A stretch of DNA of 63,063 nucleotides, the filler included, from Bigelowiella natans CCMP2755 (taxonomy: Eukaryota > Protista > Cercozoa): the NCBI GenBank assembly GCA_000320545.1. It is 9 parts of 9 records of this genome, joined end to end, with 100 filler letters (N's around TTAATTAATTAA, not from the genome) between each part and the next. Parts side by side here need not be neighbours in the genome. Positions count along the whole stretch, not along the records: positions 21,482 to 29,815 come from ADNK01003562.1; 8 more parts are not named here. One strand, given 5' to 3'. The notes below the pieces were generated by a model. That model saw only the letters and a program-made list of their open reading frames with translations. It was not told where the DNA came from and searched no databases. Positions within the stretch are counted from its first letter, which is position 1, and the number at the start of each line of letters is the position of its first letter. Below, piece by piece: positions 1 to 63,063 of the stretch. The translations under genes were made by a program, and so were the position numbers.

Positions 1-38
1 GGCGGGTGGGCGGGGGGGGACCAATTGAATTGCCTGAC

Positions 39-468
39 CTTGTATGTGTTGGTGCGGTGAGCCTTCTGCAGTCGATGTACATCCCTCACGGCCTGGGCAT
101 AGTTCTTCTCCGCCTGTGTGTTGGGGGAGGGGGCGGCGGCGAGGAAACAGCAGTTGTATAAACGACGACGACGATGACTATTTTGATGATGGAAGCCTCC
201 ACAACCGAGCGCTGCACGATGATGCAGGGAAAGGAACGTACGGAGAGAGGGGAGGAGAGGCCGATGCAAGCTTAGTGCTTGGCCATTTTGCTTTTGAAGT
301 ATTATTATAGTATAGTATAGTATAGATTGCGTATGATAGAGCCGTCGTTATGCTCCAATACAATGTATTCGCACCCTCTCCCTGTAATTGCTACCTTGAT
401 GGCCCCCGCTACTTGGTGTTGGAGGTAGGACTCGTGCTTTGGAAGTTTCGCCTTGGCCTATTAAAATA

Positions 469-510
<42 letters not shown>

Positions 511-564
511 AGATGCTGTTGTCATCTTTGCCTCTGCTGTATGTTCAGTTGTATGTATGTAGTA

Positions 565-604
<40 letters not shown>

Positions 605-693
605 GTGTGTGTGTGTGTGGTATTTCTCTGGTGCTGCTGTTGCTGCATGACTTCTTCGCAATCATTGCACGCTACTGCTATAATTTTTTTCTC

Positions 694-725
<32 letters not shown>

Positions 726-884
726 TATTTGCCCCGACCAAATACCTTGTCATCACTGCTATTTTTCGCCTCGTTTCGGAGATTTATGTATTTTTCACAG
801 TTGCGGCACCAGCTTTGATATCTGCATTATGAGGAGGCGTCTAGTATCAGCTATAATTACCAATCACGTCGAAGTACAGTTCGT

Positions 885-921
<37 letters not shown>

Positions 922-2107
922 GCTTATGTTAATTACTGACTTCTTTTTGAGTGAGTTCATATTGCTGCGGGCCCTTTCCAAGTCCTGAACAAACGCAAAG
1001 GAGAGAAGCAGAGAGAGAGGAGGGAGGGGGGGGGGGGGGGAAAAACAAAAAATTGGATCCACCACCAATCATTGTGTACTGATGTTGACGGTGTTCCAAA
1101 CACTGACAACAACTGCTACTACTGCTAATACTACTATTATTACTACCTTCTTGCTAGTCTCGTAGGATTTAATGCATTCTCGTTTTGCAGTGGACTGCTT
1201 GTGCCGCATTTCTAATACATAACAAGCGTAAGCAATTTCGAGCTCATTTCTTTCTTGATCTGCTCTCAAACATGATCTCCATCATCATTATCATACAGAA
1301 CTATCACTGGCACGAGTGTTTCTTCCTTACTAAAAACTAAATGGACAGTTACCAACGAAGGCCTCCCTATCCGTATCCATGATCTGATTTACTTCCTGCA
1401 TCGCCAGCCCTGTGTTGTTCGTCGTCGTTGTTTGTTGTTATAGTTGGTTAGTTGCGACCAATAGACCATATAGAGTGAAAAGCCCGCAAAATCGAAGAAA
1501 AAAAGCGTGGACTCAAATGCAGCGAGAGGAAGTGGTTGATCGGAGCGAAAAGAAGGAATGAAATGCCGAAATCCAACTAACCCATCTTCTGCACACTGTG
1601 CTTGACAGTATCGTATGCTTGTCTTAGCGTGGATGTAGCCTAATAATTGTTGTTTATCGGAGAGTATTAGCACTCAACAATCTCCCATTGCTACTTCACA
1701 GAGGGAGTTTTGGTGTGCTTATTACTCGCAGATGTGCACGGAGTCAATCAAGGGGGGGGGATAGAGTTAGGGTTAGGGTGAAAAAAGATGCGATAAAACC
1801 TCGCTTTCAGGCAACGGATGTTGTTGCGCACGTTTTTCCAGCTCAGCCCCACATTGTTTGAAAGCTGTTTTAAATGTGCACAACGTATGTATAGAAAACA
1901 TATACGAGCGCGCGCGTGCGCGCATATATGAGTGTTAAGAAATGTGACACACCTCTGGCCCACTCGTGGATAAATGCTGCCATAGCCTTCAGGCTTTGCT
2001 TACCTTCCCAAGCATAAGCCACTACGGGCTGTTATGTGGCCAAAACTATCAGTAAATTGTAAAACGTGAACTACACATTAGAGTCCAGCTTCGAACCTTG
2101 TAGCCTT
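39..2107 (-). CDS. F-BAR/FCH-domain-like coiled-coil protein, multi-exon, partial (3' end runs off window; 5' exons uncertain)
   Basis: GT-AG exons join in frame: EGYK|PVVAYAWEGKQSLKAMAAFIHEWAR|AFKQCGAELEKRAQQHPLPESE|ATSTLRQAYDTVKHSVQKM|GLAMQEVNQIMDTDREAFV|DQERNELE...|DLERARSNMNSLKK|YQSWCRNCEK...|AEKNYAQAVRDVHRLQK. The pattern resembles FCH/F-BAR helices. Confidence 0.6.
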
Positions 2108-3303
2108 CTGGAATCGTGGAGAAGTGGTTAATGGCAGGCTGTTGGCCAGGGGCAGACGGGGGGGGAGGAGGAGAAGCCATCGATAACAGCTGTACGGAGT
2201 GAGCGAATGTACGAACGTACTACCCTGAAGAGTGGTAAGACATATCACCGCATGAAATCCACACATTTCTTCGGAACTCGCAAGGAAGCACCATGCTGTA
2301 GAACTTGTTATGTTTATTTTCCAAGGGAAAGTAGAATTTCCTTAATGAAACGTTCTCAAGTATTCATCTATCTTCTGCGGAGTTGCCAAGTGAAATATGC
2401 TCGAGCTTAATTCGTATCGCAAATTTCACAGCACACAAGAAAGGGGAGGACGGGGGCCAGTCACTGCGTAACTACAGCCCCATCTATCCACTTTTGAAAG
2501 TAACCCACATGCGCACCATCACAACATACACAGTCAAGATATGGTCCGCACCTAGACGTGGAGCAACCAACGGGTGGACTGACTGCCGCTAAATAGACTC
2601 GCAGGGGGAGAGCAAAAAGGAGTCGAGGCAGAATGTAAGACCGAAATGCTCTGATGGGAAGCACAAGAATGCGGCATTTTCCCGAATAACAGGCCATCTT
2701 TGATGAAGAGAAGGGAGATCGCCAAGTCGCTTCCGACACATGCCAGACAGTCCAACCAAAGTCGGAACGAAGGGCCGATGAGGATAAGTCGAAATGCAAA
2801 ATTAAATATCGGCGCGTGCAATTCAGACCCTCGATGCCTTTTAAGGATCACGGTGAGAGAAAAGTTCTATCGCGCGACTAGAAATTTCAGCCGAAGTCCG
2901 CCCAAAGTATCATGCATTTTCACAAGCATGGTCATGCTTTCGGAACATAAACACCTTGACTGCGTCACCGACACGGGCTGCTACGTGAGGGAAATGCAGG
3001 AGGTTCGTGATGAGAATTGCCCCGAGAAGTGGTATTTGGAGCGTAAATCGCTATGTCACATCGAGTGAGTTCGAGTATCGGAAAGAAGCAGTTCTTCGGC
3101 ATCGGGATACACCGTTCGTCCGTCCCTGGATAAGCAACAGCTCAGATCCAGCTCCCCCCCCTCCCCCCCCCTCGAGGATTAATTTTTTATCGTGAAACTT
3201 ATTACGGGCTGCAGGTAAAAGGGATGGCGGTTGATGTCCTTCGTAATATGAGATTACTTTGTGTCATCTGGTGGCAGATAGATACACATACTGTCAAAGC
3301 AGA

Positions 3304-4835
3304 ATGGGGACGGAAGGCGCAGCGTCGCTGCCCTCGTTATCTGAGGAGAAGGGAACAAAGGATAGCAGGCTCGAGACCGACAAAGTGTCCGTCATGATCG
3401 GTATGGAGGTGCGGTGCCAGTTTTGGGTGTTGGGGCACCAACTCGATCATATTTACACGTGTCCTTGTAAAATCTACAGTTTCTATCAAATCGATGGATA
3501 TTTTAGGTGCAGGCACTCGATTCATCTTATCCACGTCGGGGCGTTCCTCATCATTGCAAAGATATCGAGCTCTTTTGCAGGAAATTCTCAAATTCGACAT
3601 CGCTTACATCCCAATATCCTCATCCGCAGGCCCCAAAGGTATCTTATGAGTATCTCAGCGACCTATAATCATCTTACAGACTTTCATCGGTGGTTATGAT
3701 ATTTATAGCTCCGATCGACCCAGAAAGATTTTGCATGGCTCTTCGCGGGATGAACTGCATTGGAGGTGACGAGCAAAATGGGAGAGGGAGGGAGGGGTAG
3801 ACTATTCGGCCAAGATCGTAGATAATTCTAATTGCACTCTCTCTCAGTCGCTGACAAGCACGTGTATGGAACATATAAAACCGAAAATAAAAAAAAAGGT
3901 GCCATCAGCAGGAATATTAAGACCTCCGTGGTGCCCTACCTAGACGCTGTCAGTCCAGACGCCAAAGGTATCGGCGTTAACACCGTGATTCGAAAGGGGG
4001 ATAAACTTATAGGCTACAACACGGACGCGATCGGGTTCATGAAGGCCATACAAAGAGGAGTGGCAGAAGCAAATGTAGCAGTAAAACGGGCCATCGTGTA
4101 CGGATATGGGGGGGTGACTAACGTGGTCGTCAGTGTTCTAAAAGACAAGCTAGGCTATGAGGTGAGGCATCAACCGACTGCATTTCCTAGGGATGACGAC
4201 ACCATAGCGATTCAGCTAATTACTACAGCTGGTAATATATATTGAGCTCAAGTGCTGGCTTCTCGTCGACTCCGTTTCAGGTTTATCTCACAGGCCGTTC
4301 ATTCGAGAAGGCGAAGGCTAGGGCCTCTCAACTTGGTGTGAAGAGCATCAATGTTGTCGGTAAAGCTCCAGGTGTGATTCACGCGCATATATGGCCGCGA
4401 ATAAAGTAATTACTTTCCTCTGTAGACCTCATTTCAAATTGATGTTCCTTCAGACACTTCTACACTAGACGGACTAAGCTTCGATCTGCTTGTCAATGCT
4501 GCTCCAGTAACTGACAATGAACTCTCAAAGGCTTCAGGACTACTAGAAACTCTGGCGATGGGTGTTAAGGTGGCGCTCTAGCGTATTATTTATATCGGAG
4601 GAATGATTGAAAACTGATAAGCTTCACGTTTCAGGTTTGCTTCGATCACGAAATGCCTGGTGCGAAGCTGAAACAGTATTGTGCAAAGAACTCTATACAT
4701 CATATTTCCGGCTACGACATGTACTATCCACAAATGTACAAGCAGTGGGCCTACTTCCTCGAGGGACTCGTGGAGGAGGAAACGATCCCTGAACTAATTA
4801 AATCAGCAGAAACTGTGATGAAAAGTTCTCTTTAA
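3304..4835 (+). CDS. aroE: Shikimate dehydrogenase (AroE/YdiB family), multi-exon
   Basis: Motifs ALRGMNCIG|GAISRNIK, GVNTVIRKGDKLIGYNTDAIGF, nucleotide-binding VYGYGG, LLVNAAP, SGYDMYYPQ. Start could be 3224 or 3304. Confidence 0.8.
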
Positions 4836-5473
4836 AATACTTGCTAAGTAACCAACTCAATTTTGTAGCAGGTCAAACGACACGATGCGGTCAGCATGCA
4901 TTGTGATTTCAATGCCTTGTACATCATACTAAGCACGGAAAGCAAGTTTACCCAGCAAGTATATCTGATGCATACTGCTAGATCAATACGGTCACCACAT
5001 GTCTTGCATGTTATAGCTATACGCTCAAGTCTAGACGTGTGTGTGTTCACTCAGTGCTGTCGATCGCAGCAAAAGGTTGTTATTAATGTGCAATAAATTA
5101 CCATGCAATGTACATATGCATCTGTAATAACAATAATGGGGTAGACACTACATCAACTAGCTGCCAGCTGCATTCTTTGTTTCAAAAGTTGGATTTTGTG
5201 TTCTGATTCCTTGTATAAGAGAAGCTGCGTTTCATTCAAAATTCAAGACGTATTAGTGTCAAAATTTTCGCTTGCATTAGTACTTTTTGGGAAAATACAG
5301 GAACTTTGTCACGAGAAACACAATGTGGCAGTTAAACACTGAACTCGGAAGTAGATTAAACTCGGGAATACGAAATACGAGAAAATTCACTGAGGATGCG
5401 TAATAAGAGGCCCGCCATCATTGAAATCAATGCCAAATACAGGTTTATGGCGAGTAATTGATTTCGGGATTGT

Positions 5474-6046
5474 TTAATTTAGGATATCGGAGCCAATGCA
5501 TGAAGACTCGGACAACAGAGTATTAGATGTCTCCTGTTGTGGCTCTTTTGACAAATAGTTGGTCGCCGCTTTAAAGTTTCTCGCGAATCTTCGCTTCTCG
5601 ATCCCTCGTTTGTACGCAGCCCTGGCGATATAAACTATTTCGGGCAAAATAGCAGCAACCACTTTCGGACCTATGATACCTTTACATGAGGAAGGCAGAA
5701 GCTCACGAACCTGTTTAGTTGAAACACATGATTTTCCAATGTGGCGCAGAAGGGAGTTCCCATCAAACCCTGACCGGCTAGTACTTCGACCGATAATGAC
5801 TTCTGCATTCTTTTTGCTGCATAGAGGACATTGCATCTTAATCGGTTTTGAACCAATGAACGGGGGGAGCTTCCCTGTTTTCTTCTCGTCTCCGCTGCAG
5901 CAGAAACTGCACCATTGTCCAGGAGAGTGCTTGCTGCCACATCCTTCACAGATGGAGCTGACGGGGTAAATACTCGCAGCTTTCGACTCGAGCCACGCCA
6001 TATGGAGCCACCCCATCTTGCCAACTTCCTTAGCTTCGAAGTCCAT
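5474..6046 (-). CDS. Hypothetical intronless Cys/His-rich protein (190 aa), possible zinc fingers
   Basis: ORF with CEGCGSKH...WCSFC and CPLC...LLRHIGKSC; lies head-to-head with the MDP-1 gene. Confidence 0.4.
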   Translation of the reverse strand: MDFEAKEVGKMGWLHMAWLESKAASIYPVSSICEGCGSKHSPGQWCSFCCSGDEKKTGKLPPFIGSKPIKMQCPLCSKKNAEVIIGRSTSRSGFDGNSLLRHIGKSCVSTKQVRELLPSSCKGIIGPKVVAAILPEIVYIARAAYKRGIEKRRFARNFKAATNYLSKEPQQETSNTLLSESSCIGSDILN

Positions 6047-6543
6047 CGTGTGCAGGGGGGTTTAGATAGAGCTCACAGGCGTCAAAAGTCGACTCGAAAA
6101 AATGGAGCGTCCGAAAGAATTCCTCCTCCGCATTTCGTTGGCCGATTAATCGCCTTTCATCGTTTTGAGGCTCCTCGAGAGGGTGAAATCCCCTGCGTTT
6201 TCTGCAGCAATCTTTTTTTTTGTATTGCTGGCCGATTTTTCTCCTGAAAATGCAGATATTCAGGCGGATTCGAAGGCAATTTGAGATCGTTCTTGCCGAC
6301 TCTCAATGCGTTTTTTTCCTGCGACAACAATCACAACAATCACAACAATCACAACAACAACAACAACAACAACGACAACAAGCGCAACAGGACGTCGATC
6401 GCTCACCTCCCTCCTCGTGCTACGATCGCAGAACGACGACACAATGCCGTGAGTGGAAACGAAGAGAGAGAAAAAGAGGAGTTTTGTTTCCAGTTAATCT
6501 AATGAAAACTGCGTCGAAGAAGCATCTCTCGCAAGAGAGAATA

Positions 6544-6698
6544 ATGTCGTCGTCAGAGTGGGAACAGGATACAGTGAATTGCTTGTCCAAGATCCATGGC
6601 GACCATCGCCCTGCAGTGGTTATCTTCGACCTGGATTCAACCTTGTGGAATTGCAATGCCGAGGACGTACGACATGTCAACACGGATCACCATAACCA

Positions 6699-6744
<46 letters not shown>

Positions 6745-7018
6745 CGTGTAAATGTCCTGGAATTAGTAGTACGAATTATACTCATAGCAAATACGCATCT
6801 TCTTGGTCTTTTTCCTTTCCTTTGCGGTATTTCTTTACCATATCTACATTTACCAGCTCGCCCTACCCATATCTTTTGGAAAATCGGCACACATAGCGAT
6901 CGATGCAAGGGGTCATTAAATCACTATGGAGCTTTTTATGGGAGATCACTATTCTTCTTTTTGGAAGGGACCTAGTCTGCTACAAAAAATGACTCATAAT
7001 ATACAAATATATACGTGT

Positions 7019-7081
<63 letters not shown>

Positions 7082-9011
7082 GCTTATTAAAACCAGGAAG
7101 GGAAGTGCGAGGATCATCTGAATCTTACGGGGTACTGCGAATCCTCCAAGAACTGGGTGTGTGCGTTTACACAGCTGCGCTTCCATTTCACATATATTCC
7201 GTACAGCACGCGTCTTGTCGTATTCAAATTGCTCATCTTATTATGCTTGTTGAACATCGACATGTACGCGTATGGTTTTTGTTACTTGCAGGTATTATGC
7301 TTGGAATAGCGAGCTGTGGGCGTCGAAGGTCGTGCTTTATGACTGATGACCTGCATACTACTCCGGAACGTTTGTCCGCTTATTCATCATTCACTTCAAG
7401 AATCAAGGAGCTGTGCGGTTCTTCTGTACGTTGCATATGATCACAGAAACCACTCCATGGCCTTGCTCAATGCCCTAGGACTTAACGAATTCTTCGATCC
7501 AAAAAGGATATGCGTCTTCCCGGTGTGAATTAAAAACAAAGTCATCAAAAGAAGGCAGTCGATTTATATCATCCCAACCCATCGACCAAAAAATGCCACT
7601 GTTCCCCCCTCCGTTACGGGTGGAAGCCGAGAGCAAATATCATCGATTCTATGGTTTCGAAGAACCCTTGAGCGATTGAATGCACTCCCCACCAACGACT
7701 ACCATACAACGTGGTGATCGTGCCAAATTTATGATGGAATGATGGGAGATAATTTATATCGACAGGGCTCAAAAGACGTCCACATTCGGAAAATCTGTGC
7801 CGAAATCAAGCAGCCTACGAGAAAGGTACTGCTGCAATAGGCAATACAAGTGCTTGTGTAGCTGGGAACCAACCCGCAGAGAGAAACGATTTGTGTTGAG
7901 ATGGGAACTTTCAAAGATAACATTGACATTCACAATGTAAGCTCCATGACTTTGGTTTTCGTCCTGCGAGACTACTAAAGCTTTGCGGTATGCGGTATAG
8001 GGAAGCTGCGGCGATGATGTCGCAGGGCGGATAATCTTCTGTCCGTAAACATTTTCTCGAAAATTGATCTTTGGTAATGATCATTCAGGCGATTCTGATT
8101 GATGATCTCTCCCACAACCGGGCCGCAGCGAAGAGGACAGGCACTTCCTTTCACTTGCTCCTCAAGTAAATGACACGCCCCACTATTTCTCTCTTAGATT
8201 ATCATCAGCTGTTCCCCTCTGGCTAACGACTAATCTTCTTCTTCTACTTTTTCTTCTTATGCAACAACATTAGGAAGGGTAGTCTGATGTCGAGAGAGGA
8301 TTTGATCGTGGCATTGCAAAATTTTGCGTCGAAAGCGATGCAGCGAGGCTCCTTCCGCAAGTGGTGTGAAGAACCAAAAAAGGGATTTTAAAAAAAAAAA
8401 ATGCAGCCGAATATCCAAAAAGAGGGTGTTGAAGTCAAAGATAAATATGATGTTCTTTATCAGTTGCTTTCATAGAATATTTTCCTGCTTTCCCCTTCTT
8501 CTTCTTCTTCTTCTTCTTCTTCTTCTTCTTTTCCTTCTTCATCTTGCTCCTTCTCCTCCCCCTCTTCCTTGCATGCTCATATGCGGTCTCCTATTGGCTC
8601 AGGTTCACCAAACGACCCGGTGAGAGTAGTAATGACGAAAAGAAGAAGGGCAGCAGCAGCAGCAGCAGCAAGAGCGGCAGCAAAAGCAGCTCCACATCGA
8701 CAGACAACCTCCCCCTTCCTCCTGTTATTAAAAATGATAGAAGCTCGGTTGCAATCGCACCAGCATCCGCTGCTGCAAGGCATGGAAAAGATGGGAATCC
8801 TGTAGGAACATTACCCTCGAAGCACAAACTTACGAGGCCCCAGAAAAGAAAGTTTGTGCCAAAGAAAACCAACGGAAACAGCGTGAAAGAAGTGGCTAAG
8901 AAACAACATATAACTAACTTCTTCCGGCCTAATACGACTACGACTACCACTACGATCACAGCACCAGAAAAATGTCTCAAAGAAGGGGAGGGAGGAGTGG
9001 TCACCGAATAG
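6544..9011 (+). CDS. MDP1: Magnesium-dependent phosphatase 1-like (HAD IIIC) with low-complexity C-terminal tail, multi-exon
   Basis: HAD motif I VVIFDLDSTLW, motif II LGIAS, motif III GSKDVHIRKI and motif IV ILIDDLSHN lie on successive exons. Confidence 0.75.
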
Positions 9012-9891
9012 CCGAGCAGGTAATATATCGGAAAGAATCCGAAGAACAATAGGCCAGCGCCAGCAGTCAACAGAGACTTAGAAACTCTGCGCAATAACCT
9101 AAAAAGCATCACAAACTTTGCCGTCATGCATATGGAAAGTGTTTCAATGAGAGAGAGAGTTTTTGCGCACGCAGACAGATGTGATCGACAATTATCAAGA
9201 ATCGTGGAATTAAGCTGTGAACCGTGTTAGAAAGATACAATGCCAAAAACTGCATGATTCAACCGGTGCGCGATGCTGTGGGCGAGCACTATCTGTGCAG
9301 CATTGCTAGTCCACGTTATTTGTAAGCAAAGGTGATGGGCTGATATGATAGCAAGGCTCATGTGCAACCTCTCTTTCGACAAAGAAGTTAGCAGCTGACA
9401 TCGCGTATCATTGAGGATTATTTTTACATATGGCGTGTTATTAGCCTAGTACATGTCCTTTATTGCATGTACGCTCGCAACTTATAAACTCATGTAAGTG
9501 CTCCATTTCAGCCACTCGTCCTGGTTGTGATGATATCTCCACAATAAGAGTGCTTGCGTCTAGCCATTGGTTTTTTTTTATTGAGTAAGTCGAGAGCGCA
9601 GCGCACAGGCTATGCGTGCAAGTCAAAGCATTATACCTGTGCAAGTTGCAATATATGTATGAAGAGATGTATACGCGTTAAAAATTACAATTAATTGAAG
9701 CTTTATCGTATTATCAACGTGCAATTGCATGGTGGGGTTCCTTTCGTACACCGGAGGAGCTGCAGTTCCCTCCTCGTCGTTGTTGTCGTCATCTCCGCAA
9801 CCACCACCACCACAGCTGATTGGCCTTTAGTAGTGCAGCAGCAGTCGCACTGGTACTGTTCAGTACTGCTAATCTTTTACTTCAACTACTG

Positions 9892-10322
9892 CTACATATT
9901 CATGGCAATGTTCTCCTGCAAGTCATCCTGGCTGCTAGCATAGAACATGTCTAACCGCTAAATGTAGGGGGGGGGAGGGGAAGAGAGGGGACATAAAGTT
10001 GTACATCAGTAAGATATATGTACATGTTTGCACACTTCTCTCGCTACACCGAAAGGCTTAAGACCATAAGAAACGATGATGCGCGGTACTTGATCAGAAT
10101 CGACACACGACCTTTTTGTTCTTGAAAAGCATGAAGCATGGAAGCCCCCTTATCCCAAGTTTCTGTGAATGCGCAGGAGCAGAGAACGCGGCATCAGGGG
10201 GGGGGGGACAACAAGGTTATTCGCACTGACTTTTGCAGGAATCCCTCAGAAAGAAAATTTCAAAAGAAAATACAGTGTGGTACATTATCGCACACTCCAC
10301 ACTCGGTCTTTTCGCAATATCG

Positions 10323-10365
<43 letters not shown>

Positions 10366-10883
10366 ATTCATAGAGGACATGCACTCTTTACTACTACAAG
10401 GCCGAGTAAAGCCGTAGTATAGTTTTGTTGGGTGCCTTCCTCGTCTCCCACTCGCCGTTAATATCATCATGAACGCACACACACCACATTACGCCTTCAA
10501 AACTCCCACAACATGCTTACACAGCCACCATTACTTCTACTTACTACTTACTACTTACTACTACTAGTAGTAGTAGTACTACTACTACTACTACGACTAG
10601 GAACTACCGTCTTTAGATAGTCTTTGTCTACGCTTTCATTCATTCGAACGAAGAAAACCTGGGAATGGCAGGAAGCAGTGGTTAGATGACCACGATATGT
10701 GGTTGGTTGTGGTCAAAGGGCATGCACTCCTGCTCAGTGCAGAGCGATGCAGATATTTCCCAGTTTTATTTCCTGCTCACACTCTGTGCTGTTAGCTAAG
10801 CTGCGTACATCGGGCTGGACTTCGCATTCCTTATCGAATTTCGGCAGCATGAACTTGCATTTCCGACACCCTTTATATAACGC

Positions 10884-10927
<44 letters not shown>

Positions 10928-12439
10928 AAATATTTTCCTTATTTAATGATTAGATTGCCATTTTTGGGGGGAAATGTGTAGCCTTCAAATCTGTCTACAT
11001 TCCCCGAACTCTTTCATAGTAAGGGCCTCCTCATTCTTACACACCGAATGGCGCTACGACATGAGTAATCGTCACTATTAGTTTACGTGTTGTAAGGAGG
11101 TTGACTACTAATGTTGTTGATGATGGGTATGCTAGCTAGTGCTTACAGTCGGCGTAGATCTCCAGAAGAACAAGAGTCTCGCTAGAGTCGTGGAAATCGA
11201 GAATCTGCCCACGTTTCGACGATTAAAACGTACTTCTACTACGATTACATTTAAGGCCGTGGTTGGCACATCTAGGTGACTATACCAAGGTAGTGAAGAC
11301 TTGCTATGCTACTACTACTACTGATGCTAGGCATATCCTGTTTAAAAAATGGGAAAGACGAAAGCAGCAGCACCTTTTCCAGCATCTGAACAGATGTAAT
11401 TTCCTGAGCAGTAATTCGAGGAAAGAATGTTTCCGACAACAAGGGTGGCGAATGAGAACAACTAAGGCCTCTTGCAGAAAAGATTTCTCAACGAACAGTA
11501 TTTGTTACGAAAATGTTATTGACGTTGCGGGAGATAAATCATACCGCAGGGCATTTTCCTTTTGCATCATCCTGGGACGCACATGGCTCGACATTGAAAT
11601 TTAGAGCGGAGGAGGAGGAAAAAGGGAAGCTAAAAAACTAACTCTAGTACTTTTTTGGGGGGGGTTGTAGGAAAAACGGGAAAGTATGAAAAATAGGCAT
11701 CATCAAAAGAGCGCAAACCATCTGTCAATTACAGTGACACACGCCTCGTTCGTATCCTCCTCTTGATTGTCCTGAGAGTCGATATCACTCGAGCGCATTT
11801 GTATCAGGCCACTGCTCTTTCGATGGTCTAAAGGCAGGCGCCTCGCTGGCCAATTTTGCAAGGAAAACGGCCGGAAACCATAGTCTGGCAGGGGGGTAAA
11901 GAGGATGGGTGTTTGATCGATGATGATGATGATAAGAAGAAGAAGAAGGTGGAGGATGCATACAGTGCCCTTATGATAATGGTATCGCCTCCTTCCCACA
12001 TCCATATTGTGTAGGATCAATACGATGGAACACATTCCATTATTGACATCATCATTGGGGTTTGCTTACTTAATAACCACACACAGACATAGTACAAACG
12101 ATACTCGATGATGACGTTTATCTCACATATTCCCCACGTATTACTCGTTGACTGCTTGATGTGTCGAACAGTTGCCCTTCCGCTACCGCTTAAGGGTGCG
12201 ATCCCACAGCGTCTCCCGACCAAAACATTCATGTTCCATGATGTTGGGAGGCGAAGCAGCAGGATTGTTACAGCCGTCAGCGCCGCGGTGGCGATGATGG
12301 TAGCGGCGACAATATATGCCGAACACCAAGTCTTTGGGCTGCATATAAATTTACGGACCCTAATCCCCGCCCTTGTTTGTCGAGCCCCATGCGTAGGGAG
12401 ACTGAGGGAGGAGGGACGGGGCTGCAAAACCATCCCCAT
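9892..12439 (-). CDS. Plastid-type thioredoxin-like 2 (WCRKC active site) with long N-terminal leader, multi-exon
   Basis: Exons give EITSVQMLEK|ILDFHDSSETLVLLEIYAD-W|CRKCKFMLPKFDKECEVQPD|VFFVRMNESVDKDYLKT|KLGIRGLPCFMLFKNKK|RLDMF...NM*. The first exon has a hydrophobic segment followed by an R/S-rich transit-like region. Confidence 0.8.
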
Positions 12440-12824
12440 TATTTTCGGGTAATTAGCTGGATGAAATATCACCTTGAAATCGGCGAAAATAAGAGCATTT
12501 TAAATCTGCGACAACATTTACCACCGTATTTTAGCATGTGGAATTTTTTTGGGTTCTTGTGCGGATCAACGTGAATAATTATGATAAAATTCTTCAGTAG
12601 TTTTTGGTATTATGACGCGGATGTCCTTCTGTCTAACCCCTGAGCCGAGCAACCGAAAAAGGAGGCCACATGACCTAGAATATTACTGATATTGTAGATA
12701 TTTATGGTATATTATTTTTACTATTTTATAAAGTGAACTGCTCAGATTCTGGGACACCAGCATCGACAAATACTCGACGCCGCCCTGCCGTTTAATCTGT
12801 AGCTCTTCCCTGTTTTTCTTAGCA

Positions 12825-13519
12825 ATGTCTTCGCGGCGTGCCTGGGAGCGCCTTTTGGGGATGTTTGACCGCAACGCTATTAGTTGTCTTGTTCCCACCC
12901 CCCAAAAGAACAGATCTAGCGTTTGCATACATGTCACTTCCGCTGTCAACGATGGCACGTGCTTTAGAACCATCAAGGTCGTGCTCCTATCATACCGCCG
13001 GATTCAATCACTCACTATCTCTACGCCATTGATTATGTGCTCTCAAGTAAATTGTCGCTGTGGCTTGATTGCCCCTTGCGTACTGTAGATCAATGAAAGT
13101 AGCCCGGAGAGCGCAACGGACTTCTTCATCCTCAACGCCTGCAGAGCAGCGGTGATGGTTTCACTGTCGTCGTCGTCGGTGCATGATATTTATGGTGACT
13201 GATAATGTATGGGACCATTAAACCAAAAACTGTGCGGCAAAATTCCATCAGGCTGATTACGTGGTGACGACAGGGGAGATTCTGAGAGAAGAGCATGATT
13301 TAAATACAGATATCCAGGGCCAGCATGCTGAGGTATAATAATAATACGAAGTAGCATTCTCGCACATCTGCTTACCGCTCCAGATGGATATCGATGATAA
13401 ATATATCGTAGGATCTTGCTGCGTGGCGAAGAGAGCTGGGGAAGACTGAACCACAGCCCACTACCGTTGTGATGACGAATTCGTGAGGCCACCAGACTTT
13501 TTTACAAAATGACATTGCC

Positions 13520-13550
<31 letters not shown>

Positions 13551-14103
13551 TCTCTTTCTTTCGTGATTATTGATGCCTTTGTTTCATCTGCAGCTCCGAA
13601 CTTGACTTCGAGCACCCCTTATTCCTCCAGGAGGTAGGTCACACAGATGATCCTGATCACGTTGTATCTATTCGTCAACATTTGACGCATGTCATCTGTC
13701 GTTCGTTGCAGGGGAGGAAAAGGATGATTTACACATCGGAATCAACCTATGCCACGCTGCAACGTAGAAGGATTGATCCATCTATCGACTTTCTTGTAAG
13801 GTGTTATCATCACATCATACGAGAGAGAGACGTTGCTGCAAGAATATCAGCTCTGACTTGTTTGTCGACAACCGCAATCAGCAATGCACCGTCTCTTCAG
13901 GGACTCATTCATGAACTCCAGAACCAGCACAAGGACGCCAGTCCATGCACGATATCTGTGGAAGTAGGTTTTGTTGTCGTTATTGCTGCTGCTGCTGCTG
14001 CTGCTTCGCCCTATCACTAGAGTTGCTTAGCCCCTCAGGATGATCGCGTTGTGCTATTCAAAAACAACAACAACAACAACAACAACTTCTACAGCTACTA
14101 CAA

Positions 14104-14140
<37 letters not shown>

Positions 14141-14648
14141 ATTACTACTCGCAGGCCGGCCCAACGACGTCAAGTACAGTTTATGCTGGTGGTGACATTG
14201 AAGACGGTGATATGGGGAGCCCCGATCTATTGTTCTTGTCTGAGTACCGTAACTCTCTTCGCAGCACACAGGTAATTCTGCTCACGTCATATCGTTATTC
14301 CGCCATCAGTTCTGGTGTTTAGTGGTCGCATGAAGATACTGCTTAAAAAAATGTACTTTCCGTGTCAGATTTTGATGGACAAGCCAGCCCTGGACGCAAA
14401 TGTACTTAGGTGAGTACACTTTGCCTCGTAGATGAGATATGCTTTTGCATAAACTCTACCGTCGCAAATTTTATAATGTTTGGCTGTTGTTTTGGTGGTA
14501 TGTTTGGATTCGCTGCGCTTTTCGCTTTCCTGGCTTGCGGTACTGTCGTTAAAGTTCGTCGATGACACTCGCCTCCACGTACGATGATCCTGAGGAAGAT
14601 TTTATTTTTCATCTATATGTGAAGGGATTAGACCCGGCAGGCAGATGA
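12825..14648 (+). CDS. RibD C-terminal / DHFR-fold reductase-like protein, multi-exon
   Basis: Exons: HVTSAV...IK|INESSPESATDFFILNACRAA|ADYVVTTGEILREE|DLAAWRRELG...VVMTNS|SELDFEHPLF|...ISVE|AGPTT...PDLLFLSEY. RAxADxxxTxGxxxRxE and VEAGPT match the RibD reductase fold. Confidence 0.65.
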
Positions 14649-15460
14649 ACAGATGAATGTACAACACCATTTTGTAATAATCGGTTTTACCAAGCTGTTT
14701 GTACTCAGTTATAAAACGTAGCCATGCGCCGGGTTGCTTGTCGAACAATACGCTTTGTTTTTTGCATCACTACGACAGATACAACGTGCATTGTGCTATA
14801 GCTTTCATATAATATGCCTATTGTATGCTTCAGTGCATGCATGGCAGCGTCGGTATATGTATACTATCATGGTTCAAATACGTACCTACGCAGCGTAGCA
14901 CATATTTGCTCGCAATGCTACATGCAGCAGCTTGGAAAATTTAGGACTTTAGCTGAATAGCAAACGAGCGAGCTGTACTCATGGGCTTCATTCCCTATAT
15001 TACTTCATTGGCGATGTGATGCCAGCGCACCGCATGTGTAAATCACAAACGTGCGCGCATAATACTTACATGCCGTCAATTTGCCTAGCGCATGCATCAC
15101 CAAGAGCTAGGGAAGCCCAGCTAGCTGATCATGCCATTGCACAAGTGTGTGCATGTAGCATTGTTGCCTCCACCAACTAGCCAATCTTGTAGGCTCTAAG
15201 CATTATTTAGATTGCACAGCTGTGCGTCACAAAGAGCAGTGCTTGCTCCCTCGTACGTAGCTACCGAAAGCACATGCATGCCTAAGCAGTCATTTGCCCT
15301 TGTACACCTGCTGTGTACATGTTTTCATGCTCTCTAATTTATCACATATAGATAGATTCATTCATCAGCGCTGTTTTTTGAGAAAATTGTGGCAACACTC
15401 GGGTCGTTATCATGTGGTATGGATCACGGTGTCAGCCGGGGGCGAGTTCATTTTTGTTTG

Positions 15461-15496
<36 letters not shown>

Positions 15497-15583
15497 CAAA
15501 TTATAAAATGTATCCACCCTTCCGTAACCATTTATTCTTCATTTGTTGTTGTTTTCGGCGCCAAGTTGCAGCAAGGGAAATGA

Positions 15584-15787
15584 TTATTCCTCTGCCGTAG
15601 ATTCATTGTCATCATCTTCTTCCTCTTCATCATCATCATCGTCCTTATCATCATAATCAGCTTGATCATCGCTCTCGTCGTCTTCGTCATTGTTGTTATC
15701 ATCTACTCCCTCTGCTTGCTCCTCCTCCTCCTCCTCATCTTCCTCAGCAGCATCTACTTGCTGAGCTGGTGCTGGTTTGGTAGACAA
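15584..15787 (-). CDS. Terminal exon of an acidic (D/E-rich) protein, fragment
   Basis: Open D/E-rich frame with mixed codons ending in TAA; upstream exons probably lost at the contig end. Confidence 0.3.
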   Translation of the reverse strand: MSTKPAPAQQVDAAEEDEEEEEEQAEGVDDNNNDEDDESDDQADYDDKDDDDDEEEEDDDNESTAEE

Positions 15788-15996
15788 GAAGAAGAAGAAG
15801 AAGAAGAAGAAGAAGAAACAAACAAACGAAGAAGCATTGGTTCATTATAGCATCAAACTTTGTTTTTCGAGGCATTATTTCAAAACTACAAACGAGATCA
15901 AGTTCGGACAATTGGTGATAATACACCACACACCAAAGATCTACAAAGAAAAGGGGTCCTCTCCCCCTTTAATTTACTGGCTGCTAGTGGTTGCGT

Positions 15997-16041
<45 letters not shown>

Positions 16042-16230
16042 AAAAGAGGGAGGGAGAGATAGAGGGAGAGAGAGAGAGAGAGGCTGTAAAGTGAGGAGTC
16101 AAAACTTACGAAGCTCCTCTGGAATTTCCAGATCCATTTCTTCTTCTTCTTCTTCTTCCTGCTGCCTTCTCAGATTAACCTAAAACATGTCGTATTTATT
16201 ATTCAGTAAGATGTGTTCAAGACGCCTACT

Positions 16231-16330
16231 NNNNNNNNNNNNNNNNNNNNNNNNNNNNNNNNNNNNNNNNNNNNTTAATTAATTAANNNNNNNNNNNNNN
16301 NNNNNNNNNNNNNNNNNNNNNNNNNNNNNN
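16231..16330. other. Artificial contig spacer (N44-TTAATTAATTAA-N44); same spacer at 19112-19211, 21382-21481, 29816-29915, 32012-32111, 41953-42052, 55230-55329, 59867-59966
   Basis: Eight 100-nt N blocks with a six-frame-stop core. Adjacency across them is not biological. Confidence 0.98.
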
Positions 16331-16370
16331 CCCCCCCCCCCCCCCTGTTCCGTTTTACACCTTCCAACAG

Positions 16371-16689
16371 ACTTGCTTAGGGTTCATAGGGCTGTACATC
16401 ATCATCGCTGTCATTCGAGGAAAACTGAGGAACAAAGGGGGCTTCGCAGGTGATATACACTCTGCCAGAACAACGATGACGGCGATGCTACCATGATGAT
16501 AACGATGGAAGTGACGCGAGGTTTATGCAACTCTGGTTCAAAATGATATCTGGCTTTGGTTTGGTCTGATGAATTCGTACACGTTACTATTCCCACACTT
16601 TCGAGTTATGGACCTTGCGTCTGTGTTTCTAATGCTTTTCCTTCCCCCCCCCTCCTCCTCCTTCACCTATGATGCCCCAATGCCTTATG

Positions 16690-16726
<37 letters not shown>

Positions 16727-17122
16727 AATATGGGTGTGTGTGTGTGTGTATTCGCAGGCAAGCTGAGTGGGGTCGCCACGTCGGCCGTTGTGCTCCTCAT
16801 GATAAGCTGCACCTGGGTGCTCTGGATCTCCAAATGCGCGAATCATGTAGTATGCACACGATGAAAGATGGATGATGGAAAGTGCTGGTGCTGGTGATGG
16901 TGATGGTGATGGATGACTTGTGAAGAGGAAGGAGGAATAGCGCAGACTTTTGAGAGATATTCTAGCTCATATCTGCATGTTTAGGAACACACTCCAGACC
17001 ATGTTCTTCATTTGTCTTAACGTCGTCTACCAACCTCCCCTCCCCCCGCAACTACTTCTTTTCAGTTCGACGGGATGACGTATCTGATAGGGCACGTGCG
17101 TGTAGTGAATGTGAAGCCCCAG
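16371..17122 (+). CDS. Fragment of a multi-pass membrane protein, multi-exon
   Basis: In-frame GT-AG exons TCLGFIGLYIIIAVIRGKLRNKGGFA|GKLSGVATSAVVLLMISCTWVLWISKCANH|FDGMTYLIGHVRVVNVKPQ. Confidence 0.35.
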
Positions 17123-18599
17123 GTTGGTGTTCTAACGTTGTTCATCATTCTCGTCATTCCCATCATCATCATTTGCATGCTTCATCATCATCAAATTGTG
17201 TCAACAATTGTCAGCTCCACTATGGGTTCGTCGTTGCGACGCTGGCATCCATCACCGCATTTCTCGCGGTGCTTGTCGAAATATGCAAGCGAGGTAAAGG
17301 AATCTCACACTGCACTCACATCGTAGAACGATGAATCCATATGTACACCATGCTCAAAGCCTCTCCTCCTCTTTGACATGTTCGTCGTAATTAAACAGAC
17401 TTCGGGCCAGGTAGCGGTGGAGGGAGCCCGCCCTCTGCGCAAGGTATCAATTATCAGCCGCTTGCTGTTTGAGGTGGACACAAGTGATCATCGTCTACTT
17501 GCTGCAATAAGCACTGATGTCACCGCCCGACTAGATTATCCACGCAAGTGTTGCTCACCAAGACTAATACCCGATCATAGAACGAATGAGATTAATTGTT
17601 CTTGGCCCAATCACTAGTGTTTATGTATGAATTTATTACGACGTATATGTGTTTACTAACAAGTCGCGTATACGCGCATGCTATGCTAGCATGGCGGGCT
17701 CAAGCCATGTACATGCATGTGCTTCTGCGATGCGGTGTGCGATCGCCACACACAAAACTAGAAAAGGCAAATGGCATGCTAGCACGTTGCACCAAATGCT
17801 GGTGTTCTGGATAGGCAGTGAAGCTAGAAAGGCATAGCTAGACAGCTCTTAAGAGTTCTACAGCTCATGAATCTTCAAAGGTGTATGCTACTAGACTACT
17901 AGACAAACAAAGCGCAGCGACCACTACATGCATCCGGACGTGCATGAATGCACATGTTGTTAGATGCGTGCCATTTTGATGATGTGTGCAATGCTTGCAA
18001 GTATACAAGAATGCTTAATCGTGCACCACATCTAGCACATGCATCGCAATGAGAGCAGCAGCAACGACTAAAGTAGCTCTAAAATTCGATCGCGTGCCAT
18101 TGCACAGCAGCATTCTGCCCTACAGATGGCACGGGTGATGCGTAGTTCACTGCTACCACAAACCTGCCTGCAACGACCCTGTTGTACGTTGATGTTTACA
18201 TGCTTTGGCCACAAGGAGGGCATGCTAGCATGCTGTCGCTGCTGTCATATGTTTTGCGCCCTTCCATGCTTGTCGAGCGTGATATAGGCTGTGCACCCGT
18301 ATCCTGGTCGATTACCCAGCACCAAGTCCCCGCCCATCATGTCGCAGTACAAGCGACTCAAAGGCAGGCCAAAGCCCAGGCCATCGAAAGCGGCTCCGAA
18401 CTGGCGAGAGTACCTGTAAGGGATTTGAAGCCATCAATTGGTCGAGGCCAAGAGCAGAGAGGGTAGAGGCCGGAGTTGTTGTTTTGTGACGTGATCTATC
18501 TCTCAGGTGGTGATCAATTACGTGTAGTTTGCCATCATCGGCGGGGCCGTTGAGTGGAAGAAGCGAAAGCTGTCTGAGTATCTATGCACACAAGCACAA

Positions 18600-18643
<44 letters not shown>

Positions 18644-19311
18644 GTGCGTGTGTGCGTATATATAATATGTATGTGTGTTTGTGTGTTTGTTGTGGTATCA
18701 ACCTCGCAGGCGATACTTCACTCGAAAGCCCAGCTCCTGTATCTCCTATGGCTATTCCAACTGGATCATGGAGGGGGGGGGGGGGGGGGGGGGAGGAGCA
18801 AAACCCCTCCCCACAAAAAAAAAACCCCCAAGGGTCAAATCCAAGGGGAAGGGTTTCGGGGAAGGAAAAAATTACAAAAAAACCCCCCCTAAATATTTAA
18901 ATTTTTTTAAACCCCCCCCCCCCCCCCCCCCCCCCCAACCGAGAAAATAATTTAGAAGACCATTGTGATTTTGAAACGGAGATGCGGAGGGCATAAACCC
19001 GCCCCTTTTTCTTTTGGGTCGGTAACGTAATCTATTTTTTGAAGGGCCTTCTTCTCCCCTTATTAACACCCCACTGCCCGGAAAGGGGGGGGGGGGGGGG
19101 GGATTTGCGTANNNNNNNNNNNNNNNNNNNNNNNNNNNNNNNNNNNNNNNNNNNNTTAATTAATTAANNNNNNNNNNNNNNNNNNNNNNNNNNNNNNNNN
19201 NNNNNNNNNNNAATCGACTTGCGAGAATACATGGTTTATTCAATTGCTCCTTCCCCCGGCCAAGAGATAGGCGGCTGTTTCTCTCTCTTCCCACTCTCTC
19301 GCAATATATAA

Positions 19312-19355
<44 letters not shown>

Positions 19356-19367
19356 TTATATACTCAG

Positions 19368-20011
19368 CGTTTCAGCTAATGGACCAATGGATCGGCAATT
19401 ATCGGCTAAGCCGTATCGATAACCTCCTCAAAGGTAGGTCGTTGTGGTGGTGGTGGTGAGGAGGAGAGGAGGGGGGGGAGGTTTATCGACGTAAACACTA
19501 TGGATATGAGATCACCTACTAATAGCGATGAAGATTAAAGACTGTTATCATTATTATCGTCATCAATATCATCATCGTATTTTTCCTTTCTTTCTTCCCC
19601 CCCCCCCTCCCAAAACAAGGGCCGGAAAATCTGATGGCGGTCAGTAAGAAGGCAGGGAAACAGTTCTACATTCGGGCTGTTCAGGGAGTAACGGGTGTTG
19701 GTAGGATGGGTGCCGATGCAGTGCGTTGTGAGTTTTGCATATTATCTTCCTTCTCAAGAGCAACAATATAATGTGTGCGCGTGTGTGTGTATTCATTAGA
19801 ATTTTGCGTGTTTGTGTTTGAAAGCTTCACTTAGACTCCCTCTCCCTCTCTCTCCCTCTCTCTCTCTTTCTTTGTCTCTTCCTCCCTTTCTTCGCTATTA
19901 TCGGTGTTGTCGGGGGTGGGGGGTTAGATGCTCGCGTTTTGCCGATGGAAGCAGTTTCGATTCCGAGAGAGCTTGAACCTCTTCTACGAGTTTCAGGTCA
20001 TATATATGCAC

Positions 20012-20043
<32 letters not shown>

Positions 20044-20233
20044 GTGTGTGTGTGTGTTGTCCATGTGTGGGTTGCTTATCTCTGCTCCTGCAGCCCAAGT
20101 AATTCATTATTCCTATCGAATCATCATCAGGATCTGGTAGGGAAAAGCGCCATCTTGCTCGAGAACATGGGGCACACGCATAATAGCCTCGGAGAAACCG
20201 GTGTGTGTGAGAGAGAGAGAGGGGGGGAGAGAG

Positions 20234-20267
<34 letters not shown>

Positions 20268-20358
20268 ATGTGTGTTGAGATTACCGAATGCGGAGAAGTT
20301 TTATATCGACTAAATGATGATGGTGATAACTAAGAGCTTTGCAGCGGGAGATATGGCG

Positions 20359-20408
<50 letters not shown>

Positions 20409-20694
20409 ATTCTCTCTCTTTGACTTATTTTGTGTAATCGTTTGATGGATATACGTAGAGAAAGCAGAGCAATGCTTCGAGGAGGCCTTAGATCGACTCT
20501 CGAAAGGCGATAAAGGTGGCAAGGGATTTTCTTTCTTTTCATGGAAACCCACCGTTTCATCGTTATCATTATCATCATCATCATCATCATCATCATCAGG
20601 GAACAAGGGGGGACTGTTGATGGGGCTCGGAGTAGTTAAGAAGGTTTCAGAGACAACAACAACAACAACAATAATAATAATGATAATGATGACG

Positions 20695-20729
<35 letters not shown>

Positions 20730-20982
20730 TGGGAGCGACGGCTACGATGCAATGTGCCATGATGACGACACTACCCGATTTGGCTGCTACTACAATTGAT
20801 ACCACCTCCCCCCTTCTCCCCTTTTCCCTGCGTTTCTTTCCTGGTCCTCCCCTTGCGGTCATCATCACCATTATCATCATCATCATCATCATCGAGATTA
20901 TCATCCTGCACATGATCATCAGGGCCGAGGGGACTTCAAAGGTTCAGCGAGATTGCTGTACCAGGCCCTCAAGTTCTACTCG
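19368..20982 (+). CDS. Tetratricopeptide-repeat protein, internal fragment, multi-exon
   Basis: Exons give SAILLENMGHTHNSLGET|EKAEQCFEEALD and GGLLMGLGVVKK|GRGDFKGSARLLYQALKFY, both TPR consensus-like. Confidence 0.7.
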
Positions 20983-21759
20983 GTAGTGCGTACATAACTA
21001 CATTGTAGTAGGTGTAGTAGTAGTAGTAGTAGTAGTAGTAGTAATGGGAGGAGGAGGAGGAGGAGGAGGAGGAGGAGGATGAAGATGATGCTACTTGCCG
21101 TTCTGAAATATTGCAGGCGAGAAGCAGGAAGAATGTTGAGTAAAGACATAATTGTTTCTCTCTATCCCTTACTGTACTAACCAGAGTTCTCTAAAAAACG
21201 GTAGTGACGGGAAATATAACAAACCGCAACAGTTATCATTACTACCGGTGACCTTCCCCTCTGCAAAAATGAAGGGAGGAGGGGCAGCCCCCCCTCCTCT
21301 CCTCCTCCTCTTCCTTCTTTATCTGTCATTCTTTGCTGGATAAAATAGTACAAAACAATGAGAAACCTTGCATTAAAATATNNNNNNNNNNNNNNNNNNN
21401 NNNNNNNNNNNNNNNNNNNNNNNNNTTAATTAATTAANNNNNNNNNNNNNNNNNNNNNNNNNNNNNNNNNNNNNNNNNNNNGACGCTTATACGGATTGGA
21501 AGAACACAGAAAGACATCGTGAAATGTTGAACAGAAATTCATTTTGGCAAGGAAAGCAGGTAGCGAAATGGGCTGGAGCAGCAGCTTTCATGGACAAGAT
21601 ATTGATAATTGAGCATCTTTAGATAATTGTTTTGATGATTCAACTACATGGGGGGGGGGAAGGCGGAGAGAATCGTGTTGACAACTTGCTCCCCTGTACC
21701 TAATATATCGTACTTTCGACCCACTTACGCGACCGCCCCCACCGCCCCTCCTTTCTCAG

Positions 21760-22862
21760 GTTGCGGCATTGGAGCGTATTGCTTCCACTCCAACGCCAGT
21801 CATTCTCGACCCAGTGGGATTTGGTGCGACATCTTATCGCAACGAAGCAATCTCCGACTTTCTTAGCTCCGTGAAAAGGTAGGAGGGGGTTCATATCTCT
21901 TGCAGCGATACAACATAAATGTAAATACTACCGTTTTTGGATGTTAATGCTACACGAAGGAAGGCGGCCATTCTCGAAAATAACAGCGTGGATTTGTTGA
22001 TATCGTGACCATAAACATGTAGGCTTACGGTTATCAAGGGAAATGCCAACGAGATTTGTGGCCTAGGTGTCATTCTTGCATCATTTATCTTCATCGAATT
22101 TATGAGTAAGACCTAAAGGCAATCTTTTAGCTGGATACCAGGGTAAGGGGCAAGGAGTTGACAGTGATGCTTCCACTGCCATAGCCATCGAACCAGCGAA
22201 GACTCTCGCCAATACGCATGAGTACGTTCATCTAGACCACCTTAGCTGCTCAGCACTTCGGATAAAATATTAACCTCAAGCCGTGAAAATATTCTTGAAT
22301 ATATATATTAATATAGTTTATATATACATGTGTATAAACATCCTCTATGTTACAACAACAAAATTCCAAAGTCTTTGCCATGCCTGCACCCTACACTCCA
22401 GGTGTGTAGTCGGGATTAGTGGCGACACGGACATTGTCGTAAGCGCTGATGGAAAGAAGGCGATTAAGGCGAGTTTTAATACCCAGCGTTAGCCCCGAAT
22501 ATATACGCAATGAAAATCCTCTGACACCCAACTCTTCGCGTGGTATTCCAAAGGTTGTAGGCGATGTTCCCATGATGGCTCAGATCACAGGAACAGGGTG
22601 CTCTTTGGGAGCGTTAGTAGCAGCAAGCGTTGGGGCGAATATCGATGAAACACCCGAAGGACAAAATGAAAGCTCCTCCGCATTTTATGGCGCCTTGGCT
22701 GCACATTCGATGTTCACAGCAGCGGCAGTAAGGGCGAGTGCGAGGACTGACGTTCGGGGGCCTGGAGGGCTCAGCATAGCGTTAATGGACGAGCTCGCTC
22801 AACTTGCAGGAGATCCGGTGGCTGTGATGGAAGCTGTAGAATTACACGAATGCGCGGTGTAA
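21760..22862 (+). CDS. thiM: Hydroxyethylthiazole kinase, multi-exon, 5' part missing
   Basis: PVILDPVGFGATSYR, TVIKGNANEI, GQGVDS, VVGISGDTDIV, MMAQITGTGCSLGALVAA and RGPG motifs. Confidence 0.9.
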
Positions 22863-22866
22863 GAGT

Positions 22867-23018
22867 GTGTGATGTGTAAGTAATAATAATAATAATTATT
22901 ATAACTGCCAATGGCAGTGTGTGTGCAAGGCACACCTCGCAAAGCGATGCGACTGTAACTTGTGATGCTATCATTAGCGGTTATAATAATTATTATTATT
23001 ATTACTTACACATCACAC
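22867..23018. repeat. Perfect 39-bp inverted repeat at the putative virophage terminus
   Basis: 22867-22905 (gtgtgatgtgtaagtaataataataataattattataac) is the exact reverse complement of 22980-23018. The spacer holds three small hairpins. Confidence 0.95.
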
Positions 23019-23146
23019 CGCAAAGCGATGCGACTATGTTATGCGACAGCATTATGCGACTGTATCATTATGCTGTATCATATTACATCATTACACTTAT
23101 GTTTCCAAGGGGTGTTTTTCAGGGGAGGGGGTATATATATATGAGT

Positions 23147-23217
<71 letters not shown>

Positions 23218-23500
23218 AAAAAAAAAAGTTAGTTTTTTTAAAGTACCTATAATCTCTCATTATCAATAAAATGAATGAGGTTAAGAAAAAACACTAATTA
23301 AAGTGGGGTCTGAAAAAAAATGAAGAAGCATACGATGTCATTATGTGCTATGTGCCGTGCCGTGCTGTGTGCTGTGCTATGTATGTATGTATGTTGCGAG
23401 GCGATATGTGATGCTATGCGACTGCTATGGGACTGCTATGCATGTTGCGATGATGGCATGTGCATAAAGCGAAGCAAAAGGATTTTAGCAAAGTTTATCA

Positions 23501-23974
23501 TCACATAGTCAACAACTTCTCAACATCAGTGTGTCCCCCTATGTCTGCCAAATCAAGCGGAGTCTCACCATTCTCATCCTTCACATTGAGATCCGCTTTT
23601 GCCTTCATCAATTCCTTAGCAATGTCAATGTATCCATATTGACTTACCAAATGCAGTGGAGTCACACCACAATCGTTCTTCGCATTCACATCCGCTTTTT
23701 TTTCAATCAATTTTTTAGCAATGTCAGTGTGTCCTTCATAACTTGCCCAATGAAGCGGAGTCATATCATTCTCACCCTTCGCATTGACATCCGCTTTTTC
23801 CTCTATCAATTTCTTAGCAATATCTGTGTGTCCATCACTACTTGCGAAATGAAGCGGAGTCCTATTGCAATGATCCTTCGCATTGACATTCGCATTTTTG
23901 TCAATCAGTTGTGTAACGAGTTCCAAATTTCCATCCTCACAAGCAGAGATAAGGTCCTGATTCAAATTTTCCAT
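23501..23974 (-). CDS. Ankyrin-repeat protein (157 aa), intronless, within the virophage
   Basis: Tandem 33-aa repeats TPLHxAxxxGHTDIAKKLIExKADVNAK. Confidence 0.95.
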   Translation of the reverse strand: MENLNQDLISACEDGNLELVTQLIDKNANVNAKDHCNRTPLHFASSDGHTDIAKKLIEEKADVNAKGENDMTPLHWASYEGHTDIAKKLIEKKADVNAKNDCGVTPLHLVSQYGYIDIAKELMKAKADLNVKDENGETPLDLADIGGHTDVEKLLTM

Positions 23975-23988
23975 TTTGAGAGGTGGGG

Positions 23989-25104
23989 TTAGGACAACAG
24001 TTTTGCAAAGAAGATATTTTCGGTCCTAGTAAAAATCAACTTACGAAATTGCTTTCTTTTTCGCTTACTAGTCCGTATTTCAACAGGTTCATCGGTCCAC
24101 TTCTCCCTCGGTTTCGGTGTTTTTTTCTCAATTGCTTTTTTGACTATTTCGTTTTCAGCAGGTTTCAGTTGATTCTTGCTGAAAGTTTTGTCTAAAACAC
24201 CTTCCAAAATACATCTTACTGGTCGGTCAGGTAATAATAATATGTTTTCAATTTTATGCGGTTTCAACGAATATCTTATGTCGCCCTCCCTGAAATTGCC
24301 TATTTGTTTCTCTCCTTTGAAATTCACAGGATAATCCAATTTGTATCTCACCTTCCTGCCGACTTCGTATAAATCACAATCACCTCCCTCCTTACAAGGA
24401 ACTTCTCCTGTCTGCTTCAACTTCTTCACCTTAGCATTCTCGTTCAACTTCTTTAATATGTCAGGTAATAACTTTAACCACTGCTTACTTACTTTATCGT
24501 TCTCTAATTCTTTCACCAACTGAGTTTTAATAATAATACTGCCGATACTCTTATTTCGTGCTTCCACATTTGCCTGTTGACTATGCCTTGCAACACCTGC
24601 TCTTCTTAAATATATACCTTTCTCTCTCAAATAATTATCCAATCCTTCTTTAAACTCACTTCCAGCATCTACCTGAAGGATTTTCGGCGGTTTCAATACC
24701 TTGTTCTCGTAATATATCTTGTCTATCGCTTTTCTTACCGCTTCAGCAGTCCTTTTTCGTAGAGGTATAGCATCAGTTTGTTTAGTATAATTATCTACTG
24801 CTACTAATAAATATCTAAACCCTCTATCATTAGGTAGATAGAGCAAGTCCATCTGTCCTCGCTTACCTGGATACCCATAGGCATCGTTGTGGGTTGCTTT
24901 TACTTCAGGGTCTTGCTTTTTCTCCCTGGTCAGTTCATCTACTAAATCCTTACTCTTCTTGCCGATTAAACTTCCCAGTATGGTTGGTTTCTTCTTTCGT
25001 TTGACTATCTTTTTCACTATTTTCTTTTTAGGCATTTCAGTTTCAGTATCAGTGTCATCATCATCACTACTGCTTTCACTACTATAAGGTTCTTTCTCGT
25101 CCAT
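23989..25104 (-). CDS. Retroviral-type (rve) DDE integrase of the Polinton/mavirus kind
   Basis: GQMDLL...YLLVAVDNYTK...LQVDAGSEF...ANVEARN (DD34E); C-terminal YEVGRKVRY...FREGDIRYS. Likely start is MDEKE at 25104. Confidence 0.92.
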   Translation of the reverse strand: MDEKEPYSSESSSDDDDTDTETEMPKKKIVKKIVKRKKKPTILGSLIGKKSKDLVDELTREKKQDPEVKATHNDAYGYPGKRGQMDLLYLPNDRGFRYLLVAVDNYTKQTDAIPLRKRTAEAVRKAIDKIYYENKVLKPPKILQVDAGSEFKEGLDNYLREKGIYLRRAGVARHSQQANVEARNKSIGSIIIKTQLVKELENDKVSKQWLKLLPDILKKLNENAKVKKLKQTGEVPCKEGGDCDLYEVGRKVRYKLDYPVNFKGEKQIGNFREGDIRYSLKPHKIENILLLPDRPVRCILEGVLDKTFSKNQLKPAENEIVKKAIEKKTPKPREKWTDEPVEIRTSKRKRKQFRKLIFTRTENIFFAKLLS

Positions 25105-25144
25105 ATACATAATGTGAGATATAAAATATATGTAGTTTATTTTA

Positions 25145-25339
25145 ATGGATAAAGAAATAGAACGAATGCTCATACACAAGGGATTAACCAAAGGAATAAT
25201 AAGTATGATAGATGAATACCTACATCAAAGTTATTTAGTGTGTTTAACTCATAATTTCCGCAGACTAAACAATAGTCCTAAACTTAAGTTCATCAACAAA
25301 TTAAATTTTAAAAAAAAAATATGTAAATTAATAATATAG
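25145..25339 (+). CDS. Small hypothetical virophage protein (64 aa)
   Basis: ATG ORF divergent from the integrase, with the shared upstream motif (TATGT, 11 nt before ATG). Confidence 0.55.
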   Translation: MDKEIERMLIHKGLTKGIISMIDEYLHQSYLVCLTHNFRRLNNSPKLKFINKLNFKKKICKLII

Positions 25340-25343
25340 GAAT

Positions 25344-25520
25344 ATGATAAAGTTAATATATGAATTAATCGTAAATTTACTGCCTGACAATTTTACAACA
25401 TACAGGAATGATGATGCTGTTGTGGTTTATGACAGGTCAGTGTGGAAGATGGAAAGCAGGGACGATGCTATATTATTGATTAAGAAGAATATATGTAATA
25501 TGTCAATAATAAATTGTTAA
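25344..25520 (+). CDS. Small hypothetical virophage protein (58 aa; below the ORF-track cutoff)
   Basis: MIKLIYELIVNLLPDNFTTYRNDDAVVVYDRSVWKMESRDDAILLIKKNICNMSIINC* fills the gap between the previous ORF and a hairpin. Confidence 0.5.
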   Translation: MIKLIYELIVNLLPDNFTTYRNDDAVVVYDRSVWKMESRDDAILLIKKNICNMSIINC

Positions 25521-25535
25521 TATATATTTTCCTCC

Positions 25536-25588
25536 AATATTGAAATTCAACACTTTAGACACCCTCCAAGGTGTTGAAACACAATATT
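25536..25588. terminator. Intergenic stem-loop, candidate transcript 3'-end signal
   Basis: aatattg..ttcaacac pairs with gtgttgaa..caatatt, immediately after the ORF ending at 25520. Confidence 0.5.
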
Positions 25589-25621
25589 AAATTAAATATA
25601 AAAATATATAGTATAATATAT

Positions 25622-26581
25622 ATGAATAGTATACTCAAAGATGTTGATAGAACTTCTCTCTTTCCAATTAGGCACAAAGACATATGGAATGCCTACAAGA
25701 TACAACAAGCAGGATACTGGACCGCCGAAGAAATAGATTTCAGTAATGATGCCGATGACTTCTCCAAATTAAGTCAGGACGAACAAAAGTACTTAAAATA
25801 TACACTCATCTTCTTTGCGAATAGTGATATTGAAGTGAATGAAATGATAAATAGGAATCTATACGAGGAGTTTAAGGCATTAGAAATTCGTATGTGCTAC
25901 GACTTTCAAAGGCAAATGGAAAATGTACACACAGAAACATACAATCTACAGATAGATACTTTGATAAAAGATAAAAAAGAAAAAGAGGATTTAATAAATG
26001 CTGTAAAGAATAATCCTATCATAGAACAAAAGATTAACTTCTGTAGGAAACAGGTCTTGTTATACAACTCCATACAGCATAAATTGATATGTCAGGTCAT
26101 CTTTGAAGGCATATTCTTCGCTTCCTCGTTTGCCTGTATTTACTACTTCAAGCAGAAAGGTATATTAAAAGGTCTAACTTTATCTAATGAGTTCATCAGC
26201 AGAGATGAGAACCTACATTATAGTTTCAGTATTATGCTGTACAATAAGTTAGAGAAGAGACTATCACAAGCAGAAGTAGCGGTATTGTTTGATAAGGCAC
26301 TATGTATTGAGCGAGACTTCATCACACAAGCATTGCCTGTTAGATTTTTAGGAATGAATGCGGATATGATGTTAGACTACATCAAATTCACAATAGACAA
26401 CATATTACTCAAATTAGGTTATGATACAATCCACAATGTGAGTAATCCTTTGACCTGGATGGAAAGACTGGATTTACAAGGCAAGACCAATTTCTTTGAT
26501 AGTAGAGAAAGCAACTACCAATCTGCTAATGTATTAAACGAGAACAAAGAAGACATCTTCCAAGTAGACCTCAATTTTTAA
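25622..26581 (+). CDS. nrdB: Ribonucleotide reductase small (beta/R2) subunit, class Ia, intronless, virophage-encoded
   Basis: WTAEEIDFSND, FFANSD, MENVHTETY (ExxH plus radical Tyr), EGIFF, SNEFISRDENLH, GKTNFF..R...YQ and C-terminal FQVDLNF. Likely start is MNSILK at 25622. Confidence 0.96.
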   Translation: MNSILKDVDRTSLFPIRHKDIWNAYKIQQAGYWTAEEIDFSNDADDFSKLSQDEQKYLKYTLIFFANSDIEVNEMINRNLYEEFKALEIRMCYDFQRQMENVHTETYNLQIDTLIKDKKEKEDLINAVKNNPIIEQKINFCRKQVLLYNSIQHKLICQVIFEGIFFASSFACIYYFKQKGILKGLTLSNEFISRDENLHYSFSIMLYNKLEKRLSQAEVAVLFDKALCIERDFITQALPVRFLGMNADMMLDYIKFTIDNILLKLGYDTIHNVSNPLTWMERLDLQGKTNFFDSRESNYQSANVLNENKEDIFQVDLNF

Positions 26582-26598
26582 TATCTAAATTATTATAG

Positions 26599-26814
26599 AT
26601 GCTACTGGAAATAGTTAGACTATTACAATTACAACTACGATTAACAAGATTAAGAAAAGAGATAAACAAATTGATAAAGCAAAACAAGAAACTGATAAAA
26701 GAAAACAGCAAATTGTTGATACAATTAAATATTATGAAACAACCCTTTGATGACACTGGTGATTTAAGTGATAGTGCTTTTAGGATGTTGATGAACGAAG
26801 TAAATGAAAAATAA
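26599..26814 (+). CDS. Small coiled-coil hypothetical virophage protein (71 aa)
   Basis: Heptad-like LxKENxKL repeats; preceded by TATCT 12 nt before ATG. Confidence 0.6.
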   Translation: MLLEIVRLLQLQLRLTRLRKEINKLIKQNKKLIKENSKLLIQLNIMKQPFDDTGDLSDSAFRMLMNEVNEK

Positions 26815-26829
26815 TCTAATCTTTATTAA

Positions 26830-26940
26830 ACGATCGTAGTGTTATTAATATTAGGACTTATCTTTTCCATAGGTTATACGATAGGAAAGATAGTAGCAAG
26901 GAACACGGATTTAGACCCCACCAACGATATTAGAGTATGA
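26830..26940 (+). CDS. Possible 36-aa single-TM micro-protein starting at ACG (non-AUG start or mutated ATG)
   Basis: Frame (T/M)IVVLLILGLIFSIGYTIGKIVARNTDLDPTNDIRV*; ATCT lies exactly 12 nt before the ACG. Confidence 0.4.
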   Translation, partial: TIVVLLILGLIFSIGYTIGKIVARNTDLDPTNDIRV

Positions 26941-27241
26941 TAAGATTAAATCTGTCAGCATAGTCCTCTAAACTATCCTTCAAATCAGGTTTATTCCACA
27001 AGACCCAACGAGATAATGAACCAGCAGTCAGGAATTTGCTCCAATCTTCATTCTTCATATGCCTTGTCAGGTATCTATCTTTTCTGTTTTCATCTTTATG
27101 TATCGTAAAGTCGCTATACCGACTATCTCCAAAGTCTGTGTGTTTTACTTTTATTATCCTTCCACCCTTATCAACATAAAAGAGCATCCTATGCTTCTTA
27201 TTTTTAAGAGGTGATTTCATTAGTTTAATATATATTTTCAT
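26930..27241 (-). CDS. Conserved small viral protein (DUF5754-like)
   Basis: KKH...FGDSRYSDFTIHKDENRKDRYLTRH...W...AGSLSRWVLW resembles a family I recall from large DNA viruses; the Pfam name is from memory. Confidence 0.7.
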   Translation of the reverse strand: MKIYIKLMKSPLKNKKHRMLFYVDKGGRIIKVKHTDFGDSRYSDFTIHKDENRKDRYLTRHMKNEDWSKFLTAGSLSRWVLWNKPDLKDSLEDYADRFNLIIL

Positions 27242-27256
27242 ATTATAATAGTTAAC

Positions 27257-27342
27257 ATAAAATAAATTGTTAAAAAAACAATTTATTTTATATTAAGAGG
27301 AAAAATAAATTTCTATTTATTTTTTCTTGTTCTTAACAAGAA
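27257..27342. terminator. Cluster of three AT-rich hairpins downstream of the major capsid gene
   Basis: Perfect 15-bp stem 27257-27271/27277-27291; 10-bp stem 27301-27310/27315-27324; 8-bp stem 27324-27331/27335-27342. Confidence 0.6.
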
Positions 27343-27358
27343 TATTATAATATAAAAT

Positions 27359-29182
27359 TCATAATAAAGAAGAGAGTTTCTTTTTCATCCCGCCACCACT
27401 TACGGATGCTTTACCTCCCATCTTTTTCTTAAGCACATTTGCTCCCATTTTAAGAACGGCATCTTGAACTTTAGGATTAGAGGCAATATTTTTCACAGTT
27501 TTTCCAACTTTAGATGCTAAACTGCTGAAGAACCCTGAACCGACTAATTTGTTTTCAACATCACTTCCTCCAAATTGTGCTGATAATACATCTTGTTCTG
27601 TAATAAGGTTCTTAACAATCATAGAAGAACCTGCTACAGTCTTGAAAAATCCTGATTGAGGGGTCATAACTACAAGTTGAAGGTTTGGAATAGCAACATC
27701 ACCCATTGCTGTAGGTTTCATACAGGTTGCTTGGAGTTGTAATGTGTAGTTTCCAATCACACCTGGTGCTTGAGAAGGGTTTAATTCAATATCTTTACCC
27801 ATTTTAGCAATGACGAACCCACCACTGGTGTGGATTTTTCTGCCTTTACTTCTACTGCTTCCAATATAGGTGTGGAAATCAATTTCTAATCCATTATCAT
27901 AACTCATCTTGTATAATTTATCCACAGGCATTGTGTTTAAAAGACCGCTTCTGTTATCAAAGGTAATGTTTAAATTTGTGATGGGAAAATAGAATTCATT
28001 TTCAGTCGCATCATATGTTGTTTTCTTAACAGCAATAATTAAACTATCAGGGATACTTGGTAATGTTATAGTAGATGATAATATGGTTTTACTATTGTTT
28101 ATCCCTTGAGGAAAACCATTACTATCAATAGTTCTATATGTAGGGAACTCCACATATGGGACAATATTTTCAGGACTGACTTTGAGGTCTAAAGCAGGAG
28201 TTAAACACACAACATCTACATAACTTTGTAAAAATGGTCCTGGTTTATTCGCTAATGTAACGAATTCTGCTCTACAGGTTATAGGATTATTTTCAGTGCC
28301 GATTCTGTTTCCATCGTAACAGACTGCTCTGCTTGGGTCTTTGAAATTGATTTGTAAGGTAGCATTGTTAACACCATATAAACCTACACTATGATAATTC
28401 TCTGGAACATAGCATAACGGACTAATCATAAGTTTCTCTTTGGATGTAAATTTTAGGAAAAATTTATATTCTGCTTGGACAGCATTTCCAACTGCTCTTA
28501 CGACTGGTTCGCCATCCGCATATGGATAAGCAACACCACCTATGGTCACATTTCCATTAAAGTTGTCCGGTAAAACATCGCCATTAGCATCTACAAAGTT
28601 AACATCAAAATGTGCTCCATTCTTGTGGTAGAATTTATCGCCGTCAAAGAACCCAGTAATACTATTATTGAATGCTCCTTTACCTTCGCTATATTTTCCA
28701 TAAGGTGACAAATAGGAAGGGCAAATCGCACTGCTACTGTCATATTTTGGGTCAGTAGTCATTAGAAGCAACTGCTCGTTTATGGATTGGTCTAAATTAG
28801 TTGTGGATACTGTATCGTTGATTTGTAAACTCATTGTGGAAACCATTCTGTGTAAAGGGAAGTTGTTTAATGATAAGATTTCACTTAAGGTTGCGATTTT
28901 AGCACCTTGAGCAGGGTTTCCACCAGCACCAAAATCAGCATTAGTATTAAAATCACCTCTGTTTACAGTACATAAAAGGGTGACCTCGCTGGTCCAGTTT
29001 ATCTTTCGGTCAACGAAGACATTTAAAGAAGGTATGGTAATGTTATAGTTTTGATTACTCGCACTTGCGGATAAGGATTTAATCTGTTTGTTATTCACTG
29101 ACATAGAACTCTTAGAGATTTTGTATTCAGGTGGTAACTGAACTGTTCTTGCATCATAAACTGCTTTCTTACTTAAATTCAT
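27359..29182 (-). CDS. Virophage major capsid protein (double jelly-roll, 607 aa)
   Basis: Sputnik-V20-like motifs: IPSLNVFVDRKI, FPLHRM...QINDT, EKLMISP, GLYGVN, SSTITLPSIPDSLIIAV, ITFDNRSGLL, LYKMSYDNG, APGVIGNYTLQ, plus a G/K-rich C-terminal tail. Confidence 0.92.
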   Translation of the reverse strand: MNLSKKAVYDARTVQLPPEYKISKSSMSVNNKQIKSLSASASNQNYNITIPSLNVFVDRKINWTSEVTLLCTVNRGDFNTNADFGAGGNPAQGAKIATLSEILSLNNFPLHRMVSTMSLQINDTVSTTNLDQSINEQLLLMTTDPKYDSSSAICPSYLSPYGKYSEGKGAFNNSITGFFDGDKFYHKNGAHFDVNFVDANGDVLPDNFNGNVTIGGVAYPYADGEPVVRAVGNAVQAEYKFFLKFTSKEKLMISPLCYVPENYHSVGLYGVNNATLQINFKDPSRAVCYDGNRIGTENNPITCRAEFVTLANKPGPFLQSYVDVVCLTPALDLKVSPENIVPYVEFPTYRTIDSNGFPQGINNSKTILSSTITLPSIPDSLIIAVKKTTYDATENEFYFPITNLNITFDNRSGLLNTMPVDKLYKMSYDNGLEIDFHTYIGSSRSKGRKIHTSGGFVIAKMGKDIELNPSQAPGVIGNYTLQLQATCMKPTAMGDVAIPNLQLVVMTPQSGFFKTVAGSSMIVKNLITEQDVLSAQFGGSDVENKLVGSGFFSSLASKVGKTVKNIASNPKVQDAVLKMGANVLKKKMGGKASVSGGGMKKKLSSLL

Positions 29183-29212
29183 ATATAATTACACCGAGAA
29201 AAAAAATTTAAA

Positions 29213-29815
29213 CTATTTTTGCTTTCGTTGAAACATTAGTTTTAGATGGATGCTACTTTTGTTAGGCATTCGTATAGGGACTAAATCACCTGTCAACCGA
29301 TGCTTCCAAAATGCTGAAATCTGTATACTTTTCAAGGGAATGTTAGCAGAGGTAAAGTTAATATATCTGTATTCACCGCTTGGAACATAGGTAATCGTTC
29401 CGCTATAATCATCGGCACTACTAATACCTACTGTCATATCACTAATAACCTTTTGGGAGGTATCTTGCCTACTATCGCTTACTTGCTGTCGGTCCACAAA
29501 TTCTAAAGGTGTTCCCGTGATTTCACTCTCAATGGGAATGATATTGGTAGTAAATACAATCGCACTGACAGGACACCATAAACTGCTTACACTCTCATAG
29601 TCTTGAGATAAAATACTATATGTTTTATTTCCTTTGGTGAGTGAATGAATGTCTAAATCATCCTCAATCGGTAGAATATCGTAGGCACATCCCGGTATAG
29701 ACATATTTTCAACTATATCAGTAATCGTGCCTCTGTTATATTCTATAGTGTTTTTAAGGTCGCCTCCTATATAGTTGTGATGAAAATTGCTAAAGAGTAA
29801 GAAGAGGTTGCTGTT
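29213..29815 (-). CDS. Virophage minor capsid (penton) protein, 5'-truncated
   Basis: QDYES...WCPVSAIVFT...PI, YVPSGEYRY, PLKSIQISAFWK...G.L.P, KLMFQRK. The frame stays open to the contig end (NSNLFLLFSNF...) and sits directly upstream of the MCP gene. Confidence 0.88.
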   Translation of the reverse strand, partial: NSNLFLLFSNFHHNYIGGDLKNTIEYNRGTITDIVENMSIPGCAYDILPIEDDLDIHSLTKGNKTYSILSQDYESVSSLWCPVSAIVFTTNIIPIESEITGTPLEFVDRQQVSDSRQDTSQKVISDMTVGISSADDYSGTITYVPSGEYRYINFTSANIPLKSIQISAFWKHRLTGDLVPIRMPNKSSIHLKLMFQRKQK

Positions 29816-31354
29816 NNNNNNNNNNNNNNNNNNNNNNNNNNNNNNNNNNNNNNNNNNNNTTAATTAATTAANNNNNNNNNNNNNNNNNNNNNNNNNNNNN
29901 NNNNNNNNNNNNNNNGTTCATTTGACGTGGCTTGGAATATAGTGTTTTAATGCAAAACATTTTGACATGAGGATCATCTATCTCTCTCTATCTCTCTCTC
30001 TTTCTCTCTCTCCCTCCCCCCTTCCTCTTCCCCCCCCCCTTCGCCCTCCCCCCCCCCCCACCCCCCCACGCTTAACCATATGATTACAGCGTTGCAAAGA
30101 CAGAAGAGATAAAGTTGTTTGCAAGATTACCTTCATGCGGTTCGAAGAATACATATTTGTTCCCGAACTTATCGCTCCCAACCTGTTCATCGTGGCATTT
30201 TCCAGGCAGATTATACTAGAGAATGAATATTCTGGGCAACATTTCGCATTGACTGACCAATGTTTTCCCCGTGAAGTGTTTTTGAATGGGTCTCAGCAAC
30301 CCTGTGATTCGCTTGAACATCGCACCCTCTCCCCACTATAACTGGAAAATGAATGGACGAAGAAGGTGGGCAGGACAAGGTAATTCTTCCAGGAAGTTTC
30401 TAAGATTCCATGAAACTTCAGCAAAAGCTACTGCACCTTGTACGTCCTGTTTGCAAAGTATTTCCTTTTCGAACAATTTTTATCGGCAAACTTTCCCTAG
30501 CCAGGAAGGACTGGAAGGACGATGCTAACTATTACAAGCGGCAAAGAATTCATAATGTCGCTACTACATATACGAGGAGGATGATAATACGATTTTGTTC
30601 TTTAAAAAAATTAATCGGTACGGCGATTGGCTAGTCGCGGAGCACGGAACGTTCGATGATTTCGGTCCTTGGCGCATCTCGGGAGGATATTCGGAGCATA
30701 ATCGGGGTTTGGGATGCCGTACTGAAACCCTGGTTTTGCAAGAACTGCTATACGAAATAAACAGCGAATATATTTTCACTTTACTTGGAACGACATGATA
30801 TATACCTCTATTTTATCTCAAAATACATAGCATTATTGCGAAAGTAGATTTATGAAAGAAATTGTCAAAATCTGAAATTGCTGGTTAGACCCTTGCGCGC
30901 GCTCTCATGCCCCCCTCCCGTCTATTCTCTGGCTGGGAAGGAGGATTGTGAGGGAGGGGGATATTTTTCCACACGACATATATGTGTGTTAATGGCGTGT
31001 GCAAAAATCTTCGTTGTGAGTTCTGCTTCGAGCAAAACTTCCAGAGCTAGGTCACTTGGAGCACCGGGCCGAATTCATTTTTATTCGCCGAACAGCGAAA
31101 GGGTGGCAGGGATTAAAAACTTCACACTGTGTTGTCTTCGATGTAGATCGTGATGGAAGATTTTTACTTCTGTGACCTATTGAAGATTTTTGTTTCATCA
31201 CCTTCGTTCTGACCGAATTTGTTTACATCCGAATCGAATGTCCAGGCGACAGCGAAGAGGACGAGGTACGCGATTGATATCTTCCCGCTGCCGCTCCATA
31301 GTATCCAACGCCCTACGATAGGATAACTTCAAGCAGATAAAATCAAAAAGAATA

Positions 31355-31760
31355 ATGAGTTCTGAACCGGAGGAGTTGAAGGCCTCCGTCGGTCAATGGC
31401 TCAAGTCTGCAGGCTACGGCAAGGCTTACAAGGCCTTTCTTAAGGATGCAAAGATTACACAGGAGAAGGTCATACCCACCATGTGTAGTGTTATCTGCCA
31501 GATGATTGTAATTCGAACAAGCGATTCCAAACTGTAAACAGGACGCTTGTATGAGCTGTCACCGTGCATCAGACTACTTGGCATTAGGACAATTTTTTTT
31601 AATATGAGATCTCCATGTCTCTTGTTGTTGATCCATGTAATAGATTGAAGCAAAGAGCAGTGGCCCTTTGAGGGAGGCCTGGAAGATGTTTTCCAGAAAG
31701 AGAGGCCGTGATGAGGAATCTGAGGAATCAAAACCCAAACGCCACAAAGCAGCAAATGAC

Positions 31761-31840
<80 letters not shown>

Positions 31841-32011
31841 CGTAATATCGAAATGCTTATGAAATCATGTTGAAACCGTAGAGTTATACACCGGCGTGTG
31901 TTAGTGCGTGTGTGTGTGTGTGTTTGCTGTGTACCTTTCCTTTCTTGAATATCGTAGTCATGCATGATGGTCTTAAAAAAAAATGTGCTCTGTACCTAGG
32001 ATGACGACGAT
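31355..32011 (+). CDS. LisH-motif plus acidic-tract protein (Nopp140/Srp40-like), 5' fragment
   Basis: LKASVGQWLKSAGYGKAYKAFLKDA (LisH-like), then an exon with basic KRGR/PKRHK segments and poly-Asp. Confidence 0.55.
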
Positions 32012-32182
32012 NNNNNNNNNNNNNNNNNNNNNNNNNNNNNNNNNNNNNNNNNNNNTTAATTAATTAANNNNNNNNNNNNNNNNNNNNNNNNNNNNNNNNN
32101 NNNNNNNNNNNGCTCTGGTGAGCCTACCTGCCTCTATCCTTCCAACAACTAGCCGCATCCAACCATCAATAACTTACAACTT

Positions 32183-32224
<42 letters not shown>

Positions 32225-32235
32225 CTGTTTCCTAG

Positions 32236-32989
32236 GGAGGAAATGCTAACGGGGGTGCAATATACGGTGAAATGACGAAGATGAGCTTTCAGCGGGTGGC
32301 CTTGCGTGCACGCATATATTATGCAGTATTTTGTGTGTGTATAGCTATAGCAGCGACTCGCACAGCAGATCATGAATTGGACAATACGACGACGATTGGA
32401 ACAACACGATATATGACCCAAAAACAGCTCAGATTGAAAGGAGAGATAACCAACACTAATGGTGGCTGCTTTCGTTTTTTTTACCTTTTCCTTCTTCTTC
32501 TTCTTTGTCCTCTTCCTCCTTCATCGATTGACCATTATTAGATATATATTGACGAAATTTTCCTCCTCTTGCATCAATTGACCATTATTAGGTGGTGGAA
32601 GCGATGATTGCAAAGACGGGGCTGAACGAAGAGTCGGTCTTTATTGACATCGGAGCGGGATTAGGTCAGTGGATGATGTTTCAGGCCTGTGCTGCCGCTA
32701 TACCTGCTCCTTGATGACGAATACGATCAGAAGGACACACGATTGGACTATCATGCTATCTATCATCACCATCATCATCACCATGCAATTGCACACTGAT
32801 CAGGCAAGCCAAGCATGCACGTGGCCATCTTCCCTGGCGTGAAGTTCTCCTTGGGGATTGAGATCATGCCGGTGCGTTGGCAGCTGTCCTTGCTTAATCT
32901 TCAAGCAGCAATTTCCGGCTGCGATAAGCTCAAGAACCGATCCAAGCCAAACGTCGCTTTTACCCAGGGCGATATCACAGAAATCAATG

Positions 32990-33033
<44 letters not shown>

Positions 33034-33295
33034 ACGATTGCGCCATTCACTCCGTCCTTGTGTTGTTTTTCTTCCCCACACACGTACCCTGGCCTTTAAA
33101 GTTCTGACCCATATCTACCAGTACGACATTGCTTTTCCCCCAGCCGTGAGTGAAGAATCCCCGTATTAGTTGTAGTAGTAGTAGTAGTAGTAGCAGCAGC
33201 ACCAGCAAGAAATGAAGAGAACAGACAACAACAACTACCAACAACAACAACAACAACGACAACAACGACTAGCCTCTTTGGAGGAGCTTCCCTCT

Positions 33296-33326
<31 letters not shown>

Positions 33327-33442
33327 GGATACACATCGACCTCGAGAGAGAGAGAGAGAGAGAGAGAGGCGAAGCAATATCACATATAACATCATTTACG
33401 TGCAGCAATGATACAGATATTATATATATATATATATAATAT

Positions 33443-33494
<52 letters not shown>

Positions 33495-34727
33495 CTCCTG
33501 ATTGCACCCCTTCACCTACTCCTCCTCCTCCTCATATCTGGGCGGGTGATGAAGTCCATTGCGGAGTCTTTCAACACGAGTACGACAGCTAAGTACCTCA
33601 TTTCCTACCACAAACCGAGGTGAATTATGACGATAATCAGTGCGGAATAGAAGAGGAGAAGGAGGAGGAGGAGGAGGAGGAGGAGGAGGAGGCGAAGCAG
33701 AGAAAACAATAAATAGAGTCAGAGACTTAATCCGCTGTTGCGAAATACGATTGCGCCCACGCCGATGGTGACCGCTGCTCTGCGCATAGGCAAAAAGCCG
33801 TGCAGCAGGACAACAAATCACATCTCTGCTTTCACTGAAGATGAATGATCGATCTCTTGAAATTTCTCCTCTTTTTTTGGGGGGATATGTTTGGGATGTG
33901 TTGTGATGATGGTAGATCTCGGTCAGCCCCCCCCCCCCCCCGTCTCCTCCACGTCCTCCTCCCCTTTGTTTCCTCCTCCTCATCATCATCATCTTTCTTC
34001 TTTTCCCCCCTTCTGTTTGCTACGATGTCTCATCACTGCAGAACGATTATTTGGGAACATAGATTCCTCGTCAATCTGGGTAAGGATGACGACGTTGATC
34101 ATATTGATGATGATGATGCTGACGATGATGATGATGATGATGATGACGCAGCTCAATCTTCACTATATTAATGCTGCTTGACGGTTCATTATCGCCCTCA
34201 CCATCGCTGCAAAAATATATACTCGTTATTATCCTCTTCACCCCCACCACGACGGTCAGTTGCTTACGTTCCCGGCACATCGATGAAGGGGTCAGGGGAG
34301 AAGAGGACTGCATGGATATATAGAAAAACACACACAGTGTCCTCCTCCTCGTTGCAGCACCCCGCCTCCTCGGTCTGTTCTTCGTATATTAAAGAATCTT
34401 CTGCCCAATTACCTCTTCTGCTTCTTCTTCATTTTGTTTGCCGCTCATGCATGCACAAATTGCCGCAACGACACGGAGCAGCGCTTTAGAGTTTTCATGC
34501 GGGATCAATGGTATGTGTAATGCCAGCAAGCTGACAGTATTTGTTGGGATTGGCAGGGATCTCGGCGTGCGGCGTCATCGTCATCGTCGTCTTCGTCTCC
34601 AAAGGAGAGTAAGCTGGATGAATGCATCAATATCCTCAGAAGAAGTACCCGCTCCTCCTATCAGGTAGTAGTTGTGGACGATAGTAACGATGTTGTCCAA
34701 GTGCAATCTGGACGCATCACTACTTTG

Positions 34728-34766
<39 letters not shown>

Positions 34767-34944
34767 ATGTTGCCACTCTTCTCTGACACCTCCTCTCTGC
34801 CTCTCTATTCACCGTGCTGCCGCAACGAAGAAATGGCTTGAAAGACGCCTGAAGCAAACGCTGTACCTGCAAGATGGAGTCAATCCCCGGGAAAAGCGAT
34901 ACCGAGGCAAGCCTTTCTATCGTGGCTGCTTCATTCCTTGGTGA
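32236..34944 (+). CDS. DOT1: DOT1-like histone H3K79 methyltransferase, multi-exon, 5' part missing
   Basis: GAIYGEMT, VFIDIGAGL|GKP, SLGIEI, GDITE, THIYQYDIAFPP, SMKGSGE. Two splice acceptors are irregular. Confidence 0.8.
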
Positions 34945-36425
34945 TAACCGTACTTCAGTGTCCGCAAATGACAACCACGAAGACCTGCGACGGCGGCGGC
35001 GACAATGAGATGAGTAGAAGCACGAGGCTTTCGTGGATGTGACAGTCGAGGAGACTCGGTAGTGAGAGTCTCGAAGCCCATCATAGCATCTAAGACCATG
35101 CCCCTTGTTTCATTTGCAATCGCACAGTTTTGTTTCGGTGCGTGAATGGCACGCGAGTGAGCAACCACCTCAATCACCAAATGAGCGAATTCAGCGGGAC
35201 TCATTGCAAGATGCCTGTGTCGGATTTCTCTCACGCGTCATTCTAGCTAGCTAGCATTGCGCATCGTTAGCTCCGTGCAACACGTGCAATCTGCTGAGCA
35301 AAAAACGTTTTCCGCAGTGCATCCAGGGATGCACTTGGGATGCCAATTTCGCGCGCATCTTTGTCTTCATTGCTAGATTGGGCATGCAATTTTCGAGCAC
35401 GTCTAGACGTGGCCCAGCTAGCCAGGTCACGTCCAGACGTAGTGCCAGACGTGCATGCTGGCATGCTGGCATGCATGCTGGCATGCTAGCATGGCACGTG
35501 CACTTCATAGCAACGTCAAATCAGACAGTCGCACACGTGCGCACGCACACCTAGACACGTGCCCATTTTTGCGTTGTTTTTTCTTGCCAGCTTGCTAGCT
35601 TGCCAGCTTGGGCGTGCATCGATCGCACGTCTGGCTAGCTGGACATCTAGACATGCCAGCATGCTGTCATGTGACGACAACCACAGGCAACGAACGTTGT
35701 TCCACGTCGATCGCTAGAGATCGTGCCCGCTAGCCCGTGACAAGTGAAAAAAGGGAGCATGACGCTCGCATGCCCCCCCACTTTTTTTGAGTGTTCATTC
35801 TGAACGTTTTGTCATCCAAGGATTTCTTGTTGTCACCGACTAGCAGGCTAGCAGGGAGAATGACCAAGGAGAGAAGTTTGACGGTGAATTGGCGGGCACG
35901 GACACTTTCAACGTGAAGAGGCGCACCTCACGAAGCAGAGAGGCGGGTGAGTGCAAAACCCAGTTCAACAATCGTCTCACGCGGCTGGGGAGGGGGGTGA
36001 CTGGCAGGAGCCATCTCCGGATAATCTCCTGATATTCTTTCAGCGAATGACTCAGCGATTTCAGCTCCTGCTTCACTCAAGCGCTCGTCTTTCAGCACGA
36101 AAAATGGAAGGGATTTCTGGAAATTTAAGAAAGAATCATTGTCACAGAAATAAAAATAAAGGGATTCGCCATTAGCAAATTTGACTTCCTAGCGATAAAT
36201 TTCCGCCCGACACCCCCTCCCCCTGAGGAATGAGTACAAGTGTGTCTCCTGCGCACACCTGATGCCTTTTCATGAAGAGCATGTGACGTTTGACGCGTTT
36301 CATGAAATTGGATGTGAATGCCCCATGTCCGCTTCGCACTCGTGCAGCCTAAGTAACAGTATTTCCCGGTGCTTGTTTGAACATCAGGGAGGCACTAGGA
36401 GCATAGAAAGAAGAGAAGAAACACC

Positions 36426-36976
36426 ATGTCATCAGAGTCAGACTCAGACTCTACTGTAAGTAGTTTATTAACACAAATGACTTATGCGTATAGAAATTTC
36501 GCTGAGATGGTAGAACATAACCCCCCCCCTCCAGAAATTCGAAAAGGACTATGACAGCGACGCCTTCTCCTACTTCGCTCTTTCGCTTCTTGCCACCGTC
36601 CTGATTCCATGGTGTGATCCATTGAAGCCCTGTCCCTTAACGACCAAAATAACTCTACACATATTCAACGTCGATAAATACTCGAGCATCCCATTGCCGT
36701 GCTACGTCTTGAAATAGAGATTATCGAGAGCAGACGAGCTCGAGCGTGTGTTTCAATCAGTGCTGCATGCATAGAAGCGCCTCTTCATGCTATTTTTGAA
36801 TAAACAGGACGGCTTCCAAGCTATGGAATTTGTACACAAAGTCGAAAGACGGCCGAAATTACGAAAAGAACACGCAAGCCGCGCAGTCAAAAAACTCCTA
36901 CTTTTCAGAAGAAGTTGAGGAAGCGGAGAAGCGAAAGAGAGCTTGGAGTATCAAGGACTTGAGCGGTGTGTGTGTT

Positions 36977-37041
<65 letters not shown>

Positions 37042-37614
37042 ATCGATGATTGTTCCCCTCATTTACACGTAAGTAGAAGATGCATCGTTTGGTATGAGTT
37101 GTTATTCATATCGTCGTCCTTCCATCCAACCAACCAGTGTCAGAATGGGTCTTCTATGGGTTATGGTTTCTACTCCTTATAACGCTTTTAACCCTACCCA
37201 CAGCTCAGAAGGTAATGGCTGATTCAGGTTGGGGGGGGGGGAGGTCGTAGATGTAAGGATGAGGAAGAAGGCCATCACCGTATTCCTCAAAACACTAATC
37301 TGTAGCATATTTCTTGTGAAAGGCTGCGCGTAAATGCGTGCCTTACGACGTGCTGGGCTTGGAAGTGGGGGTGTCAGAAAGAACGATCTACCAGAAATGG
37401 AAGAAGCTGAGCCTGAAGTGAGAGGAAGAAGAGAGGAGATGAAAGAAAAAAAAACTTTTGTATTAGAGGCGGGGATGCGAGAAATCAAAGGAAAATAAAG
37501 AAGGGGGGGAGGCGTGGTGTTCAAAACTAAGGAGAAAAAGTGATACTACCCATGATGATATGAAAATTGATAGAATAGCATGCTCTGCCACTCACAAGCA
37601 TTAACTCCTTTGCT

Positions 37615-37655
<41 letters not shown>

Positions 37656-38667
37656 TACACACACACAAATACAACACGCCAGATAATGACACGTACATGT
37701 GCATGTATTTCCTGAGTATTAACATTGCTTTCCATCCGCGACTCTCCATTCCTATCCTCCCTCCCTCCCTCCCTCCCTCCCTCCCTCCTCCCCCTCTTTC
37801 CCCTCCCCCCCCAGATATCACCCCGACAAAAACCCCGGAAACGAGACGGCGGCAGAGCTATTTGTGAACATCACCAAGGTGCCATTCCGCTTCTAAAAGA
37901 CCATGAAAGAGCATATTCGTCGTGTGAGTACCACTTACACCTTGCTTTCACGCCAGGCCAAGGACACGCTAATGGATGAGACGATGCGTAGAAATTGCGA
38001 GGAATACGATAACCCGGACGGCCCCGTGCAGACCAAGTTTCAATGGGCCCTGCCAAGCTTCTTCCTCAAATTCCCCCTCTCCACTCTGATCGTGTATCTA
38101 CTGGGAATTGTAGTTGGACTTCCAATGCTAGTGTAAGATGAGAAATATGATAATACATATATGATGCATTTCATTTTGATGAATAAATGAACCTATGGTC
38201 ATTGTGCAAAACAAGCCAAAAGCTGAGACGAGTGTTGATCAGATGGCGGTGGTGGAAGCGTGCGAAGAAAATCGGGCCAAATGGGATCTTTCATCGGACA
38301 CTACAACTGTAAGTGATCTCATTGAGCAATACCTATTATTCTCTGTAACAATGGTGATGAAGAGCACAGGAGGGTGCATCATTTCTCTCACGCTGACGAC
38401 GAGATTCATCTTCTTCTTCTTCACTCCGATGAAGGCAGCATATTAGCCCTCCTCCTCCTCCTCCTCCTCCTTCTTGAGATGATAGATGAGAGTGTTGTTG
38501 TTGGGTGGCGCTTAGGTATCACCACATCATGGACGTCTCCTTCGTCAACTTCGATGTAATTACACACGTGACAGGGGGGGGGGGGAGGGGGGCGGAGCGT
38601 GCCTGAAATGAAACATCCAGAATGCCTTTTTTCAAAACAAAGTTTGAGCGCTGTGAATAATGTAAAC

Positions 38668-38717
<50 letters not shown>

Positions 38718-39776
38718 GACGACTGCATTCCCCTTACCCCCCCCCCCCCCCATCGTCGCACTGTCGTCGTTGTTTACATCCATCAATCATCGTGGTGTTA
38801 TTAGATTACGAGCTTTATAATTCTCTATGCAGCTTCAGCAGAGGTCATTGGCGGTAGTAGTAATAGCAGTAGTGGTAGTGATAGTAATGAATAATGACGA
38901 GGATGATGATGATGATGATGATGATGACAATGCAGATAATAGAGACAGTAGTAGAGATAATGAAGAAGAATGATGAAGATAGATGATGGTGATTCTGATG
39001 ATAATAACGTACTCACTTTTTCCTCATTATCTCTCCCCCCACTCCTCCACTCTCCCTCCACTTACACACCCAAATCCCCACCCCTTTGTTTATGTACCGA
39101 CTTGTTAGTTTGAAGAGGATTTGGTGAAGATCGCTCATAAGAAGTATGGAAGAGAATGGAGGGTATCATCATCATCATCATCATCACCACCACCACCACC
39201 ATCATTATCATCATTATCTCCATCGATGCTGTGCTTTCACGTAGAAGATAAGTGTGAAAAAGTACAAAGAATAACATCGATAAAAGCAAATGATATACCT
39301 TTTACCCCCCCCCCCCCCCCTCCTCCCCGCGCTCCAGACTCTTGTCATGGTTTTAAATCAAAAGTGCGGTAAGATCAAGATACCGGCGCCGCCTCCAGTT
39401 GATCGAAACGGTAATCCACTTTTTAGAGAACATTCCTGGCAAAAACAAACCCGAAGTTTCGCCATCAATCAATACGCTGCACCGACGATGAACGATGCGA
39501 ATGATGATGATGATGGTGATGATGATATGATTGTATTGATGATGATGTGGAAATGTGATAGGTAATCGGAGAGTACATGTGAGCGATTTATTCGCCAAGA
39601 ATTCCCTCGTCCAACTTGGGACGTTTCTGCTCCGGGCACACTTACATCGGTTTGTGTGTTGTGTTTGGCTATTGTTAGTCGTTAGTGGTAGCAGGCTAGC
39701 GGGGGGGGGAGGGGGGAGGGGAATGATGATGATGATGATGATAATGATACACTCAAATACACCAGCTTGCATATTA

Positions 39777-39816
<40 letters not shown>

Positions 39817-40011
39817 ATTGCCATGAATATGAGCTTTAGAACTAGTCTGATGGTTGTTCCTTCGTTTCATTGTCCAATTTGCTGCTGCCCTCTTCCCCCT
39901 CCTCCTCTTCCTCCCCCTCTTCCTCCTTGGTAGGCTGAAGCTTCCTAAAGCATTCCAGCCAGTCTTGAAGGTAATAAATGATGATAATGATAAGCCTGTT
40001 ATTGCTACTTC

Positions 40012-40049
<38 letters not shown>

Positions 40050-40377
40050 GTGTATTATGTTTATATGCATGTGTGAGTGTATCTTTTTGTTTCTCGATTT
40101 TTTTTCACTCATTATGAGGAAAAAACGCCTTTTTCTTTTGCTTTCCTCCTCCTCCTCCTCCTCCTCCTTCTCCTCCTTCTCCTCCTCGTCTTCTTTTCGT
40201 CTCGGCAATAATCATCATTATCATCATCATCATTATCATTATTATCGTTATTATTTATATGTATGTGATCGTCATTACGATTGTCATTTTGCCATTCCTA
40301 TTACTCAGAAAATGCTGCTAAAATCGGATAAGTTGATACCCCGCAATGCTGCAGCCTATTCTCAGGAATCCTTACAT

Positions 40378-40409
<32 letters not shown>

Positions 40410-41819
40410 GGTTAGTTGAGGGGAGGGAGGGGGATTGAGTTCTATACTCCTCCATCTCACACTCAATTGCAGTGTGGTGGCGGCGGTGACGATGATGATG
40501 GTGGTGATAGAGAAAGAGAGAGAGAGGGAGAGAGTAGCGCAAACCACGTAGGAGCGGCACACCGTATTTTCACTGTTAATTTTGTTTTTCGTCATCGTCG
40601 TCTTTCTATAGCCTCCGCTTGGGCAGATGTGTTTGAATGTCCTGAGGTTCCAGCAGATGTTGGTAGTAGCAGCAGCAGTTGTGATGAAAAGAGAGCTTTG
40701 CGTTTTGCCATACCAATCACGACGTTGTTGCGTGTTTTATCATCTCTTCCAGAATATATAGTTCTTTCTCCTTTTCTTTTTCTTTTTTTTCCCCTCCCAA
40801 TCCTCCTTGCGCATTGGAAGGCCTTTCCGTAAGCAGCCAAAAACTTGCATTGCCAGCACTCATTCGCTCTTCACTCGCGTCGTTTGCTGTCAATAGCGGT
40901 GTTGATGCTGAGGCTAATGTAGGTACAAGCGATGTGGGAGGATGACCCCATCATCAGGCAGCTTCCTTACGACTACGACAAGGACTTCAAGAAGCGCATG
41001 AGGAAAGTCACTTCTTGGAAAGTCTTCCGAAGTAAGAATTTCGTGCGGGATTTGACCGTTCGCACACAACAGCAGCAACACTGGCGAGCGCGAAGCTGTG
41101 AGAACACAACACAAAAAACGGCGCAGTCGCGCGTAAATTTTTTATTTACGATGGCAATAACCACTGGAACCGCTTCTTCTCTGGGAGGCCATCATCTTCT
41201 TTCTCTCTCCCCCCCCCCCCTCCCCCCTTCTGTCAGGCTACCCGGAGAAGAAAGTCAACACTATTTTTGAGGTTGCGATAGCAGTGATAATAGGGTATAA
41301 TATTACGAAAACGACGAAGGTGCTAGTGATGTTGGTGACGATGCGCAAAGTTATACCAATAATAGTTTCATCTGCGAAAGCAAAGAGCAATCCTGCTCTA
41401 TCATAAGGCTTGTTTTTTTCGAGAGAGAAAAGAGAGAAGGGATATGAGAGAAAGGCTAACAGCATTAATAATGTACGCGTTCTTTCCTTACATTTGATGT
41501 TCAGAAAATACCTGAGGATAAAGCAAAGTGAGACGTCTTCAAGCATCGCTCTCTTTCCTTTCTCATCCCCAATCCCCCCCCCCTTTGCCCCCATCTTCCT
41601 CAAGTCTCCTGCGTAGCCATCAATCAGACACACGATTTACAAGCTCTTCCTTCTCTTCAGTCTCCTCCTCCTCCTTATCCACTCATCATCATTATCTTTC
41701 TTAGACATTTTCGTTATTCCGCATCATCATCCTTGTTCTTCTTCTCCTCCTCCGCCCCCCCCCCCCCCCTCTTTTTTGTAGGGTTATGAAGGCGTACATT
41801 GCTAAAATAAAGGCCCAAG
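36426..41819 (+). CDS. SEC63: Translocon J-protein Sec63, multi-exon, 3'-truncated
   Basis: YDSDAFSYFALSLLATVLIP; J domain PYDVLGL...WKKLSLK|YHPDKNPG; EYDNPDGP...ALPSF followed by a TM segment; Brl-like MWEDDPIIRQLP. Confidence 0.9.
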
Positions 41820-41898
41820 GTGACCTGAGTTACCACATACCCGTAGACGGGGGATCAAATATAATTCCAGGGGTGGTTATCAGAAATGCAAATGTAAA

Positions 41899-41929
<31 letters not shown>

Positions 41930-42241
41930 CCATATATATTTATATGAGAGGGNNNNNNNNNNNNNNNNNNNNNNNNNNNNNNNNNNNNNNNNNNNNTTAA
42001 TTAATTAANNNNNNNNNNNNNNNNNNNNNNNNNNNNNNNNNNNNNNNNNNNNCAACTACCCCATGAAGTGACACACGCACACATTGCATCCTACAGATGA
42101 ATCATCAACACGTAAAGCCCTAAGAACACCTCGCCGCTGGCTTGCGCCGAAGCATGACCGAAATAAAAGAGCTGTAGATGATACGAATTACGATATTGAA
42201 TATAATGAAACTACACACCACACACACACACACACACACAC

Positions 42242-42285
<44 letters not shown>

Positions 42286-42371
42286 GTATATACTAAATGT
42301 GTGTGTATTTATTTATTTTTATTTGTACACTTATACATTTTAATCTATATCGTTATTCGTATCATCTACAG

Positions 42372-42745
42372 CTCTTTTATTTCGGTCATGCTTCGGCGCA
42401 ATCCAGCGGCGAGGCTGTTCTTTGGGCTTTACGTGTTGATGATTCATCTGTGGGTGCTATTTGTCCTGCTCCACTTCATGGGTAGTTGCAAGCAGCACAA
42501 GCACATGTTTTCACTGCATATCATTCTCGTACGCTATATAGCCCTGATAGCAGTCACACCGATCCATAACGCACGCTGCTGAATGATTGTTTCTTGATGC
42601 TGTGCATGTCATATTAGCCCACAGATTCTTATCAAAATAATTATCGATCGCAGGTCATGAAAATGCGGACCACGTTGAGGTCGGCCACAGCGTTTTGATG
42701 CCTCCGGGCGGCCCATCTGGAATAGTAACACCGCCAGGAGTCTAG
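42372..42745 (+). CDS. Golgin-84 (GOLGA5)-like C-terminal TM anchor, last two exons
   Basis: LRRNPAARLFFGLYVLMIHLWVLFVL matches the golgin-84 tail anchor pattern. Confidence 0.7.
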
Positions 42746-43811
42746 TTTATTCGATAAAAAGCAAACGCTTCTCTGCACACAGACGATCGGCGGCACACTG
42801 AACATAAATATGTGCTGATGCATACCAATGTGCGAGAATCAGAATAGTGCCACGAAGACGCCAAATTGCATCGTTATTCATGTAGTGTATTTGTTATTTG
42901 CGTGGCTACATAACTGGGATGAATTTTCTTACCTCAACCCCACATGCACACCGATTCGAGAGTGAGGATTCATGCGCGGTGTCGCAGCAGCGTTTCACAC
43001 GTTCTTCCATGGCATTTCATATGTGCATGGTAAATCTGCTTGCATAAGTACCATCAACTCATTAGTTATATTGCAGCAAGCAGCCCCTGCCAGATAAGGC
43101 TTGAATTTTCCAAGCCTTGACATCCTTCTCTAGTGCTATAATTGCTGTAGCTACCATAATCCACTCATACGTTCCTAGATAGAGTTATTGCTAGCTGAAC
43201 ACAGCGTTAGCTACTTTTTAGCTGTATGAGATGCGGCATTTAGCGTAATACGATACGTACACCTATGTAACTAGATTGAGTTTAAGCAACTCATCAGCAA
43301 GTGGCACTACGAAACAAGAACAAATCATATAGTATGTGGTGCTTACAACTTTGCCAACGCAATTTACATGCGTGTTCAGCAGGTCATCGCTGCAGCGTAA
43401 TGAGATGCAGATGCGTGCTGGGAGAATAATATGCTGATGATACCTTCACACGACACATTTTTATGTGTTGGCCATGCTAGCATGCAACATCGTAACATAG
43501 CTTCATTCCTAAAAATGATAATGCTTCACTGCTTCGCACTTGGATTAGAAAGGCTCAAATTACACAGAGCTTAGAGAGTAGTCCTGGCAGGACGTTCGAC
43601 GAACCGCCGCTACTTCCTTTGTTTGTGCGTCAGCCCATTTAGGTTAAAAGCAGGTCGCAATTGCCCTTCTATTCTTACGACTAGATTATAGTAATATCGT
43701 GGATGCTAGAGTCGATCGATCAAGCAAACATGGAATTCTAGTAACCTTCATCGGTCAAAGAACGTATGTGACTTATATTCGCAGCCGGAGTTCGGATGAG
43801 CTTCGCAACGC

Positions 43812-44006
43812 TTACTGTGAGGAACTGATTTCGGCAGATTTGATCTCTTCGTCTTTGATTCCTTTCACAGCGCGAGACTCCTCTCGTTTCCTGTACGTCC
43901 TGACGTTGTAAAGGATGCCACCGATGTTGAAAACAACGTAGCCAGAGAAGCCAGCAAGGAGGATCACCGACGATCGGTGTACCAGATCTGACATTCTTGA
44001 GAACAT
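43812..44006 (-). CDS. Small single-TM protein, COX14-like
   Basis: SDLVHRSSVILLAGFSGY followed by a TM segment and charged tail; 64 aa. Confidence 0.45.
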   Translation of the reverse strand: MFSRMSDLVHRSSVILLAGFSGYVVFNIGGILYNVRTYRKREESRAVKGIKDEEIKSAEISSSQ

Positions 44007-44519
44007 GATAATGATGTGATATCGCTATCTCTCTTTCCCTCCAAATCTAGCCCCGAGGATGTGTCTGTGTTCCCCGTCGGTGATTTGGGAGCAGTTTCTT
44101 CAATATGTCCCCCCCTCCTAGTTCAGCTTACAAACGACTGGTCGAGGTCTGAGGATTTCGGAAACGAGCCGCTTCCGTCATACGATTACGAAGTTTTAGG
44201 CCTAAAATATGTCCTTTCTATTTCCTTCCTATTTCCTTTCGTAGCCTTTCGTTGATCGCAGAAGAGTCAAATCCCTGCTCGGGAAACACCTTACAAATTT
44301 TGCCCAGCAGCAGTTCTCGCATGTTGGCTCATATTTATTAGAATGGCATGGGATTTTACTGTGCGACATGTCCATTTCGCTCTTGTTAAGTAATAAATGG
44401 CAATCGGCACATTCACAACGGAAAGCTCCTTCGGATCTACCTTCCACGCTTGCACACGTTGCAAGTGATGGCTCGCTTATGGCTCGGATGATTTATCTGC
44501 ACCAATAGGACTCCGAGAA

Positions 44520-45832
44520 ATGTATTCGCTCCGGCGTCTAGCAGCTATTGTCCTTCTTGTTTCAGGATGTGGGATGATGATGCTGTCGCATTTGACGTTC
44601 CCTCCTCCCTCGGCAAAGGGTTACGTCGCGAAGAACAGCGGGATGCCTTTTACTGGCCCTGAGGAAGTATCCATGCAAGCTACGGATGGTGTTAGGACCA
44701 ATAGTTCCAAAAGGATATCGAATTGTCAGACTTTTGGTATAATGCTTCCTAAATCCGGATCCAGGTACGTGATACAGGCCTGATAGGAAAAGTACGTGCG
44801 GGAACAAAGAGATTTAAAGGTAATTAATGACAGCCGTATGTACTGTTCGATACATAGTTCGTTGGCTAAAGTCGTTGAAGGAGTTCATGAGTGGGAGTAC
44901 GAGATGTTCTTCAAAGATCGAAATTTAACGCGAGTATTTCGAGATCGAAATGAAAGATTCATTAAGGTCAACATCTGAGAGCAAAGATACCTTTCTGCGT
45001 GCAATATGAACGTTACTGATAATATTCCACAGGCAAAAGGTTGCAGACCGGATGTGGACCCTGCTTATTCTAAAGTAGCGGATCAACTCTGCGATACCTT
45101 CCCCGATGGCATCTATTACAACATAAATCGCAATGTTTACTCCTGGATTAGTTCATTCATCGCCTATAGTGCGCAGTCAGAGCGTCATCAGTTTTCCACC
45201 ACTTTGATGGCTTTGAGTTACTTTGGTACTAATACAGAGATGATAACTTCGCAAGTATTCGTGGAGAGCCTAGGGAAGTTTTGGTGCGACTTTGAATCTC
45301 GAATCTTACCGAAGGTGGGGTATTTTTTGCAAGTTATGAAAGCAATATGAACTAAGTTTATTAAAATTGGACCTGCTGTGCAAATCAGGTTCGATCTCAA
45401 TGTAACCTTATTGAGGGAAATCTGGATGAAATACAATTAGCTCCCCATCCTTTAAACAAAATGGCGCAACGGGGACATGAAAAATTTGTGAACAAGGGCA
45501 GTTTTCGTACTGACCTGTTTGAAAGGCCAGAGTTGCTTGCAATAATAAACAGAACAATAGATAGCCAGTGTCCTTCTTTATCCAAAAATAGTTTAACTAT
45601 CCTAACGATCCCAGAAAACATTGATCTCAACCTCCCGCTCATACTCACAGAAAAAGTTGCAGAATCCACGAGATATTTGGCAGATATATTACTATCTTCC
45701 GGATTGATGAATGAAGATGTTACTGTTTCTGGAATGAATCTCACTGCCTCTCGTATAGCATTTCAGAAAATTCATCAAAAATTACAGGAATCGGCCTTGA
45801 AAAGAGGAAAAACGAACACAGATGGTGCATAG
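44520..45832 (+). CDS. Type II membrane sulfotransferase-like protein, multi-exon
   Basis: N-terminal TM; 5'-PSB-like GIMLPKSGS; 3'-PB-like NINRNVYSWISSF. Confidence 0.55.
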
Positions 45833-46978
45833 GCACACAATGCGTATGTTCCTGTCATTGGCATGCATGTCACAAATGTGTTCCTCAAACTCATCAAAGA
45901 ATTGTGTGTAGGACATCTAATCAGATTTTCATTCTCGTGCAATTAGATGGGATGTAAAGTTGATGAAATTTTCAGCTAGCCAGACCACGATGTGCTCTTC
46001 CTTGTGCTTGTTCGCTTGAAAATCACACCCAAAACCAAAGGATTTCATGCTGTGATTCGAATGACGTGTCATGATTTTTGCCTTGCTGTGGCTAATTTTG
46101 GCGGTGCTCAAATCAGCATCCAACTCTCCTTGTTTGCTTGGCAGCGATTGTGAGCTGGCGATTAGTGTTTTCTCGTCACCTCAATCAAGATGCCGACTGC
46201 CACACAGCGCGAATGCTCGAAGCGCGTGCATGGCTGCTTGCACAGGCACCACGTCGCTGAGAAGGCCAGTTCCCACCATGCACGCTCTTGAAAGCTCACA
46301 TGAATGTGCAAATGAATGCATTCAGCAACATTCGGGAGTTTGGAAAGAGAAAGAAGCGCCTCAACCGGGTTGGTTGTCGCAGGGGCGCATTGCAGTCTAT
46401 CCCCGATTTATCATAACAAACTGGCTTTTCCTTGGGGTTTCCATCCTGCGACTTGAGTAGATTCGATCGAAAGAAAAGAAGAACAGCAGCCTCCTCTCTA
46501 CTTCCTACGACAGAGAACAAGAAGAGAGGAGCTGCCATCGGCAAGCACCGAACGAGGCACAAGAAGGTAGGAAAACACCAGGGAAGGGCCAATCATCCAG
46601 ATAGGGGGTCATACTTGCACAGGGATTTGAGTGCCAAGTGCCTCTTTGCTGAATGAACCGCTAGTTTGGTGAGGTTCGGTCCTGGGGTCGAGCTCTCTCG
46701 AAATTTAGTCTAGTCGGAACAAGACGGCCGTGAAGTTTGCTTTCTGTTTCGCAGGAGAATAAAAAGAAGGTTGCGTACGGACGGGGAGGACAGAGGCGTG
46801 TGGCTTCAGGGAAGATCGTGAAAGATGCCACAATCAGCATCAGATCGAAAGTTCGGACTGATTTACACATTGTCGATTTTGAATATTGTCGCATAAAACG
46901 TGACGCAGCGCTATAATGTTTTACTTCAGCTTCAGCGTATTCAGTCAGAATATGAGAGCAGCAAGCTGTCATCAAAAT

Positions 46979-48955
46979 ATGACCCCTGTTGTGCCCGACC
47001 TACAATTCCCGTTCACTCACATAAAATGGAACCTTTGCCAGGTGGAAGGAAGGTCCCGCAGGTCCCACCGCTCTCACCGTGTACATCGGGTTGATGGTTG
47101 CGCTAGGCTATGGGGTTGCCCTTCCAGTATTGCCCGGCAATATGCGCAGGATGATTCTTGGCTCCATATTAGGGGTAGGAGCAAGCCAGGAGTGGTGTAT
47201 CAAGTAGTATCGGTAGCAACAGAGCGACTAATGGCGTATCATTGTCGTAGGTTTGTATGGGTCTCTCCTACGTCTTCTTGTGGCTAACACACCTCATAAA
47301 TCCTGGGATCATCAAGCCACGACCTACTCTGGACATGCAAGTCTATCTAGCGGAAGAAGGCGAATCGAAGGAAGGTAGTAACGTATCTACAAAGACAGTA
47401 GAAGAAGAGGCTTAGACGTAAGATGGAGAACAACATCAAGAGAGATGGTATCCGTTTGATCTTCATACACGCCACTACATGCTGCGGGTACGCGGTGGGT
47501 TATCATCCTTCCAAGGGATAAAATCCTCTCAAAACTACCAATCAGGGAAATCACTTCGGCAAGAAAGGAAAAGCGAGGAGGATATGGAGAAAGGAGGGGA
47601 GGTAGGCGGTGATCATGATAATTCCAGCGCAGCCCTGGTTAATGTGCAAACAGAAGGAGACGCGGCTACTCTGGCAGAAGGAGGGAACTCCACTTATGCT
47701 AGCAACCAAGAAGCTGAAGACGGTGGGGGGATAGAGATGGTAACGACGAAGATGAGACAGGACACTTCGGAATCATCTACTACTTCCAGCCCCCCCCTTG
47801 CAACACAATCTGGAGAGGGGGATAAGAATCCTGATGGAGCAGGAGAAGAAAAGCGCTTACTCGTAGCCGTAGAGGAAGAGCGCAAGAATGGCGGCAACGA
47901 TCCTCCCCCACCAAATAGCCCCGCCCAAGTTCCCCAAAAGGGGCGGCACACGCTTCTTCGGTCGAGTGAAGTCAAAAGGCGTGCGATATGGAAGGAAGGA
48001 GGGCAGTGGGTCCGCTATTTCATCGATAACGAGGGGTGCCGGGCAAAGCAACGGTGAGAGAGGAGGGAGGACAAGCAGGGAATTAGGGAAAGAGGGGGAA
48101 GGTCGAAAGGATAAACAATTAGTAACCATAAATCTTACTCCCCATGATCCATCAGGTATTGTAAAACCTGCAATGTATGGAAGGACCCGGACACGGCTCA
48201 TTGCTCGATGTGCGGCTACTGCATGAAACGACTAGACCACCATTGTCCGGCAATGGGCACGTGTGTCGCAGCCTTCAACCATCGATTCTTTGTCCTCTTC
48301 TTGCTCTCGTCCGGCCTAGGCTCCACCATCCTTCTCTGTTCCAGCATTATTGCTCGAATGAATACGCCTTTCCAAGACTGGAGGTGCGTGACAACCATTC
48401 TCACTCTCATCATTCGCATCAGCTATCACCACCATTATTTGTCGTGGGTTCAATTCACAGCTTTTGTGCCCCATTTCCTCTATTACTTCCTGACCACCAC
48501 CCCGCGCAATTAATCACCATCGTCGTTACGATTCCATTACAATCATATCATCATCATCGTCGTCGTCGTCGTCGCTGTGTGGTATTATGACCAGGTCCAT
48601 AGCTCTAATCGTGATGATGGTTTTCTACGGGTTCAATATGCTCTTCGTCGTGTTTGGCTTGACGCACTGCTACATGCTGTTGGTGGGCCAGACAACGCGC
48701 GGAAACATCAAGAACCCGGAGAAGATGGAGAATTGCGAGTGTTCAACCAGCCATTACAAGATGGTGTTCTGCGCTCCGATCAGATCCAAATTCGTATGGT
48801 CGTCCCTCAAAAGCTGTAGTGACAAGATGGGGGGTGGAGAACAACGAGCTGGGGGAGCAGCAGCAGGAGAGGACGACGTTGAGTCAGGTCTTACTAGCAA
48901 CAATGACGTGTTCATATGTTCCTCACCATTACATATTACGTATATGTGTCTGTGA
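46979..48955 (+). CDS. DHHC palmitoyl acyltransferase, multi-exon
   Basis: INPGII; YCKTCNVWKDPDTAHCSMCGYCMKRLDHHCPAMGTCVAAFNHRFFVLFL; GQTT. Ends are approximate. Confidence 0.9.
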
Positions 48956-48974
48956 TATAGTTTCTCTCTCTCTC

Positions 48975-49051
<77 letters not shown>

Positions 49052-50148
49052 TTCATGCACGACCACAATGCACGTGCAACATGTAACGTAGAGTTATAAT
49101 CCCAGGTCTGCAGGATAAGGACCTTCATAGGAGTGGAGCAGCTCTATTACAAAGTGAGGAAATTATAATTGACAGCCCGGAGCATGTATTCATCGTTTTA
49201 TGTCGAAATAGCTTAATTTTGTGAGATTCTTGGAGATGTAGCAGGCTTTTTCATGCGACTAGAGCTCCAGAACATGTTTCAAACGGAACCGTCTTACGGC
49301 TTTTCTGTACTTTTCCTTTCCTGAAACCTGAGCAATATGGTTTTGATTAATTCTTAGGTTCAAAGATGATGGAGGTCATTTTAGATCCTGAAGCGGTACG
49401 TGATCGAACTAGTAACTCACTCTCAGATATGACTTCAATAGATTTTGAAATACAATGTGTGTTGTAGGTTCCATAATCCTGGGAAAGTCGAGGGTACTTA
49501 ACCGAGTACATTAATCGGAAGCAGAGAGCTGTGTGAAGTGTCCCACTGTCACATCTGTCATGTGTACATGTACATGAGTGCATGTCCGTTGATATACCAA
49601 AGAAGTTAGTCCTGCATCTTGATGCGCTACCAGAATATGATTAGTAGCATCGTAGTAGAAGTGTGCATTAATGAGTTCCCTCGGCATTGCTGTCAATGAA
49701 GTGTCATGGAAACAGCTAGACAGTGCACACCATGCCATTGCATGTGACACGTGCTGGCACATCTAAACATGCGTTGTGTGCAATGAGTCGATCGAGTCTG
49801 AAAACGGCTGGGGCTCGCCAGCTCGCCGTGTTCGATCAGTGCGCTGTCCTGCCCGTGCTGCACAAATGAATGGGCTGAGTGCCATGCTAGTTCCAGAGTT
49901 TGCAAATTGAGCAGATTGCCTCACCAGCTCCAGAGCTAGCTCCACCTGCACGCACGCAGACAAGTCATGCATGCTGTCACGCAGTGCTAAATGGCACCTA
50001 GGCATGTCTGGATGCTCACATTCTAGCACACCAAGGTGTTTGTAGACGTCGATCTGACAGCCATCTGACTGGCTGGCTATGAGTTGCAAAGCCTCCACAC
50101 GAAAGTGTGACTTGGCGAACAGACAGCAGAATTGGTGGGTGTCATGCT

Positions 50149-50474
50149 TGTTGCGCGTAAGGTGTTCACAGGCCGAGGCGCTACGTGCACAAGTAGGCAG
50201 GGGGGGGGAAAGGCACGTTTGCTTCCTTTTGAAGAGTTGTGTTTATTTTTATTAAAGATTATATTTTTATTAAATCGTGCACTGCGTAATCATTCGCGAA
50301 GCTTTCGCGAATGCCGCCGCACGTGGGGCAGCACACTTCCGGTGTGCTGCCATGAGTCCCGCCGGAACCCACGTGCCTATGCTGTATTAATATCTACGTT
50401 ATCTATATTCTATATCCGCGACAACCCCTTTGTTGTCGCACGTGACTTGTGCCCGCGTAGTGGTACGCGCTACA
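50149..50474 (-). repeat. 3' long terminal repeat (326 bp)
   Basis: TG...CA ends with a 10/11 terminal inverted repeat (tgttgcgcgta / tacgcgctaca). Purine tract GGGGGAGG abuts it (50475-50482, minus strand); AATAAA signals near 50243-50273 on the minus strand. Confidence 0.8.
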
Positions 50475-50525
50475 CCTCCCCCAAGTCACGTTGCTCCTTC
50501 CTTCCTTCCTTATTCCCTTAGACCT

Positions 50526-53500
50526 TCATCGCTTTCGGAACTTCACCAACCACCAGGTAATAGATTCCTCTCTAACCTTATCTCCTTTGTCGCTTACCCA
50601 GAACTCACCTTCGTCCTTAGGTTCGTGTCCATACCAGCCCTCTGCATCAAGGTCCCCCAGGACCTTATACCAGTGCTCAAAGGGTAAGTCGGGAACAGCT
50701 AGGTAGAGTAGCTGATATTTTCCGTCCTTTATTTTCATAGCTACCCTCTCCATATTTCGTAATCCAGGGTAGCCTAGATAGACAATCTTCATGCGCCAAT
50801 CGTCGTTCACCCTGACCTTATTGTTTCCATATTCCACATCGAACTTAGGTCGGGGTCCTAAACAAGGCATTGCTCGCTCCCACACAGTAGGGTTTACTTT
50901 AACATCCTCTAGGAGCTTCTCACCGATATCATAATTCTTTAGGTGACTGATGTGGCGCAAGGTGACCCTGTTCCCATCATAGATGTAGTACTGCTTCCTC
51001 CCCTTCCTCTCGGTAACCTTTGCAACGCCACCCCAGAAGGGGTCTTGTTTATTTCTCGATCTCAGATTTACCTTGGCCCTAACATACTGTCCTTCCTTTA
51101 GAACTCGGCCATCGTACGGGACCTTCTCGTCTTCGCTCTCGGTATCGTCGTCGTTGTCGTCGCCTTCTTCCCTCTCCTTATCCTTGATACCTCCCCCAGA
51201 CGTGAAGGTGTCGTTTACTAACCCTTGTATCTTGTCTGGTGTGGTGCTATTTATCCTGCTTAGGTTGGCCAAGGTGCGGTGGAGTCGCTCTACCTTGGAG
51301 TTGGACTGGGCATAGTATACAGGTGAGGCATCAATATTAGGGTGTGGTAGCTGTAGAAGAGAGGTCTCATTATCCACATGTAACTTCTTTGGTATCTTGT
51401 TTATGCTAACTTCATCAGGGATAGCCTGGAGCTCAGACTCCCAGGTACGGTAGCAGTTAGTAAGCCTCTGCTTATATAAGCCTTTGTTCTTCTTAGCAAC
51501 GTTGACCTTGATAATCTTTTTAACCCAGCACTTTCCAGTGGCCACATCAACGAAGGTAAGGTAGTGATAGCCATCGTACTTATAAACATCAATTTGCACG
51601 ATATCTAAGAAGTTCCTTGCTTTGATTTTCTTAGATGCACGGCTCTTGCTGGACTCCTTGGTGGCGACGCCTGCCGCCTTCAAGCTGGAGCACCTGCAGC
51701 CACGCAGGTATGTCCTTATCTCTTTTAGCTTGTAGGGCCAGTAGTAATGGTAGAGTAGAGCAGTGATATGGTTTTCTCCTACGTGTGCAGGTCCATGGGC
51801 GGTAAAGAGAAGGGCTCCCCTGGTCCGCCGTGGCACGTAGGTACGCCTAACATTATTAGTGTATACATATATCCTATCACTAAGTACCTCATGCTTGTGT
51901 TTGTATTTATCCAGGTGTTCTTGAAGGTGCTGGAGCTCCTCTGGCTCAGGCAGGAAGTCGCCGTCCTCGAAGGTAATCGCGTTAACCATAGGGGTGACCT
52001 GGGTAGGGACTTTCTTTTGGAACAGCCTGCTGAAATAGTCAGCAAGCTGCTTGTCTCCTGGTGCGTAGACCACTGTCCTCTTGTCCCTAAACTCTTCCGT
52101 GTCCGCCCTCATAGCTGCATACTCATCGTTAGGCGCTTCGAGCTTGCGGTCGATGCCTAGGAGGGGCTTGTGGTCAGTCATTAAGGTGAAGCTGGGCACC
52201 GACAGCAGGTAGTATCTTAGTTTCCTCTGCGCCTCAGTCATGGCTTTATACTCTCCTTTTGTAGGGCTGTACTTGGCCTCAGCTGCTGTGCAGGCCCTGC
52301 CCCACACCCGTATGATCTGCTGGTCTTGGGTAAGTACAGCAGCCATACCTAGCTTAGACCAGTCTGTCCATAGGGTAGCTGGTCTAGTAGTGTCTAGCTT
52401 AGCATTCAATAGGGTGTTGCTGCATAACTTTATTAGGTTATCGAAGTGGGCATCAAGGCCAGCCTTGGCCCACACCTTAGCGAAGCTGAGGCCTACAGAG
52501 TTCTCCTTCCGGTAAGCAGTAGTAAAAGCAGCTGCAGTCCTAGCGTAGGTAGGGGAGAACCTACGTAGTATCCAAGCTGCAGTCTGCAAGAATGACTTTA
52601 ACTCCTTTGCATTCTTAGGTTTAGGGGCTTGCTGTAGTGCTGCTACTTTCTCGGGGTTTGGGGTGATGCGGCCTTGCTCCAGGTAATATCCACACCACTT
52701 GATTCTTGTAGCTAGGAATGTACACTTCTGCAGTCTAATAGTAAAACCGAAGTGTGCAAACCTAATAAATATATTTTCCAGGAGGAAGATCTGAGCGACG
52801 ACTGTGTTGGTACATATTATGTCATCATCCACATACACAAACACAAACACCCACAACACAGACGCCATCCCATCATGTGTGTATGCCCTGTAGTTCTGAC
52901 TACTGAACGCATCCCCTGATATGCTTAGGCCGTAAGGGAATACGACGAAGTGCCACTTCCTGTGCCTGCTGGAGAACGCGGTAATGGGGCGGGAGGTTTT
53001 GTGGATGGGTGTCTGCATGTATGATTCATTTTTATCTAGGGAAGAGTAGTATTTGTATCCTATGACGTGTTCAATAACGTCATCTATCCTTGGTGTAGGT
53101 GTCTGGATCCTCTTTATTACTCGGTTGTGGCGGATGAAGTTGTGCGCCAGGCGGAAGAAAGGGTAAGTAGGTTTCTTAGCTAGCACATGTCTCACGTTCC
53201 ATGGTGAGTTGCTTGGCTCTATCTTCCCTTCCTTTGCCCATTCATTGATCTGCCACTCTATCTTTTCCCAGTCCGCTTCCGGTCGCCTATGTTCTGGGTC
53301 ATTGATGATGCACTCTTCGTATCCCTTCTTTAGCTCGATCTTTACTGGGGTAAGCTTGCTGGAGGGCTTCGTCGTCGGCTTGGTGATGTCAGAGTACTTC
53401 TCGTTTAATATTTTATTAATGTACTTTTTGCCTTTGTCGATATCCCAATCATCAGCTGGGGGGGTCTTGTCCAGTAGCTCCGTTATCTGTCGGATGGTCT

Positions 53501-55229
53501 TGCCGGGGTTCTTCTTCCGTAGCTCGGTAGGTGTAGGTAGCTTGTTGTCCGCTAGGTCCATAAACTCTAACGCATTAACGCTTGACTCAGAGGTCCACTC
53601 GTCAAGCCGTATCATGTTCTGGCTGATGGTCCTGCCTGACTTCTTTGGCAACTTAGCAAAGTATATCTTGTGATTGTAGAATGATATGATCCCCCCTAAT
53701 TTTTCTAGGGCATCCTGTCCGAGGAGTAGTTCCATGGATAAAGTCATGGCTACTCGGGTCTTGATTTGGGTCTCCGCGTCGCTGCCAGGTATCTGTAGCT
53801 TTAGCATTAGCTCACCGACGGTCTTCATGGAAGAGCTTCCGTCTGCTTGAGCATATTTACGTTCTTTCTTAGTCACTTGATCCAATAGTCCTAACCTTCT
53901 TACTGTGCTTAGGCTTATGAAGGACTTCGGCATGCTGCCACTATCCCAAAGGGCAGGTAGTTTCTTGTAGTCTCCGTAGCTGTCTTTAACTTTAACCTTG
54001 GTCATAGCAACTTTGATAGTCCTGTTAGCGTCTTCGTCATTAATGTTGCATACTCCTAAGTTCTTTATGTCGTCTAGGGTCATGGGCTTGTCTTGGTCCT
54101 GCGTTGCTGGTACTGCTGTCTTCGTCGGCGCCTGCTTAAGGTGATCTAATATTCCGTTTATCTGCTGCTGTATAGCATTGATACTGTTCTGCTTTTTGTT
54201 CTTATATTTATTGTTCTTCCCGTTGTTGCTGCCTTGCCATTTGCTGTTGTTATATCCTTGTCCTCTGCCTTTCTTTCTCTTTAACTTCTCGTAGTGTTCG
54301 TTGAGCTGCCTGATCGTCATCCTGGGTCGTCCTTCTTTCCTGTCTCTGCAGTCTTTAGCGGTGTGTTTCCCTTTACGTGAGCAGTATCCGCAACGTCGGT
54401 TACCTTCCCTGTCCTTGTACCAGTCTCGCTGCGGCTTAATAGCGTTAATGTTTCCTATGCCAGGTACCTTAGGGCTGGTAAACTTGCGGTCCTGCTCCTG
54501 CTCGCGTAGGGATATAGCCTGCACTGCTGCCTCCATCGTGGTGTAGCCTTTCTCCGTAACGTAAGTGGATTCCTTTATCTTTAACTTGAACTCTTCAAAC
54601 CTTGCCTGATCATCACCTGTGTTGTAATTAAAATCATGTAGTTCGTCGATCATATCCTGGAAGCGCGTGGCAAAGTCTCTAACAGGTTCTCTCTCATGCT
54701 GCATCATTGCTCTGTATTTTCTAATAGCCTGGGGTAGGGAGTTAGCATCCTGTTCATTTACAAAAGCCTTCATTATCGCCTCAACGTCTCGTAGCCCACT
54801 AACTGTAGTGTGTATTTTCTCTAGCTGCCTGATCCGGGTCCTGCCTGTCTCGTAAAGGTCCATGGCTTGCTTTATTATAGCTAGCCATTTGAGCTTGTCG
54901 TTTTCGGTGGGGTTAGGGGTAAAGTCGCAGAGTATACTCCTAGCGTTCTTCCACCACCTCCTTGCCTCACCTCTTTTCCCGTTGTATTTCGTTATCATAA
55001 CCGGTGCTGTTTTAACAGACATGAACTGGGTGTTCCGCTGTACCGGCTGCTGCTGCTTGACGGTGCTCTGGGTCGTCCCCCGCGAGGCGCCCAGACCCCC
55101 GTCGTTCCTAAACAAAGCTGCCCACTCTGGAGGTAAGTCTGCTTCGTAATCCATGATGTCCTGCATGATAGCTGCCCAAACATCATGTGTCTGATACTTG
55201 TATTCTATCGATACTTTCAGTTTGGCGTA
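50526..55229 (-). CDS. Gag-Pol polyprotein (more than 1546 aa; frame open to contig end)
   Basis: Zn knuckle CGYCSRKGKHTAKDC; protease LWDSGS; RT FPYGL and YVDD; RNase H TDWS/TDHKPL/ADYFSR; integrase HxxxH-CxC, QID/HVD/KVE; SH3-like module; extra C-terminal domain. Confidence 0.96.
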   Translation of the reverse strand, partial: YAKLKVSIEYKYQTHDVWAAIMQDIMDYEADLPPEWAALFRNDGGLGASRGTTQSTVKQQQPVQRNTQFMSVKTAPVMITKYNGKRGEARRWWKNARSILCDFTPNPTENDKLKWLAIIKQAMDLYETGRTRIRQLEKIHTTVSGLRDVEAIMKAFVNEQDANSLPQAIRKYRAMMQHEREPVRDFATRFQDMIDELHDFNYNTGDDQARFEEFKLKIKESTYVTEKGYTTMEAAVQAISLREQEQDRKFTSPKVPGIGNINAIKPQRDWYKDREGNRRCGYCSRKGKHTAKDCRDRKEGRPRMTIRQLNEHYEKLKRKKGRGQGYNNSKWQGSNNGKNNKYKNKKQNSINAIQQQINGILDHLKQAPTKTAVPATQDQDKPMTLDDIKNLGVCNINDEDANRTIKVAMTKVKVKDSYGDYKKLPALWDSGSMPKSFISLSTVRRLGLLDQVTKKERKYAQADGSSSMKTVGELMLKLQIPGSDAETQIKTRVAMTLSMELLLGQDALEKLGGIISFYNHKIYFAKLPKKSGRTISQNMIRLDEWTSESSVNALEFMDLADNKLPTPTELRKKNPGKTIRQITELLDKTPPADDWDIDKGKKYINKILNEKYSDITKPTTKPSSKLTPVKIELKKGYEECIINDPEHRRPEADWEKIEWQINEWAKEGKIEPSNSPWNVRHVLAKKPTYPFFRLAHNFIRHNRVIKRIQTPTPRIDDVIEHVIGYKYYSSLDKNESYMQTPIHKTSRPITAFSSRHRKWHFVVFPYGLSISGDAFSSQNYRAYTHDGMASVLWVFVFVYVDDDIICTNTVVAQIFLLENIFIRFAHFGFTIRLQKCTFLATRIKWCGYYLEQGRITPNPEKVAALQQAPKPKNAKELKSFLQTAAWILRRFSPTYARTAAAFTTAYRKENSVGLSFAKVWAKAGLDAHFDNLIKLCSNTLLNAKLDTTRPATLWTDWSKLGMAAVLTQDQQIIRVWGRACTAAEAKYSPTKGEYKAMTEAQRKLRYYLLSVPSFTLMTDHKPLLGIDRKLEAPNDEYAAMRADTEEFRDKRTVVYAPGDKQLADYFSRLFQKKVPTQVTPMVNAITFEDGDFLPEPEELQHLQEHLDKYKHKHEVLSDRIYVYTNNVRRTYVPRRTRGALLFTAHGPAHVGENHITALLYHYYWPYKLKEIRTYLRGCRCSSLKAAGVATKESSKSRASKKIKARNFLDIVQIDVYKYDGYHYLTFVDVATGKCWVKKIIKVNVAKKNKGLYKQRLTNCYRTWESELQAIPDEVSINKIPKKLHVDNETSLLQLPHPNIDASPVYYAQSNSKVERLHRTLANLSRINSTTPDKIQGLVNDTFTSGGGIKDKEREEGDDNDDDTESEDEKVPYDGRVLKEGQYVRAKVNLRSRNKQDPFWGGVAKVTERKGRKQYYIYDGNRVTLRHISHLKNYDIGEKLLEDVKVNPTVWERAMPCLGPRPKFDVEYGNNKVRVNDDWRMKIVYLGYPGLRNMERVAMKIKDGKYQLLYLAVPDLPFEHWYKVLGDLDAEGWYGHEPKDEGEFWVSDKGDKVREESITWWLVKFRKR

Positions 55230-55403
55230 NNNNNNNNNNNNNNNNNNNNNNNNNNNNNNNNNNNNNNNNNNNNTTAATTAATTAANNNNNNNNNNNNNNN
55301 NNNNNNNNNNNNNNNNNNNNNNNNNNNNNCACAGTGAACAGAGTGTTGATTGACTAATGCCAGTATTTTAACCCAAATATATATAGATTCGATTCGACAT
55401 CCA

Positions 55404-55442
<39 letters not shown>

Positions 55443-55585
55443 ATACACACATACTTCATAGTAGAAGCGGCGTGAAAATCATCGCCGTCTCTCATATCAT
55501 CGTCTCTGTCGTTGTGGCGGTTGCTGTGGTTCCTCCCTCCCTGTCCTCCCTCCTTCGTCCCTGCCCTTCGTTCCGCACCGAGCAG

Positions 55586-55860
55586 GAAAAATCGCGCACG
55601 TGCTAGCCGGAAGCATCTTCATCCTGGCGATATCATATATCATAAACTTCCTTTGCTTCGACGATGAAGAAGACTACATTGATGCAGCTTACTATCAACG
55701 GGTGGGTGGGGGGTTGGTGTCACGTTATGATCTGCCAAATGCGTGCCGTGAAATTGAGTTGCGAGGGCGAGAGGAAGGAGGAGGGGCCATGGGGAAGCGA
55801 GGGGGAGGGGGCGAGCAAGCGAAAGGAGGGTTCGAGAGGTTTTGTGCGCGCATTTGTGTA

Positions 55861-55897
<37 letters not shown>

Positions 55898-56263
55898 ACT
55901 CTGTGCCTGCACGTGTGTTTGCACATTTGCAACTTTAGCATCCTCATTCCTCCGTCCTCCTTCTCCTCTTCCCCAACTCATTTTACAACTCGCTACTACT
56001 AGATGCAAGGGAATGACGACCAGGAGCAACCTCCTGAACTCGACAGCCGTCGCGGTCCAGACACACGATTTGACATGCGCGGGGACGGTCCAGGCATAGT
56101 CTCTGATGTGCACGGGGAGGGCACAAGTAGCAAGTACGGAGCCATGATGCCTCATCATGCTGGCGGAATTGACGGCAACGGTGAGGATGCAAGAAACGGT
56201 CAGCTAGGCTTAGATGCGGACGAGGCTGTCATTGTGAGAGGGGAGGGCACTCCCCCAACGTGA
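55586..56263 (+). CDS. Last exons of an unknown membrane protein
   Basis: In-frame GT-AG exons KIAHVLAGSIFILAISYIINFLCFDDEEDY...|MQGNDDQEQ...PPT*. Confidence 0.4.
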
Positions 56264-57394
56264 TGTGATGGAACTTTTCACCGAAAATCGCAGATACCAC
56301 ATGCACACACAAACGCATGCATGATCGATGTGCACGTTCACAGTGCAATATGCTAGCATGCATCGCTAGATCGCATTATATCGCAGCGCGGGATTGAGAG
56401 TGGCCTTGCTAGTTTGATGTCCTGCTAGCCTGCTAGCTAGCTGGCCTGTCTGCAATGCTGGATCGAATGTGATGCCAGCTGTGCCTGTCTAGCTGTCTAG
56501 CTGTGCGTGCACATCTAGACATGCTAGCATGCTAGCATGCAAGCTGGCTAGCTGACATGTCTAGCTAGCTAGCTAGATGTCTAGATGTGTGTGTAGTTGT
56601 GTCCACCAACCTTTTGTCACGTGCGTGCGCCAAACGACTGACACGTGCACCATTCACACAACTGCTCACCACTCGCTCAGCACCAGCTAGCTAGCTAGCC
56701 AGAGCAAGCAAGTGCATGTTGTCTTGTCGAGAGGTCGATCAACTCGAAGGCTCAGGCTCCTTCCAACAGTTGACGCCGGAGTCTTCGAGTTGATCGGCCT
56801 CTTGAAGACCCCGCTCGGTATTTGCACCGCGAGTGTCACGCTGGCACGCCACACGCTGACACGCTGCACGCACAACGCATTGAAACGTTTGATTTGGGCC
56901 GGATCATCTGGATCATCTAGTCATCCGGCTAGCCGGCCCAAAAAGCTGCACTAGAATTGGTCTCAGCCCACACTAGCACGCCCATCATGAAATAGCAGTG
57001 GTGCATCTGAAGCTAGACATCGCCGCGGCGAACTCTTTGCTGCTTCAAGGATGGCGCCGCACCATCAGGAGTCATCTCTGTGACTCCATGACTCCTCCAT
57101 GACTCCCGAAATTTCACAGTTCCCCGTCATTCCAGGCCGATCGAGTTTCGTGGCTAACCTGATTTGTTGTCGCACGTGAGTGCTCCCCGTAAGAGTCAAC
57201 AGTTTTGCTTTTAGTTTCGCGTTTCGTTGTCGCACGTGAGAGATCGCCTGGAAAGTCGGCAGTTGTCAGTTTGATTCAAAATTTGAAATTTCAGGTTGTG
57301 ACTTGAGGAGGGAGGGGAAAACTGGGGAGGGGGGAGACGGGAAGGCGGGCGGTAGAGCTGCTCTGGAACACGTACGAAATGCGAATCGTTGGTG

Positions 57395-57444
<50 letters not shown>

Positions 57445-58847
57445 AAATGCAGATCGAGACGTTGCTGAAACTCTGCAACCAATGCGAAACCATCCAGGAG
57501 TTTCCTTCATCTTGCTCGGAGCAATGCTGCTCCTTGTTTGCCCCTTTCAAGCTGCATTAGGTCCAGTCACCACCATAAATACAGTCTATCATTAGAGAAA
57601 CTTTGTCAATTACCAAGCAGTATCAGCCAGCCTGTGCTTATTGTACGGAGCTGCGGCGAGTATTGAAGTATGGTTTTGCCATCGTCAGGGTCCAGCGTGT
57701 TCATCAGAACCTCGAGGACAAATAGAAGGTGATGCAAAAAACAATATTGAAGCGTATGCATTGTGCGAAGCGTGCTTTTCGATGAAGCAGAACTGCGGCG
57801 AACCAAAGAATGTATGCAAAATACGCTACCACACGCACTGCATTTGCCATATGATAATCAATCAGCTACACCGAGGAGATGGAAAGACAGCTCGACAACT
57901 TAGAGAAGTAATAATATTTAGATAAATGTGGAAAAAATCTTAGCCCAGTAGATCGATACAGCATTGATAAGTCTGATATTTTCTCCTCCTCCACCGCCTC
58001 CTCTTGTCATCATGTACAGCAACTTCGTGCACAAGTACACAGATTCTGACCTTGGAGAAGACATCAGCGGTAATGAGAAGGACACAGCTAGAGTAGAACA
58101 TAAATGGATGCAGATGTATGCTTCAAAGGGCTCTCAAAAAATAATACAGTGGCATGTTGCTAAAAGAATCGAAACCACCGGCCAAGTTCTCCGCCGCCTC
58201 GTTTTCCTTTCTTCCATCAGTTAGCGCGATGAAAGTGACGATGCAGTCAACTTTTGATTGTCTCCTTTCATTCCCTTGCCTGAAGGGATCTTCTCGCTGC
58301 CGCCGTGCGATGTTCCCGCGCTCAGCCTTTTTCTTTTCACTTCATCAAATTTTTTTGGTGAAAATTGTCTCACGCAGGCATGCCAGAATTCTTCTACGGA
58401 AATGGGAAGAAGGACAGCGATATGTCAGACGAAGATCTCTTGGTATAGCAATGCTCGCCATCACCTCGCCGTTGACCTTATCATGTTACCAACTCACATC
58501 TCTCACATTTGTGGTGATTTTTTTGTACGTCCTCGCAGGGCCACATGGTCGACCTAGCAAAAATGGAGGGTCATCCTTCCATGGATGGCCTTCTTTCCTC
58601 GGGCAGCGGCTTCGATACTAGCATCTTCTAGTTGTAAGACGGATGTTATCAATCAAATTAAATTTGTTCAATGGTCATCCTAATGTAGCTGTGCAATGCA
58701 GCGGCTGCTAGTTGTAGGCATCGGAAGATACAGGTGTAAACAAGCGAGCTGTTGCCGTTCATGTATGTAGTAGTGCGTCTTGCAGCATGCATCACATCGT
58801 ACTTTCGCGTCATATTAATGCCATCATTGATGTCACAAGGCGATGTT

Positions 58848-58887
<40 letters not shown>

Positions 58888-59478
58888 GTAGCGCCTACCT
58901 CTAGCTAGCTAGTAGCTAGCAGACGTGCTAGCGTGGTCACACAATACCTAGGGGTAGTAGTCATTATGGTTCATCTAATGCGAAGTTAGTTTTTCGCTCT
59001 TGCTTGCGTATACCACGTGCACATGCACGCGCATGCTAACATGTGCCGCAGCAGCGTGCATGCACTCTTGCTTAAGTGGCAGCACACTGCGCTGTTATTG
59101 CATGTCCAGACGTACGCATGCATATAGGATCTAGATGATGTCACAACGCATGTGCCTGCTAGACACATAGCAGCAGCTAATAAATCATGCACGCGCATAC
59201 CAAACGAGCATCTAAACTACATGCTATGCTCGAGATGTGCTACGCATATGTATGTTCGTATGTATGTTGAATAAAGACAACAACACGAACGTCAAAGTTC
59301 ATTCTGCTTCCCCGGTGCCTGATGAAGCCGGGGGTGCATGTTGTGCAGAGAGATCGATCAAGATATACAAGCGGACGGCACCCATGCGACGAACGGGCGG
59401 CGATCCTTCAGCATGCCCTGCATCGTCGTATTCATTCGCACGCACAATTTCTTCTTCTTTTACGGTGCATCGGATTCA

Positions 59479-59758
59479 TCACGCGCCTCCATAGAAACGA
59501 CGAACCCACCCTGCCAGGGTACAACAAATTGGCCAGTCGAAAAGAGAGGGGGGGGGGGGGGGGACACCACAGAAAAACAGGTGTTCTCATTATCATCATC
59601 ATCATCTTCTTCTTCTTCTTTTGTTTGCGGTGCCTGGCGATTGGTTGGTCGTCAGCTTACTTACCGGACGCCGTATCTAACGCAAGAACGTTGCCAGCAG
59701 GATCCACCGCAATGCCCATGGGGCTCGTCACGTTCACAACAGAGTACAGCCCCCTCAC
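59479..59758 (-). CDS. NHL-repeat protein, last exons
   Basis: SPMGIAVDPAGNVLALDTAS|GWVRRF matches the NHL consensus PxGIAVDxxGNxxVxD. Confidence 0.55.
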
Positions 59759-59813
59759 CTAGAAATATCAAGAAGCACAAATGCAATCATGATCATCTTA
59801 CGTGCGCGCGCGC

Positions 59814-59849
<36 letters not shown>

Positions 59850-60720
59850 GTGTCGTCGTCGTCGGTNNNNNNNNNNNNNNNNNNNNNNNNNNNNNNNNNN
59901 NNNNNNNNNNTTAATTAATTAANNNNNNNNNNNNNNNNNNNNNNNNNNNNNNNNNNNNNNNNNNNNAGATCGTCTCCTTCTCGCATAGTACCGCTTTCCC
60001 CAAAGTCGGTACCCCCCCCCGAGGACGTCCTTGCGACCTCTAAGGACCAAAATTCAGCGAATTTGGATGAGCCTGGCTGGCATCAGTTACAAAGTTCCCC
60101 TTAGCTTTCATTCTGAGTGATGCCCTTTGCAAAAATTCCAATCCAAAATAGTAGTTATTTCCTCATTAACCCCATCCTCACAGTGATAGCTTCCTCCTCG
60201 CATCGTCCTCCTGATCTTCGTATTAGTTGCAAGATCATTATCCTCAAGTTCCTTAGCGGGGGGGGCAGGGGAGGTAATGAAATAAAACGCGAATGCGCCT
60301 AATAGAGATGATAGCTTTTTTGAGAGCAAACAACGAGAGTTGGGACGTTTTGGTGGGGAGGCTGAAAGGCCGGTATGCATCGAGGAAGCTTCGATCTGGA
60401 TTTCCATGGCTTGTACACATTGGAGCGAGCTGCTAATTTTGAATCATCAGCCAGCCATTGCTTATAAATAGCACAACCCAACCCGTATTTAGATGGGACC
60501 GCTGAGGCCCAGTGGGGGCCTTCTCGCGAATATGATGCAGCCGATGCCAACGACGAACGTTCCAACGCAAAGTAGACGAGGAGAGAAGATGGAAAGCGAC
60601 AAAGGAGAGGGGGGGGAGTGGGGGGGGATAAGGAGGGGGGAGGAGATGGAGATGAGATTGAGTATAGAATAATATATGATACGTGTTATTTATTATGTGC
60701 GGGTGTTATAATATGAATGT

Positions 60721-60769
<49 letters not shown>

Positions 60770-60993
60770 TTTATTATTTATTTATTTATATTACGAGCCG
60801 CCGAGAAAATAAGATAACCAAGTGAGTGAAGGTTTGAATGCGGTTGCTGCCGTCATCACGAGTGATACTGCGATGGTGCGTCGCCAACCCCCCTTGCAAG
60901 CCCCCCCCCCCCCTCCTCCTTGGTGTGATAATAAATGTGTTTTGTTATAAACAAGAACCCTTGGGATCTGGAGGACTCAATACCGTGGTGATT

Positions 60994-61032
<39 letters not shown>

Positions 61033-61176
61033 GGAAATATGATTAATAGCATTCACGAACTACACGTGTGTGTATATCGTATCTCTTTGCAGTACAAGTA
61101 GCCAACACTGTACATGCTTGCTATAGGCTACATACTTGAATTACAAATAAATAGGTGATGGCTCATGATCACGATA

Positions 61177-61216
<40 letters not shown>

Positions 61217-62448
61217 TATTTACAGCGTTTTTTTCCCCTTCTCAACCGTGTTCTAACTTGCCAACGCTACCCACAGGCCATCGGGGAACTCAAGGCTGCA
61301 ATTTCAGCGGTAGCTCACTAATAATGCAAAACACCAAAGCACAGTAGCAGCGTCGCCATTGTGGCCTCCCTCTCTAACGAGTCGTCGCATATCCGACAAG
61401 CGCTCGATGTGGTGTGCAGAGAAGGCTCAAAGGCCTCTTGTGTCCTGCCTTAAGCCGTTCGCGAGAATCTGGAAGAATCGGCGTTGCGCCAGTTCTAATT
61501 TTATCTCCGGCGAACCCTCATCTTAGCTATTCTGGCTGACCTTGCTCGAAAGCGCGTGCGTGCTTCATAATGCATTTCTTTTTGCTTTTTTGGTTGCGTG
61601 GAAATAATGGTGGGCAGATCGGGGGTAGATACCGCATACCGAGAGAGCAGCTGCGGGCCTACGTTGAGCGAGCTGTAGCAGAGGTACCATCAGTCAGTCC
61701 CAATCGTCGCTTCCTTGCACGCGTCGTTTTGTACAGTTTCGGTTATGCTTGGGTCTCGCTGGTTCTAAGCCTTTCCAGTTTTGTATAAACGAGCACGAGG
61801 CACGCGTGCCGCATGCCCCTGAATAGCACTCATTTCGAGCCGCAGACGCTTCCCTTCCTGCCCTTTCCCCCCCTAACCCCAACCCCCCCTCTCTCTCTCT
61901 CTTTGTTGGTCTATACCAGCTACTGTCAGCGTCCCCGCAAGTTCTTCGGAACGGTGGTCCCGCTGCTCATCACAACGGTCAGTCAGCAAACTGCCAAAAA
62001 GCAAAAGCCGCGACTTGATGCAATTGCGGCGCCCACAGCCTTTGCCCCGTGCGTGTCCTTATCCACCTGGTGAAACCAGCGTCCCTTCCGGGGGCGGTCA
62101 TCTTTTAAACTGTTTATTTCGATCGCGCGTGTCGCCGTCTGTGCGCGAGCATGGGTGGTGAAGGGGCTCGTCCTAACCGAACGTTTCGCGTGTAAATGAA
62201 AACAGCCCTGGCAACAGGCATGGAGAACCTTTTCCCCCCCGCGGCTACCATCCGAAACAACGCGGAGTCACCAGGCCGCACTGTGCAAACAGGGGCGGGG
62301 GGGGGGGGGGGGGGGGTAGCAACATCTGCAGTGGTACTACTGCTACACACACGCGAAACGATAGAGATTTCACATGAGCAAGAACTCACGCCAATGGACA
62401 CCCACACACATATAAATATGAACATATATTATCCCAATACTATATCAG

Positions 62449-62481
<33 letters not shown>

Positions 62482-62518
62482 AATTAACATCTAAATTGTT
62501 TTTTTGAATATTCTCCAG

Positions 62519-62796
62519 CAGCAAGGCCCCCCTCCTTCGTCATCAGGCAGCGGCGGCATTGTCAACCCATTCGAGGTGTGTGCTAAACAACATCCACTCC
62601 AGCGTCTATCTCTCCCGCAACACCGAATTGGGACGCCGAGTGTTGGAGAGGGGGGGGGGGGGGGGGGCAGGTCGCGTGGTGAGTGCGGCTGATGCCCCGT
62701 TAATGTTTACTTCGCTTTACATTTTCGCTCAGGACGCATCGATGCCTTATGAACCGTCGCCGTTTAACCCGGGCGCTCCCAATCCTTTTGCAAATG
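62519..62796 (+). CDS. NPF-motif-containing protein fragment (EH-domain ligand, SCAMP/epsin-like)
   Basis: Exons QQGPPPSSSGSGGIVNPFE|DASMPYEPSPFNPGAPNPFAN. Confidence 0.35.
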
Positions 62797-63004
62797 GTAG
62801 GCCATTCGTCACTGCCACCTGCCGCGTCTATGATGCATGTTCTCCCATGTTCCTCCGTTTCGGTTGTGCGCGCGCTGTCGCGCAACGAGACGGGTTTTCG
62901 TTATGCACGTACGGCTGCTTCTTGCAGCTTGTGTGAGAGCTGTATGATTTACACGATTGGGTTTTTTAAGGCATTGCGCGCCAAAGGATTTTGTGGGAGT
63001 ACAC

Positions 63005-63045
<41 letters not shown>

Positions 63046-63063
63046 TGTGGGGGGGGGGGGGGA

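Follow-up and report, generated by a model that had tools for sequence, protein, structure and literature searches.

Contig layout and gene content

The contig at positions 21482-29815 of the analysed Bigelowiella natans CCMP2755 sequence begins with a host gene and continues into about 7 kb of viral genes, which raises the question of what kind of virus lies next to the host gene, whether this copy is new, and whether it could still be active. The window, i.e., the whole stretch of 63,063 nucleotides that was analysed, comes from a fragmented assembly (GCA_000320545.1) and consists of nine contigs joined by spacers of 100 N. We conclude, with a probability of about 0.92, that the 8.3-kb contig contains, next to thiM, 7 kb of an endogenous virophage, namely the copy on reference scaffold 161, likely belonging to the B. 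natans provirophage family of 2015. The viral part, from 23501 to the contig end, has a GC content of 34.5%, while the thiM part (the first 1.4 kb) has 46.6% and the other contigs of the window 45.0-46.8%. The ORFs were assigned by Pfam profiles, and the features are as follows.

21760..22862, plus strand: last five exons of thiM (hydroxyethylthiazole kinase; PF02110), at 21760-21878, 22023-22066, 22131-22221, 22402-22468 and 22554-22862; the exons 5' of these fall before the contig start
22863..23500, no strand: non-coding terminal region, candidate terminal-repeat sequence, in which ATGCGACT/GATGCTAT words flank an (AT)n tract
22867..23018, no strand: inverted repeat of 152 bp (arms of 47 bp with 96% complementarity), beginning 4 nt past the thiM stop
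23501..23974, minus strand: ankyrin-repeat protein, 157 aa, 99-bp repeats (PF13637, E 2e-40)
23989..25104, minus strand: rve (DDE) integrase, 371 aa (PF00665), without a chromodomain
25622..26581, plus strand: class Ia ribonucleotide reductase (RNR) small subunit (R2), 319 aa (PF00268, E 9e-78)
26599..26814, plus strand: coiled-coil ORF, 71 aa, with sub-threshold coiled-coil Pfam matches only
26930..27241, minus strand: DUF5754 protein, 103 aa (PF19058, E 3e-14)
27257..27291, minus strand: perfect hairpin with a 15-bp stem and a 5-nt loop, 3' of the MCP stop, candidate giant-virus-type terminator
27359..29182, minus strand: virophage major capsid protein (MCP), 607 aa, Sputnik-V20-like (PF21915, PF22031)
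29213..29815, minus strand: penton (minor capsid protein; PF21507), of which the last 200 codons are present, the 5' part being lost at the contig end

A reading of the DNA made from the sequence alone (below, the sequence-only reading) had taken this contig for an rve-integrase virophage integrated at a host junction, and the profile searches bear this out. The 607-aa protein, for which a profile check had been proposed, matches both virophage MCP domains (PF21915 with E 1.3e-35 and 123 bits, PF22031 with E 5.2e-35 and 121 bits), and the penton ORF, which is open to the contig edge, matches PF21507 at positions 243-379 of 380 only, i.e., its last third. The call of a DDE integrase also holds, as PF00665 is matched and the residues D86, D146, and E181 are kept. 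None of the six main viral ORFs (ankyrin, integrase, RNR, DUF5754, MCP, and penton) contains an internal stop and all are intronless, and they share the contig with an intron-containing thiM, both as had been claimed. The RNR small subunit, the ankyrin-repeat protein, and DUF5754 had gone unnamed in that reading. R2 can be aligned over its whole length with the mouse protein (1h0n; E 4e-79) and carries W33, D69, E100, H103, Y107, E162, E196, H199, and Y299, which we take to be the metal-site and radical-path residues.

Identity with the provirophages of B. natans

The possibility that the lineage or gene set might be new found no support in the comparison with the reference gene models, as MCP, integrase, RNR, DUF5754, and thiM match named B. 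natans models at 93-100%. The MCP is identical to the reference model aug1.161_g22165 (P0121) over 604 of 604 residues and 94-100% identical to four B. natans models in all. R2 is 98-99% identical to five named B. natans sequences (nine accessions), DUF5754 shares 93-95 of 96 residues with the B. natans models, and the integrase is 96% identical to P0145. Among the 231 matches of the MCP search, the best was a B. natans protein (96%); an unnamed fragment (93%) ranked second, after which the identity dropped to about 42%; neither the MCP as a single query nor the integrase alignment found a relative in viral_contigs. The MCP phylogeny that had been proposed as a check agrees with these results: in a quick maximum-likelihood tree (IQ-TREE, 58 rows, midpoint root) the MCP of the window groups with P0121 inside a clade with a support of 100, made up of five B. 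natans rows and the ENA fragment P0002 and sitting on a long stem.

Judging from consecutive model or accession numbers, near-identical genes stand in the same order at several places of the reference genome: INT-RNR-DUF-MCP on scaffold 85, MCP-DUF-RNR on scaffold 187, RNR-DUF-penton/MCP on scaffold 54, and INT-RNR on scaffolds 94 and 146. According to a review cited in part, Blanc et al. (2015) described 38 virophage-like elements of low GC content in the genome of B. natans, many of them truncated, six with TIRs, and most transcribed (PMC6723459), and a passage of a second source states that these elements carry a retroviral integrase (PMC6428243). As far as the comparison via reviews goes, our element fits them in its retroviral-type integrase, its GC content below that of the flanks, and its multi-copy core genes. 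It thus shares with the B. natans provirophages the species, an MCP identical to a model, the rve integrase, the low GC, and the INT-RNR-DUF5754-MCP order, and differs from them at the copy level only, by a frameshift in the integrase tail, a few private substitutions, and the ankyrin ORF. The last of these follows the integrase at the place where the model on scaffold 94 (P0183) passes into sequence of coiled-coil and Kelch type. The element is therefore already known at the family level and almost certainly at the locus level. The discovery value is accordingly small, the B. natans provirophages being a standard example of algal endogenous virophages.

State of the genes

The copy had been described as having an intact capsid and integrase module. 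This is correct insofar as the ORFs are open and the D-D-E residues are kept; on the other hand, the penton stops short at the contig edge and the tail of the integrase is frameshifted. Past residue 352 (about position 24048), the integrase is out of frame relative to six of its seven siblings, which end in VDRGFFV. As the last residues of the siblings are present in another frame, a short deletion is implied. In addition, the substitution Y298C is private to this copy and occurs in none of the seven siblings. A spliced integrase-ankyrin fusion, considered because of a GTAAGT after the integrase, is unlikely, as these bases are the terminal V-S codons of the siblings in another frame. The break in the penton, for its part, is an assembly gap, because the penton-MCP reference model g22165 continues for 392 residues upstream of what the contig holds.

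The copy could therefore be a defunct relic, already truncated or in decay, from which no virions arise even with a helper virus. The frameshifted integrase tail, the private Y298C, and the reports of many truncated B. natans elements (PMC6723459, in the passages cited) speak for it, while the six open main ORFs, the catalytic residues kept in both integrase and R2, and the assembly gap as the cause of the penton break speak against it; we regard the odds as even. This alternative concerns activity alone and is compatible with a provirophage. Since the copy is drifting, as seen in the integrase tail and Y298C, yet otherwise open, the insertion is probably recent.

Host junction and end of the element

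The five thiM exons have GT/GC-AG borders and their spliced frame is open, without a stop. The spliced product is identical over 199 of 199 residues to the B. natans model aug1.161_g22160 (P0191), found via a cluster of the last thiM exon, when a 10-residue exon extension is set aside; a search for longer ThiM proteins gave P0182 as the sole match. The identity shows the flank of the element to be B. natans nuclear DNA. On reference scaffold 161, thiM (g22160) and the MCP (g22165) are five models apart, though the window and the reference possibly come from the same sequencing data, so that the agreement need not be independent. The gap between the two comprises four model numbers and the contig has four main ORFs there, a correspondence by number only.

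A chimera, with an assembly error at the (AT)n tract fusing host DNA to a virophage copy that belongs in another place, would be conceivable given this tract of about 60 bp (23153-23214) in the junction region, a multi-copy family of near-identical elements, and an assembly so fragmented that 63 kb comprise nine contigs. However, with thiM and an identical penton-MCP model five models apart on scaffold 161, and with identical rare words flanking the tract, we consider it very improbable. The ATGCGACT/GATGCTAT words are repeated on either side of the (AT)n tract, and four of the six matches of ATGCGACT in the whole window fall within 22863..23500. Eight 8-mers are common to both sides, compared with a control mean of 1.5, and only 5 of 2000 controls were as high. 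The rare words on both sides thus place the probable start of the element near 22863-22867 and not at the microsatellite.

The 152-bp inverted repeat at this position folds with a z-score of -11.4, and none of 200 shuffles was equally stable. It likely represents the element's outer end but may instead be part of the host 3' UTR. A TPP riboswitch or another RNA family behind thiM was ruled out, as the contig gave no Rfam match at E<=1. No other copies of the element end were found among metagenome contigs and viral contigs. The terminal motif had no match in the metagenome contigs, and its four matches in viral contigs are attributed to chance, being short (20 nt in three of the four) and on contigs with no gene in common with the element.

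Relationship to other virophages

In the passages cited from Roux et al. (2023), virophages sensu stricto (Maveriviricetes/Lavidaviridae) have genomes of 15-45 kb and depend on giant viruses, and are recognized by the MCP as the main criterion, the penton as an expected one, an ATPase, and a cysteine protease (PMC9952930). The contig, with about 7 kb of viral sequence and one end of the element, contains a virophage-type MCP and the C-terminal part of a virophage-type penton, both judged with Pfam models rather than ICTV profiles; a packaging ATPase, a cysteine protease, and a second terminus are absent from 21482-29815. In L092, a patchwork contig that belongs to this family, a peptide encoded upstream contains part of a Walker-A-like motif; it matches 32 of 84 viral loci and has no Pfam match.

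When the MCP profile was compared with solved structures, Sputnik V20 was the best match (E 6e-65), far nearer than chain 6g45 (E 5e-10), which is presumably the mavirus MCP. On the other hand, the element shares with mavirus and the Cafeteria EMALEs nuclear integration via an rve integrase and a penton ahead of the MCP. Thus, its integration follows the manner of mavirus, but without a mavirus-like MCP it is not a mavirus-type member. A B. natans virophage has been placed in the MCP group Vp.cl15 together with YSLV5, according to a passage of PMC6905037. An autonomous Polinton or Polinton-like virus (PLV) instead of a giant-virus-dependent virophage is barely credible, even if rve integrases are common to Polintons too and B. 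natans carries PLVs as well (PMC5499653, in part), since MCP and penton match virophage-specific Pfam families, the MCP profile matches Sputnik V20 as given above, and PLV genes are described as lacking similarity to virophage marker profiles in the passages from Roux et al. (PMC9952930).

The related loci were taken from IMG/VR as the best 80 of 480 confirmed, many of them partial and 44 at least 10 kb long. Metagenomic virophages of the broad MCP group have MCPs 32-37% identical to that of B. natans. Among the best 80 of 480, a penton was present in 76, DUF5754 in 15, and an RNR small subunit in 5, whereas the B. natans-type integrase and the ankyrin-repeat protein were found in none of these often partial loci; the 71-aa coiled-coil ORF was likewise found in 0 of the 80. 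EMALE07 carries an RNR small subunit like the B. natans element (PMC8547959, in the part cited), and together with the five related loci among the best 80 of 480 this rules out the virophage RNR as a novelty. Passages of further papers are cited for context (PMC5127031, PMC10120064, PMC10945749, 10.1101/068312, 10.64898/2026.07.28.741278).

If the endogenous virophage arose as these likenesses suggest, a virophage genome would have entered the nucleus, where its own DDE (rve) integrase, working at the genome ends, would have placed it immediately 3' of thiM, by analogy with mavirus. By the same analogy, virions would need a co-infecting giant virus (PMC6723459 and PMC6428243, as far as cited). 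The capsid would be built from MCP and penton, with an ATPase and a protease predicted to lie past the contig, and the putative role of R2 would be to pair with the R1 of the host or of the giant virus and so raise the dNTP supply. To express its genes and replicate, the element would rely on co-infection by a giant virus of the Mimiviridae type, as the terminator-like hairpin 3' of the MCP suggests.

Giant virus and possible activity

The hairpin after the MCP was matched in quality by 1 of 2000 shuffles, its intergenic region has a z-score of -7.6, and it is the sole non-microsatellite one among the eight hairpins listed for the window. Terminator hairpins are reported for Mimivirus and virophages, and that of the MCP fits them (PMC7031253 and PMC6277510, in part). 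Other counts speak against giving the hairpin much weight: only two of the seven folded non-coding segments were structured, just one of these following a stop, and a terminator-like hairpin was seen after only one of the stops tested. Among related loci (from the best 80 of 480), a hairpin followed the MCP in only 5 of 76.

The element had been taken to imply an unknown giant virus of this alga. This claim is weakened by the isolation of four giant viruses infecting B. natans, ChlorV-1 to -4. In the passages cited, ChlorV has a GC content of about 19% and the late motif TCTA, integrated giant-virus genes of the alga match it at less than 35%, and the endogenous virophages of B. natans are mentioned (all PMC13196603). 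TCTA was found within 40 nt upstream of one of seven ORFs and is absent before the MCP, so use of the ChlorV late promoter is unsupported. Given the GC content of about 19%, the mostly absent TCTA, and the match below 35%, the true helper may be a virus other than ChlorV. In mavirus and in EMALEs of type 4, unlike the B. natans element, reactivation is documented; a reactivation test with ChlorV was found neither in the passages of PMC13196603 nor in the titles and abstract openings of seven papers from 2024 onwards.

Blanc et al. reportedly put forward in 2015 the idea that the virophage insertions protect the alga. With giant viruses of B. natans in culture, this idea is now testable, and the private variants of the scaffold-161 copy would mark it among reactivated particles. 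It appears unlikely, in our estimate, that ChlorV switches on the provirophage family, this copy among it, as a live reservoir against giant viruses, with genomes ending in the 152-bp fold-back hairpin and R2 tapping the ribonucleotide reductase of the giant virus. If true, however, it would be the first working system of alga, giant virus, and provirophage in Rhizaria.

Virophage Genes and Patchwork Contigs

A C-terminal chromodomain (PF00385) was found in 14 of the 37 relatives of the virophage integrase at 23989-25104 (minus strand), while the window integrase itself and its closest relatives have no such domain. The segment immediately 5′ of the ribonucleotide reductase small subunit gene (25480-25621) is AT-rich and structured (z −3.9).

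Two contigs of the metagenome collection, L092 (positions 1-3569) and L093 (positions 1-1358), consist of short colinear pieces of the virophage at 21482-29815, each 29-121 nt long, that abut each other. In L092, 23 pieces match the window virophage at 89-100%, and pieces located upstream show likeness to a packaging ATPase and to a lipase-like gene with a GHSLGG motif. L092 and L093 probably arose as an artefact or were pieced together synthetically.

Host Genes and Retrotransposon

Two further features were annotated in the window:

6187-6708, plus strand: acid-phosphatase exon fragment of a host gene (weak PF12689 match, DxD motif)
50529-55229, minus strand: gag-pol ORF of a Ty3/gypsy-like LTR retrotransposon (reverse transcriptase, RNase H, aspartyl protease and integrase zinc-finger matches)

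The gag-pol ORF runs for at least 1567 codons without a stop and is truncated by the contig end.

The host thiM gene likely contains an intron with GC-AG borders at 22469-22553. Splicing it out yields a product longer by 10 residues, which are absent from the reference model and present in P0182, a longer ThiM relative.

What the first reader, a model, noticed from the sequence alone, without database searches (positions are those of the whole stretch)
25622..26581. Virophage carries a catalytically complete ribonucleotide reductase small subunit
Seen: di-iron ligands (FFANSD, ENVH, EGIFF, DENLH), the radical Tyr and a eukaryote-style R1-binding tail (FQVDLNF, compare FTLDADF) are all intact, between the integrase and capsid genes; no large subunit is visible. 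Established: R2 needs R1, and nucleotide-metabolism genes are not virophage core genes. Inference: the satellite pairs its own R2 with host or giant-virus R1, either boosting dNTP supply in the factory or competing with the giant virus's R2 as an interference mechanism.
Basis: partly seen in the sequence, partly recalled or inferred. Interest (0 to 1): 0.8.

Follow-up and report, generated by a model that had tools for sequence, protein, structure and literature searches.

The report
Virophage reductase gene, spliced apart
A small virus built into a marine alga's chromosomes carries half of the enzyme that makes DNA building blocks, as some related viruses are already known to do, and likely borrows the other half during giant-virus infection; in environmental RNA this gene shows up only as fragments of a long, heavily spliced transcript, which would keep it inactive while the virus lies dormant.

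Summary
The gene is real: an intact 319-aa class Ia ribonucleotide reductase R2 inside an AT-rich, integrase-bearing virophage inserted just behind a spliced host gene. It is 99% identical to multi-copy Bigelowiella natans gene models. R2 in virophages is already in print (YSLV4 ORF04, EMALE07); 6 of 80 related virophage loci carry R2 and none R1. Lone R2 borrowing a cellular R1 is shown for poxviruses.

Two corrections. The tail does not tell host from giant-virus R1. This copy has Asp293 where 203 of 204 other R2s and its sister copies have the radical-gating Glu, so 'catalytically complete' is unproven here.

Not found in my searches: four marine RNA runs and two further records hold a + strand RNA with over 20 short exons and GT/GC-AG joints. 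It crosses integrase, capsid and penton antisense and R2 sense, keeps 301 of 960 R2 bases and drops the start codon. The joints are absent from three DNA runs. Dormant transcription therefore seems to yield spliced non-coding RNA, not R2 mRNA. The scan's earlier notes hold neither observation.

The parts
21755..22862 (+). Host hydroxyethylthiazole kinase (ThiM-like) gene, 3' part, intron-containing; its stop codon (22860-22862) lies 4 bp before the element's terminal hairpin
   Evidence: PF02110 on the last exon, E=2e-7; upstream exons with AG/GT borders read by eye; GC 46.7%
22867..23500 (.). Inferred left end of the provirophage: 47-bp-arm hairpin (22867-23018), (TA)n run, repeated ATGCGACTG motif
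   Evidence: 96% complementary arms, DNA fold -50 kcal/mol and motif at 22947, 23054, 23416; DNA contigs cover 23300 onward in 3 of 3 DNA runs. The exact junction, second TIR and target-site duplication are not visible.
23501..23974 (-). Ankyrin-repeat gene, 157 aa; the only element gene seen as an unspliced, polyadenylated RNA
   Evidence: Pfam Ank families; X21 depth up to 18 on the - strand with poly(T) loose ends at 23480/23483; TpA O/E 0.40
23989..25173 (-). rve-type (retroviral-like) integrase, 394 aa
   Evidence: PF00665 E=4e-11
25145..25520 (+). Two small ORFs (64 aa, 58 aa) of no known family
25622..26581 (+). Ribonucleotide reductase small subunit (class Ia R2), 319 aa; iron ligands, radical Tyr107, Trp33 and tail Tyr299 intact; Asp293 in place of the conserved Glu in this copy
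26599..26814 (+). 71-aa coiled-coil-like ORF
   Evidence: sub-threshold Pfam hits only
26930..27241 (-). DUF5754 protein, 103 aa
   Evidence: PF19058 E=3e-14; homologues in 14 of 80 related virophage loci
27359..29182 (-). Virophage major capsid protein, 607 aa
   Evidence: PF21915 and PF22031, E~1e-35 each; 96% to a B. natans gene model
29213..29815 (-). Penton (minor capsid) gene, 3' part; cut by the contig end
   Evidence: PF21507 E=3e-10; N-linker at 29816
24347..29815 (+). Span of a long spliced RNA made from sister copies of the element (23 exons mapped for L004, median 62 nt); antisense to integrase, DUF5754, MCP and penton, sense to R2; continues beyond the contig end
   Evidence: RNA runs X15, X16, X17 and X20; records L003, L004; joints absent from DNA runs X1, X6, X3

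Best explanation
This is an R2-only auxiliary gene of an integrated Bigelowiella natans-type virophage: the protein is predicted to carry a di-iron/tyrosyl-radical cofactor and would pair with a borrowed R1 (host or giant virus) to raise DNA-precursor supply when a giant virus wakes the virophage, while in RNA from the sea the gene appears only as pieces of a spliced transcript that likely cannot make R2. Shown: intact ORF and motifs, location inside the element, many copies, purifying selection between copies, no R1 nearby or in related virophages, and the spliced RNA with its joints absent from DNA runs. Inferred: cofactor formation, R1 binding, the choice of partner (not resolved), expression during co-infection, and that the host spliceosome makes the joints because it reads AT-rich viral sequence as intron. 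An intact R2 mRNA would then need a transcription route that escapes splicing, most simply the giant virus's cytoplasmic machinery. This particular copy may be weakened by Asp293.
For: Family and residues. Multi-copy: 9 named B. natans gene-model entries plus the window's own sequence in one 90% cluster; the spliced L004 joins integrase, R2, MCP and penton pieces in the same order from sister copies; DNA contig X6-26 spans 25568-27249. Selection: 14 synonymous and 5 non-synonymous among the 19 variants listed inside R2, pN/pS 0.08, p=2e-7 (one search showed only its best-supported rows); two other virophage R2 pairs have pN 0.06/0.09 against pS 0.70/0.89. R2 without R1: 6 of 80 virophage loci with R2, 0 with R1, among them G022, a 25,386-bp record with direct terminal repeats. 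Short N-terminus: the protein starts about 70 residues into mouse R2, as described for poxvirus R2, which lacks the regulatory N-terminus and binds host R1 (PMC2900304). Both candidate partners exist: ChlorV, which infects chlorarachniophytes, encodes both subunits (PMC13196603). Splicing: 13 of 17 joints read directly as GT..AG or GC..AG on the + strand against 0.7% for random joints; exon GC 41% against 34% for the region, 0 of 20,000 random placements as high; alternative exons differ between L003 and L004; R2-region depth in X15 and X16 matches an exon-only expectation; 0 of the 10 X20 joints listed appear in three DNA runs. Mavirus provirophage genes are silent until giant-virus infection (bioRxiv 068312).
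Against: No activity or binding was measured, and neither host nor ChlorV R1 was available. The lineage is long-branched and differs at 18 further positions where at least 95% of other R2s agree (e.g. N75M, R154K, F158Q, S167A), so its function could have drifted. Asp293 in this copy. The right part of the element is unseen, so an R1 there is not excluded. No TCTA late motif lies within 60 nt upstream of R2, so the link to ChlorV transcription is unsupported by sequence. X21 has a few + strand reads in bins that are mostly or wholly intronic, so some unspliced RNA exists. The RNA evidence is mostly assembled contigs, which drop rare forms; the RNA variants match sister copies, not this copy; the 2017 marine runs may be one campaign; the record type of L003/L004 is not given. 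Only 6 of 80 relatives carry R2, so it is dispensable for virophages in general.
Confidence: 0.6

Rival explanations
1. Interference: the R2 binds giant-virus R1 without supporting turnover and so starves the giant virus of dNTPs.
For: A radical-transfer-dead poxvirus R2 (Y300F) is dominant negative (PMC2900304). This copy changes the E350-equivalent residue, whose substitution disrupts radical transfer in E. coli (PMC11482829; that Asp specifically is inactive is recalled, not read). Lineage-specific changes at otherwise invariant sites.
Against: Tail, ligands, Y107, W33 and Y299 are kept in all relatives that cover them, down to 76-78% identity, and Glu293 in all sister copies; one other natural R2 (P0066) has Asp there, so Asp may be tolerated; the virophage needs dNTPs itself; in dormant cells the RNA is spliced apart.
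Confidence: 0.1
2. This copy is a decaying insertion: the lineage's R2 works, but this gene has picked up disabling changes and is no longer used.
For: Three private amino-acid changes against all 7 sister sequences (V102, F242, D293), two at near-invariant sites; none of the three DNA runs shows the window's base at 26347 or 26500; B. natans is reported to mutate integrated viral DNA (bioRxiv 2026.01.13.699255).
Against: Reading frame intact; most differences are synonymous; no TpA depletion in R2 (O/E 0.89); an assembly error cannot be excluded, since the identical database entry P0121 may come from the same assembly.
Confidence: 0.15
3. The spliced RNA is the selected product: a long antisense RNA that holds integrase and capsid genes silent during dormancy, with R2 destroyed as a side effect or as a lock.
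For: The same core joints recur in six data sets and in sequence-distinct copies; 5' ends cluster at 24347-24431, diverging from the ankyrin RNA that begins at 23982-24017 (weak hint, contigs); the few X21 reads on MCP and penton lie on the + strand, antisense to those genes.
Against: Exon choice follows GC content and several joints vary, as expected of incidental splicing; no knock-down, small-RNA or chromatin data.
Confidence: 0.12
4. Host domestication: the alga uses the viral R2 as an extra, cell-cycle-independent small subunit in uninfected cells.
For: Many intact copies, short N-terminus, a few sense reads in X21.
Against: No RNA contig covers the R2 introns in X15 or X16; X21 depth is at most 0.83 on R2 against 18 on ankyrin; the gene sits with intact capsid and integrase genes, as in a recent insertion.
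Confidence: 0.03

Closest known systems
Bigelowiella natans provirophages (Blanc et al. 2015; not held; known here through PMC6723459 section 6.2 and passages of PMC5127031, PMC6905037)
   Same: R2 99% and MCP 96% identical to B. natans gene models; lower GC than flanks; integrase; many copies. This element is very probably one of that set.
   Different: Reviews report these elements as highly transcribed, including morphogenesis genes and an integrase; the RNA seen here over those genes is antisense and spliced. Whether the original paper lists the R2 or mentions splicing I could not check.
Virophage RNR2 genes: YSLV4 ORF04 (PMC4602308, passages) and EMALE07 of Cafeteria burkhardae (PMC8547959, passages); RNR in 51 PLV/virophage genomes (bioRxiv 10.64898/2026.05.28.728513, passages)
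   Same: A small-subunit gene as an accessory gene of a virophage, in EMALE07 also host-integrated.
   Different: Their sequences were not compared here. The B. natans R2 forms its own long-branched clade of four; two other virophage R2 groups fall elsewhere in the trees, but one origin was not rejected (AU p=0.086).
Chordopoxvirus R2-only strategy, vaccinia F4 (PMC2900304, abstract and passages)
   Same: R2 kept without R1; regulatory N-terminus missing; C-terminal R1-binding heptapeptide with Phe at both ends; radical-transfer Tyr near the tail.
   Different: Hybrid complexes are shown for poxviruses and only inferred here; here two R1 proteins (host, giant virus) are on offer and the gene spends its dormancy in a nucleus that splices.
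Mavirus provirophage latency (bioRxiv 10.1101/068312, passages)
   Same: rve-integrase virophage in the nuclear genome, expected to wake on giant-virus infection.
   Different: Mavirus genes are reported silent; here the element is transcribed, but into a spliced RNA and one ankyrin mRNA.
Cryptic splicing of AU-rich foreign genes in plant nuclei (recalled, no call)
   Same: AT-rich stretches removed as introns, GC-richer islands kept as short exons.
   Different: Here a natural endogenous virus, with over 20 introns along one transcript.

Membership tests
Class Ia RNR small subunit (eukaryote/NCLDV-type R2) | Ferritin-like R2 fold and PF00268 over the full length | tested here: met
Class Ia RNR small subunit (eukaryote/NCLDV-type R2) | Six iron ligands with Asp as first ligand | tested here: met
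   D69, E100, H103, E162, E196, H199, each 205 of 205 in other R2s; mouse/E. coli numbering labels are recalled, mapping from the 1h0n alignment
Class Ia RNR small subunit (eukaryote/NCLDV-type R2) | Radical Tyr, Trp/Asp/Arg pathway and tail Tyr | tested here: met
   Y107, W33, R194, D195, Y299
Class Ia RNR small subunit (eukaryote/NCLDV-type R2) | C-terminal R1-binding heptapeptide | tested here: met
   Phe313 and Phe319 as in 186 and 203 of 205 others; positions named critical in PMC2900304
Class Ia RNR small subunit (eukaryote/NCLDV-type R2) | Forms a tyrosyl radical and supports reduction with an R1 | not testable with these tools
   needs EPR and an assay
Catalytically competent R2 (this copy) | Glu six residues before the tail Tyr (E. 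coli E350 site) | tested here: not met
   Asp293; Glu in 203 of 204 others and in all sister copies; role of E350 from PMC11482829 and PMC8463856 passages. Lowers 'catalytically complete', not family membership.
Virophage (Lavidaviridae sensu lato) | Virophage-type major capsid protein | tested here: met
   PF21915, PF22031
Virophage (Lavidaviridae sensu lato) | Penton / minor capsid protein | tested here: met
   PF21507, partial gene
Virophage (Lavidaviridae sensu lato) | Packaging ATPase and cysteine protease | tested here: inconclusive
   Not in the window; the distal part of L004 has a Walker-A-like piece (E=6e-8) and a weak piece like the ORF upstream of the penton (E=5e-4) of related virophages; those ORFs had no Pfam hit, so the names are my reading of motifs
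Virophage (Lavidaviridae sensu lato) | Replication depends on a giant virus | not testable with these tools
   no infection data
Host-integrated provirophage | Integrase, host nuclear flank, GC contrast | tested here: met
   PF00665; spliced host gene ends 4 bp before the hairpin; GC 34.8% against 46.7%
Host-integrated provirophage | Terminal inverted repeats and target-site duplication | tested here: inconclusive
   only the left end is on the contig
R2-only viruses (poxvirus-type strategy) | No R1 in the genome | tested here: inconclusive
   None in the window, L003 or L004; 0 of 80 related loci, 76 of them searched as whole records, many fragmentary; the complete element was not available
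R2-only viruses (poxvirus-type strategy) | Binds a foreign R1 | not tested
   no host or ChlorV R1 sequence on hand; no complex prediction was run
Spliceosomal introns (the RNA) | GT/GC-AG ends on one strand, present in RNA and absent from DNA | tested here: met
   13 of 17 joints directly canonical, the other 4 with extra letters between the sides; 15 of 22 and 14 of 21 auto-called in L004 and L003 (one spurious last row dropped for L004); absent from 3 of 3 DNA runs

The most novel reading that the evidence does not exclude
The alga's spliceosome acts as a lock on its provirophages: a promoter inside the integrase gene drives one long RNA across most of the element, antisense to integrase and capsid genes and spliced so that no sense-strand gene (R2, protease, ATPase) survives. 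The much-cited 'high transcription' of B. natans provirophages would then be largely non-coding, and R2 and the other genes could be made only once a giant virus supplies unspliced, cytoplasmic transcription.
Probability: 0.3. Interest if true: 0.75.

Novelty: new variant of a known kind. Interest (0 to 1): 0.45.

Why it matters
The R2 itself is a known kind of virophage cargo with a poxvirus precedent, and alone would merit about 0.25. What raises interest is the RNA. B. natans is the standard example of a 'transcriptionally active' provirophage and that activity is cited in support of a defence role. If much of the signal over capsid and integrase genes is spliced antisense RNA, that argument needs re-examination. 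With ChlorV now in culture, strand-specific long-read RNA sequencing before and after infection can test both whether these elements are live and when R2 is really made. The Glu/Asp293 pair of natural alleles also gives a direct test of the supply and interference models.

Tried and rejected
No whole genome is held, so complete copies could not be read. Close relatives in IMG/VR: none with the single R2 or MCP query or with the four-sequence clade alignment (best 43%). Donor of the gene: unresolved. The clade's neighbours changed between trees; it fell in a 48-row group holding 12 of 14 giant-virus MAG rows (SH-aLRT 95, quick tree; the careful search did not finish) and away from the named vertebrate R2s, but the host R2 was not in the set and the nearest rows are unnamed; searches for their context found only distant relatives. 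Independent acquisition by three virophage groups: suggested by the trees, not shown (AU p=0.086). Tail as a partner signal: rejected. TCTA late promoter upstream of R2: absent within 60 nt; present upstream of 3 of 9 starts examined, not tested against chance. TpA hypermutation of R2: not seen. DNA deletion or retrocopy as source of the joints: not supported, though contigs drop rare forms. Contig depth as copy number: not used as a count. No complex prediction was run: no relevant R1 was available. Literature: 10 searches; aimed at splicing of provirophage RNA and listed 4 and 11 papers; I searched the text of three of the latter and found no such report; the rest were seen as listings only. 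PMC4981718 and PMC5635652 passages gave nothing relevant. The ChlorV supplement could not be read; it may bear on R1/R2 relationships, and the supplement of Blanc et al. 2015 may already list this R2.

Full report
Setting. The window is nine contigs joined by 100-base N-linkers. The finding lies on the contig 21482-29815. Its left 1.4 kb is the 3' part of an intron-containing host hydroxyethylthiazole kinase gene (PF02110; exons read by eye). Four bases after that gene's stop codon a long hairpin begins (22867-23018) and GC falls from 46.7% to 34.8%. The AT-rich part holds an ankyrin gene, an rve integrase, two small ORFs, the R2, a coiled-coil ORF, DUF5754, a virophage major capsid gene and a penton gene cut by the contig end. 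The R2 is 99% and the capsid 96% identical to Bigelowiella natans gene models. This is a host-integrated virophage of the set described for that alga in 2015; I could not obtain that paper and know it through reviews (PMC6723459 section 6.2; PMC5127031 passages).

The protein. It is a class Ia R2 by profile (E=9e-78), by sequence to mouse R2 and by predicted fold (rmsd 1.6 A to human p53R2). The six iron ligands, radical Tyr107, Trp33 and Asp195 match 205 of 205 other R2s, and Arg194 and tail Tyr299 match 204 of 205. Like poxvirus R2 it lacks the long N-terminus of cellular R2 (PMC2900304 passages). Two caveats. The tail pattern is shared by giant-virus, other viral and Bacteroidota-labelled R2s and names no partner. 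And residue 293, six before the tail Tyr (spacing fixed in 330 of 330 rows) and so by inference the E. coli E350 site needed for radical transfer (PMC11482829, PMC8463856 passages), is Asp here. It is Glu in 203 of 204 other R2s, in the three 76-78% relatives and in all seven other near-full-length cluster members; one unrelated natural R2 has Asp. The lineage looks functional; this copy may be impaired, tolerant of the change, or misassembled.

Part of the element, and under selection. The 90% cluster holds nine named B. natans gene-model entries besides the window's own sequence. Three DNA runs cover the whole 23300-29815 stretch, and one contig spans R2 to DUF5754. Of the 19 variants listed within R2, 14 are synonymous (pN/pS 0.08, p=2e-7; the variant table was cut to its best-supported rows).

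R1. None was found in the window. Among the best 80 of 502 IMG/VR loci with a related capsid, five held R2 and none R1 in the fetched DNA (the R1 profile found R1 in 41 of the 85 R2-seeded control loci). Of 29 records longer than their locus, 25 were searched whole: one more R2 (G022, 25,386 bp, direct terminal repeats), no R1; four were not held. So 6 of 80 carry R2 and 0 carry R1; many records are fragments and some are near-duplicates. The unseen right part of this element remains an open gap. Trees put the B. natans R2 clade on a long branch among mostly viral R2s, apart from two other virophage R2 groups; a single origin was not rejected (AU p=0.086) and the donor is unresolved.

What is already known. 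RNR2 is reported in YSLV4 (ORF04, grouping with giant-virus R2s; PMC4602308 passages), in EMALE07 (PMC8547959 passages), and RNR in 51 PLV/virophage genomes (bioRxiv 2026.05.28.728513 passages). Most chordopoxviruses encode only R2, which binds host R1 through its last seven residues and is needed for replication; a radical-transfer mutant is dominant negative (PMC2900304 abstract and passages). ChlorV, a giant virus of chlorarachniophytes, encodes both subunits (PMC13196603 passages).

The RNA. Three marine RNA runs each hold a contig that lies on the element in many short pieces; a fourth shows the same joints, and two JGI records, L003 and L004, have the same form. Of 17 joints examined, 13 read directly as GT..AG or GC..AG on the + strand against 0.7% for random joints; the other four have extra letters between the sides, probably copy differences. 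L004 maps as 23 exons, median 62 nt, keeping 1497 of 5200 bases; exons are 41% GC against 34% for the region. L003 and L004 differ by alternative exons and splice sites. None of the 10 X20 joints listed appears in three DNA runs. The RNA is antisense to integrase, DUF5754, capsid and penton, and sense to R2, of which it keeps 301 of 960 bases in four exons, without the start codon or the first iron ligand. In X15 and X16 the depth over R2 equals the exon-only expectation. L004 runs on for 2.1 kb through lipase-like, protease-like and ATPase-like pieces (names from motifs). In the one raw-read run (about 6% read) the ankyrin gene has depth up to 18 with poly(A), R2 at most 0.83, and the few capsid/penton reads are antisense; a few reads fall in R2 introns or just downstream. 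Limits: contigs drop rare forms and show no strand by themselves (strand is read from the splice signals); the RNA variants match sister copies; the runs may come from one campaign; L003/L004 are of unstated type. I found no report of this, but the 2015 paper was not read.

Mechanism. Most likely (0.6) the R2 is a working accessory subunit that borrows an R1 during giant-virus co-infection to raise dNTP supply; in dormancy the host spliceosome treats AT-rich viral sequence as intron, so transcription across R2 gives no R2 mRNA. The first half is inferred from conservation and the poxvirus precedent; the splicing is shown; the switch to unspliced mRNA on infection is untested, and no TCTA late motif precedes R2. 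Rivals: a decayed copy (0.15), a selected silencing RNA (0.12), interference with giant-virus R1 (0.10), host use (0.03).

Verdict. Observation partly confirmed; interpretation partly supported; virophage R2 is a known kind. The spliced, largely antisense transcript of the provirophage is the part worth following. Interest 0.45.

Noticed in passing
window 16231-16330, 19112-19211, 21382-21481, 29816-29915, 32012-32111, 41953-42052, 55230-55329, 59867-59966: Eight 100-base N-linkers with a stop-codon core join nine separate contigs; neighbours across them are not genomic neighbours.
   Followed up: yes
window 22860-22867: The element's hairpin starts 4 bp after the stop codon of a host ThiM-like gene, so this insertion probably displaces the gene's 3' UTR and could allow + strand read-through.
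   Followed up: partly
window 23501-23974: The ankyrin gene is the only element gene seen as unspliced poly(A) RNA, is TpA-depleted (O/E 0.40 against 0.84-0.90 for the other genes) and has lower DNA contig depth than the rest in three runs; it may be a host-expressed, copy-specific passenger.
   Followed up: partly
window 24020-24345: RNA contigs for ankyrin (leftward) and the spliced RNA (rightward) begin on either side of this 330-bp stretch inside the integrase ORF, a weak hint of a divergent promoter.
   Followed up: partly
L004 1476-3569: Continues beyond the window's contig through penton, lipase-like, protease-like and ATPase-like pieces that also look interrupted; gives a glimpse of the missing right part, with no R1 piece.
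   Followed up: partly
window 25973; P0128, P0129: A one-base loss in an A-rich run in DNA run X6, and two truncated cluster members, may be broken R2 copies or sequencing errors.
   Followed up: no
G022:C1:24090-24860 (L170); L112, L131, L145, L147, L162: Two further virophage groups with R2 and no R1 seen, both under purifying selection.
   Followed up: yes
window 50526-55166 (-): 1546-aa retrotransposon polyprotein with protease, reverse transcriptase, RNase H and integrase zinc-finger domains.
   Followed up: no
window 42053-42488: A 436-base imperfect palindrome (83% self-complementary) at the start of a contig.
   Followed up: no
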